From positions 1 to 34,233 of the forward strand of contig JACGMN010000007.1 of the NCBI GenBank assembly GCA_014061035.1: 34,233 nt of DNA. Direction: 5' to 3'. This DNA is from Candidatus Methanophagales archaeon (GTDB lineage Archaea; Halobacteriota; Syntropharchaeia; Alkanophagales; Methanospirareceae). The notes under the pieces were generated by a model. That model saw only the letters and a list, made by a program, of their open reading frames with translations. It ran no database searches and had not been told where the DNA came from. How positions within the stretch are numbered: position 1 is the stretch's first letter; the number at the start of each line of letters is the position of its first letter. A program made the translations under genes and the position numbers. Below, piece by piece: positions 1-34,233 of the stretch.

Positions 1-938
1 CATAGCGAATAAAAATGTTTTTTGCAATTCTCTATCTGTATTTTAGGCTCTCCGAGCTTTACACGCTCCTTGTGTTCTATCCCCACCACTTGCTTCTCAA
101 ACTCTTCTACTACGGTCTTTGAATCGCCATAGGCAATAATCTCGCCATGATCCAGCCATAACGCTTTCTCAGTTAGTTCTTTAATTGTAGAGGGCCAATG
201 CGACGTGGTTATCAAAGTCATTCCAGCCTTTGTACCATCTATCAACGCTTTATGCACCAGCTTTCCAGTCTTTACGTCCAACGTTCCTGTCGGCTCATCA
301 GCTAACAGTAGGATTGGGTCTAATGCCAGTTGCCGCGCTAGCACCACTCGCTGTTTCTCGCCGCCGCTAAGATCGGTCGCAGGAAAGCTTATTCGATGGA
401 TCATCTTTACGGCTTTCAGCAATTCATACGCCCTTCTAACGCGCTGCTCTACTGGATATTTTCTGCTATCCAATGCATGTAAGACGTTATACATGACTGT
501 CTCATCACCGTATAACCCGAACGTGCGCTGCAGCATGATAGCTACACGCCTCTTTATCTTCCTCCGTGCATCTCTATCTTTCCAGTAATTCACTTCACGC
601 AATTCTAACTTGCTCCCGCACTTGGGGCACGTCGACCCTACTTTGCTCGGAGGCTCTATCGTTCCGAGCAGTGGATGAGTCCACTCATGCAGCTCCTCTC
701 TATCTAGATAATCTGGACAGATCGCAACACTGAAGATTACCTCTCCCTGTACCGGTGCATATTCCTCCGTCCCGCGCAGCATGTGAAGCAGAACCGATTT
801 CCCTGACCCACTCCGTCCAAGCAAACCTAATGACTCGCCTTCATTTATTACTACACTCACGTTCTTCAAAACCTCTTTGCCATTAAACTCATTAGAGACG
901 TCAGAGATTCTTATGAACGGCTCACCTTTTCTGACCAT
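1..938 (-). CDS. atwA: ABC-type ATPase, 5' part only (runs off the window); resembles methyl-coenzyme M reductase system component A2 (AtwA)
   Basis: My own minus-strand translation from the ATG at 938 gives MVRKGEPFIRISDVSNEFNGKEVLKNVSVVINEGESLGLLGRSGSGKSVLLHMLRG (Walker A). It continues with a Cys-containing insert (CPDY..STCPKCGS), then LSGGEKQRVVLARQLA (ABC signature) and LLLADEPTGTLD (Walker B). The insert between Walker A and the signature matches my memory of component A2. The gene is absent from the ORF track because it is open at the window edge. Confidence 0.6.
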   Translation of the reverse strand, partial: MVRKGEPFIRISDVSNEFNGKEVLKNVSVVINEGESLGLLGRSGSGKSVLLHMLRGTEEYAPVQGEVIFSVAICPDYLDREELHEWTHPLLGTIEPPSKVGSTCPKCGSKLELREVNYWKDRDARRKIKRRVAIMLQRTFGLYGDETVMYNVLHALDSRKYPVEQRVRRAYELLKAVKMIHRISFPATDLSGGEKQRVVLARQLALDPILLLADEPTGTLDVKTGKLVHKALIDGTKAGMTLITTSHWPSTIKELTEKALWLDHGEIIAYGDSKTVVEEFEKQVVGIEHKERVKLGEPKIQIENCKKHFYSL

Positions 939-962
939 TTATTTATTCATACCTCCACTGCA

Positions 963-2093
963 TCATTCGCATTTCACAACAACTTTTTTCTCTCTTATCA
1001 GAGTACCTCGCATATATTGAGAAGTCTTTACACCTATAAATGATATGGTAATTGCGCCGAGGATAGAAGAAAAAAGTGTTAAATATCCCAGTAGATAATT
1101 ACCAGCATTTAACCAGATTATGCACATACTCCCGCCCCACAGAACCAGTCCAGAGGCAATTATAGTGGATAATATTGCCCACTGCTTCACTATTTTACCT
1201 CCTTCTATAAGCTTATTTATCATCTGTCCAATGAGAGGCGATATTGCTACCGCGGTGTACCACCAGATGCTGTGGTTTACAAAGTACACAATACTAACAA
1301 TTATATGCGCATTCTTGACATCCGGATCGATATATTCCAATCCCGCGGCACCGTGGAAGGTTCCAGCTAATATAAGCACAAATGCAACGATATATGTGAC
1401 AAACGATAGCTTACCGCTGTATAATGAATTCTTCACGCTATCAACCAATTCTATAACGAGATCCTCACGTCCGAATCCCTTGAGTATCGTGTAAAAGCCT
1501 ATAATTCCTATGATTGCCGCAATCACTATATTTGTGAAGCCGAAGAGTAAAGAAAAGGCTAATAAGAGCAAAATCAGACCGATTGGCGGCAGGAACGTAC
1601 GTGAGAACCTCGTGTCATTTAACAATCCTTTGATCATATAAAAAGTGCTCTCTAATGGCTCACTCTGTTTCACCAGTACTCGCCTGACCGAGTCTATCTT
1701 TACACGCGACTGAATAAGTGGGACAATTGATTCATCCTCGGCACCATCACTCACGAGAATGGCAGAATCTGCCCGGCATTTAAAGAGGACTTCGTCAAAT
1801 TCTCGGCCTATTTTTCTATCAGATTCTATACCTACCCTCTTATCGCCCGTGATCAAAGCGACTTCCGCTATCTCGTTCGCGTCTTCTCCACGTGAACTCA
1901 AGCGGTCATATATCCTTATTGCTTCAAAGATCGCATTTATATCGGATTCTTCAGGATCCGCGAGAGCCAGCTTTGTTGCTGCGGATAAAAGTGCCTGTTT
2001 ACCGGTAATAGGTGTCGTTAAACCGGCTTTCTCGCCCATGTCGTTGTCGCGATCAACGCAAATAACGAGCGTCTTTTTGATTTTAGACTCCAC
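963..2093 (-). CDS. Archaeal integral membrane protein, DUF373-like (soluble N-domain plus about 7 TM helices)
   Basis: 376 aa ORF. The N-terminus TLVICVDRDNDMGEKAG..SDGAEDE is followed by multiple hydrophobic helices. The family assignment is from memory. Confidence 0.55.
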   Translation of the reverse strand: MESKIKKTLVICVDRDNDMGEKAGLTTPITGKQALLSAATKLALADPEESDINAIFEAIRIYDRLSSRGEDANEIAEVALITGDKRVGIESDRKIGREFDEVLFKCRADSAILVSDGAEDESIVPLIQSRVKIDSVRRVLVKQSEPLESTFYMIKGLLNDTRFSRTFLPPIGLILLLLAFSLLFGFTNIVIAAIIGIIGFYTILKGFGREDLVIELVDSVKNSLYSGKLSFVTYIVAFVLILAGTFHGAAGLEYIDPDVKNAHIIVSIVYFVNHSIWWYTAVAISPLIGQMINKLIEGGKIVKQWAILSTIIASGLVLWGGSMCIIWLNAGNYLLGYLTLFSSILGAITISFIGVKTSQYMRGTLIREKKVVVKCE

Positions 2094-2117
2094 CCTTCTT
2101 TCTCCTTATAAAATATA

Positions 2118-2137
2118 GTTCCCTTCTGTTCCCTTCT
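2118..2137. repeat. Tandem repeat, 10 bp x 2, upstream of the DUF373 gene
   Basis: The units are GTTCCCTTCT GTTCCCTTCT. Confidence 0.8.
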
Positions 2138-2147
2138 ATTTATATCT

Positions 2148-2340
2148 AGCAGGGGTTCATGGGTTCATGGGTTCACGGTTCACGATTCACGGTTTAAGGT
2201 TAGACATATAAAAATCCTAAACTCTAATTTTCTAAATACTGAACAATTTCAAAATCCAAATATCAAAATATATACTGGATCCATGATCTATGAACCTTGA
2301 ACCGTGAACCCTGACCCCCTGGCCCCCGAACCCTGATCAG
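2148..2340. repeat. Palindromic heptad element, family-1 variant
   Basis: The left arm is GGGTTCAT GGGTTCAT GGGTTCAC GGTTCAC GATTCAC GGTTTAA GGTT. An AT-rich centre follows, then the right arm ATGAACC TTGAACC GTGAACC CTGACCC..CGAACCCTGATCAGCTA. The ends are TAGCAGGGG...CCCTGATCAGCTA. It abuts the purF stop codon. Confidence 0.8.
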
Positions 2341-3810
2341 CTATCGTTCGAATTGCGATAGTTTCAACTGGTGCAGTATACAGATTTCACCCGGTATTTC
2401 AACAGGATATTCTCCGGTTAGACAGCCTAAACAGAGATTCTCCACATCTATCCCTATGGACTCTATCAACCCTTCTATGCTCAGATACTGTATTGAATCA
2501 ACATTTAAAAACGTACCTATCTCATCAAGGGACTTCTTCCAAGCCACCAACTCCTCCCTTCTCGGAGTATCGATGCCGAGGTAACAAGGCGCTATGATTG
2601 GCGGGCTTCCGATTCGCAGATGCACCTCCTTCACACCTTTCTTCTTCAAATAATCCACGATAAGCCTCGAAGTGGTTCCACGTACGATGCTATCATCTAC
2701 CAGAATAATTCTCTTTTGCTCCACATTCGCCTGAACAACGTTTAATTTCAGCCGCACAGCAATATCTCTTGAAGTTTGCTCCGGCATGATAAAAGTCCTT
2801 CCCACATATCTGTTCTTTATAAAACTTTCCTTATAATCGATCTTTGATAGTTTTGCGTATCCTATTGCAGACGTGACGCCTGAGTCAGGTACCGGTGATA
2901 CGATGTCAGCATCGAGACTATGCTCCATTGCCAATCGCTCGCCGATTCGCATCCTCACGTCGTAGACTAACCGTCCGTCCAATATGGAATCAGGTCTCGC
3001 GAAATAGATGTATTCAAATACGCAATGAGCGCTATTTGTTCCTCTACACAATTGATGAGATTCTAAAGCAATCTCTTTTTTCCCTTGCTTTATCGGCGTC
3101 AGTATCAGCACCTCGCCCGGTCGTACATCTCGTATTAGAGTTCCACCTAACGTGTCTATCGCAGGGCTTTCGGATGCTATTATGTAGCCGTTCCCAAAAC
3201 TTCCGTCCTTTATCTCACCGATACAGAGCGGTTTAATGCCTAATGGATCTCTCACCGCTATTAATGTATTATTCACCAGAATAGCCAGTGAATAGGACCC
3301 TATCACAGATTTCATCACTTCTTTTAGTGCTTCTATCATAGAATTCCGCATCAATTTCTTCGCAAGTAACTGTGCTATCACCTCCGTATCTGTATCTGAA
3401 TGAAATATTCTGCCGTCTTGTTCCAGCTCACTTCTCAATTCCACGGCATTGACGAGATTGCCGTTATGTGCAATTGCAATCTTACCTTTCCTGTAATTCA
3501 CGAGTAAAGGTTCTGCATTCTCTATATTCGACGCGCCAGTCGTAGAGTACCTGACATGACCTATACCTAAGTTACCCTTCAACGATTCTAACCGTTGCAG
3601 CGAGAAGACATCATGGACAAATCCCATTCCTTTTATCTGTGTTATACCCGTATTCGCATCTGCACCGTTACTTTTACTTATACTTACTGCTATACCTGCT
3701 GATTCCTGTCCCCGATGTTGTAACGCGTAGAGTGCATAATAGAGTGGCAAGGCAGCACTCCCGCTGGTTAAAGCACAGCCTGCTATTCCACATGCTTCTT
3801 TTTTATCCAC
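2341..3810 (-). CDS. purF: Amidophosphoribosyltransferase (glutamine-PRPP amidotransferase)
   Basis: The N-terminal Cys nucleophile context is CGIAG, followed by LQHRGQESAGIA. The PRPP-binding motif ILVDDSIVRGTT is present, as is the C-terminal Cys cluster. Confidence 0.93.
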   Translation of the reverse strand: MDKKEACGIAGCALTSGSAALPLYYALYALQHRGQESAGIAVSISKSNGADANTGITQIKGMGFVHDVFSLQRLESLKGNLGIGHVRYSTTGASNIENAEPLLVNYRKGKIAIAHNGNLVNAVELRSELEQDGRIFHSDTDTEVIAQLLAKKLMRNSMIEALKEVMKSVIGSYSLAILVNNTLIAVRDPLGIKPLCIGEIKDGSFGNGYIIASESPAIDTLGGTLIRDVRPGEVLILTPIKQGKKEIALESHQLCRGTNSAHCVFEYIYFARPDSILDGRLVYDVRMRIGERLAMEHSLDADIVSPVPDSGVTSAIGYAKLSKIDYKESFIKNRYVGRTFIMPEQTSRDIAVRLKLNVVQANVEQKRIILVDDSIVRGTTSRLIVDYLKKKGVKEVHLRIGSPPIIAPCYLGIDTPRREELVAWKKSLDEIGTFLNVDSIQYLSIEGLIESIGIDVENLCLGCLTGEYPVEIPGEICILHQLKLSQFER

Positions 3811-3813
3811 TAT

Positions 3814-4887
3814 TTATATGCCCCAATATTCCTTTTGTACTTTCTTTACTTCTTCTACTCTTCCCGCCACCTGCTTACTCGTACTGAACTCTCCTTCTTT
3901 TGGCTCGCGGCTACGGCTACGGCTACGGCTATGACTACTTGATAAAAGTGAATTAAATACAGATAGAGCCGATTCCGCGATAGCATCCAGGTTATATCCT
4001 CCTTCCAAAGCCATTGCAATTCTTCCTCCACAGTTCTCTTCCGCTATCGCAGCTATCAGGTCCATGAATAGCCCAAAACCCGACGATGTTACGTGCATAG
4101 ATGCTAAAGGGTCTGCGGTATGTGCATCAAATCCTGCGGATACGAGCAGAAATTCCGGACCGAACTCCGCAGCTATTGGCATCAGGATATTGTTGAGCGC
4201 ATATAAATAGCCCACGTCATCAGTACCAGCCGGAAGCGGGAGGTTAACGGTAAAACCCTCCCCTTCACCTTCACCTACCTCATCTATCCCTCCTGTATGC
4301 GGATAGTGTGGATATTGATGTGTAGAAAAATACAGGACTGACCGGTCCTCGAAGAAGAGATCTTGCGTACCATTACCATGATGCACATCCCAATCGACTA
4401 TCAAAATGCGTTTAATGCCATAGTTCCGCTTCAAATGTTCAGTTGCAATCGCTAAGTTGTTGAATATACAAAAACCCATGCCTTTACTCGAAGTAGCGTG
4501 ATGTCCCGGCGGTCTCACCAGCGCGAAGACATGCTTTAGGTTATTAGATTCATCCATCACTCCATCTACAGCTTTCAGCACACCACCCGCTGCAAGTAAT
4601 GCTATATTGTACGAATCACTGCATAACGGCGTATCCGGGTCTAACATTCCACCACCTCTATCGCAGATTGCTTCTACCCTCCTTACATAAGCGTCTGTAT
4701 GCACACGCACTATATCTTCCCGCGATGCGTTTACCGGCTGAAGTCGCTCTATCCTCCCGCTCATAAGACCCTGCTCTTCCAACTTTTGCAATATGCTTAT
4801 TAATCGGTTTGCACTCTCAGGATGATTCCTACCTGTATCATGCTTCAAGTAGTCTTCGTGATAGACAAATCCAGTTGCTGTGTTCAT
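3814..4887 (-). CDS. Histone deacetylase / acetoin utilisation (AcuC) family deacetylase
   Basis: Motifs RPPGHHA, DWDVHHGNGTQ and EGGY are present. The C-terminal tail contains an SRSRSRSR repeat. Confidence 0.85.
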   Translation of the reverse strand: MNTATGFVYHEDYLKHDTGRNHPESANRLISILQKLEEQGLMSGRIERLQPVNASREDIVRVHTDAYVRRVEAICDRGGGMLDPDTPLCSDSYNIALLAAGGVLKAVDGVMDESNNLKHVFALVRPPGHHATSSKGMGFCIFNNLAIATEHLKRNYGIKRILIVDWDVHHGNGTQDLFFEDRSVLYFSTHQYPHYPHTGGIDEVGEGEGEGFTVNLPLPAGTDDVGYLYALNNILMPIAAEFGPEFLLVSAGFDAHTADPLASMHVTSSGFGLFMDLIAAIAEENCGGRIAMALEGGYNLDAIAESALSVFNSLLSSSHSRSRSRSREPKEGEFSTSKQVAGRVEEVKKVQKEYWGI

Positions 4888-4993
4888 CTCATCGTTCTAC
4901 AGGTAGTCGACTTACTAAAGAATTATATTTTTAAACGTTAAATTAATTATGATATTATAGTATTAGTATAGAGTATAGCGAAACAAATAATTT

Positions 4994-5039
4994 GAGGCTG
5001 AAGGCAGGGGAGGCTGAAGGCGGGGGAGGCTGAGGGTAG
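4994..5039. repeat. Tandem repeat, 16 bp x about 2.9, ending at the signal peptidase ATG
   Basis: The units are GAGGCTGAAGGCAGGG GAGGCTGAAGGCGGGG GAGGCTGAGGGTAG, followed directly by ATG at 5040. Confidence 0.9.
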
Positions 5040-5558
5040 ATGAAAAAAATATTAATCGAACTGTGTAGAGGTCTGATAGAGGCGCTGGTAATTGTTGTCC
5101 TCATAGTCTCAGTAGCATACGCAGCTACGGGGTCGTGGCATATAGGATTTGCTATTGAGTCCGGGAGCATGGAACCAAATATGAATGAAGGTGATTTAAT
5201 CTTCGTGCAAGCGCCGCAGCGCACAGATATTGTAACATACGAAGACGGTAAACTGCTCAATCATAGGTCATTCGGCGATTATGGTGACGTTATCATCTTT
5301 CGTCCAGATGGGCTAAACGATGTAACGCCAATAATACACCGTGCGATGTACTGGGTAGAGGCCGGAGAGAAGATGCCGAATGATAAGCCTGCGCCACATG
5401 CGGGGTTTATAACTAAAGGAGATAATAATCCTGATTATGATCAGTCAGCGTTTATGCTCGGAATTGAGCCGGTGAAGCCTGAATGGGTGATAGCGGTGGC
5501 GAGAATACAGGTACCGTACTTGGGGTATCCCTCGCTCATCTTGAGGAAAGCTTTTTAA
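5040..5558 (+). CDS. Archaeal-type signal peptidase I (Sec11/S26B-like)
   Basis: An N-terminal TM helix is followed by the SGSMEP catalytic Ser box, the IIHRA His box and GDNN. Confidence 0.8.
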   Translation: MKKILIELCRGLIEALVIVVLIVSVAYAATGSWHIGFAIESGSMEPNMNEGDLIFVQAPQRTDIVTYEDGKLLNHRSFGDYGDVIIFRPDGLNDVTPIIHRAMYWVEAGEKMPNDKPAPHAGFITKGDNNPDYDQSAFMLGIEPVKPEWVIAVARIQVPYLGYPSLILRKAF

Positions 5559-5565
5559 ACAGAAG

Positions 5566-5589
5566 ATTAGACGATAAATTAGACGATAA
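5566..5589. repeat. Tandem repeat, 12 bp x 2, upstream of rpl10e
   Basis: The units are ATTAGACGATAA ATTAGACGATAA. Confidence 0.85.
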
Positions 5590-5616
5590 GATAGAGAAAT
5601 AAGGAACTAAATAAAA

Positions 5617-6117
5617 ATGGGTAGAAAGCCAGCTCGTATGTACACGAGAGTCTCAGGACATGCATTTGTGCGCAAAGAATATATGAAAGGGGTTCCAGGT
5701 AGCAAGATAGCTATCTTCGATATGGGCAATCCCGGCGGAGAGTTTCACGCCACTTTGTTTTTAGTCGCAAAGGAAGCTTGTCAAATACGGCACAATGCAT
5801 TGGAAGCCGCGCGGATATTCGCGAACAGGTATCTGGTGAAAGGTGTCGGGCGGAAGAATTTCTACCTGAAGATACGAGTGTATCCGCATCACGTTCTGAG
5901 AGAGAACAAGCTGGCAACCGGTGCAGGTGCAGACCGGATATCGAGTGGTATGCGACAGGCATTTGGGAGACCGATCGGGACAGCAGCGCGGGTGAAGAGA
6001 GGACAGAAGATGCTGAGCGTCGGGATCGATGAGCAGAATCTCGAGTACGCAAAGGAAGCGTTGGAGCGCGCAAGTTATAAACTGCCTACACCGTGTAAGA
6101 TTGTTAGAGATAAATGA
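5617..6117 (+). CDS. rpl10e: 50S ribosomal protein L10e (uL16)
   Basis: [11 protein letters not shown]...[15 protein letters not shown] is a typical L10e N-terminus. The ORF is 166 aa. Confidence 0.93.
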
Positions 6118-7304
6118 AAAAAGTAGTGCTTGCCTATTCCGGTGGATTGGACACTTCGGTCTGCATTCCACTGTTGCGAGAGCATTATGGCTATGACGAA
6201 GTAATTTCCGTGCTGGTGGACGTAGGACAGCAGGAAGCAGATATAATCAGGGCTGTAGAAAGGGGCAAGAGGCTCAGTGACATATTCAAGCTGATAAATG
6301 CTCAGGACGAATTTGTCTCTGATTACATCTTCCCGTTGATAAAAGCGAACGGTAACTACGAGGGCTATGTGCTTGGGACCGCGATCGCGAGATCATTAAT
6401 AGCAAAGAAAGTGGTAGAAGTTGCGAAGGACGAGAATGCAGAAGCCGTAGCACATGGCTGCACCGGCAAAGGTAACGATCAGCTCAGATTTGATGCCGTC
6501 TTCTGGGCTGCTGACCTGGATGTTATCGCACCGGTAAGAGAGCTGAGTTTGACACGTGAAGAAGAGAAGAAATATGCATTGGAGCATGGCATCTCGTTTG
6601 AAGCAGAGAAGAGGTGGAGCATAGACGAAAATATCTGGAGCCGGAGTATAGGCGGTAGTGAATTAGAGAATCCTGCTTTTTTTCCGCCTGAAGAAGTATA
6701 TCAATGGACTGTTTCTCAAGATAAGGCGCCGGACAATGCAGATATTATAAAGATCGAGTTCGCGCAGGGTATCCCGGTCTCGGTGGACGGACAAAGTACT
6801 ACCACTACCGGCGTATCGCTTATAAATGCGTTGAACAAAGTGGGTGGCAAGCACGGCGTTGGTAGAACAGATATGATCGAAGATCGGGTCCTTGGCTACA
6901 AGGCACGAGAGACGTATGAGCATCCCGCCGCCACGATATTATTGGAAGCGCATCGTGATCTCGAACGACTTGTTCTAACAAGAAACGAGTTGAGGTTCAA
7001 AGAGTTTGTTGATAGGACGTGGAGTGAGCTGGTATATCAGGGTTTAGTCATGGACCCGCTGTATGATGCTCTTAATGCCTTTATAGAGAGGACGCAGGAG
7101 AGGGTGAACGGTGCAGTATATGTGAAGCTGGAGAGGGGTCTTGCACGCGTAGTGGGAAGAGAATCGAAGAACTCGTTATATTCTTCTACTGACGTATCAT
7201 TTGAGACAAGGCAGGAGCAAGGGCAGAAAGGGCAGGGGCAAGGGATAGTCGAAGGTTTCTCTATCTATCACAGTTTTCAGGCGCGAAAGTTCAGTGAATT
7301 GTAA
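6114..7304 (+). CDS. argG: Argininosuccinate synthase
   Basis: AYSGGLDTS is the ATP pyrophosphatase P-loop. [14 protein letters not shown] is also present. The start overlaps the L10e stop by 4 nt. Confidence 0.95.
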
Positions 7305-7315
7305 ATATGCAGTAA

Positions 7316-7460
7316 CTACTTAGGTTGCCAGGTTCAAGGTTCAAGGTTCGGGGTTCTTCGCATTATCTTCATACTGCAAGCTTATGTTCTTCGTTTTCTA
7401 ATCTTGAACCTTGAACCTCAAATCGTGAACCGTGAACCCAGGAACTTTGAACCTGAGTAG
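7316..7460 (+). repeat. Palindromic heptad element, family 1, full copy A
   Basis: The TIR is CTACTTAGGTT...AACCTGAGTAG. The left arm is CAGGTTCAAGGTTCAAGGTTCGGGGTTC. The core is TTATGTTCTTCGTTTTCTAA. The right arm is TCTTGAACCTTGAACC..CGTGAACCGTGAACC. It fills the argG/nadX spacer. Confidence 0.85.
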
Positions 7461-8309
7461 CTACCCCAGACGCATAGAAAAAGATATGCGTTTCAGTGTT
7501 GCTATTGCAGAAAGGCTTGTTAAATAGCTCGTCTTTGGATTAGCAACCGAGGGGACGTTTCTTACACGGACGAATAAATCACCAAAATCTCCTCTTGCCT
7601 TTATTTCATGACTGTTCACTTTCGCAGCAGGGTCTGCAACTATCTTCACCTTTACCTCTGTATATGGACTCATACATGCAATGCACAATGTCGCAGCGAC
7701 ATTTACATTCTCAGGAAAATGCCTCACCGCTTCTTTCGCTGAGCCTATAAACAATGTTGTTGCCTCCTTTATCGATGAGAGATTTATCCCACGTTCTCTG
7801 ATATACGCATTCCCTTCGAATACCTGCGGATGCTTTCTCGTCGTTAATTCTACTGAATCGATTCTCCCAACGGCGCCGGCTTTGAGTCCATCTATCCCCG
7901 CTACAGCACCTGAAGGGATATACACCCCACATCCTTTCTCCTTTGAGATGCGTTCTATCTCTCCAAAAAGAGACGGATCGCTGAGTAGTGCACCGACACT
8001 CAAGATCATTACTTCTTTACGCTTTTTTAATGCCGGTATCAGATACTCACGAACTGCCGCCTGCGAGGCACACTCAATTACCAGATCGATCTCGTCTAAA
8101 ATTTCATCAAGTTCGGTACTATCTGTTTTTACTATCTCTGGCTTCTTTAAAAGAGTTTCACAGAGCGTCTCTATCTTCTCTGGACTGATGTCGATCAGAA
8201 ATTTTAACTCCATTCCTAAGTTTAACCTGCGGCTATTTACTTCATCCGTGTCTATTGCCTTGCAGATCTCACTTCCGATAGCGCCACAGCCAACAACGCC
8301 CACTCTCAT
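7461..8309 (-). CDS. nadX: L-aspartate dehydrogenase
   Basis: MRVGVVGCGAIG is a Rossmann motif. PSGAVAGIDGLKA, FPENVNVAATL and VADPAA..N.HEI...NPKTS match the NadX family from memory. Confidence 0.88.
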   Translation of the reverse strand: MRVGVVGCGAIGSEICKAIDTDEVNSRRLNLGMELKFLIDISPEKIETLCETLLKKPEIVKTDSTELDEILDEIDLVIECASQAAVREYLIPALKKRKEVMILSVGALLSDPSLFGEIERISKEKGCGVYIPSGAVAGIDGLKAGAVGRIDSVELTTRKHPQVFEGNAYIRERGINLSSIKEATTLFIGSAKEAVRHFPENVNVAATLCIACMSPYTEVKVKIVADPAAKVNSHEIKARGDFGDLFVRVRNVPSVANPKTSYLTSLSAIATLKRISFSMRLG

Positions 8310-8354
8310 TTTTTTATAGTATATTTGATCGATTAATAATATATTATAATATAT

Positions 8355-9077
8355 ATGACGCGACCTTTTGTCTTTATAAATGCCGCAATGAGCGCAGACG
8401 GGAAGATCTCGACGGTAGAACGAAAGCAGACGAGAATAAGCGGTACGGAAGATATTGACAGGGTTGATTCACTGAAAGCAGGAAGCGATGCAATAATGGT
8501 CGGCATCGGCACTATTTTAGCTGATAACCCGTCTTTAACGGTGAAATCCGAAAGTAGAAGAGAGAAGAGAGATAAAGTAGGGAAGGATGCAAATCCCATC
8601 CGAATTGTAGTCGATAGCACGGCAAGAACACCGGTTGATGCTGAGATATTGAATAAAGGCGAGGGCAAACGGATCATTGCAGTTTCACAACGAGCAATTT
8701 TAGAGGACATCGATCTGTTAAGCAAGAAAGCGGATATTCTGGTCTGTGGCACTGAAAAAGTCGACTTGAAAGAGCTACTTCATATCTTGTGGCTGCGTGG
8801 TCTGCGCCGGGTGATGGTAGAAGGCGGTGCAACGCTGAACTGGTCCTTGATCTCAGAACAACTCGTTGACGAGATATATACATATATTGGCAATATGATA
8901 CTCGGCGGAGAAAGAGCACCCACGCTTGTGGATGGCGAAGGGTTCAAACTCGGCGGCGAGACGACTGGTGGGATAGTAAAGCTGGAGTTGTTACGTATGG
9001 TGAAACTGGACGCTGGTCTTTTACTGCAGTGGCGTGTTCAAGGTTCTCAGGGTTCAGGGTTCACGGTTCCGGGTTAG
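8355..9077 (+). CDS. 2,5-diamino-6-ribosylamino-4(3H)-pyrimidinone 5'-phosphate reductase (RibD C-terminal domain family)
   Basis: The sequence reads RPFVFINAAMSADGKIS...GSDAIMVGIGTILADNPSLTV...VEGGATLNWSL. The last ~14 codons and the stop lie inside a repeat element (see findings). Confidence 0.8.
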   Translation: MTRPFVFINAAMSADGKISTVERKQTRISGTEDIDRVDSLKAGSDAIMVGIGTILADNPSLTVKSESRREKRDKVGKDANPIRIVVDSTARTPVDAEILNKGEGKRIIAVSQRAILEDIDLLSKKADILVCGTEKVDLKELLHILWLRGLRRVMVEGGATLNWSLISEQLVDEIYTYIGNMILGGERAPTLVDGEGFKLGGETTGGIVKLELLRMVKLDAGLLLQWRVQGSQGSGFTVPG

Positions 9078-9151
9078 AAAACGATGAACATAACCCAGTA
9101 TGAAGATAAGGCAACCAATTGTGAACCGTGTGAACCTGACAACCTAAGTAG
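9036..9151 (-). repeat. Palindromic heptad element, family 1, copy C (inverted orientation)
   Basis: The reverse complement reads CTACTTAGGTTGTCAGGTTCA...TTATCTTCATACTG..TTATGTTCATCGTTTTCTAA..GGAACCGTGAACCCTGAACC. It aligns by eye with copies A and B. Confidence 0.8.
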
Positions 9152-9217
9152 CACGTTCTGCCGTTCGTGGATTCATCAACTATCACAAGATATATGAAGG
9201 GTTGCAAGGCGAACAAC

Positions 9218-9260
9218 CGTGAACCCTGAATCCTGAACCGTGAACCGTGAACCCTGAACC
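9218..9260. repeat. Isolated array of six TGAACC-type heptads (family-1 arm only)
   Basis: The array reads CGTGAAC CCTGAAT CCTGAAC CGTGAAC CGTGAAC CCTGAAC. Confidence 0.75.
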
Positions 9261-9299
9261 TATAAGAAGCCCCTTAAATATAATGTTTACGTTAGTATA

Positions 9300-9327
9300 A
9301 TTTACTTTGTAGCATTTACTTTGTAGC
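9300..9327. repeat. Tandem repeat, 14 bp x 2, about 30 nt upstream of tRNA-Ile
   Basis: The units are ATTTACTTTGTAGC ATTTACTTTGTAGC. Confidence 0.85.
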
Positions 9328-9358
9328 ACGCACACCACGCACTGAGGTGTAAGAACAA

Positions 9359-9433
9359 GGGCTCGTAGCTTAGCACGGTTGGAGCGCTCGGCTGATAACC
9401 GAGAGGTCCGGAGTTCAAATCTCCGCGGGCCCA
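9359..9433 (+). tRNA. tRNA-Ile (anticodon GAU)
   Basis: Hand-folded cloverleaf of 75 nt. The acceptor stem is GGGCTCG/CGGGCCC. The anticodon stem is CTCGG/CCGAG with loop CTGATAA. The T-arm is CGGAG-TTCAAAT-CTCCG and the discriminator is A. Confidence 0.9.
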
Positions 9434-9442
9434 TCAACAAAC

Positions 9443-9450
9443 TTTTTTTT
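9443..9450 (+). terminator. Oligo-T tract (T8) 10 nt downstream of tRNA-Ile, candidate archaeal terminator
   Basis: A run of eight T follows the tRNA 3' end. Archaeal RNA polymerase terminates at oligo-T tracts. Confidence 0.5.
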
Positions 9451-9473
9451 AGCGGAGAAAATAGGAGAGTGGA

Positions 9474-9842
9474 ATGGGGATAGAGACAAGGATGATTTTA
9501 ATCTCACCGGATTCTAAGATAACGGTAGGGCAGATGGCGGGTAAGATTCTGTCTGTTATCAGTGACAATGCGGAGATGGCGGACGCGGAGATCAGAGTAA
9601 AAGAGACCTGTTTTGGTGCATTTGTGGAAGGCGATGCGAAGAAAGTAAAAGCGATAGTGGATGAGGTAAGAAAGATGGACCCGAACGGAATTTTTTCAAA
9701 GTTACGCGGGTTTCCGATCGGCGACAAGCGGATATGTAGAGCAACGAGGAAAGGCGGACCCAGACCCGGGTTTCACCAGTTAGAACAGGAATCTCAACTG
9801 CTGCCTAAGGTGCGAAGAGCACTGGATAAGAATAAGATATAA
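9474..9842 (+). CDS. Methanogenesis marker protein 6-like small protein
   Basis: 122 aa. ISPDS.ITVGQ...VKETCFGAFVEGD...VRKMDPNGIF...GFPIGD.R.CRA.R.GG.RPGF resembles marker 6 from memory. No search was run. Confidence 0.55.
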   Translation: MGIETRMILISPDSKITVGQMAGKILSVISDNAEMADAEIRVKETCFGAFVEGDAKKVKAIVDEVRKMDPNGIFSKLRGFPIGDKRICRATRKGGPRPGFHQLEQESQLLPKVRRALDKNKI

Positions 9843-9903
9843 AGCAACTACACTACTACTACTATCTATATTAAGCACATACAATAAAAGAGAGTTAACT
9901 ACG

Positions 9904-11112
9904 ATGTATACAGGTGAAGCACTGATAGGGAAAGGATCTGAGGTTGCACACATCGATTTGCTGATCGGAGATAAATATGGACCTGTGGGCGTAGCGTTCG
10001 CAAACGCTTTAAGTCAAATGTCTGCGGGGCACACGCCGCTGCTTGCCGTGATAAGGCCAAATCTTCCGGTTAAGCCGCCTACACTGATCGTGCCGAAGGT
10101 TACGGTGCGAAACATGAAGGATGCGGAAAGGATATTTGGGCCGGCGCAGAGTGCAATAGCAAAGGCGGTTGCAGACTCTGTAGAGGAAGAGGTAATACCA
10201 GAGGACAAGGCTGAGAATTATATGGTAATTGTGAGCGTCTTCATCCATCCGGCCGCGCGAGATTACAATAAAATCTACAGGTACAACTACGGATCTGCGA
10301 AGTTAGCGATAAAGAGGGCGATGGATGGTTTTCCAGATATTAAAAAGGTGTTATATGAGAAGGACAGGTCGAGACATCCCTCACTTGGCATGAAAGTGAC
10401 AAAATTATGGGACCCGCCATATTTGCAGGTTGCTCTGGACATCCCAAATTGGGAGCATATTAAACGCGTGATTTCGAAACTGCCGCGGAGCGATCATTTA
10501 ATTATAGAGGCAGGAACGCCATTGATAAAGCAATATGGTCTCGATATAATAGGAAAGATAAAGGAGATAAAGCCTGATACGTTTGTAGTTGCAGATTTGA
10601 AGACGCTGGATACAGGTGATCTGGAAGCACGGATGGTCGTTGATTCCGGCGCTGATGCCGTGGTGATCTCAGGGTTAGCCCCTCTCAGGACTATAGAGAA
10701 GGCAATATCTGAGGCGGTGAAGACCGGTATCTACTCTGTCATCGATATGCTCAACGTGAAGAATCCTGTAGACTTGCTCAAGGAGTTAAGCGGTGCCGGA
10801 GCGACGATGCCGGATGTGGTGGAACTGCACCGTGCAATAGATGTGGAAGAGCTGGGAGAGAAGTATGCTTGGGGAAACATAACTGAGATAAAGCGATTAC
10901 AGTCTGGTAAAGGCAGTAACAGCAGGATACTGGTAGCAGTTGGGGGCGGGATACGAGAAGAGAATGCCCCGGATGCGTTAAAGGCTGGTGCAGATATTTT
11001 AGTAGTCGGACGGGGAATAACGAACGCTGGGGACGTAGAAGCTGCAAGTAGAAGGCTCTTGCGGCTGATGAAGGAAGAGATAGACCAGTACCGCGTAATG
11101 ACAGACTTCTGA
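9904..11112 (+). CDS. fae-hps: Bifunctional formaldehyde-activating enzyme / 3-hexulose-6-phosphate synthase (Fae-Hps fusion)
   Basis: The N-terminal half is [19 protein letters not shown]...GHTPLLAV (Fae). The C-terminal half is LQVALD...ADLKTLDTG...VGRGIT (OMP decarboxylase/Hps fold). Confidence 0.88.
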
Positions 11113-11115
11113 TTA

Positions 11116-12162
11116 ATGCCGAAACGTAAGAGACCAAAAACACCGTATTTAGAGAAGATCATCCACTGGAAGATGATCATGATCTACTTAATTGTCTTTC
11201 TCTCTGCGACTATCGTCCTGACAACGGCAATCGGTCCGGTTTATGTGCCCCCGCTTGAAATAATCGGTTTCATAGGGGACAGACTACTGCCCGGCGAGAG
11301 GGCAGAACCTATTCCTCATGAGGTAATAATCTTCGAGGTAAGACTACCAAGAATAATGCTTGGGATTTTGGTCGGTCTTTCGCTGGCAACCGCGGGTACA
11401 GCATTGCAGGGTTTATTCAAAAATCCCATGGCAGACCCGTATATAATCGGAATAGCCTCAGGTGCTGCAGTTGGTGCTGCGCTCTCTATACTGGTACTGC
11501 ATCCATTCTTCGGTATCTTCACAACACCTTTTATGGCTTTTATAGGTGCACTCTGCTCTATTTTCGTTGTTTATAATATCGCGAAGGTTGGCGGAAAGAT
11601 ACCGGTAGACACGTTATTACTCACAGGGATAGCAGTCTCATTATTCTTAGGCGCTGTCTTATCGTTCATGATGTCTGTAGCTGGCGGAGCACTGCATCAG
11701 ATTTTCTTCTGGCTCATGGGCGGATTCTGGTTAGCTAGCTGGACACAGGTGAAGATAATAGCTCTGCCGGTACTAGTTTGCTTCAGCCTGATTTACCTAT
11801 TCGCAAAGGACCTCAATGCGATGCTGCTCGGTGAGGAATCCGCGCAGACGCTTGGTATAAATGTAGAGAATGCGAAACGAATACTTCTAGTTCTGTCTGC
11901 GTTCATTACCGCGGCTGCTGTCTCCTTTAGCGGAACAATTGGGTTTGTCGGGTTGATAATACCACATGTCACGAGAATACTTGTTGGACCTGACCACCGA
12001 ATCCTCTTTCCCGCATCTGCCTTAGTAGGCGGAATATTCTTAGTCTGGATGGACGCACTGGCTCGTTTATTAGGCGAAATGCCAGTAGGTATAATCACCG
12101 CCTTCGTCGGTGCTCCGTTCTTCATCTATCTGCTTAAGAAGCGAAAAAGCGGGTATTATTAA
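11116..12162 (+). CDS. FecCD/BtuC-family ABC transporter permease (corrinoid or iron-chelate type)
   Basis: It has about 9-10 TM helices. RLPRI..G.LVG..LA.AG...Q..F.NP.ADPYI.G.ASGA is a typical FecCD signature. The true start may be the internal MIMIYL near 11173. Confidence 0.85.
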   Translation: MPKRKRPKTPYLEKIIHWKMIMIYLIVFLSATIVLTTAIGPVYVPPLEIIGFIGDRLLPGERAEPIPHEVIIFEVRLPRIMLGILVGLSLATAGTALQGLFKNPMADPYIIGIASGAAVGAALSILVLHPFFGIFTTPFMAFIGALCSIFVVYNIAKVGGKIPVDTLLLTGIAVSLFLGAVLSFMMSVAGGALHQIFFWLMGGFWLASWTQVKIIALPVLVCFSLIYLFAKDLNAMLLGEESAQTLGINVENAKRILLVLSAFITAAAVSFSGTIGFVGLIIPHVTRILVGPDHRILFPASALVGGIFLVWMDALARLLGEMPVGIITAFVGAPFFIYLLKKRKSGYY

Positions 12163-12163
12163 T

Positions 12164-13039
12164 TCAAAATACCGCAAATATAATGAGCGTTACGCATCGT
12201 GCGAGTTCGTTAGAAGCACCCATGACATCGCCACTTATTGCACCAAAATTCTGTCTCGCTACGTAAGAGAGAAAAAATGCGACTATGACGCCTGTGAAGA
12301 CAATAATGAAATAAAACGAAGCGGTAAAGAGTACAGCAATAAGCACGGCAGAAAGAAGAGCAGCTATGTATTTCCGTACCGAAAAAGAGCGTATAAACAG
12401 AGTTCCCATACCCTGCACAGCTCCATTCTCATTCCCATTCCCCGCCCCATTTTTACCTTCACTCACGAATCCCTTGCCTGGTAGTGCCAGTACCATACAC
12501 GTATTCATACTCAGTTTTGCAGAGACCTCGGCGATTATGAATACTGCAGCAAAATCATAAACCGTGATGGGATCGAGATACAGAAGATTGAAGTCAAAAG
12601 CAGCCACTGTGGATATAAATTCTGCACCTACAGTCTCTATGGCAGATAAACTCAATAGGAGAAGAATGATAACAGCGAACAATCCCGCTATTCCTATTTT
12701 AGCGTCCTTCATCGCTCTTCTCTTCTCTGCTCTGCTTCCCTGCGCCATCAGACCATCAGAGAAATCCGCTAAACCATCAATGTGCAGCAGACCGGTGAGA
12801 AGGTAAAGAACGAGCAGCGTGAGCAAAGCGGCAATTTCAGCTCTTGCCGGCACTGCCACGACTAAAAATCCAAAAACGATAAAAGCAACTACAGCGACGA
12901 TCAAGCCAATCAATAACCCGACAAAAGGAAAAAGATGGCTATTTACTGTAACTGCATCTATATTTACTACCTTTTTTACCGGTATTTGCGTTAAGAAACT
13001 GATAAGATCACGCATATCTTCAAGCCGTTCAATCTTCAT
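12164..13039 (-). CDS. cobS: Adenosylcobinamide-GDP ribazoletransferase (cobalamin synthase)
   Basis: FLTQIPV and the HIDGLADFSDG motif are present in a polytopic membrane protein. It contains a G/N-rich insert. Confidence 0.8.
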   Translation of the reverse strand: MKIERLEDMRDLISFLTQIPVKKVVNIDAVTVNSHLFPFVGLLIGLIVAVVAFIVFGFLVVAVPARAEIAALLTLLVLYLLTGLLHIDGLADFSDGLMAQGSRAEKRRAMKDAKIGIAGLFAVIILLLLSLSAIETVGAEFISTVAAFDFNLLYLDPITVYDFAAVFIIAEVSAKLSMNTCMVLALPGKGFVSEGKNGAGNGNENGAVQGMGTLFIRSFSVRKYIAALLSAVLIAVLFTASFYFIIVFTGVIVAFFLSYVARQNFGAISGDVMGASNELARCVTLIIFAVF

Positions 13040-13099
13040 CGCTCTAATCGTGATGCGTGAACTAAACCTTACACCCTGAACCCTTAAACCTAAGACTAC
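13040..13099. repeat. Degenerate family-1 half element (core end plus right arm)
   Basis: TCATCGCTCTAATCGTGATGCGTGAAC...CCTGAACCCTTAAACCTAAGACTACC compares with copy B TCATCGTTTTCTAATCGTGAACCATGAACC..GAACTTTGAACCTGAGTAGTCACC. Confidence 0.55.
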
Positions 13100-13435
13100 C
13101 TACCTCTTCTCTACCACCACAAAGCTTTTTGTCTTGCTCAGCGGTCGGCATTCTGCTATCTTCACTAGATCACCGATTTTTGCATTTATGCAGAGCGGGT
13201 TGTGTGCATGTATCTTTGACTTCCGCTTCTCATATCGTTCATATTTCTTGATTCTCTTAAAGTACGACCGCAGGACAACGACCGTCTTTGGCGTTTTATC
13301 GCTTACCACCTTACCTTCTAAGACCTGTCCTCTTACCGGCAACAGCCCATGAAACGGGCAGTTAACATCTTCACATTCTATCTCGGGCGTCCTGACGTCT
13401 ATCCCTATATCTTTATCTTTGTATGTCTCTTTCAT
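13100..13435 (-). CDS. rps17: 30S ribosomal protein S17 (uS17)
   Basis: CPFHG.L.VRG..L.G.VVS.K..KTVVV is present. It is the last gene of the r-protein operon. Confidence 0.9.
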
Positions 13436-13436
13436 T

Positions 13437-13706
13437 TTATTTTTTTATCCTATCTTCAGGTCTTGAAACAATCTGTGTACCTTTCACACTCGCGCGTACT
13501 CCTCCGCCCAATCCAAAGATGAATCGATTTCCAGCCTTTGGTATCTTCTTCAGATTTTTCCGCTCGTCCTCTATAACAAGCATGTTTCGCGTCTCATCTA
13601 CCACCGTACCCTCAAGTCCCTGAAGATTACGATTACTGCTCTCAACAACGGTGATACGCAATCCGATCAGCTCATGCTGCAGTAGATTACCAGGAGTTAT
13701 TTTCAT
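13437..13706 (-). CDS. rnp1: RNase P protein component 1 (Rpp29/Pop4 homolog)
   Basis: HELIGL...VV.S.N..L.GL.G.VVDET.N.L.I is present. The position between SUI1 and S17 is the conserved archaeal one. Confidence 0.8.
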
Positions 13707-14002
13707 TCTTCACCCTCTAACGTATAGCCCATTACACGAAGCGCTTTCTTTGCTAACTCCATGTTATTGCCTTGTAATCTTATACAACCGTCTTTTACCG
13801 TGCCGCCGCATGCGAACCGAGACTTCAACTCCTTCGATAGCGCCTTTAAATCTACTTCCTTCTCGTTTATCCCTTCTATAAATGTGACAATCTTACCAAA
13901 CTTCTTCCTGAGCGTATAGACCTTCACTATCTGCTGCTCCTTAGCTATCTCTTTGCAAATACATAAATCAGCAGGCAAGCCACATTTATCACAGATTTGC
14001 AT
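13703..14002 (-). CDS. Translation initiation factor SUI1 (aIF1)
   Basis: An N-terminal CxxC..CxC knuckle is followed by KFGK.VT.I.G......DLK.L.K.LK..FACGGTVK. Confidence 0.85.
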   Translation of the reverse strand: MQICDKCGLPADLCICKEIAKEQQIVKVYTLRKKFGKIVTFIEGINEKEVDLKALSKELKSRFACGGTVKDGCIRLQGNNMELAKKALRVMGYTLEGEE

Positions 14003-14006
14003 TCGC

Positions 14007-14225
14007 TTACTTGCCGCCTCCTCGTGCCTCAGCCATTTCAGATCTGACAGTTTTAATCCTTGCTATTGCCCTCTTTATTACTCCTACACGTCCGGGGTTA
14101 TCTGAAGAACCACCGGTGGCTATTGTTCCGCGCTCCTGTAACAATTCCTTCGTCAAACTCTTCAGTTCCTCGTTCCTCTCCTTCACACTCATCTTTCTTA
14201 TCTCGTCAATTCTAAATATGCCCAT
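14007..14225 (-). CDS. rpl29: 50S ribosomal protein L29 (uL29)
   Basis: 72 aa. EIRKMS..ERNEELK.L..EL...R is typical of L29. The operon context agrees. Confidence 0.85.
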   Translation of the reverse strand: MGIFRIDEIRKMSVKERNEELKSLTKELLQERGTIATGGSSDNPGRVGVIKRAIARIKTVRSEMAEARGGGK

Positions 14226-14889
14226 TATTTGCTTTCCTTTCCTTCTCCTCTTCTGTTGCTTTCTTCTCCTCTTCCTTTTCTCCTTTCTCGTCTACAACTT
14301 TCACGTTCATACGAAAAATATCTGGTACATTTGAACCGGGCGCTACTATCCATACTAGTACACCGATAACGCCAGCCTTTTTTTTCGCTATTGCATATCC
14401 TCTATCCACTATCTCTTCTGCTATAGAACCACAGTGCTTTATATAGCCCTCGACCATCTTCTCCATTCTGCCACGAGGCCCCTTAAGCTTTCCGGACATG
14501 ATAATCTCACAGCCAAGTGCTCCCCTATCTATTATTCTTTGTAAGGTTGACCTACCAGCGCGCCTGAAATGCCAGCCACGCTCTATAAGTTTTGCAAGTC
14601 TATTTGCCATCAACTGTGCATTTAGCTCCGGCACCTCAATTGGCTGAACGTCTATTTGTGGGTTATCCAGTTCTTGCCTATGGAGTATCTCGTCGGTCAG
14701 CCGCTTTATCCTCCTACCATCTTTCCCTATTATCATTCCCGGCTTCTCAACTTTCACCGTTATCTGCGTGCCCATCGGCGTTCTTTTTATCTCCATCCCG
14801 CCATAGCCCGCTCTCTCTAGCTCATTCCTGAAGTACTCGTTCAGTCGTACTTTCTTTATCCCTTCTTCTACGTATATCTTCTCTATCAC
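14212..14889 (-). CDS. rps3: 30S ribosomal protein S3 (uS3)
   Basis: The KH-domain motif IIGK.G..I..L is present, and the operon position fits. It has a K/E-rich C-terminal tail. Confidence 0.92.
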   Translation of the reverse strand: MIEKIYVEEGIKKVRLNEYFRNELERAGYGGMEIKRTPMGTQITVKVEKPGMIIGKDGRRIKRLTDEILHRQELDNPQIDVQPIEVPELNAQLMANRLAKLIERGWHFRRAGRSTLQRIIDRGALGCEIIMSGKLKGPRGRMEKMVEGYIKHCGSIAEEIVDRGYAIAKKKAGVIGVLVWIVAPGSNVPDIFRMNVKVVDEKGEKEEEKKATEEEKERKANNGHI

Positions 14890-14924
14890 GTTTTACTTAT
14901 TCATATCCTAACTTAACTCTATCT

Positions 14925-15389
14925 CTATTCTTCTCTTAACATTATCTCAACGGTGACCGTTTTAGTATTCTTTGGTGTAGCACGACCAAAAGCGCGTGGC
15001 ATTATCCCACGTATCGTCCTGCCTTGCTTCGTAGCTACGTGCCAGACTCGCAATGTTTCAGTATCGATCCCTTTGTAGTCTGCGTTGTTTTTCGCATTTC
15101 TCAGTAATTTTAATATCGCTGCGGTTGCCTTCATAGGGTATCTGCCAGCATACCAATTCTTCAGCCCTCTACGGTGCGCAACCTTCTTTTTATATCGTTT
15201 GAATGGAACTGCTACCTTCATATCCAGCACATTTTCTAAATACGTCTCTGCATCCTCCACTATCTTACCTTTTATCGCTCTGCACACCTCACGTGCATGC
15301 TTAGGCGAAATATGAAGCTCATAAGCCATCGCCTTTGCTGCTGTTTCAGGATCAATTTTGATCTCTTTACAATATTTTACCCTTCCCAT
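14925..15389 (-). CDS. rpl22: 50S ribosomal protein L22 (uL22)
   Basis: ISPKHAREVCRAIKG and the operon position support the call. Confidence 0.9.
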   Translation of the reverse strand: MGRVKYCKEIKIDPETAAKAMAYELHISPKHAREVCRAIKGKIVEDAETYLENVLDMKVAVPFKRYKKKVAHRRGLKNWYAGRYPMKATAAILKLLRNAKNNADYKGIDTETLRVWHVATKQGRTIRGIMPRAFGRATPKNTKTVTVEIMLREE

Positions 15390-15455
15390 ATTGTCTTTAT
15401 CTTCTTCCTTCTCTCTTTTCGTATCAGTATCAGATAGATCAGTTACGTACGTTAG

Positions 15456-15878
15456 TTACTTCAGAGGCACGTATTTTGAAGATCTCGTAGCTCCGACACC
15501 CGCAGCTCCGTGTGCCACTTTCCTGCGTGTCAAAGCCAGTTCGCCCAAATAATGCCCGATCATCTCAGTTTTTATATCCACATATTCGAAACTTTTTCCA
15601 TTGTGTATCCCTATCTTCTTTCCTACCATGTCAGGTAGGACGATGGCATCTCTTAGATGTGTCCTTATGCTGTCCTTATCAGAGTTCATAGCGTCAAGCA
15701 GTAGTTCCTCTTCAGGTCGGAATGACCGGTTTATCTTCCGCCGCTGCCTCGCACACATCAGTTTAGCCAGATCATCAAGCTTCATCTTCTTTAGCTTCGC
15801 CAGTGTATATCCACGATAGGTGAACTCCTCTTTCTTCTTCAAAGTTGTTTTAGTCTTACCCTTTTTTTTCTTTGCCAT
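15456..15878 (-). CDS. rps19: 30S ribosomal protein S19 (uS19)
   Basis: The sequence IGIHNGK.F..V.I..EMIGHYLGEFA.TR-like is present. Confidence 0.93.
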   Translation of the reverse strand: MAKKKKGKTKTTLKKKEEFTYRGYTLAKLKKMKLDDLAKLMCARQRRKINRSFRPEEELLLDAMNSDKDSIRTHLRDAIVLPDMVGKKIGIHNGKSFEYVDIKTEMIGHYLGELALTRRKVAHGAAGVGATRSSKYVPLK

Positions 15879-15905
15879 CTCACTTTTTCACTCTCCTATC
15901 CTATC

Positions 15906-16685
15906 TTATCCTCTTTTCTTTCCAGTTCTTTTTGCCGCTATACTTCCAACCTTCCTTCCTGGTGATGCGCCTCTACCAGGCGTTTTGGACTTACCAACAT
16001 GCTGATGTGCACCACCACCGTGAGGATGGTCAACAGGATTCATTGTTACACCTCTTACAGTTGGATATTTTGTCGCACGTGCCTTCATCTTATAATATTT
16101 TTTACCTGCCTTTACAAAAGGCTTCTCGGTCCGACCTCCACCAGCAACAACACCGATGGTCGCGAAACACTCGGATGATAGCCATTTCTTCTTGCCACTT
16201 GGCAGTACAACGAGCGATTTGCCATTCTCCACTTCATGCGCTAACACCGTAGCACAATCGCCGGAAGACCGTACGAGTTTACCGCCGTCATTTGGTCTTA
16301 CTTCTACGTTGCAGACCATAACTCCTTCAGGTATACGGTGAAGCGGGACTGTATTACCTGTCATTATCTCCGCGGCCGCACCATACGAGACCACATCACC
16401 TTCTCCTACTCCCTCAGGTACAATTATAAAACGCTCCTCTACTTTCTTCTCTACTCCATTCATTCCTGGTCTTGATCCTGATCCTGAGAGCTCATCTCTT
16501 TCTATCTTTATACGAGCGATAGGAGCGCTCCTCGCAGGGTCGTGCGCTATTTCCACGATTCTTCCTGAGACCGTCTCATTCTCATTCAACCTCACGTGTT
16601 CGAGATTTCCTTTATAACGGTGCGAGGGTGCCCTAAAGGTGGGTGATCCCTTACCTCTCCGTTGCGCTATTATTTTCTTCCCCAT
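15906..16685 (-). CDS. rpl2: 50S ribosomal protein L2 (uL2)
   Basis: GRRG.G...FRAPSHRYKG, IAHDPARSAP and VDHPHGGG are present. It carries a ~20 aa insert containing SGSGS. Confidence 0.95.
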   Translation of the reverse strand: MGKKIIAQRRGKGSPTFRAPSHRYKGNLEHVRLNENETVSGRIVEIAHDPARSAPIARIKIERDELSGSGSRPGMNGVEKKVEERFIIVPEGVGEGDVVSYGAAAEIMTGNTVPLHRIPEGVMVCNVEVRPNDGGKLVRSSGDCATVLAHEVENGKSLVVLPSGKKKWLSSECFATIGVVAGGGRTEKPFVKAGKKYYKMKARATKYPTVRGVTMNPVDHPHGGGAHQHVGKSKTPGRGASPGRKVGSIAAKRTGKKRG

Positions 16686-16724
16686 CGCATCTTTAATCTA
16701 TTTTAAATATTTCCCGTCGTATAT

Positions 16725-16752
16725 AAAGTATAACTTCTAAAGTATAACTTCT
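16725..16752. repeat. Tandem repeat, 14 bp x 2, in the L23-L2 spacer
   Basis: The units are AAAGTATAACTTCT AAAGTATAACTTCT. Confidence 0.85.
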
Positions 16753-16915
16753 ACCTAATTTAGGACGCAGATTTACGCCGATACACGCAGAAAACAAACT
16801 AACCATAACCAAGTTGATAGAAGATTCTAAAAATCTCATCCGTCAATTCCGTATATTTAAAATCCTGATTATCTGCGTTCATCTACGTCCGATTATAAAA
16901 TTTATTCTTTCTCGT

Positions 16916-17191
16916 TTATAATATTCCAAGCGAGGTCCCTATTTCATTCGCTTTACCTTCCTCCTCTAATTCTACTATTGCTTTTTTCTCACCTCTAAAT
17001 GTTATCATCGTCCTCACGCGTTTCACCGGTGTATCGAACATGCTCTCCACGTCTCGCTTTATCGCTACTTTATTCGCTCGCGAATCGACAATAAACTGGA
17101 GTTTGTTCTCAGACTCGATCATAAGGGCTGCTTTTTCACTTGCAATTATATGCTTCAGTTTTTCTGCCATTTCTTTTTCCTCATTCCTCAC
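16916..17191 (-). CDS. rpl23: 50S ribosomal protein L23 (uL23)
   Basis: NKLQFIVD..ANK..IK..VE..F...V..V.T matches the family. The operon position fits. Confidence 0.9.
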   Translation of the reverse strand: MRNEEKEMAEKLKHIIASEKAALMIESENKLQFIVDSRANKVAIKRDVESMFDTPVKRVRTMITFRGEKKAIVELEEEGKANEIGTSLGIL

Positions 17192-17198
17192 TCCTCAT

Positions 17199-17993
17199 TC
17201 ATTCCATTCCCATTGTAGCAAGTTCGGATATAGACGATTCTGTCCAGATGGTCAACCGCCCGGGATGCGTTCCCGGCGCAAGCAATTCTGCATTAAGGCA
17301 ATCAGTATATGTGACATCCACACCAGGCAAATTCTTCGCTGCCTTTCTTAGTTCTGATTCATTTTTACGAGAGATAACGATTAAAATGCTCTTTTTAGAC
17401 TTATACCTTCTACCTCGCATCTTACCCTTGCCCGCTCTTATTTTTCGTTCCTTTGCACGGAGCACATCGCTCCACAGACCTGTAACCTCTAAGAATTTCT
17501 TTACATCCGCGGTCTTTTCAAGGCGTGTAAACGAATCTTCTACTACTATCGGTAGCTCCAGTTTCCGCTCAATTTCCACTTCCTCGTTGAACTTATGCCC
17601 TCTATTTCTTACGCGTTCACTGTTTATAGTAGCTGCGATAGCGGATCGTATCGCTTTTCGGCGCTCCTTCTTGTTTATTTTCTTTGTTAATATCTTCTCA
17701 ATCTTAGGAGGATGCGCCCTTCTCCCGCCAACCGTTCCTGGTGCTCTCGCGGCTCTTCGTCCACCGGTTATACGTGCAACTCTGGCAGCTCCTCTACCAG
17801 TACCCCAGCTCTTTGCAGATGTTCTCCGCCCCGCTAAAAGATCAGTACCTTTTGGTTGTAGTCTGTTAGATTGCATTGCAAGTACAGCTCTTTTTATCAA
17901 GTCTGGTCTGTATTCTTCCATAAATACCGCCGGTAGCGTTATTTCCTTTATAAAATTCCCTGAAAGGTCTAATATTTTAGCTTTATCCTTCAT
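17199..17993 (-). CDS. rpl4: 50S ribosomal protein L4 (uL4)
   Basis: QPKG.....G.R.SA.SWG.GRG.ARV.R matches the family. The operon position fits. Confidence 0.93.
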   Translation of the reverse strand: MKDKAKILDLSGNFIKEITLPAVFMEEYRPDLIKRAVLAMQSNRLQPKGTDLLAGRRTSAKSWGTGRGAARVARITGGRRAARAPGTVGGRRAHPPKIEKILTKKINKKERRKAIRSAIAATINSERVRNRGHKFNEEVEIERKLELPIVVEDSFTRLEKTADVKKFLEVTGLWSDVLRAKERKIRAGKGKMRGRRYKSKKSILIVISRKNESELRKAAKNLPGVDVTYTDCLNAELLAPGTHPGRLTIWTESSISELATMGME

Positions 17994-17994
17994 C

Positions 17995-18984
17995 TCAACA
18001 CCCCTGTTGCGATCTCTTGCTTATATAGACAATTTCAGGTATAGCAGGCTTAGGGTGAGCTCTTATCGCATGAGAGATTCGTACAAGCCTCTTTTTCGGT
18101 CCCGGGACACTGCCTTTTATCAAAATATACTCATTTCTTACGATGCCGTAGTTCAGGAAGCCACCATCCGGCGTTATCTCTTCGCCATTATCCCCTATCT
18201 TCATTATTCTCTTGTTATACTCTGTCCGCTGTTGATACCCGGTCTGTCCAAGCTGAGGTACACGCCACCTGACTCTTCGAGGTGTCCAGCCGCCGATAGA
18301 ACCCACATGACGACCTTTTCCAGACCGCCTTGCTTTTGCATTCTGGATCGTAATTCCCCACCGCTTCACCGGTCCTTGTGTGCCTTTTCCTTTTGTCACA
18401 GCGGTAACATCTACAAAATCGCCCTCTTTAACTACCTCTTTCGCCCTTAATTCCTTCCCCAATACTTCTTTTGCATATTCAACATCTTTTGTGAGCTCAC
18501 CGCTCATCTTTATCTCCATCTGGTCGTGCTTCTTCTTCGGCAGACCGCTTACAACTTCGGGTAGCGTAGAAGTTATTAAGTGCAGACTCAACGCGAGTTT
18601 CTTACCGTCTCTCATGATTATTTCTTCTATTGCACCCAGACCAGAGTCTCTTCCATTTTCCGCTGCTCTCCCAGCCCATACTTCTGTTACTGCCTGCTTA
18701 CCGTAGTTTGTATCTTTATAGAGTCGAAAACCCTCTACACGCATAGGCGGAGTCTCGATTATTGTTGCCGGAACTGCTATTTCCATCCCTTTCGTCAGAC
18801 TATGTGGATGATCATCGGTCAGTATAAGGTGCGTCATCCCTGCCTTATATCCTGCAAATCCCTGTAGTTTCCTACCCGTAGCTATGGAGAGCTCTTCCCT
18901 TTTTATCCTGCAGGTCTCACTCCGTGCTCGCGTCCTCGGAGAAAAGGCAAGTGAACCCCTTCTCGGTCTGTGTCTTTTTGCCAT
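17995..18984 (-). CDS. rpl3: 50S ribosomal protein L3 (uL3)
   Basis: The N-terminus is RPRRGSLAFSPR. F.GYKAGMTH and TKGKG.QGPVKRWG are present. It is the first gene of the operon. Confidence 0.95.
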   Translation of the reverse strand: MAKRHRPRRGSLAFSPRTRARSETCRIKREELSIATGRKLQGFAGYKAGMTHLILTDDHPHSLTKGMEIAVPATIIETPPMRVEGFRLYKDTNYGKQAVTEVWAGRAAENGRDSGLGAIEEIIMRDGKKLALSLHLITSTLPEVVSGLPKKKHDQMEIKMSGELTKDVEYAKEVLGKELRAKEVVKEGDFVDVTAVTKGKGTQGPVKRWGITIQNAKARRSGKGRHVGSIGGWTPRRVRWRVPQLGQTGYQQRTEYNKRIMKIGDNGEEITPDGGFLNYGIVRNEYILIKGSVPGPKKRLVRISHAIRAHPKPAIPEIVYISKRSQQGC

Positions 18985-19015
18985 CTTGCTCTTTCTTCTG
19001 ATATATTATATTTAT

Positions 19016-19045
19016 CAATGCTTACCAATGCTTACCAATGCTTAC
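19016..19045. repeat. Tandem repeat, 10 bp x 3, in the leader of the L3 operon
   Basis: The units are CAATGCTTAC CAATGCTTAC CAATGCTTAC. Confidence 0.9.
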
Positions 19046-19054
19046 TCACTTTAA

Positions 19055-19075
19055 AAATAGGATTATATAAATAAT
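19055..19075 (-). promoter_or_regulatory. Candidate TATA box/BRE for the L3 ribosomal operon
   Basis: The minus strand reads TTATTTATATAATCC about 75-90 nt upstream of the L3 ATG. This is sequence inspection only. Confidence 0.35.
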
Positions 19076-19082
19076 CAACCTC

Positions 19083-20351
19083 TCAAAATGCACGCCTAAC
19101 ACACTCTTCTGTCTTGCATAGCTTCACTTTCGCAGAACCACAGAGAAGCGGTACATATCTCAACATTTTACCTGAATTTGTTATTACACACCGGTAATTT
19201 TCAAACGCTGGCGATACTACGAAACACGTATCACAGATCACCTTCACACCGTAATCTTCTATCTTTCTTACTGTCTCCTGCATACGCTCTTTTATCGCTC
19301 TCGCAGTGAAGATAAAGAGTTCATTTCTTACTTTTCTGCCACGGCTTTCTGCGCTCAAGAGTTCGTATATATGCTGGAGTTCCTGAGCAGAGCAGTGAGG
19401 GCATCCTATCGCTATTACCACACCGCCTTTTTCTGTTCCCGTATCACAATCACAATCACAGTCCCAGTCCCAATCCTCGTAAAACCGTTTTAAATCGGCT
19501 TCTTCTATCTCTGCTCTTTCTGAAGGAACCGGGAAGTCTACTTCTACTAATCCTGCTATATCTATATGGTACAGTCCGATAGAGCCAGTGGCACCTATCG
19601 CAGCAGATAAATGCTTCAACTCGTCCTTGCTCGGAGAAAGAGAGGAAGATAAAAATGAAGACGGAGAAAGCTCTATCAATGGTATTTTACTGCTTGCAAG
19701 CTCACCTATCAAGAATCCAAGAGCGCTATAGTCCGCGTCTGTAATGAGACGGTCCACATTCACAGAGACACGTATTCGTATCTCAGCCTCTCTCCTTTCC
19801 GTCTCGTGAAGCCCGTAAAGAGGTGTTTTGCCTATAAGTGCTGATGCAAGAGCAGACGGCGCACCTTCAATATTCGTTCTTGCACCCAGTACAGAATTGG
19901 CATACAGGACGGCAGAAGATTCCGACCATGCGATGTGCTCACCCATCTCCGGCGTATTTCCAATGAGATAAGGAACACAGGTGCACTCCGCGGTGATGCC
20001 TAATTTCGTATACGCGTTGATCACTTCCTTTTGCTTCGCGACAAACTTATTTGAGACGTTCATAACATTCCACCGCTCTCTGTCCATGCCGATAGGATTT
20101 AACGTGCTTTTGACTTTTACCGTTCTGTCAATCTCATTGTCAATACCAACGTCAATACCAAGACGGTTGATGAACTCAAAAGCGTCCCCGATAGTCTTAT
20201 AGGACGCACCGGAGATATGCGCTGATTTTATTGGTATTAATTTTGAGGCATTATTTATATCTCCTATTGCAACGAGTATCTCCATCGCCTTTTTCCTCGC
20301 CCAGCCCTCTTCTCCTTCATATATCCGCTCTTCTTCCCGCGTAAGGTGCAT
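19083..20351 (-). CDS. Aconitase X catalytic domain protein (DUF521); candidate phosphomevalonate dehydratase large subunit
   Basis: LTREEE.I..GE.G.....AME.LV..G and I..AHISG.SY are present, as is the conserved Cys context (CTCVPY, GCPHCS). The family call is from memory. No small subunit (DUF126) is adjacent. Confidence 0.7.
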   Translation of the reverse strand: MHLTREEERIYEGEEGWARKKAMEILVAIGDINNASKLIPIKSAHISGASYKTIGDAFEFINRLGIDVGIDNEIDRTVKVKSTLNPIGMDRERWNVMNVSNKFVAKQKEVINAYTKLGITAECTCVPYLIGNTPEMGEHIAWSESSAVLYANSVLGARTNIEGAPSALASALIGKTPLYGLHETERREAEIRIRVSVNVDRLITDADYSALGFLIGELASSKIPLIELSPSSFLSSSLSPSKDELKHLSAAIGATGSIGLYHIDIAGLVEVDFPVPSERAEIEEADLKRFYEDWDWDCDCDCDTGTEKGGVVIAIGCPHCSAQELQHIYELLSAESRGRKVRNELFIFTARAIKERMQETVRKIEDYGVKVICDTCFVVSPAFENYRCVITNSGKMLRYVPLLCGSAKVKLCKTEECVRRAF

Positions 20352-20381
20352 ACTTACTCATACTCCTGATATTTATCTTAA

Positions 20382-20436
20382 GTATTGTATCCTGTATTCT
20401 GTATCCTGCATCTTCATTGTACCTATACAAATACAA
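20382..20436 (-). repeat. Family-2 heptad element, solo arm
   Basis: The reverse complement TTTGTATTTGTATAGGTACAATGAAGATGCAGGATACAGAATACAGGATACAATAC matches 34041-34085 at roughly 90 percent by eye. Confidence 0.75.
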
Positions 20437-20471
20437 ACTATTAATCTATAACCGATAGAGCAGATACAGAG

Positions 20472-21605
20472 ATGAAGATAGCGATTTACCATCGCGATAT
20501 AAGTGGCGGAATAAAGACGCATGTCGAATCGCTTTCGCGTGAATTCGAGAAGCAGGGGCATGAAGTAAAGAGAATAGATCAGTTTTCACTCGGCTCTTAC
20601 ATGCTGGGTAATACTAAGGGTGGCATCTCGTATGGCTTAGACTTTGCGCTAAGCAAGATAAAAGAAAAGGTTGCTGATTGTGATATTCTTCATATACATC
20701 ACGCTGCTACGGTCTCTGAACTTTTCCTGCCATTCTCGTCTATTTGTTCTGATATCAGTATTGTTAATACGTTTCATACTCAAACAGGGGAAGGCTTGAA
20801 GGGTGAAGTGGCACGAACATATATATCACTGATTGTTACACTCTATACCGGACGGTCGAAGAAATTTATCTCGGTAAGTGCAGAGAATGCAGAATATCTC
20901 CGTCAGCATTGTTATGTCGATAACATTTACGACTACGAGACCGGCGCTGGCAACAGTAACAGCAAAAGTATCAAGACCGGAACTGAACTTGTGGTTATAC
21001 CTAATGGCGTTGATGTCAATCGCTTTTATCCAGCGGATAAGGATACGGATACGGATATGGATAAGAACGGAGAAGAGCGTGATGATAGGAAAAAGCCGGT
21101 TTGTATAGGTTATCTGGGACGGTTATCTCCTGAAAAGAATGTGATAGGGATGATAAAGGCGGTGAAGGCATTGAAGCAGGCTGAGATAAACTTAAAGATT
21201 GCAGGTACTGGGCCGCTGTTTGCTAAACTGAAGAAGCTGGAAGACGAAAGAATAAAGATTTTAGGCTATGTCGAAGACGCTGCTTCATTCTATCGAAGCG
21301 TGGACGTTTTCTTACTGCCTTCTAAGCTCGAAGCGCAGCCGATTACACTGCTCGAAGCGATGGCATCGGGGCTGCCGATCATTGCTACCGATGTCGGTGA
21401 TAACAAACATTTTATCTCAGGAAACGGAATACTCTGCGGAACATCGGTGAAGGAGATAGGAGCGGCGATAGAGACGATGCTATCTGAAAAGAACGGTTGG
21501 GTAAAGATGGGTATAGAGTCGCGGAAGATTGTTGAGCAGAACTATACGTGGGATAAGATAGCAAGAAGGACGCTCGAGGTCTATAGAACCGCACTGTCAT
21601 CATAG
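20472..21605 (+). CDS. Glycosyltransferase family 4 (GT-B, group 1)
   Basis: The N-terminus is MKIAIY...GG. The C-terminus carries the EX7E motif (PSKLEAQPITLLEAMASGLPIIAT). Confidence 0.85.
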   Translation: MKIAIYHRDISGGIKTHVESLSREFEKQGHEVKRIDQFSLGSYMLGNTKGGISYGLDFALSKIKEKVADCDILHIHHAATVSELFLPFSSICSDISIVNTFHTQTGEGLKGEVARTYISLIVTLYTGRSKKFISVSAENAEYLRQHCYVDNIYDYETGAGNSNSKSIKTGTELVVIPNGVDVNRFYPADKDTDTDMDKNGEERDDRKKPVCIGYLGRLSPEKNVIGMIKAVKALKQAEINLKIAGTGPLFAKLKKLEDERIKILGYVEDAASFYRSVDVFLLPSKLEAQPITLLEAMASGLPIIATDVGDNKHFISGNGILCGTSVKEIGAAIETMLSEKNGWVKMGIESRKIVEQNYTWDKIARRTLEVYRTALSS

Positions 21606-21629
21606 ACTTTCATCATAGATAAATTGTAA

Positions 21630-21797
21630 CTACTCAGGTTGCCAGGTTCAAGGTTCAAGGTTCAAGGTTCAAGGTTTAAGGTTCAAGGTTCACGGTTGTC
21701 AAGCTTGCGCTCTTCATTCTTCATATTTCTTGAGATAGTTTATGGTCATCGTTTTCTAATCGTGAACCATGAACCCCGGAACTTTGAACCTGAGTAG
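21630..21797 (+). repeat. Palindromic heptad element, family 1, full copy B
   Basis: The TIR is CTACTCAGGTT...AACCTGAGTAG. The left arm has ~7-8 heptads (GGTTCAA x4, GGTTTAA, GGTTCAA, GGTTCAC). The core is TTATGGTCATCGTTTTCTAA. The right arm is TCGTGAACCATGAACC. Confidence 0.88.
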
Positions 21798-21859
21798 TCA
21801 CCATAACATAACGTATAACTGTTCTTGAATATATTAAACAAGAGATAATTAACCAGAAG

Positions 21860-22141
21860 ATGGAATCAAAAGTAAGAGCATATGTAGTGGTCACAGGGCA
21901 GGTGCAAGGTGTTTACTTTCGCTATGCAACGAAAGAGGAAGCGAGTATGCGGGGAGTAAAAGGGTGGGTTCGAAACCGCAGAGATGGAGCAGTAGAAATG
22001 GTATTTGAAGGAGAGAAAGCGAAAGTGGAAGAACTAATAGATTTTTGTCATCGTGGACCACCGTCCGCGAAGGTCTCGTCAGTTAAGGTCATCTGGGAAG
22101 ACTATACTGGGCAGTTTAAGGATTTTTCTATTCGCTATTAA
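21860..22141 (+). CDS. acyP: Acylphosphatase
   Basis: 93 aa with V.G.VQGV.FR and GWV.N..DG.VE motifs. Confidence 0.9.
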   Translation: MESKVRAYVVVTGQVQGVYFRYATKEEASMRGVKGWVRNRRDGAVEMVFEGEKAKVEELIDFCHRGPPSAKVSSVKVIWEDYTGQFKDFSIRY

Positions 22142-22160
22142 CCAAATTAATTATATATTT

Positions 22161-22186
22161 CGTACAGACGTGACGTACAGACGTGA
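22161..22186. repeat. Tandem repeat, 13 bp x 2, ending 1 nt before the cPGI ATG
   Basis: The units are CGTACAGACGTGA CGTACAGACGTGA, then C ATG. Confidence 0.85.
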
Positions 22187-22187
22187 C

Positions 22188-22967
22188 ATGGCGTGGAATG
22201 AGTTGAAGATCGGAAAAAGCACGTTCTTCCCCGTAGTGCGGAAGTTGGCGGAGATGAAAGAGATCGTATTTGATAAAAGTTTCTTAGCAAGTGCCGAGAT
22301 GGATATGGAGTTGTATTACATCTTCAGGGACGTATCAAGGGACGAAAAGGATGCGAAGAAAATAAAGGAGATAGGACTGAGGTACGACATTACGATTATT
22401 CCGCCCGGTGCGCTCGGCATGGAATTCGTTAAGACCGCGGGACATTATCATCCTTATATCCGCGGCTCGGCACTGACATACCCGGAGATGTACGAAGTAT
22501 TGGAAGGAGAAGCACATTTTTTATTGCAAAAGCGAGAAGAAGAAGAACGGAGCGGTATCGAAGAGATAACCGATGTTGTAGTCGTAAAAGCGAGGAAGGG
22601 AGATGTTCTAATCATACCACCTAATTATGGGCATGTTACGATCAACCACACTGAAACGGTCTTAAAGATGGCTAACTGGGTTGCTCGAACGTTCTGCTCG
22701 ATATATGAGCCAATAGAGAGAAAAGGCGGTGCCGCTTATTTTGAACTGACAACTGGCGAGTTTGTAAAGAACGAACGTTATGAAGCTGTGCCACCTATAA
22801 GATTCTTACAGCCACGGGATACAGGGATAAGGGAATTAGAATTAGAATTAGAACTGAGCAAGGGCGTAGCGATCTATGAACTACTCAAAGTATCTGAAAA
22901 GCTAAAGTTCCTTACTAAAGCATCTCAAGCGCAATTTCTGCCGCCCGTTTACCTGAAAATAGCATAG
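22188..22967 (+). CDS. Cupin-type glucose-6-phosphate isomerase (archaeal cPGI family)
   Basis: TAGHYHP....YPE.YEVL.G.A and PP.YGH.TIN are cupin metal-ligand motifs. I chose the ATG at 22188 because the track start at 22053 would overlap acyP. Confidence 0.62.
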   Translation: MAWNELKIGKSTFFPVVRKLAEMKEIVFDKSFLASAEMDMELYYIFRDVSRDEKDAKKIKEIGLRYDITIIPPGALGMEFVKTAGHYHPYIRGSALTYPEMYEVLEGEAHFLLQKREEEERSGIEEITDVVVVKARKGDVLIIPPNYGHVTINHTETVLKMANWVARTFCSIYEPIERKGGAAYFELTTGEFVKNERYEAVPPIRFLQPRDTGIRELELELELSKGVAIYELLKVSEKLKFLTKASQAQFLPPVYLKIA

Positions 22968-23700
22968 CGCCGAAAGTAGGACCCATTCGCGGAAGCCCGT
23001 ATGCAGTAGCTACTGCCATACCGGTAACGATCAGCCCAGGATAAAATTCAGATGTATGTGCAACTACGGAATTCTCGGAACGGTCAGCCCACATTGCACC
23101 CTGTCCTTTCGTCTTAACCAGCTCTCGTTCCTCCAGCTTCTTAACGACTGTAGCATCGTGACCTGTGGCATCGATTACGAAGCGTGATTCGAGCGATACG
23201 GGATCAATAGCTGCTATTTGTGATGGAAGCGAAGAAACAGGTGTCCAGTTTATTACTACGCCACTCACTCGCTCGTTATATAGAACCACGTCGTCCATAT
23301 TCACCATATTTAATATCTTTACTCCGGCATCACAGCTCGCAGCAATTAATTTTGAGCAGGCATGTGGTCCATCCGCGATGTACAACCCTTTACAGTGCTT
23401 ATACTCCTTATACGGCACACCGAGCTCATCGAGGATACGCTCAGCCGGCGACCGTACCGTGAGCTTGTTCATCAGAAACCCGCCAAGCCAGAACCCGCCA
23501 CCCAAATAGTTGTTTCTCTCAATGATCAATACTTTTACGCCTTTAGATGCCAGTTCCTTACCTGCCATCAATCCCGCCGGTCCGCCGCCAGCTATAATGA
23601 CGTCGCTCTCTACATAGCTCTCAAATTCGGTCGCAAATTCCTCTACTATCGCTCTCGTAATCTGACTCTCTGATGCGTATGAAAAGTTTATTGGTTCCAT
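22915..23700 (-). CDS. thi4: Thiazole synthase Thi4 family (archaeal thiamine thiazole synthase)
   Basis: The sequence reads ITRAIV..F......Y.ESDV.I.G.GPAGL.A...LA..G.KV...ER....GGG.W.GG. It has an FAD-binding GxGxxG motif. Confidence 0.9.
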   Translation of the reverse strand: MEPINFSYASESQITRAIVEEFATEFESYVESDVIIAGGGPAGLMAGKELASKGVKVLIIERNNYLGGGFWLGGFLMNKLTVRSPAERILDELGVPYKEYKHCKGLYIADGPHACSKLIAASCDAGVKILNMVNMDDVVLYNERVSGVVINWTPVSSLPSQIAAIDPVSLESRFVIDATGHDATVVKKLEERELVKTKGQGAMWADRSENSVVAHTSEFYPGLIVTGMAVATAYGLPRMGPTFGAMLFSGKRAAEIALEML

Positions 23701-23729
23701 AAGACAACCTTAATTAAACTCCTGATTAT

Positions 23730-24260
23730 TTAACGTATCAGACCTTTCCCCTTTTGACCCGCAGAGGTCTTCCCTCTGAAGACCCTTCCTTTATGTGAAG
23801 CGTGGCAAATCCAGTTCAACGTCTTATCAGACTTTATCTCTGGATTGGCGGGCTCAACGAGGATTATTTCATACCATTTCCTCTTTCCATCTTCTGCTAC
23901 CCAGTAAGAGTTAAGAACCTCCATGTTAGGATACTTTCGCGCCGTTCGCTCCTCTGCGATCCGCTGTAAGCTCTTTCCCGGTGTTATCTTATGCACACCC
24001 ATCCTCTTAGATCTTCTACCGTGCTTCGGCCTTGATTTCCTCCGCCCACCTCTTCTTACCTTTGCTCGTACTACGATGATGCCATGTTTCGCTTTATATC
24101 CCAAAGAACGAGCTCTATCCAATCTCGTCGGTCTTTTCACCCGTATAACTGCCGGCTCCTTTCTCCATTCTACCAATCGTATCCGCCTGAACTCTCTTAC
24201 GTACGATGCTTTTGGCTTCTTCCATGCCTCACCAATATATCTATAAACTGACTTAGTCAT
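23730..24260 (-). CDS. rpl15e: 50S ribosomal protein L15e (eL15)
   Basis: [14 protein letters not shown]...RP.R.D.AR.LGYKAK.G is typical of L15e. I chose the start at MTKSVY (24260) rather than the upstream in-frame Met. Confidence 0.92.
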
Positions 24261-24444
24261 TTGTTCTGTTTCACGTCTCAAAATTTTTAGGACTTTTAGA
24301 ATAGAATAAATAATATACTAAGGGAAATAAAGATAATATAGCTATACCATGCTGTATTAAAAATAGGGTATAGATAAGAGATAGATGGCAAGTAGCCCTG
24401 TACCGGTAAGAACAAAAAGGAAAAGGAGTGAGTGAGTGATTGAG

Positions 24445-24768
24445 ATGGTAAGCACAAGTAAGCATAGACCTAAGCCGCTGGACGTATTAAATAGGGCATT
24501 GAAATCCCAGGTTATCGTAAGGATCCGGGGTGGTAGAGAATTTAGAGGTATACTGGAAGGATATGATCTGCACATGAACCTGGTGTTAAGCGGTGCAGAT
24601 GAGTTGAATAGTGACGCGCCGGTCAGGGATTTTTCAGGAGAAATTCTGATCCGGGGAGACAACGTGGTATACATCTCGCCAACAGTGTCGAGAGAGGTAG
24701 AAAAAGGCGAAGATGTGAGTAAGAGCAAAAGCAAAAGCAAGGAGGGTGGAGAGAGGGAGAGATGGTAA
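24445..24768 (+). CDS. Sm-like archaeal protein (SmAP/LSm)
   Basis: The Sm1 and Sm2 motifs are PLDVLN......V.V...GGREFRG.L.GYD.HMNLVL and [11 protein letters not shown]. It has a C-terminal SKSKSK tail. The stop overlaps the L37e start (ATGGTAA). Confidence 0.85.
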
Positions 24769-24929
24769 AGGGAACAGCTTCACTCGGCAAAAGGCAAAAG
24801 AGGTCGCACATGACCTGCAGACGATGTGGCAAAGTCGCTTTCAGTATACATGCAAAGTATTGTGTTGCATGCAGTTTCGGAAGATCGAGCAGGATGAGGG
24901 AGTATAAGTGGAATGATAAAAAGCCGTAA
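24762..24929 (+). CDS. rpl37e: 50S ribosomal protein L37e (eL37)
   Basis: Hand translation gives [55 protein letters not shown], 55 aa with a C4 zinc ribbon. It is below the ORF-track size cutoff. Linkage of Sm and L37e is conserved in archaea. Confidence 0.85.
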
Positions 24930-24948
24930 AGTAAAAAAAATATGGGAT

Positions 24949-25034
24949 GCCGAGGTAGCTTAGCGGACTAAAGCGCCGGCCTTGAGAGCCGGTGTCTCTT
25001 ACGAGACTCAGGGGTTCAAATCCCTTCCTCGGCG
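24949..25034 (+). tRNA. tRNA-Ser (anticodon UGA)
   Basis: Hand-folded, 86 nt. The acceptor stem is GCCGAGG/CCTCGGC. The anticodon stem is CCGGC/GCCGG with loop CTTGAGA. It has a long variable arm (GTCTC-TTAC-GAGAC), T-loop TTCAAAT and discriminator G. Confidence 0.9.
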
Positions 25035-25075
25035 TTTCTTCGCAAAAACCACGCTTCTTTTCTTAAGAAAAAAAA

Positions 25076-25507
25076 ATGACAGAATACAGTGAGATTTTGG
25101 ATAGGGCGTTGAGCCAATTATCGGCGAGTCCGACTACCAGTGACTCGCGGTTCGTTTTACCGGCCTTAAAAGTATTTACGGAGGGAAAGACAACGATATT
25201 TGAGAATTTTGATGTTATATGCGACTACATCAACAGGGAAAGGGCGCACGTGATGAAATTTTTGCTGAACGAACTTGGTACGGCAGGTAAGATTGTAGGC
25301 GATAGGGTAATTTTCCAGGGAAGATTCTCGCTGGACGCAATCGAGGACCAAATTCGGCGGTATATGGATGAATACGTACTCTGCTGGGAGTGTAAGAAAC
25401 CGGATTCACACTTTGAGAAGCTTGACCGCGTCTGGGTGCTGAAATGCGATGCATGCGGTGCAATTCGCCCGATCATGAAGCGACGTGGTGGGAAGGCAGC
25501 GCGATGA
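25076..25507 (+). CDS. Translation initiation factor aIF-2 beta subunit
   Basis: The N-terminus is YSEILDRA. The C-terminal zinc ribbon is YVLC.EC..PDS......R...LKC.ACGA. Confidence 0.9.
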   Translation: MTEYSEILDRALSQLSASPTTSDSRFVLPALKVFTEGKTTIFENFDVICDYINRERAHVMKFLLNELGTAGKIVGDRVIFQGRFSLDAIEDQIRRYMDEYVLCWECKKPDSHFEKLDRVWVLKCDACGAIRPIMKRRGGKAAR

Positions 25508-25510
25508 GCG

Positions 25511-26197
25511 ATGAAATACGACCTGCACATCCACTCAAAATACTCGGCAGATGGTGTTCTTGAACCTGAAAAGATCGTGAAAATCGCGATGCGAGTAGGG
25601 CTTGATGGAATCGCAGTAACAGATCACGAGACGATAAAAGGCGGGGTAAAAGCAAAGAAATATGAAAATGATGATCTCATCGTGATAGTTGGTTCGGAAA
25701 TAGAAACCGAGAGAGGAGAGATAATTGGTCTTTTTCTTGAAGAAGAAGTCAAATCAAGGAGTCTTCAGGAGGTCATCGATGAGATTAAAGATCAAAACGG
25801 TATAGCTGTGGTACCGCATCCTTTTGATAGATTAAGGCGTCTCACATTTCATCCAACAGAAGAAGATGTAAAATTCATAGATTGTATCGAGGGCTTCAAT
25901 TCACGGTGCGTATTTCAGCGATACAATAAGAGAGCGATAGAGTATGGAATAGAACATGGCTTAGCGATTACTGCTGGAAGTGACGCACATTTCGGAGGGC
26001 AAATCGGAGACGCGTTTATTTTAGCGGAATCTTCAGATGAGGAAGACTTGATGAGAAGAATCATGAAAAAAGAGATTAGTTTCAATGGAAGATTGAGCAA
26101 CCCTTTATATTTAGTCATTGGAAAGGTGCTTACTCAGGTTCAAAGTTTCAGGGTTCACGGTTCAAGGTTAGACAACAGATCAAGATTGAACGAGTAG
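25511..26197 (+). CDS. PHP-domain metal-dependent phosphoesterase
   Basis: YDLHIHS.YS.DG, G.DGIAVTDHET, PHPFD and AGSDAH are present. The last ~22 codons and the stop lie inside a repeat element. Confidence 0.8.
   Translation: MKYDLHIHSKYSADGVLEPEKIVKIAMRVGLDGIAVTDHETIKGGVKAKKYENDDLIVIVGSEIETERGEIIGLFLEEEVKSRSLQEVIDEIKDQNGIAVVPHPFDRLRRLTFHPTEEDVKFIDCIEGFNSRCVFQRYNKRAIEYGIEHGLAITAGSDAHFGGQIGDAFILAESSDEEDLMRRIMKKEISFNGRLSNPLYLVIGKVLTQVQSFRVHGSRLDNRSRLNE
26130..26197 (-). repeat. Short (about 68 bp) family-1 derivative
   Basis: It reads TTACTCAGGTTCAAAGTTTCAGGGTTCACGGTTCAAGGTTAGAC...GATTGAACGAGTAG. The first 45 nt match the reverse complement of the right end of copies A and B. Confidence 0.7.
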
Positions 26198-26241
26198 GCG
26201 AACAAGTGTGGACACGAGTGAAAGGAATTGCAACCAAGCTA

Positions 26242-27408
26242 TTACATAACTTTCAATGACCGACCGCCTACAATCCGCCCCTCGTGGATCACTGCCGCTA
26301 TGTCAGTACGTCTCGCTCTTCTCACCACTCCTTTTACAGGATCGCTAACGTTTCTCATATTTGCTGTGTCGGTACGGATCACAACGAGATTCGCCTTCTT
26401 ACCCTCTTCTATCGAGCCCACCGATTCCGATTCCTTCAGCACCGCCGCAGAATCAAGCGTGCACATCTTGAGCACATCCTTTGCCTCGCTGCGGAAGATC
26501 TTAGAGATGAATTCCATTTCAGAGAACATATCTGGCGAATTCAGCATTACGTTATCTGTGCCTGCACCGACAGTCAAACCAGATTCGAGCATCTGCTGTA
26601 ACGGTGGCAGACCAGATCCAGTAACTAAATTAGAGCGGATGCAAACGACAGCAGCTATATCTGCATCATACATCTTCTTGAAGTCCTGATGCGATGCTTT
26701 TATAAGATGCACGAGGAAATCGGGCTCGAGTTCTATCGCATCTGCTATGTCCTCAGCGGTTCGCTCACCAGCATGAAGTGCGAACATCTTATTCATTCTC
26801 TTTGCTTCTAAAGCTGGTAGTTTTATCGCTTCCAGTGGATAGTCTGCGACACTGCTCATACCTATTCCGTCCACCGCCTTAAGAAGCTTGTCAATAGCTA
26901 CCTCTACCGTTCCTGTCCTGTCTACCTCAACAGAATCGGGAACGGGACTGCCGAATATTTTTACACCTATTTGCTCCTGCTTCTTCCTTTCTATATAACA
27001 TAAAACAGCCCTTAACGCGAGCACACCCGGAAGACCACCTTCGCGGAAATCTGCGAATATCTGTGTCCCTGTAGCAAGCATATCCTCAATAGTATCGTTC
27101 ATCGCCGAGACCAGCGCTCCATAGGTGGCTGCCCCCAATATCCTATGCTTAAATCCGCCGGGACCAACTAATTGCTCGAGAGGCATAAACTCTGGCTCTT
27201 TTAATACAGAATCACCGATGTGCGTATGTGCATTGACGAAAGCAGGGATTATAATACCTTCTATCGCTGCGTCTATCTTTCTATTCTTTCTATTATCCTC
27301 TATTTCTTTTATCTTCCCATCCTCAATTACGAGATACCCGTCCTTCGCTTCAAAATCATCGCCTGCTACTACTATTCCTGAAAGTGAAAACGAACAAGTC
27401 AAGGTCAA
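26242..27408 (-). CDS. Amidohydrolase-superfamily protein (chlorohydrolase/deaminase-like)
   Basis: PAFVNAHTHIGDS is the HxH metal site. HAGE and GTDN motifs are also present. The substrate cannot be assigned from sequence. Confidence 0.72.
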   Translation of the reverse strand: MTLTCSFSLSGIVVAGDDFEAKDGYLVIEDGKIKEIEDNRKNRKIDAAIEGIIIPAFVNAHTHIGDSVLKEPEFMPLEQLVGPGGFKHRILGAATYGALVSAMNDTIEDMLATGTQIFADFREGGLPGVLALRAVLCYIERKKQEQIGVKIFGSPVPDSVEVDRTGTVEVAIDKLLKAVDGIGMSSVADYPLEAIKLPALEAKRMNKMFALHAGERTAEDIADAIELEPDFLVHLIKASHQDFKKMYDADIAAVVCIRSNLVTGSGLPPLQQMLESGLTVGAGTDNVMLNSPDMFSEMEFISKIFRSEAKDVLKMCTLDSAAVLKESESVGSIEEGKKANLVVIRTDTANMRNVSDPVKGVVRRARRTDIAAVIHEGRIVGGRSLKVM

Positions 27409-27409
27409 G

Positions 27410-28720
27410 CTATAGGTACTCCTCTTCTATACGCAACAATTGATTGTACTTGATCGTCCTCTCGCTTCGTGCAGGAGCGCCAGTTTTTATCAGCTCTGCA
27501 TTTATTGCTACCGCGAAGTCGGCGATGAACGGATCCTCGGTCTCTCCCGATCGATGGCTGACTACTTTCTTATACTCGTTCTTATTAGCCAGACGAACGG
27601 TCTCCAGCGTCTCCGAGATAGTTCCGATTTGATTCAACTTCAGCAGAACCGCATTTGCCGCTTTCTTCCTTATACCCGCCTCTAACAGCCTGGCATTTGT
27701 AACAAAAAGGTCATCACCGACGATAATCTGCCGCGATAGCCTTGCTGTAAGTTCTGCAAATAACTCAAAAGATTCCTCTTCAAACGGGTCCTCTATTAAT
27801 TCTAATGGATAGGTCTCGACAAGGTCTTGATAGAAGTCAACGAGTTCAGCGCCCTCTCTCACTCTGCCATCTATCATGTACTTCCCGGTCTTCGGATCGA
27901 AGAACGATGACGCAGCAGCATCTATACCAAGCCGTATTTCAGATTCAGAATATCCTGCCTCTGCTATTGCCACTGTTATCGCCTCGAGTGGCTGACTCGT
28001 TAGACGCATAGCGGGCGCATAACCGCCTTCATCACCTACATTCGTAGCGATTTTTCCATATCTATCTATTAACACCGTCTTAAGTGCATGATAAATCTCA
28101 ACGCCAGCCCTCAATCTATCGCTGAACCTGTCAAAGCCGGTAGGCAATATGTGAAATTCCTGTATGCTCAACTCGTTACCTGCATGCTGACCACCGTTTA
28201 TCAGGTTCATCAACGGTACTGGTAACTGGAACTCAAACGCGAGTTTTAGCCCTGATCCTAATCCTGATCTTGATCCTGATCTTGATCCTGATCTTGATCC
28301 TGCTACGTCCTCACAGATATAAGCAAAAAGCGGTTTCTTTAACGAATCTGCAGCAGCTTTGCAGACCGCGATTGATGTCCCGACTATTGCATTTGCACCT
28401 AAATTCGACTTGTTCTCAGTTCCATCCAGTTCTATCAACTGCGTATCTATCTCTCGTTGTTCGAGAGTGTCCATTCCATTAAGTGCTTTTTTAATAACTG
28501 TATTCACAGCTTCAACAGCTTTGAGAACCCCTTTACCGCCATATCTTCTCTTATCACCATCTCTCTTCTCCATTGCTTCTTTACTACCTGTTGATGCTCC
28601 TGAAGGTACGCTCGCCCTGCCAAACCCGTTCGTTGTACTCACGTCTACTTCTATGGTGGGGTTTCCACGAGAATCAAGTATTTCTCTTCCTTTTATTCCT
28701 CTTATCTCTGTTACCGTCAT
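27410..28720 (-). CDS. eno: Enolase (phosphopyruvate hydratase)
   Basis: I.GREILDSRGNPT.EV, SVPSGASTG..EA, LPVPLMNLINGG, IVGDDL and SHRSGETED are present. It carries a GSRSGSRSGSRSGLGSGL insert. Confidence 0.95.
   Translation of the reverse strand: MTVTEIRGIKGREILDSRGNPTIEVDVSTTNGFGRASVPSGASTGSKEAMEKRDGDKRRYGGKGVLKAVEAVNTVIKKALNGMDTLEQREIDTQLIELDGTENKSNLGANAIVGTSIAVCKAAADSLKKPLFAYICEDVAGSRSGSRSGSRSGLGSGLKLAFEFQLPVPLMNLINGGQHAGNELSIQEFHILPTGFDRFSDRLRAGVEIYHALKTVLIDRYGKIATNVGDEGGYAPAMRLTSQPLEAITVAIAEAGYSESEIRLGIDAAASSFFDPKTGKYMIDGRVREGAELVDFYQDLVETYPLELIEDPFEEESFELFAELTARLSRQIIVGDDLFVTNARLLEAGIRKKAANAVLLKLNQIGTISETLETVRLANKNEYKKVVSHRSGETEDPFIADFAVAINAELIKTGAPARSERTIKYNQLLRIEEEYL
28251..28303. 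repeat. In-frame 6/12-bp microsatellite inside eno
   Basis: It reads CCTGATCCTAATCCTGATCTTGATCCTGATCTTGATCCTGATCTTGATCCTG. On the minus strand it encodes GSRSGSRSGSRSGLGSG. Confidence 0.9.
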
Positions 28721-28788
28721 AGGATATTTCTAATATAATCTTAAGATAGATATGATAGATAAATATAGTTGAGGATGAAAAAAGGTAG

Positions 28789-30444
28789 ATGGACACAATA
28801 AGAGATGAAATGGAAAGACCGAAGAGGGTGATTGTAACAGATAATATCTCAGAAGAGGGGATAAAGAAGCTGCGTGAGTTCGCAGTAGTTGATATTGAAT
28901 TAGAGTTGAGCAAAGCTGATTTAAAGGAACGCATTGCGGACTACGATGCGATAGCCATACGAAGTGGAACGAGACTGACGACTGAGATAATAGAAGCCGG
29001 AAGCACCGGGCGGTTGAAAGTAATCGGTAGAGCCGGTGTCGGGCTGGATAATATAGCTGTGGAGACAGCGACAGATAAGGGGATACTGGTGGTGAACGCG
29101 CCAGATGCGAATACGATATCTGTTGCCGAGCATACTATTGCACTGCTGCTAAGCCTATCGCGGAAGATACCGGCTGCGAATCTCTCGCTAAAATCCGGAG
29201 ATTGGAACAGAAAAGAGTACAAGGGTGTGGAAGTAAATGGCAAGGTATTATGTATAATTGGTCTCGGTAGAGTGGGTAGCGAAGTTGCAAAGAGAGCAAA
29301 AGGGCTTGGAATGAAGATCATCGCATACGATCCGTTCATATCTGTAGATAAGGCAAAAGAGCTCGGCATCACTCTTGCAAGTTTAAATAAATCTATTCAA
29401 GCCGCAGATTTCATCACGATTCATACACCACTGACAAAGGATACGTTGAACCTGATAAGTACAAAAGAGTTCGCGATGATGAAAGACGGTGTTCGTCTGA
29501 TAAATTGTGCACGCGGGGGGATAGTAGATGAGAAGGCATTAAAAGATGCGATAAAGGGCGGTAAAGTAGCTGGAGCGGCTCTGGATGTCTTTGTACATGA
29601 GCCACCGTTACCAGAAGAACGTGACTTACTGGAACTTGCAGAAGTGATCGTTACACCTCATCTGGGTGCATACACAACTGAAGCGCAGGATGCTGCTGGT
29701 GTAGAGATTGCTGATGATCTGATAGCGGCGTTACAGAACAAAACGGTAAGAAATTCTGTGAACATGTTCTACGTTGAAGAGGAGATAATGGAGACGATAA
29801 AGCCGTATTTAGAATTAGGCAAGAAACTGGGACTACTCGCAGCACAGCTCATACCAAATTCAGGCAGATTTGAATTGCTTGAGATCTCTTATGAAGGCGA
29901 ATTGGGATCAGCAAATACAGGAGGTATAGGTGAGAACACGAGAATAATCACGCGTGCAATCTTGAAGAGCTTCCTCTCATTGTTCACCGATGGCGTGAAT
30001 TACGTTAATGCAGATGCAATAGCGAGGAAATTCGGGATAAAAGTTATGGAACGGAATACAGAAGAGATAGAAGATTTTAGCTCATTGATCAGTATTAGAA
30101 CTGTTACTCGAGCAGATGGAGAAGAGAAAGTGAAGAGAGTTGCAGGTACACTCTTCGGAAAATACGATCCACGGATAGTGAAGATAGATGGGTACCGCGT
30201 AGATGCAGTTCCTTCCGGCTATATGCTTATCTGCTCATTCCTCGATAAACCGCGTGTGATCGGTCCTGTTTGCACGATTTTAGGCGATAGGGGCATAAAT
30301 ATCGCTGGGATGCAGGTGGGCAGGGAGGAAGTAGGAGGAGAAGCGGTTATGGTGATTAACGTGGACGGCATGGTTAGTGAAGGATGCATCGACGAGATAA
30401 AGGAGGTGGAGAACATAGCGGATGTAACACTTGTGAAGCTGTAA
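28789..30444 (+). CDS. serA: D-3-phosphoglycerate dehydrogenase (long form with ASB and ACT domains)
   Basis: GIIGLGRVGSEVA is the NAD-binding site. The NCARGG and TPHLGA motifs are present, followed by a C-terminal ACT-like domain. Confidence 0.92.
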   Translation: MDTIRDEMERPKRVIVTDNISEEGIKKLREFAVVDIELELSKADLKERIADYDAIAIRSGTRLTTEIIEAGSTGRLKVIGRAGVGLDNIAVETATDKGILVVNAPDANTISVAEHTIALLLSLSRKIPAANLSLKSGDWNRKEYKGVEVNGKVLCIIGLGRVGSEVAKRAKGLGMKIIAYDPFISVDKAKELGITLASLNKSIQAADFITIHTPLTKDTLNLISTKEFAMMKDGVRLINCARGGIVDEKALKDAIKGGKVAGAALDVFVHEPPLPEERDLLELAEVIVTPHLGAYTTEAQDAAGVEIADDLIAALQNKTVRNSVNMFYVEEEIMETIKPYLELGKKLGLLAAQLIPNSGRFELLEISYEGELGSANTGGIGENTRIITRAILKSFLSLFTDGVNYVNADAIARKFGIKVMERNTEEIEDFSSLISIRTVTRADGEEKVKRVAGTLFGKYDPRIVKIDGYRVDAVPSGYMLICSFLDKPRVIGPVCTILGDRGINIAGMQVGREEVGGEAVMVINVDGMVSEGCIDEIKEVENIADVTLVKL

Positions 30445-30473
30445 CTGTATTTTCTGTTCTCTGATTTCTGGTC

Positions 30474-31730
30474 TTAATCAAATACCAAAACATCATTCAA
30501 AACAGCGATTACTTCGTCTATCTCATTTTTACTTATAACCAGTGGCGGCACTAACCTTATCACGCTCTCAGAAGTGCAATTTATCAAGACGCCAAGGTCA
30601 ATAGCTTTCTTAGCAATAATTCCACTACACGGGTTCGTCAATTCTATCGCTATCATCAGCCCTTTTCCTCTTATTTCCTTTATATATCTATACCCGGACC
30701 CTGACCTTAACCTTAGCCCATTCTCTCCTGTATGAAGATTATTAAGAGAATTCATTAAATATTCGCCAAGTTCTCGTGACCGTTCAACCAGTTTCTCATC
30801 CTCTATCACGGTTATAGACGCCAGTGCTGCTGCACACGCGAGTGGATTGCCACCAAATGTCGTTCCATGCTCACCGATCTCAAACTCTATTCCCTCCTTT
30901 GCAAGTACAGCACCAATAGGGAACCCGGCACCCATTGCCTTTGCTACCGTCATTATATCAGGCTCTACGCGATCGTGCTCCTTACCAAACCACCGCCCTG
31001 TCCGACCAAACCCGGTCTGTATCTCATCAAGGATCAGCAAAACACCTTTCCTGGTGCATATCTCTCTTACCTCTTCCAGATACCCTTCTGAAGGAACTAA
31101 TACCCCTGCTTCTCCCTGGATAGGCTCTAATATGACTGCGGCAGTATCGCGATCTATCGCCTTTTCAATCGCTGTTGCATCGTTGTATCTTACAAATTTC
31201 ACGTTTTTCAGGAGTATCGGTTCAAAAGCAGCCCGGAATTTTTTGCCCGCGGTCAGACTCAAGGAACCAAGAGTTCTGCCATGAAAACTTCCTTCTGCAG
31301 CTATAAAATTATGCTTACCAGTAACTTTACATGCCAATTTCACCGCAGCTTCTATGCTTTCCGTCCCCGAATTACAGAAAAAGACCTTTGCCATACCACT
31401 ACTACTACCACTACTACTACTACTACCACTACTACTTATTTCAGTCAGTTTCTCTGCAAGTTTCACCTGCGGCTCGCTGTAATACAAATTCGAGACGTGA
31501 ATGAGCTTCTCAGCCTGCTCCTTCATTGCATTCACTACCACCGGATGGCAGTGCCCAACTGCGTTTACTGCAATGCCACCGACGCAGTCTATATACTCGT
31601 TACCCGAGAAATCTGTTACTATCGCTCCTTTTCCACTTTTTAATACTATTCGCTCTCTTTTGTACGTTTGCATTAAGTATCTCTTCTCGTTCTCAAAGAC
31701 TTCTTCCATAGACGTGAACAATTGAATCAT
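30474..31730 (-). CDS. argD: Class-III aminotransferase, acetylornithine aminotransferase-like
   Basis: FFCNSGTES.EAA.KLA, DEIQTGFGRTG and T.AK..G.G.P.GA (PLP Lys) are present. It carries a poly-Ser/Gly insert. Confidence 0.82.
   Translation of the reverse strand: MIQLFTSMEEVFENEKRYLMQTYKRERIVLKSGKGAIVTDFSGNEYIDCVGGIAVNAVGHCHPVVVNAMKEQAEKLIHVSNLYYSEPQVKLAEKLTEISSSGSSSSSGSSSGMAKVFFCNSGTESIEAAVKLACKVTGKHNFIAAEGSFHGRTLGSLSLTAGKKFRAAFEPILLKNVKFVRYNDATAIEKAIDRDTAAVILEPIQGEAGVLVPSEGYLEEVREICTRKGVLLILDEIQTGFGRTGRWFGKEHDRVEPDIMTVAKAMGAGFPIGAVLAKEGIEFEIGEHGTTFGGNPLACAAALASITVIEDEKLVERSRELGEYLMNSLNNLHTGENGLRLRSGSGYRYIKEIRGKGLMIAIELTNPCSGIIAKKAIDLGVLINCTSESVIRLVPPLVISKNEIDEVIAVLNDVLVFD
31395..31437. 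repeat. In-frame ACT/ACC trinucleotide tract inside argD
   Basis: It reads ACCACTACTACTACCACTACTACTACTACTACCACTACTACT. On the minus strand it encodes SSSGSSSSSGSSSG. Confidence 0.9.
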
Positions 31731-31757
31731 CTCCTTTGACGTTGATGCTGATGAGAG

Positions 31758-32723
31758 TTAGAATGAGTAAAAGTTCGAGATTGCCATTATATTTCCGTGA
31801 AGACTCTCGTCTAAATAACGCAGATAAAATTTAGCAGGATCAATATCATTATTTATCAGGATCTCGCCACCGCCACCAAAAAGCAATCTCATCAAGGTTG
31901 GTCTGTTCTTATGTATCACCCTTGGTTCCATCTCGATTTCACCGAGATATGCTGCGCGATCGATGGCATCATGCAGGTTGCCAAAGCTATCGACTAAACC
32001 ATGCTCTTTAGCGACTGCACCAAGAAATATCCGTCCATCTGCAAGTTCTTTCACCTCGTTTATCGGTATCTCCCGTCCCTCCGCAACTGTCTTCACAAAT
32101 CTATTGTGGACCGCTGCCAGAGTCTCATTTATAAATTCCCGCTCTTCATCAGTGATATTTCTCCATGGCGCACCCATATCCTTCTTCTCACCAGACTTGA
32201 AGACCTCGTACCTTATTCCTTCCTCCTCAAAGTATGCCATTCTATTCTCGATTACCCAGATGACGGCAATGCTCCCGGTCATTGTGTCCGGACTTGCCAT
32301 GATATAATCTGCCGGAGCAGAGATCCAGTATGCACCAGACGTTGCGATGTCTCCCATCGAGATTACAATTGGAATTTCCGTTCGTTCGATCTCAATAGCG
32401 ATCTCCTGAGCTGCTGCCGGCGTACCACCAGGACTATTAAGCCTCAAAACGATTGCCCTTATAGACGGATCTCTCTCTGAATCACGTATACTATTGATGA
32501 CGTCCTCTGCTGATGCGAACCCAAAACCACCGGGTATGCTTCCTGATATTATCGGTCCCTGGACATGTATCACTGCTACAGCCTCCCGTGTGATTATGTA
32601 GTCTCCAACTCTCATATCGACCATATCAGTCGTAATTAACAATATCGCCACAGTGGTTGAGAGGAGCATTATCGCGATCAGGATATATCCAATCCTTCTG
32701 TTCCTCTTTGATTTGTCGTACAT
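31758..32723 (-). CDS. sppA: Signal peptide peptidase SppA (36K type, peptidase S49)
   Basis: An N-terminal TM helix is followed by LR.NSPGG. ASGAYWI.A.AD.I.A.P....GSI.V carries the catalytic Ser context. Confidence 0.85.
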   Translation of the reverse strand: MYDKSKRNRRIGYILIAIMLLSTTVAILLITTDMVDMRVGDYIITREAVAVIHVQGPIISGSIPGGFGFASAEDVINSIRDSERDPSIRAIVLRLNSPGGTPAAAQEIAIEIERTEIPIVISMGDIATSGAYWISAPADYIMASPDTMTGSIAVIWVIENRMAYFEEEGIRYEVFKSGEKKDMGAPWRNITDEEREFINETLAAVHNRFVKTVAEGREIPINEVKELADGRIFLGAVAKEHGLVDSFGNLHDAIDRAAYLGEIEMEPRVIHKNRPTLMRLLFGGGGEILINNDIDPAKFYLRYLDESLHGNIMAISNFYSF

Positions 32724-32755
32724 CTTCTCGTTTAATCCACCATCTTTCCTTATGC

Positions 32756-33337
32756 CTAAGCTAGCGGTATGCCAGCTATCGCCATTAGCGCGATCACCAC
32801 CACCGCCAAAACAATAATAGCTACTACCGAGCCGACCACCGTGATAGCTGCCCTTAGTATCGAGAACCTCTCTGCTATGCTTATGGCAAAGATCGTAAGG
32901 ACGCAGTACCAGACAAAACCTATCAGGTCAATAAGACTCGATAGCAGCGGTGATATAAACCATGTTACCAGGCTTAATGGATATATCAGTAGATATGGCA
33001 CGTATGCATAACCTATGAGGTGTAAAAGCATGCTGTATTCACCCTTTCCGCCGATGAGTTTGGCAACCAGGTGAAGTATTCCAACGTATATAACCCACGA
33101 TAAAAGTGTGGACGTTAAACCAAGAATGAACAACCCGGTAAAATCAAGCGGTATCAGAGGTATTAATTCTGGGGGCATCATGCGGGGAAGCAGCATGCCA
33201 AGTAATATACCAGCAAAGGCTCCTGCCAGCAGAACAACAATAAAAGCGTCCCTAAGTGCTCTCTCTTTCGAAAGCTGCTCTAATGTTTCACGTGGTGAAA
33301 TGACCATCGCACCAAGTCGCTCGACAAAATCTGTCAT
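32756..33337 (-). CDS. Yip1-domain multi-pass membrane protein
   Basis: 193 aa with five predicted TM helices after a short soluble N-terminus (ISPRETLEQL). The family call is tentative. Confidence 0.5.
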   Translation of the reverse strand: MTDFVERLGAMVISPRETLEQLSKERALRDAFIVVLLAGAFAGILLGMLLPRMMPPELIPLIPLDFTGLFILGLTSTLLSWVIYVGILHLVAKLIGGKGEYSMLLHLIGYAYVPYLLIYPLSLVTWFISPLLSSLIDLIGFVWYCVLTIFAISIAERFSILRAAITVVGSVVAIIVLAVVVIALMAIAGIPLA

Positions 33338-33435
33338 CTATTTTATATCACTCCTTTTATATTTCTATTATTATTTCACCATATTATTGCACTATATAAA
33401 GATATGAGTTCATCATTCATATATCAGAGATCATA

Positions 33436-33816
33436 ATGTATAACATTGTGAAACAGATTATCATGGATGCGATGACGATCATACACTTGTCAAAAATAAC
33501 GCTTTTGAGGAGCTTGGTCGAGAAGATGGAGGTAGTAATCCCGCGTAAAGTGTTTAAAGAGTCGGTAAAAGACTCGTTGAGGCGGTATAACGATGCTTTG
33601 ATTACAGATGCTTTGATAAGGGAAGGCAAGATTATGATTTTGGACGCAAATATTGATGGGATAAAGGAGATTGAAAGATTTGGGATGACGGGTGGTGAGG
33701 CAGAAGTCGTTGCTCTCTACCGGGAGGGTAAATACGATGCCATTGCATCGGATGATGATGTTGTAAGGGAGAACAGAACACTGCTAAACTTAAAAGTCAT
33801 TAGTCCACGGTTATAA
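33436..33816 (+). CDS. PIN-like nuclease domain protein (DUF3368/COG2405-like), apparently C-terminally short
   Basis: IIMDAMTIIHLSKITLLRSLVEKM.EVVIPRKVFKE, GGEAEVVAL and ASDDDVVREN match the DUF3368 pattern from memory (D...E...D acidic residues). The ORF ends where the family normally continues with G(T/I)xG. Confidence 0.5.
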   Translation: MYNIVKQIIMDAMTIIHLSKITLLRSLVEKMEVVIPRKVFKESVKDSLRRYNDALITDALIREGKIMILDANIDGIKEIERFGMTGGEAEVVALYREGKYDAIASDDDVVRENRTLLNLKVISPRL

Positions 33817-34037
33817 TGCGGTTTATATTGGAAGGTATCAGAGAATACAAAAGAGAGAGGGCGGCAAGACTCTACAAAGAGCGAAGAGTATCAATAGATG
33901 GTGCGGCAGAACTCGCAGGTCTAACTGTTAGGGAGATGGTCAATTATCTGATAAGAAAAGGCTATAAATCTAACTATTCGTATGATGACCTGGAAAAGGA
34001 AATGGCGCTATTTAAAAAGGGTTCTGCAATTGATTAA
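33816..34037 (+). CDS. UPF0175/COG2886-like HTH antitoxin candidate
   Basis: 73 aa. A.LYKE.RVS...AAELAGL.V.EM..YL...G is the typical UPF0175 HTH segment. The start overlaps the upstream stop (TAATG). Confidence 0.55.
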   Translation: MRFILEGIREYKRERAARLYKERRVSIDGAAELAGLTVREMVNYLIRKGYKSNYSYDDLEKEMALFKKGSAID

Positions 34038-34040
34038 AAA

Positions 34041-34203
34041 TATTTGTATAGGTACGATGAAGATACAGGATACAAGATACAAGAGAAAATTGATAGTTTT
34101 TCATACGAAAAATCCGCGATTTTATTAAAGCGGGGGAATCGGGCATAAATTATAGCCCTGCATCCGGCATCTTGCATCCTGCATCCCAACCGCGATACAA
34201 ATA
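34041..34203 (+). repeat. Family-2 palindromic heptad element, full copy
   Basis: The left end is TATTTGTATAGGTACGATGAAGATACAGGATACAAGATACAAG. The reverse complement of the right end is TATTTGTATCGCGGTTGGGATGCAGGATGCAAGATGCCGGATGCAG. The centre is AT-rich. Confidence 0.8.
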
Positions 34204-34233
34204 CTTCACCTTTTTTCGTCCTCTTAGCGCTCT

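What the first reader, a model, noticed from the sequence alone, without database searches (positions are those of the whole stretch)
7316..7460. Family of palindromic heptad-repeat (GGTTCA[N]) MITE/REP-like elements sitting at gene 3' ends
Seen directly: at least three full copies share one architecture (7316-7460, 21630-21797, and 9036-9151 inverted).
- Terminal inverted repeat CTACT(C/T)AGGTT...AACCTGAGTAG.
- Left arm of tandem GGTTCAA/GGTTCAC heptads.
- Conserved non-palindromic core TTATG(T/G)TC(T/A)TCGTTTTCTAA.
- Right arm of TGAACC heptads.
Derivatives lie at 26130-26197 (short), 2148-2340 (different centre), 13040-13099 (half) and 9218-9260 (arm only).

Every copy lies within about 25 nt of a stop codon, and several abut one exactly. 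This copy occupies nearly the whole convergent argG/nadX spacer.

Inference: this behaves like a bacterial REP/BIME or a MITE. The arms should fold into a long hairpin, so the element could act as a terminator or RNA-stability element, or be the substrate of a trans-acting transposase. I do not recognise this element from described archaeal repeat families. The conserved asymmetric core argues for more than simple slippage.
Basis: partly seen in the sequence, partly recalled or inferred. Interest (0 to 1): 0.72.

Follow-up and report, generated by a model that had tools for sequence, protein, structure and literature searches.

The report
Decayed bacterial-type MITEs in ANME-1 archaeon
The palindromic heptad-repeat elements are real: they are decayed, non-autonomous DNA transposons (MITEs) cut down from a small mobile cassette that carries a "23S rRNA intervening-sequence" four-helix-bundle gene. 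In the public genomes searched the family is otherwise found only in bacteria, so this methane-oxidising archaeon probably acquired it across the domain boundary.

Summary
The 34-kb archaeal (ANME-1/Methanophagales-like) window holds seven copies or fragments of one repeat family. Each has termini GTAACTACTCAGGTT…AACCTGAGTAGTTAC, a GGTTCAN heptad arm, a conserved core and a TGAACC heptad arm.

It is a MITE, not a REP/BIME and not a terminator.
- **Transposition:** of 78 complete copies fetched from bacterial MAGs, 27 have perfect 8-bp target-site duplications.
- **Parent element:** full-length relatives (~490 bp) carry an intact 130-aa four-helix-bundle gene (PF05635/TIGR02436, the "23S rRNA IVS protein") and no transposase.
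- **Core:** The window copies are internal-deletion relics.
- **Likely mobiliser:** the GTAACTAYTCAG termini plus 8-bp duplications match ISBst12-group (IS66-family) insertion sequences. Mobilisation in trans by such a transposase is inferred; no such transposase was found.
- **Insertion history:** a syntenic relative has empty argG/nadX and ribD/tRNA-Ile sites and shares one older copy.
- **Side effects:** the insertions rewrote gene ends (NadX stop codon, RibD and PHP tails, CobS start).
- **Not supported:** no 3'-end preference appears in bacteria, and there is no RNA covariation and no T-tract.

All 134 other host contigs found are bacterial by record title.

The parts
2150..2340 (.). Old, diverged copy in the purF-to-DUF373 spacer. 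It has a heptad arm at 2153-2203, an unrelated AT-rich centre, and a heptad arm at 2283-2336 that ends about 5 nt from the purF stop (2341-2343).
   Evidence: nhmmer E=9e-8; sequence. The purF-proximal arm and the start of the centre align with the same spacer of the syntenic relative L214, which lacks the distal ~113 nt. This insertion therefore predates the split of the two lineages.
7312..7464 (+). The reported copy. It fills the convergent argG/nadX spacer.
- Left terminus: 7312-7327
- GGTTCAN heptads: 7328-7357
- Core (reverse complement of the four-helix-bundle gene start): 7382-7401
- TGAACC heptads: 7402-7449
- Right terminus: 7450-7464

The TAG at 7461-7463 on the minus strand, inside the right terminus, is now the nadX stop codon.
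   Evidence: E=9e-16; z=-5.4. In L214 the same spacer is 9 bp, and NadX ends ...HLGR* instead of ...RLG*. A 99%-identical strain (L216) has the same filled site.
9036..9154 (-). 122-bp-type short copy with its gene remnant on the plus strand. It is joined directly to the ribD_C coding sequence and has lost its terminus on that side. It encodes the last 13 residues and the stop of the RibD_C ORF (VQGSQGSGFTVPG*).
   Evidence: (E=1e-19). The native C-terminus in L214 is LQWRLLGKE*, against LQWR|VQGSQGSGFTVPG* in the window. It has the same internal deletion junction as bacterial copies L085, L090, L150, L193 and L222.
9155..9265 (+). Fragment of a second, longer copy. It holds a C-terminal remnant of the four-helix-bundle ORF (9154-9198, RSAVRGFINYHKIYE), then a TGAACC heptad arm (9215-9260) and a degenerate terminus. 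It lies upstream of tRNA-Ile (9359-9433).
   Evidence: The full-length element L208 aligns here with E=3.8e-13. tblastn of P0001 residues 107-121 gives 80% identity. It is absent from the L214 ribD/tRNA-Ile spacer.
13013..13099 (-). Half copy between the rps17 stop (13100) and cobS. It comprises a terminus, heptads, the ribosome-binding region and the first nine codons of the four-helix-bundle ORF. Its ATG (13037-13039, minus strand) now heads the cobS ORF (MKIERLEDM...).
   Evidence: (E=6e-3 and 8e-5; MKIERLEDM against MKIERFEDI). The Pfam CobS match begins only at residue 13.
21626..21801 (+). Full-ended copy with eight left heptads. It lies 20 nt after the glycosyltransferase stop and 59 nt before the acylphosphatase start. 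It keeps C-terminal gene remnants (INYLKKYEE, KNEERKLDNREP on the minus strand) and the core at 21741-21760.
   Evidence: (E=5e-22; 100% over residues 114-122) and TRF 7.7 copies with 93% matches.
26128..26193 (+). Half copy comprising a damaged terminus, heptads and the gene start, where ATG has mutated to ATC. The PHP-domain ORF (25511-26197) runs through it, so about its last 22 residues and its stop are element-derived. It lies in the convergent spacer with the amidohydrolase gene (stop at 26242).
   Evidence: (E=3e-13). The Pfam PHP_C match ends at residue 187 of 228.

Best explanation
The elements are relics of a non-autonomous terminal-inverted-repeat DNA transposon.

**Parent cassette (shown).** The parent is a ~490-bp cassette with this layout:
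1. terminus GTAACTACTCAGGTT;
2. GGTTCAN heptads;
3. a 130-aa four-helix-bundle gene (PF05635, '23S rRNA intervening-sequence protein', Avd-like) on the opposite strand;
4. TGAACC heptads;
5. terminus AACCTGAGTAGTTAC.

It carries no transposase. The last five codons and the stop of the gene are encoded by the heptads.

**Short forms (shown).** Internal deletions give 90-220-bp MITE forms. The window holds seven such forms or fragments.

**Insertion (shown for bacteria).** Insertion makes 8-bp target-site duplications.

**Mobilising enzyme (inferred).** The enzyme is an ISBst12-group (IS66-family) DDE transposase acting in trans. This is inferred because those insertion sequences have the same termini (GTAACTAYTCAG) and the same 8-bp duplication.

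**Origin in the archaeon (inferred).** The family entered an ANME-1 lineage from bacteria of the same anoxic sediments and inserted repeatedly over time. One copy is shared with a relative; others are lineage-specific. The copies are now decaying.

**Role today (inferred).** In this genome the copies are best seen as selfish or neutral DNA. Their visible effects are collateral:
- they supply stop codons and new C-terminal tails (NadX, RibD_C, PHP protein);
- they supply a start codon (CobS).
For: **Transposition**
- 27 of 78 complete bacterial copies have perfect 8-bp duplications, and 8 more have one mismatch.
- Some copies are nested inside other copies.

**Cargo gene**
- The repaired L179 interior hits PF05635 at 41.3 bits (cut-off 33.8) and TIGR02436 at 35.2 bits (cut-off 24).
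- There are more than 5,260 relatives, and the listed top hits are mostly intact 130-aa proteins, many ending ...NREP.
- The intact element L208 1436-1923 is flanked by the duplication GAAGGAAT and holds no other gene.
- Gene remnants lie in the window at 9154-9198, 21686-21743 and 13013-13039.

**Termini**
- ISDge4 has termini GTGACTACTCAGCA and GTAACTGCTCAGCA with an 8-bp repeat (PMC12898284).
- The ISBst12-group IS on plasmid pHTA426 has GTATCTATTCAGCCC and GTAACTATTCAGCCC with the duplication GACGAGTT.
- An ISBst12-group IS is listed from Methanosarcina mazei (PMC12612534).

**Archaeal host**
- The window encodes RNase P p29, aIF1, aIF2-beta, L15e, L10e and Fae-Hps.
- The relative L214 carries mcrA and mcrG.

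**Insertion polymorphism**
- L214 has empty argG/nadX and ribD/tRNA-Ile sites.
- L214 shares one truncated copy with the window.
- L216 reproduces the filled sites in an independent data set.

**Bacterial distribution**
- All 134 element-bearing species-representative contigs have bacterial titles.
- The L090 copy with a perfect duplication lies upstream of rpmH, a bacteria-only gene.
- The same deletion junction occurs in window copy 9036-9154 and in bacterial copies, at 84-92% identity.
Against: - None of the window copies has a recognisable 8-bp duplication. The flanks of 7312-7464 match at 1-2 of 8 positions and those of 21626-21801 at 5 of 8. Transposition inside the archaeon is therefore inferred from empty sites only.
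- No ISBst12-type transposase was found in the window or in 1.6 Mb of held loci. No autonomous element with these exact termini was found.
- The match to ISBst12-group termini covers only about 12 bases.
- MAG titles are not proof of taxonomy.
- Window copies are as far from each other (82-85%) as from bacterial copies. A single entry followed by a burst is therefore not shown.
Confidence: 0.8

Rival explanations
1. REP/BIME- or REPIN-like extragenic palindromes, spread by a RAYT (IS200/IS605-type Y1 transposase).
For: The elements are palindromic, intergenic and multi-copy, and they fold stably. A GTAG motif lies in the termini.
Against: - Units are 90-490 bp with 15-nt terminal inverted repeats, not 20-40-nt palindromes.
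- Perfect 8-bp target duplications are frequent. By established knowledge, Y1 transposition does not make such duplications.
- No RAYT or TnpA gene is in the window.
- None recurs beside 127 loci.
Confidence: 0.03
2. Host-selected RNA elements, such as transcription terminators or RNA-stabilising 3' hairpins, that happen to look like transposons.
For: Predicted hairpins are strong, with z from -3.4 to -6.4. Six of the seven window sites lie within about 25 nt of a stop codon. The heptad counts of the two arms are correlated, rho=0.65.
Against: - No T-tract follows the stems.
- By established knowledge, archaeal termination relies on oligo-T and does not need hairpins.
- Substitutions in the stems mostly break pairs, and the covariation term is unfavourable.
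- There is no Rfam family match.
- In bacteria the copies show no enrichment at 3' ends and sit in divergent spacers as often as expected.
- Orientation relative to neighbouring genes is mixed.
- The arm-length correlation is also expected from common descent.
Confidence: 0.07
3. Intervening-sequence-type elements that act at the RNA level. On this reading they are stem-loops excised by a double-strand RNase, as in 23S rRNA of Leptospira and Coxiella, and they spread by recombination rather than transposition.
For: The architecture is the same as the Coxiella IVS: terminal inverted repeats forming a long stem, an AG-rich ribosome-binding region, tandem heptamers of variable number, and an S23p four-helix-bundle ORF (PMC4990558). 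The cargo gene is the Pfam '23S rRNA IVS protein'.
Against: - None of the copies examined is in an rRNA gene. No 23S gene is present in the held loci.
- Target duplications show DNA-level insertion.
- By established knowledge, most Euryarchaeota lack RNase III.

This rival is better read as kinship than as an alternative. The rRNA IVSs may be copies of such cassettes that landed in rRNA.
Confidence: 0.08
4. Assembly or binning artefact: bacterial repeat DNA wrongly joined into an archaeal contig.
For: All other hosts found are bacterial. Repeats are a known cause of chimeric joins.
Against: - Seven copies are spread over a 34-kb contig whose genes are archaeal throughout.
- The junctions are in frame with archaeal genes.
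- An independent assembly (Logan SRR27899021, L216) has the same junctions.
- A relative from another sample (L214) shares one degraded copy.
Confidence: 0.01

Closest known systems
MITEs and mobile insertion cassettes (MICs): non-autonomous derivatives of insertion sequences, such as Correia elements, RUP, Nezha and MIC231.
   Same: - Small size and terminal inverted repeats.
- Target-site duplications.
- No transposase.
- Many copies, mostly intergenic.
- Strong predicted hairpins.
- ORF fusions with neighbouring genes. These are general MITE features listed in PMC3184786.
   Different: - The parent is not a cut-down transposase-bearing IS. It is a cassette with a passenger four-helix-bundle gene.
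- The subterminal arms are tandem heptads of variable number.
- The family spans many bacterial phyla and one archaeal lineage at 84-92% identity.
ISBst12 group of the IS66 family (ISDge4, the pHTA426 element, ISMma15).
   Same: The termini begin GTAACTAYTCAG, and insertion makes an 8-bp target-site duplication.
   Different: - Those insertion sequences are 1.6-kb elements with a 450-485-aa DDE transposase.
- Here there is no transposase.
- Similarity of the ends stops after about 12 bases.
- No cognate IS was found.
23S rRNA intervening sequences with an S23p ORF (Leptospira, Coxiella burnetii).
   Same: - An inverted-repeat stem.
- An AG-rich ribosome-binding region.
- Tandem heptamers of variable number before the start codon.
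- A PF05635 ORF prone to deletion.
- Evidence of horizontal spread (PMC4990558).
   Different: - The location is intergenic rather than helix 9, 25 or 45 of 23S rRNA.
- The heptad sequence differs (GGTTCAN against GACAGAT).
- Target duplications are documented here. In the one IVS paper read here (2016), the origin of the IVS was described as unclear.
REP/BIME/REPIN elements.
   Same: Extragenic, palindromic, repeated, and often found after genes.
   Different: These elements are longer, have true terminal inverted repeats and 8-bp duplications, carry a gene remnant inside, and have no RAYT partner.

Membership tests
MITE / mobile insertion cassette | Terminal inverted repeats | tested here: met
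   GTAACTACTYAGGTT / AACCTGAGTAGYTAC at 7312-7464 and 21626-21801 and in 78 bacterial copies.
MITE / mobile insertion cassette | Target-site duplication flanking the element | tested here: inconclusive
   The feature is met in bacteria: 27 of 78 perfect 8-bp duplications, 8 more with one mismatch, and the intact L208 flanked by GAAGGAAT. It is not seen at any of the window copies.
MITE / mobile insertion cassette | No transposase gene inside; small size | tested here: met
   Copies are 73-594 bp. The full-length form holds only the 130-aa PF05635 gene.
MITE / mobile insertion cassette | Filled and empty sites in related genomes | tested here: met
   The L214 argG/nadX spacer is 9 bp against 156 bp in the window. 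The ribD/tRNA-Ile spacer of L214 has no element.
MITE / mobile insertion cassette | A cognate autonomous IS with the same ends in the same or related genomes | tested here: not met
   There is no transposase between matching ends in 240 loci. tblastn with an ISBst12-group transposase finds nothing in 1.6 Mb. Whole host genomes could not be searched.
IS66 family, ISBst12 group (as source of the ends) | Termini starting GTAA and an 8-bp duplication | tested here: met
   The ends GTAACTACTCAG match ISDge4 and the pHTA426 element at 11-12 of the first 12 bases. The duplications are 8 bp.
IS66 family, ISBst12 group (as source of the ends) | DDE_Tnp_IS66 transposase gene | tested here: not met
   The gene is absent from the elements, the window and the held loci.
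REP/BIME/REPIN | Short (20-40 nt) imperfect palindrome units, no target duplication, RAYT partner | tested here: not met
   Units are 90-490 bp with 8-bp duplications. No RAYT gene was seen.
23S rRNA intervening sequence (S23p type) | Inserted in helix 9, 25 or 45 of 23S rRNA and excised by RNase III | tested here: not met
   All window copies are intergenic or at gene ends. There is no rRNA in the window and no 23S gene in the held loci. Excision cannot be tested with these tools.
23S rRNA intervening sequence (S23p type) | Inverted-repeat stem enclosing a PF05635 ORF preceded by tandem heptamers | tested here: met
   L208 shows this architecture, Pfam confirms the ORF, and the Coxiella IVS description matches it. 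The window holds only remnants of the ORF.
Intrinsic terminator | GC-rich hairpin followed by a T-tract | tested here: not met
   No terminator-like site coincides with the elements in 7200-9400.
Structured RNA family | Rfam match or compensatory base changes | tested here: not met
   There is no Rfam hit, only a chance miRNA hairpin at E=0.15. The covariation term is +1.64 and stem substitutions break pairs.

The most novel reading that the evidence does not exclude
Two linked claims that the evidence does not exclude.

1. A bacterial MITE and cassette family crossed into an ANME-1 archaeon from the sulfate-reducing and other bacteria it lives among. It then transposed there repeatedly, which would make it a clear case of inter-domain spread of a non-coding mobile element.
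2. The four-helix-bundle ('S23p', Avd-like) cassettes known for thirty years as 23S rRNA intervening sequences are ordinary cut-and-paste or copy-paste passengers of ISBst12/IS66-type transposases. That would explain the inverted repeats, heptamers and patchy distribution of the IVSs. It would also raise the question of what the conserved cargo protein does for the element.
Probability: 0.45. Interest if true: 0.72.

Novelty: new member of a known kind. Interest (0 to 1): 0.55.

Why it matters
**For this genome.** It explains several odd gene ends (NadX, RibD_C, a PHP protein, CobS). It also warns annotators that about 2.6% of the window is transposon debris fused to ORFs.

**More broadly.**
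- It ties the very large, functionally unexplained PF05635/TIGR02436 family (more than 5,000 close relatives of this subfamily alone) to a concrete mobile cassette with measurable target duplications.
- It names a candidate transposase class.
- It offers a testable origin for rRNA intervening sequences.

**For ANME ecology.** The presence of this otherwise bacterial family in a methanotrophic archaeon gives a nucleotide-level marker of DNA exchange between syntrophic partners.

Tried and rejected
**Known RNA families.** An Rfam gathering scan of the window and an E-value scan of 7250-9320 gave nothing relevant.

**Search for the mobilising transposase.**
- Clustering of all ORFs of at least 150 aa from 127 element loci gave only housekeeping families.
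- A search for any pair of matching termini 0.9-3.5 kb apart gave only a SelA gene between two separate copies (L192) and a 1,563-bp composite in L203 without a transposase.
- tblastn with the pHTA426 ISBst12-group transposase against all held DNA gave no hit.

**Other collections.**
- BLAST of the full element against plasmids and phages gave no match.
- A scan of viral contigs for the left end gave none, so there is no evidence for a viral vehicle.
- A metagenome scan with the window-type variant CTAATC gave seven contigs that all look bacterial. That substitution is therefore not archaeon-specific.

**Comparisons with related genomes.**
- The argG loci of 80 archaea could not serve as empty sites, because nadX is not adjacent there. 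Synteny was found instead through NadX homologues.
- A search for copies inside 23S rRNA genes found no 23S gene in the held loci.

**Literature.**
- Searches found no description of this family.
- Ralph & McClelland 1993 is not held.

**Explanations considered and rejected.** These were simple slippage, a REP/RAYT system, a terminator, a diversity-generating retroelement (DGR) accessory locus (no reverse transcriptase nearby), and an assembly chimera.

Full report
**1. The observation**

The sequence at 7316-7460, 21630-21797 and 9036-9151 is as described, and so are the four derivatives. Two adjacent GGTTCAN heptads, allowing one mismatch, occur 25 times in the window against 0.12 expected from shuffles. 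Tandem Repeats Finder reports period-7 arrays at all the sites.

A profile built only from 25 copies found in bacterial genomes recovers seven sites in the window:
- 2150-2332
- 7312-7464
- 9033-9152 (minus strand)
- 9152-9265
- 13002-13099
- 21626-21801
- 26126-26215

The same profile finds nothing in 505 kb of DNA from 80 other archaeal genomes. The copies fold better than shuffled controls, with z from -3.4 to -6.4.

**2. The host**

The window is an archaeal chromosome segment.
- It encodes RNase P subunit p29, aIF1/SUI1, aIF2-beta, ribosomal proteins L15e and L10e, a Fae-Hps fusion, Thi4, DUF373 and DUF2102, and an archaeal-type ribosomal protein cluster.
- Its ArgG is at most 82% identical to those of ANME-1/Methanophagales MAGs.
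- A syntenic relative carries mcrA and mcrG.
- No transposase gene is present in the window.

**3. The family outside the window**

- Scanning one genome per species for the core found true copies in four bacterial MAGs or SAGs.
- The GCC variant of the left end found 24 contigs.
- Every one of the 134 element-bearing contigs has a bacterial title. Most are Desulfobacterota, including SEEP-SRB2, EthSRB1 and many cold-seep MAGs. Others are Nitrospirota/Thermodesulfovibrionales, Dehalococcoidia and other Chloroflexota, Elusimicrobia, Thermotogae and others.
- One copy (L090) lies just upstream of rpmH, which encodes ribosomal protein L34, a bacteria-only protein by established knowledge.
- Viral contigs, plasmids and phages gave nothing.

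**4. It is a transposon**

Seventy-eight copies with both ends were extracted.
- 27 have a perfect 8-bp direct repeat immediately outside GTAAC...GTTAC.
- 8 more have one mismatch, and 3 have two.
- By simple probability, fewer than 0.01 perfect cases are expected by chance.
- Several copies without a duplication are nested in another copy. They share the right flank TCTTCATC, which is element sequence.

This is the signature of staggered-cut transposition.

**5. What the interior is**

Longer copies read, on the reverse strand, as an ORF beginning MKIERFEDIEAWQ.
- A repaired version hits Pfam PF05635 (23S rRNA intervening sequence protein) at 41.3 bits against a cut-off of 33.8. It hits TIGR02436 (four helix bundle protein) at 35.2 bits against 24.
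- A protein search finds more than 5,260 relatives. The best are intact 130-aa proteins ending ...KKYEERKPTNREP.
- In locus L208 the intact gene (1501-1893) sits between the two heptad arms and termini. It is flanked by the 8-bp duplication GAAGGAAT and there is no other gene in the element.
- The last codons and the stop of the gene are encoded by the heptads (ACC AAC CGT GAA CCG TGA).

The window holds further remnants:
- RSAVRGFINYHKIYE at 9154-9198;
- INYLKKYEE and KNEERKLDNREP at 21686-21743;
- MKIERLEDM at 13013-13039.

The window copies are therefore internal-deletion derivatives of a passenger-carrying, transposase-less cassette.

**6. Which transposase**

The ends and the duplication length point to the ISBst12 group of the IS66 family.
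- ISDge4 has termini GTGACTACTCAGCA and GTAACTGCTCAGCA, an 8-bp direct repeat and a single 449-aa transposase (PMC12898284).
- I read the ends of the ISBst12-group element on Geobacillus kaustophilus plasmid pHTA426. Its termini are GTATCTATTCAGCCC and GTAACTATTCAGCCC, with the 8-bp duplication GACGAGTT.
- The element here has GTAACTACTCAGGTT.
- IS66 proper starts GTAAGCG and also makes 8-bp repeats (PMC11946415).
- An ISBst12-group IS (ISMma15) is listed from Methanosarcina mazei, so the enzyme class exists in archaea.

No such transposase was found in the window or in 1.6 Mb of held loci. No autonomous element with these ends turned up either. This step is therefore inferred, not shown.

**7. 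History in the archaeon**

Locus L214 (JGI 3300032103) has the same gene order as window positions 1-11,100, and its NadX is 85% identical.
- **argG/nadX.** The spacer is 9 bp in L214 against 156 bp in the window. L214 NadX ends HLGR-TAA, whereas the window's ends RLG-TAG, and that TAG is bases 2-4 of the element terminus GTAGCTAC.
- **ribD/tRNA-Ile.** The L214 spacer has no element. L214 RibD_C ends LQWRLLGKE*, whereas the window has LQWR followed by 13 element-encoded residues.
- **purF/DUF373.** The L214 spacer does contain a homologous heptad arm and the start of the AT-rich centre, but it lacks the distal ~113 nt. That copy therefore predates the split.
- **Independent confirmation.** A 99%-identical strain from an independent data set (L216, Logan SRR27899021) has the same filled sites.

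Insertions thus accumulated over time in this lineage. None of the window copies keeps a recognisable duplication, and several have lost a terminus, so they are old. Window copies are 84-92% identical to bacterial copies and 82-85% identical to each other. Copy 9036-9154 has exactly the same deletion junction as the 122-bp form found in several bacterial MAGs. This argues for common descent of that short form across the two domains.

**8. Function**

- **Terminator.** No terminator-like T-tract follows the stems.
- **Structured RNA.** In an alignment of eight copies the covariation term is unfavourable, and stem substitutions mostly break pairs.
- **3'-end preference.** In bacterial loci the copies lie in 43 tandem, 9 divergent and 2 convergent spacers, against 242, 30 and 34 such spacers overall, and only one lies inside an ORF. 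The only rule is therefore 'intergenic'. In the window, 4 tandem and 2 convergent spacers with 0 of 7 divergent is not significant (about 0.24 by simple probability).
- **Why the copies abut stop codons.** This follows from very short archaeal spacers and from ORFs that read into the element until they meet a stop.
- **Heptad counts.** They vary from 0 to 15 per arm, and the two arms are correlated (rho 0.65). Common descent may account for this. Whether the heptads bind a protein is unknown.

**9. Comparison with what is known**

The kind is known: a MITE, or in its full form a mobile insertion cassette.

The nearest described relatives by architecture are the S23p-type intervening sequences of 23S rRNA. 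The Coxiella IVS has the following (PMC4990558):
- terminal inverted repeats forming a 28-bp stem;
- an AG-rich leader;
- tandem heptamers of variable number;
- an S23p ORF prone to deletion.

That paper states that the origin of these elements is unclear and cites old proposals of transposition.

I found no paper in the held library that describes these cassettes outside rRNA, their 8-bp duplications, their IS66-type ends or any archaeal host. I therefore file it as a new member of a known kind. A more novel reading, inter-domain spread plus an explanation for rRNA IVSs, remains open.

**10. Limits**

- Host taxonomy rests on MAG titles plus a few marker genes.
- One scan was truncated.
- The archaeal genome beyond this window was not available.
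- The transposase is not identified.
- No expression data exist.

Noticed in passing
window 13013-13039 (minus strand), cobS ORF 12164-13039: The annotated start of the cobS ORF (MKIERLEDM...) is the start codon and first codons of the element's four-helix-bundle gene. A second in-frame ATG follows at codon 9. The element may therefore supply the translation start, or merely lengthen the predicted ORF.
   Followed up: partly
window 12164-13435: The ribosomal protein cluster (L3, L4, L23, L2, S19, L22, S3, ..., aIF1, RNase P p29, S17) is followed directly by the half element and cobS, not by the usual L14/L24/S4e genes. The operon seems to be broken at the element.
   Followed up: no
L203 5651-7213: A 1,563-bp segment is bounded by the same termini and a perfect 8-bp duplication (TATGGGTA). 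It holds a truncated four-helix-bundle gene, unrelated DNA with small reverse-strand ORFs, and two short copies. This suggests larger composite units can move.
   Followed up: partly
L109, L125, L173, L178, L202: Several Desulfobacterota contigs carry a copy nested inside another copy, with the same right flank (TCTTCATC, element sequence) in each case. This is either a propagated composite or a preferred target inside the element.
   Followed up: no
L091, L094, L096, L107, L114, L131, L184, L199, L206: Other short GC-rich palindromes (for example GCCTGCCTGTGCG...CGCAGACAGGC and AGGCCTGCCCCCGGCCGCAGGCCCAGGGG) are inserted inside many bacterial copies. They look like a second, smaller repeat family that targets these elements.
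   Followed up: no
window 9300-9328, 19012-19045, 28251-28302, 31394-31436: Other tandem repeats, unrelated to the finding, were reported by TRF:
- a 14-nt unit x2 just upstream of tRNA-Ile;
- a 10-nt unit x3.4 between rpl3 and acnX;
- a 12-nt unit x4.3 inside the enolase gene;
- TAC x14 inside the aminotransferase gene.
   Followed up: no
window 7210-7244 (ArgG C-terminal region): The end of ArgG contains a low-complexity Q/G/K-rich stretch ([11 protein letters not shown]) encoded by an imperfect 12-nt repeat. The C-terminal residues (..SEL*) differ from those of the relative L214 (..HKSKSL*).
   Followed up: no
L010, L002, L013: ANME-1-type argG loci appear in MAGs titled Desulfobacteria, Bathyarchaeia and Nitrosotalea. 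Some MAG labels or bins in these seep data sets are therefore unreliable, which is a caution for the host assignments used here.
   Followed up: no

Follow-up and report, generated by a model that had tools for sequence, protein, structure and literature searches.

Among the closest described counterparts of the repeats reported here are the amino-acid tandem repeats (aaTRs) of Borgs, extrachromosomal elements of Methanoperedens, in which near-perfect nucleotide repeats with units divisible by three lie in ORFs and most repeats between genes have unit lengths that are not multiples of three; in the genomes of the Methanoperedens hosts, tandem repeats are practically missing (Schoelmerich et al. 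2023, PMC9879509). Across 687 complete archaeal genomes, archaea had the lowest STR density, with no enrichment over simulated genomes, and the STR-richest genome was that of Plasmodium falciparum (PMC12699852). Persi et al. (2023, PMC10120016) showed that low-complexity regions resize by short-repeat slippage in bacterial and archaeal genes, and that such regions are prominent in young, fast-evolving families.

We analysed a 34-kb stretch of DNA (the window), the sole part of this genome covered, on a contig that NCBI labels Methanophagales archaeon; the genomes closest to it are ANME-1 MAGs. Core metabolism and the uL3-uL4-uL23-uL2-uS19-uL22-uS3 operon are encoded in the window, whose genes contain in-frame tandem arrays. 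[quoted passage not shown] It does not extend to membership, which we rejected because of the ribosomal-protein operon, the Methanophagales label and the ANME-1 MAGs as nearest genomes; the host here is a segment of an ANME-1 cellular chromosome. Moreover, the window units are 3–12 nt long, unlike those of Borg aaTRs, the hosts are ancient housekeeping enzymes and ribosomal proteins whereas many Borg repeat proteins are extracellular or located in membranes, and the array of an AcnX-type dehydratase encodes Cys (DCDCDC), which is absent from Borg repeat units (PMC9879509).

As with other prokaryotic slippage-prone repeats, in-frame indels are tolerated preferentially at protein termini and loops and lengths differ by whole units between strains, but 6–12-nt arrays in conserved single-copy genes are far denser in the window than the prokaryotic norm. 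Housekeeping proteins of P. falciparum carry lineage-specific, repeat-encoded, disordered loop inserts that are length-polymorphic between isolates, and the window's inserts are alike in being lineage-specific, repeat-encoded, length-variable and located in loops of conserved enzymes; P. falciparum, however, is a eukaryote of extreme AT bias whose inserts are rich in Asn and Lys, whereas the window has 44–46% G+C and varied dipeptides. In departure from the pattern of Persi et al., the window arrays lie in old, slow-evolving families (enolase, uL2, uS3, ArgG, ArgD, Sm), and length-variable microsatellites are evidently possible in such core genes of a free-living uncultured archaeon, in contrast to complete-genome surveys that put archaea as the least repeat-rich domain. 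The mechanism of slippage is already known; this lineage, and such density in core genes, appear to be unreported.

The enolase linker array

27410..28720, minus strand: enolase gene, 436 aa, intact; reads ...FAYICEDVAGSRSGSRSGSRSGLGSGLKLAFEFQLPVPLMN...
28251..28302, minus strand: enolase microsatellite with a 12-nt unit (two hexamers), (TCAAGATCAGGA)x3 plus one degenerate unit

In a phmmer comparison of the window enolase with the PDB the top matches were all enolases (2pa6 at E 2e-134), and the AlphaFold2 model (pTM 0.86) shows the two-domain enolase fold, an N-terminal capping domain and a TIM-like barrel, with a TM of 0.86–0.88 to enolase structures when the array stretch is set aside. All columns that are invariant in 40 homologues are kept, including E187, E230, D266, E309, D336, K360, H388 and K411, which we take to be the canonical catalytic and metal-binding set of enolase. 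The array lies in frame in the linker that joins the N-terminal domain to the barrel and encodes GSRSGSRSGSRSGLGSG, its coding-strand codons being (TCA AGA TCA GGA)x3 followed by TTA GGA TCA GGG; TRF reports it as period 12 x4.3 with 95% matches and a score of 90, and also as period 6 x8.7.

The initial annotation had taken this segment for an insertion into a surface loop, and alignment with orthologues and structures bears this out. The window enolase has 28 residues where that of M. jannaschii (2pa6) has ~5, the linker at the array site measures 30 residues as against 12 (CEDVAGMKLSYE) in ~80 ANME-1 orthologue clusters and 7 in Methanosarcinales, and residues 142–161 are modelled as coil without secondary structure at pLDDT <50. 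The array was not found in the ~80 ANME-1 clusters compared, and unrelated archaea are without the inserts. A related but shorter array of two degenerate units occurs only in the closest relative, an enolase of 85% identity (P0001, from locus L168) that comes from a JGI sample different from the window's. Another enolase (P0304, from L169/L170) has exactly one 12-nt unit (GSRS) fewer and is otherwise the same, with two perfect units and one degenerate where the window has three perfect and one degenerate. Together these forms make up an allelic series, with the 12-residue linker as the ancestral state, followed by P0001, P0304 and the window, and since the degenerate two-unit form is common to the 85%-identical relative, the array is not very young. 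Metagenome contigs scanned with the window enolase gave no relative above 79% identity, and synteny around enolase was kept only for serA and the amidohydrolase among the fetched loci, which therefore yielded no orthologues of the remaining genes with arrays.

Arrays in other genes and their variation between strains

3908..3931, minus strand: HDAC-like gene, (AGCCGT)x4, perfect x4.0, encoding SRSRSRSR in the C-terminal tail
6798..6809, plus strand: argG, (ACTACC)x2, encoding TTTT
7210..7244, plus strand: argG, GGGCAR-type repeat, encoding QGQKGQGQG near the C-terminus
12423..12442, minus strand: cobS, (AATGRG)-type hexamer repeat found by TRF, encoding NGNENG
14229..14281, minus strand: uS3, 27-nt x2 repeat, TRF score 71, in the C-terminal E/K-rich tail
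16464..16487, minus strand: uL2 (rpl2), (TCAGGA)-type repeat, encoding SGSGSR inside a lineage-specific loop insertion
19443..19475, minus strand: AcnX-type dehydratase, (GAYTGK) hexamer repeat, encoding DWDWDCDCDCD
21034..21063, plus strand: GT4 glycosyltransferase, (GATACG)-type repeat, encoding DTDTDMD
22536..22547, plus strand: cPGI, (GAA)x4, encoding EEEE
22833..22853, plus strand: cPGI, (GAATTA)x3.5, perfect, encoding ELELELEL in the C-terminal extension
24724..24740, plus strand: Sm/LSM protein, (AGCAAA)x2.8, encoding SKSKSKSK in the C-terminal tail
27272..27294, minus strand: amidohydrolase, 9-nt x2.7 repeat found by TRF, encoding NRKNRK
30693..30713, minus strand: argD, repeat AGG TTA AGG TCA GGG TCC GGG, encoding RLRSGSG
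31394..31436, minus strand: argD, (AGT)n/GGT trinucleotide array, TRF period 3 x14.3, score 65, encoding SSSGSSSSSGSSSG

The nine sites that had been listed besides enolase are all real and in frame, within 1–6 bases of where they had been placed, and the affected ORFs are all full length and keep the residues conserved in their families. Hexamers are repeated without mismatch in the HDAC-like, AcnX and cPGI genes. The idea that they are surface-loop insertions applies to part of them. Close orthologues were compared for enolase and uL2, and the insertion status of argD, AcnX, argG, cPGI, HDAC-like and Sm proteins was judged against distant PDB homologues. Insertions are present in enolase, in uL2 (18 residues more than in H. 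marismortui uL2, 1s72_A), in AcnX (~9 extra residues at the array relative to 7cnr_A) and in argD, where relative to 2eh6_A SSSGSSSSSGSSSG is an 11-residue insertion and RLRSGSG falls within one of 16 residues. The HDAC-like, Sm and cPGI EL arrays are instead C-terminal tails; the SR array follows the conserved deacetylase domain, which extends to about residue 316–318, and the SK array follows the Sm fold, which extends to about residue 81. For argG the claim failed, as the GQ array takes the place of a C-terminal linker that was already there and leaves the length nearly unchanged relative to 4u7j. The uL2 loop insertion is common to a relative at 89% identity and the loop forms a series of lengths across relatives. 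In most repeat-encoded runs the prevailing residues are S, G, R, D, E, K, T, N and Q, and the arrays mark positions in conserved proteins that tolerate 2–20 extra residues.

Over 17.4 kb of the window, sequences assembled independently from the same population (ENA ERZ23486814/5; Logan SRR27899007/17/21 and SRR16916502) were 99.3–99.7% identical to it, and length variants were read from assemblies, not from raw reads. Exact-protein look-ups with uL22 and aIF2-beta led to strain contigs, those with the window enolase, the uL10e-like protein (5617-6117), a 193-aa membrane protein and uL4 gave no match, and strain variants were found via protein-cluster tables. Each of the 12 distinct indels coincides with a tandem repeat, a partial duplication or a homopolymer, and 7 of them lie inside TRF intervals, which make up 3.9% of the compared sequence (binomial P ~9e-8). 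The genic indels measure 6, 6, 6, 6, 9 and 12 nt, all multiples of three, and the intergenic ones 13, 8, 6, 1, 1 and 1 nt. Alleles differ by whole units in 11 of the 12 assessable genic arrays. Besides the GSRS unit of enolase, one unit more was found in uL2 (SG; P0274), cobS (NE, 6 nt; L083/P0278), Sm (SK; P0286) and cPGI (EL; L086/P0280/P0283), together with 6 nt more (EE) in cPGI of L169/P0281 and four additional residues (SHSR) in the HDAC-like alleles P0296/P0297; conversely, AcnX has one DC fewer (P0289/P0290), the amidohydrolase one 9-nt unit fewer (NRK; L169/L170), and argG allele P0303 one GQ fewer and two residues fewer (TT) at the TTTT run. The glycosyltransferase array, with no length variant among 3 alleles, is the sole such case of the assessable arrays, and the uS3 repeat showed no length variation across L081–L084. 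A phase-variable contingency locus was considered for the genic arrays and rejected, as all arrays and variants keep the frame. The arrays are usable as strain markers for ANME-1 populations in the style of VNTR typing.

These assemblies also bear on whether the repeats could be assembly or sequencing artefacts, or the genes decaying pseudogenes. Short-read assemblies do break or gap at arrays, L085 having 100 N at the position of the enolase array and contigs L169 and L170 both stopping within the trinucleotide array of argD, at window 31423. At least six independent assemblies from different runs, however, recover the arrays in frame, longer or shorter by one unit and with whole-unit differences only, a related enolase array comes from a different JGI sample, and full-length ORFs with conserved family residues speak against decay, so that the probability of an artefact or of pseudogenes is practically negligible. 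The arrays themselves account for short-read assemblies of this population breaking at fixed places.

Repeat abundance and proposed origin

With a score threshold of 30 or above, TRF found 49 arrays in the window, ~7-fold the average of 6.9 (at most 15) obtained from 200 shuffles in which codons were permuted within genes and bases within spacers; arrays of period 6/12 numbered 12 as against 1.1 in the shuffles, and arrays of period 7n 15 as against 0.9. The density of 1.43 arrays/kb is ~3-fold the median of 0.46 over 61 other genomic loci of at least 10 kb each, which are surroundings of enolase genes and not random genome samples. Perfect repeats with 5–9-base units and at least three copies reach 0.117/kb compared with 0.007/kb in a pooled 1.70 Mb (~17-fold), and the window ranks first of 100 sequences in this class. 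Low-complexity stretches that arise by chance, as they do in every genome without any special process, would agree with the many TRF arrays at score 30–35 and ~2 copies, which are at noise level, and with a perfect-STR density over all unit sizes (6.5 bp/kb) that is not extreme among 99 comparison loci, but they are scarcely credible as the explanation when none of the 200 shuffles reached 16 arrays, period-6/12 arrays and perfect 5–9-base repeats are in such excess, and indels are concentrated on arrays. Genic arrays with at least 2.8 copies have periods of 3, 6 or 12, with three exceptions (two heptamer arrays at gene ends and one weak period-5 array in cobS), whereas 16 of the 18 intergenic arrays, which lie in ~12% of the window sequence, are not multiples of three.

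The density exceeds that of shuffles and the median of other loci, as the initial annotation had held it to be unusual, but it is not confined to the window. In the sister lineage L168 it reaches 1.21 arrays/kb, in different genes, and a second ANME-1 clade (L009, L149) is also repeat-dense, L009 exceeding the window in period-6/12 arrays per kb; relatives at ~79% enolase identity have 0.2–0.5 arrays/kb and no period-6/12 arrays. Because repeat density is high in the window and in L168 but low in the ~79% relatives, the tendency looks heritable and clade-level, and we infer that the genome of this ANME-1 (Methanophagales) clade is unusually prone to tandem repeats with 5–12-base units.

Our preferred reading, to which we give a probability of roughly 0.78, is that slipped-strand mispairing created the coding microsatellites and changed their length, in an ANME-1 clade prone to repeats, and that the inserts are mostly passengers. 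The parts that we infer from these comparisons are slippage as the molecular event, a heightened tendency of the clade to slip and the near-neutrality of the inserts. An array would begin as a short duplication in a codon pair, for example TCA-GGA or TCA-AGA, whole units would be gained or lost by slippage during replication or repair, and survival in genes would be limited to multiple-of-three units at sites where flexible residues do no harm, such as interdomain linkers, hairpin loops and C-terminal tails. This would leave low-complexity di- and tetrapeptide runs, probably disordered, in otherwise conserved and functional housekeeping proteins. Slippage in vitro is described for archaeal PolB and PolD (PMC4134008). 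Because the units differ from gene to gene, no single inserted element accounts for the genic arrays. Most likely the inserts are not adaptive but are by-products of a mutational bias that the proteins tolerate; the Cys/Trp-encoding AcnX array (DCDCDC, DWDW) fits a mutation-driven origin better than selection on composition.

Slippage-made arrays might instead have been kept since they are useful, as tunable linkers or tails, as modification or interaction sites or as condensate-forming disordered regions, and function was argued for the analogous Borg repeats by their authors (PMC9879509). The enolase insert persists since the 85% split and the uL2 loop since the 89% split, which may be long enough to allow a useful role, the composition is mostly disorder-promoting, and independent lengthening of the uL2 loop is seen in several ANME-1 lineages, Ca. 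Methanospirare jalkutatii among them; given the kind of residues in these runs, a functional disordered linker would look like a tolerated one. The host proteins, however, are functionally unrelated and the units are unrelated, with no common motif, and strains that are ~99.5% identical differ in array length at almost every locus, which argues against an optimum length. Moreover, the AcnX array encodes Cys and Trp, and repeats are denser still between the genes of this genome, which points to a mutational source. Hence we consider retention for usefulness improbable, and slippage with mostly passenger inserts the better account.

It is possible, though doubtful, that the clade is in a heritable hyper-slippage state, reached independently in the second clade and caused by peculiar replication or repair machinery. 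If so, this state would keep writing disordered segments into core proteins, a ribosomal protein included, and would also spawn lineage-specific intergenic repeat elements, making it the cellular, chromosomal counterpart of a tandem-repeat phenomenon described so far as a Borg hallmark, and a natural system in which to find what determines the tandem-repeat load of archaea. If the clade tendency itself holds genome-wide, comparison of repeat-rich with repeat-poor ANME-1 could reveal a replication or repair factor controlling slippage in archaea, and the tandem-repeat phenomenon of Borgs would gain a wider context.

The intergenic heptamer element

The intergenic heptamer arrays, (RGGTTCA)n, are a separate, lineage-specific palindromic element with dispersed copies, whose inverted arms are themselves heptamer arrays and fold into long hairpins just downstream of genes; no transposase and no target-site duplication were identified for it. 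Tandem heptamers confined to intergenic DNA are also a feature of cyanobacterial STRR arrays, and dispersed copies with inverted arms and hairpins of REP/BIME-type palindromic elements or MITEs, from all of which the window element differs in its unit sequence, its archaeal host and its arms made of heptamer arrays.

Descent of the genic arrays from this element, by trimming of its copies to frame-keeping hexamers, would explain why enolase, uL2 and the RLRSGSG-encoding array of argD share (TCA RGA/GGG)n, which is one base below the heptamer TTCARGG, and heptamer arrays do reach the last codons of two genes, at 8355-9077, whose product ends QGSQGSGFTVPG, and at 25511-26197. Yet the common 5-mer could be chance, the units of most genic arrays (AGCCGT, GATTGT, GATACG, GAATTA, AGCAAA, AATGGG, GGGCAA and AGT) have no similarity to the heptamer, no flanking arm sequence adjoins any internal genic array, and L168 shares the enolase array while the heptamer family was not found in its 9.9 kb. 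Such descent is therefore very improbable, and a mobile-element origin of the genic arrays was judged unlikely.

An Rfam scan of the window gave two tRNAs and nothing else. Elsewhere in the spacers, a (GAGT)n array lies just upstream of the Sm start codon and a 13-mer array just upstream of the cPGI start codon, and a regulatory effect of these arrays is possible.

Placement of in-frame arrays in enolase and other core genes

The initial annotation had read an in-frame tandem repeat in enolase, and this was borne out by TRF, which placed the array inside an intact ORF:

28251-28302, minus strand: 12-nt array, TRF period 12, 4.3 copies, 95% matches, score 90
27410-28720, minus strand: full-length enolase ORF, 436 aa, containing the array

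TRF alternatively describes 28251-28302 as 8.7 hexamers. On the coding strand the codons are (TCA AGA TCA GGA)x3 followed by a degenerate TTA GGA TCA GGG, and the translated ORF reads ...PLFAYICEDVAGSRSGSRSGSRSGLGSGLKLAFEFQLPVPLMNLINGG... across the array. The protein matches solved enolases (E 2e-134), and its alignment to M. jannaschii enolase 2pa6 is split in two, query residues 5-135 and 164-434 pairing with chain residues 10-140 and 146-412. It also keeps all residues invariant across 40 homologues, and we take the invariant acid, lysine and histidine positions to be the catalytic set. An AlphaFold2 model built from the 40-homologue alignment (pTM 0.86) agrees with enolase structures at TM 0.86–0.88 and contains only two long low-confidence stretches, namely residues 41-52, presumably the mobile active-site loop, and residues 142-161, which are the repeat, modelled as coil between a helix at 130-139 and a strand at 167-174.

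That the extra residues are an insertion is supported by the gap between the two aligned stretches, which is 28 residues in the window enolase and ~5 in 2pa6, and by the linkers of 120 homologue clusters. Among these, the segment between ..F.YI and LPVP is 12 residues long in ~80 ANME-1 clusters (typically CEDVAGMKLSYE), 7 residues in Methanosarcinales and Methanoperedens, and 14–18 residues of unrelated sequence in a few ANME-1 lineages. A related insert, CEDVVGSESGSRSGLKLGSEFP, was found among the 120 clusters only in the nearest relative, P0001 from JGI sample 3300032103 (85% identity), where the DNA consists of two degenerate 12-nt units, TCA GAA TCA GGA TCA AGA TCA GGG. Moreover, P0304, a strain allele of 432 aa carried by Logan contigs L169 and L170, lacks one GSRS unit and is otherwise identical to the window enolase. 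The series thus has four steps: the array is absent, then consists of two degenerate units, then of two perfect units and a degenerate one, and then of three perfect units and a degenerate one. Judged from these sequences, the array predates the divergence of the 85% lineage, and its length is still changing.

All nine further sites of the initial annotation, in the HDAC-like gene, argG, cobS, uL2, AcnX, the glycosyltransferase, cPGI, Sm and argD, proved to be real and in frame by TRF and translation. Further in-frame runs are a second argD array (RLRSGSG, 30693-30713), EEEE in cPGI, TTTT in argG and NRKNRK in an amidohydrolase, and the tail of uS3 carries a 27-nt duplication. The accompanying proposal that such repeats are surface-loop insertions held for some sites and failed for others, as seen against solved structures. 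Internal insertions are present in uL2 (18 residues more than H. marismortui 1s72_A), ArgD (11 and 16 residues relative to 2eh6_A) and AcnX (~9 residues more than 7cnr_A). The HDAC-like and Sm arrays are C-terminal tails past conserved domains that end at residues ~316 and ~81, the cPGI EL run is likewise a C-terminal tail outside the conserved domain, and the argG GQ run replaces sequence in place with net length nearly unchanged. Gene boundaries rest on ORFs and on gene calls in public records; the comparison with close orthologues covered enolase and uL2, and the disorder prediction covered enolase.

For uL2, close orthologues lengthen stepwise at one hairpin loop. The protein is shortest, at 237–240 aa, in some ANME-1, Methanosarcinales and Syntrophoarchaeum; most ANME-1 (..NGGEKKV..) have 243–249 aa, and a relative at 89% identity (LSELRPGMNGV) has 257 aa. 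The window population has 259 or 261 aa, with an SGSGS run in the loop. Ca. Methanospirare jalkutatii (P0226) carries an independent GNGSGGEE insertion at the same loop, and GNGSGGEE, NGNGRGK and NGGEKKV mark independent lengthening in several ANME-1 lineages. This loop is an insertion hotspot of the ribosomal protein.

Repeat density against chance and within the clade

Non-overlapping arrays were counted with TRF at permissive settings (score at least 30) and compared with 200 shuffles that permuted codons gene by gene and bases spacer by spacer. The window holds 49 arrays against a shuffle mean of 6.9 and maximum of 15; period-6/12 arrays number 12 against 1.1, arrays with periods that are multiples of 7 number 15 against 0.9, and the excess widens as the score threshold is raised. 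Array density is 1.43/kb. The median is 0.46/kb in 61 further loci, each ≥10 kb long, which are enolase neighbourhoods rather than a random sample; the window's own genome was sampled over 34 kb. This repeat density is unusual, as had been suspected. With the perfect-STR definition of PMC12699852 (unit 1–9, at least 3 copies, at least 10 bp), the window has 6.5 bp/kb over all units and the median of 99 comparison loci is 2.35, a difference that does not make the window extreme. Perfect repeats with units of 5–9 bases reach 0.117/kb against 0.007/kb pooled over 1.70 Mb, and here the window ranks first of all sequences. Archaea have the lowest STR density of the domains, 1.02 bp/kb, not enriched over simulated genomes (PMC12699852); our comparator median departs from that figure, presumably through detection details, and we therefore prefer the like-for-like comparison.

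In the window, arrays of ≥2.8 copies that lie wholly within genes have periods of 3, 6 or 12, with the exception of two heptamer arrays overlapping last codons and, in cobS, a weak array of period 5. Intergenic DNA is only ~12% of the window yet holds 18 arrays, 16 of them with periods not divisible by three (7, 8, 10, 13, 14, 16). This observed split is the one expected if repeats arise everywhere and frame-breaking ones are purged from genes.

The tendency looks clade-level. Sister contig L168 (Ga0326310_10002416; 85%), at 1.21 arrays/kb, carries in-frame runs in further genes such as Rpb4 (EGEEKEGEGKGEE) and an unknown protein (RNGNGNRNENGNK), and relatives at ~79% enolase identity have 0.2–0.5 arrays/kb, with no period-6/12 arrays detected in them by TRF. 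A separate ANME-1 clade at 70% enolase identity, L009 (JAODGR010000048.1) and L149 (Ga0190304_1000371), is again repeat-rich, with runs such as DEDENEDENEDEN, GTGTGTGTG and RGRDRGRD. In this clade and in the sister lineage alike, the in-frame 6/12/18-nt repeats sit in different genes, and the L009 enolase ends in a repeat run, EEELEQELEQD. The window itself is ANME-1 chromosomal DNA and no extrachromosomal element, because the nearest genomes by enolase are ANME-1/Methanophagales MAGs (75–79% identity) and it holds two tRNAs and genes of core metabolism alongside the uL3-uL4-uL23-uL2-uS19-uL22-uS3-uL29 operon. Exact-sequence look-up identified eight of its proteins as NCBI entries MBA59417xx (locus tag H0M93_).

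Length variation between strains and the origin of the inserts

Exact look-ups of uL22, aIF2-beta and then P0304 yielded nine strain contigs (ENA ERZ23486814 and ERZ23486815; Logan SRR27899007, SRR27899017, SRR27899021 and SRR16916502), which match 17.4 kb of the window at 99.3–99.7% identity. Pairwise alignments of these assemblies, rather than reads, gave 190 substitutions and 12 separate indels, and every indel sits on a tandem repeat, partial duplication or homopolymer. Seven of the 12 fall inside TRF intervals, which make up 3.9% of the compared sequence (P ~9e-8). Genic indels measure 6, 6, 6, 6, 9 and 12 nt, and intergenic ones 13, 8, 6, 1, 1 and 1 nt. For genes outside the strain contigs, variants were taken from members of 90%-identity protein clusters.

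Alleles differing in repeat number
uL2: 259 or 261 aa, the longer with one SG more
CobS: 291 or 293 aa, difference NE
cPGI: 259 or 261 aa, difference EL; separately EE
Sm: 107 or 109 aa, difference SK
AcnX: 422 or 420 aa, difference DC
HDAC-like: 357 or 361 aa, difference SHSR
ArgG: one allele lacks one GQ and two T

Repeat number thus varies in the population by whole units, directly observed in assemblies for 11 of 12 assessable genic arrays (enolase and the amidohydrolase included, the argD arrays outside this count); only the glycosyltransferase array lacked a length variant, among three alleles.

We infer that slipped-strand mispairing generates and resizes the arrays, and that purifying selection would then retain frame-compatible ones at structurally tolerant positions, because units are near-perfect and differ from gene to gene, lengths change stepwise by whole units, and the excess affects genic and intergenic DNA alike with frame-compatible periods only inside genes. 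The clade would also have a raised propensity to slippage. Most inserts are, in our judgement, tolerated passengers, since nearly every locus is polymorphic among ~99.5%-identical strains, the affected proteins are functionally unrelated, and one array encodes alternating Asp-Cys and Asp-Trp, an unlikely choice for a linker. A function for them has a modest probability: the enolase and uL2 inserts persist across 85–89% protein identity, and the same uL2 loop has lengthened repeatedly in several lineages.

The aaTRs of Borg elements (PMC9879509) share with the window arrays their outcome and the genic/intergenic period rule, but differ in replicon, host lineage, unit size and protein classes; Borg repeats avoid Cys, and tandem repeats are virtually absent from Methanoperedens chromosomes (PMC9879509). 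In-frame indels tolerated at termini and loops are likewise known from SSR variability in prokaryotic coding regions, whereas low-complexity regions have been tied to young, fast-evolving families (PMC10120016) and those of the window lie in ancient, conserved ones. Full-text literature on ANME-1 with tandem repeats, microsatellites or disorder was not found to describe the phenomenon, and a 2026 study of ANME-1 diversification left out variants of ≤50 bp. The mechanism proposed is ordinary, and what is noteworthy is the lineage, the density and the targets, which include a ribosomal protein and glycolytic and arginine-pathway enzymes.

Intergenic repeats, start codons and contig ends

The intergenic heptamer arrays are inverted arms of one dispersed palindromic element rather than independent microsatellites. 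A left arm, ..GTAACTACTYAGGTTGCC(AGGTTCA)n, and a right arm, (TGAACCN)n..GGAACTTTGAACCTGAGTAG, flank a variable spacer, and the outer ends are conserved (ACTYAGGTT ... AACCTGAGTAG).

~2140-2345, 7305-7470, 9030-9265, 21620-21800: heptamer element copies
26110-26200: partial heptamer element copy
19012-19045, 16724-16753, 9300-9328, 4994-5033: other intergenic tandem repeats, units of 10, 14, 14 and 16 nt, respectively

The last four (2–3.4 copies, TRF scores 58–73) are unrelated to the element in sequence. Every copy of the element lies directly 3' of a gene, and two copies fold as RNA into long hairpins (-58.7 and -51.9 kcal/mol, z ~-5 against dinucleotide shuffles); it is possibly a terminator, an RNA-stability element or a MITE-like repeat. 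Among ~170 loci the family is confined to the window and its strain-level contigs. Its arms reach the last codons of two genes, at 9047-9075 (gene 8355-9077) and 26136-26169 (gene 25511-26197), so that the C-termini ..QGSQGSGFTVPG and ..VQSFRVHGSRLDNRSRLNE are partly element-encoded. Four of 26 substitutions between strain contig L081 and the window fall within ~40 nt of one arm (9215-9267), a clustering that suggests fast turnover or conversion between units.

Repeat arrays are a systematic cause of short-read contig fragmentation in this MAG lineage. Contigs of the population often end at heptamer arrays; L081 ends at 9071 and L085, L086 and L169 at ~21750-21800, in heptamer elements, L169 and L170 end at 31423 within the argD (AGT)n array, and the L085 scaffold has 100 N precisely at the enolase array (28273-28290).

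Immediately before the start codon of Sm/LSM (24445) lies (GAGT)x4.8 (24426-24444), to which contigs L085 and L087 add two units (+8 nt); the copy number shifts 5' leader spacing, with a possible effect on Sm/LSM expression. A second polymorphic repeat beside a start codon is the 13-nt unit CGTACAGACGTGA, present in two copies at 22161-22187 directly upstream of the cPGI start (22188) and single-copy in L085, L086 and L169. The motif (TCA RGA/GGG)n, encoding Ser-Gly or Ser-Arg, is common to enolase (28261-28296), uL2 (16464-16487) and argD (30693-30713), and its unit is one base short of the heptamer TTCARGG.
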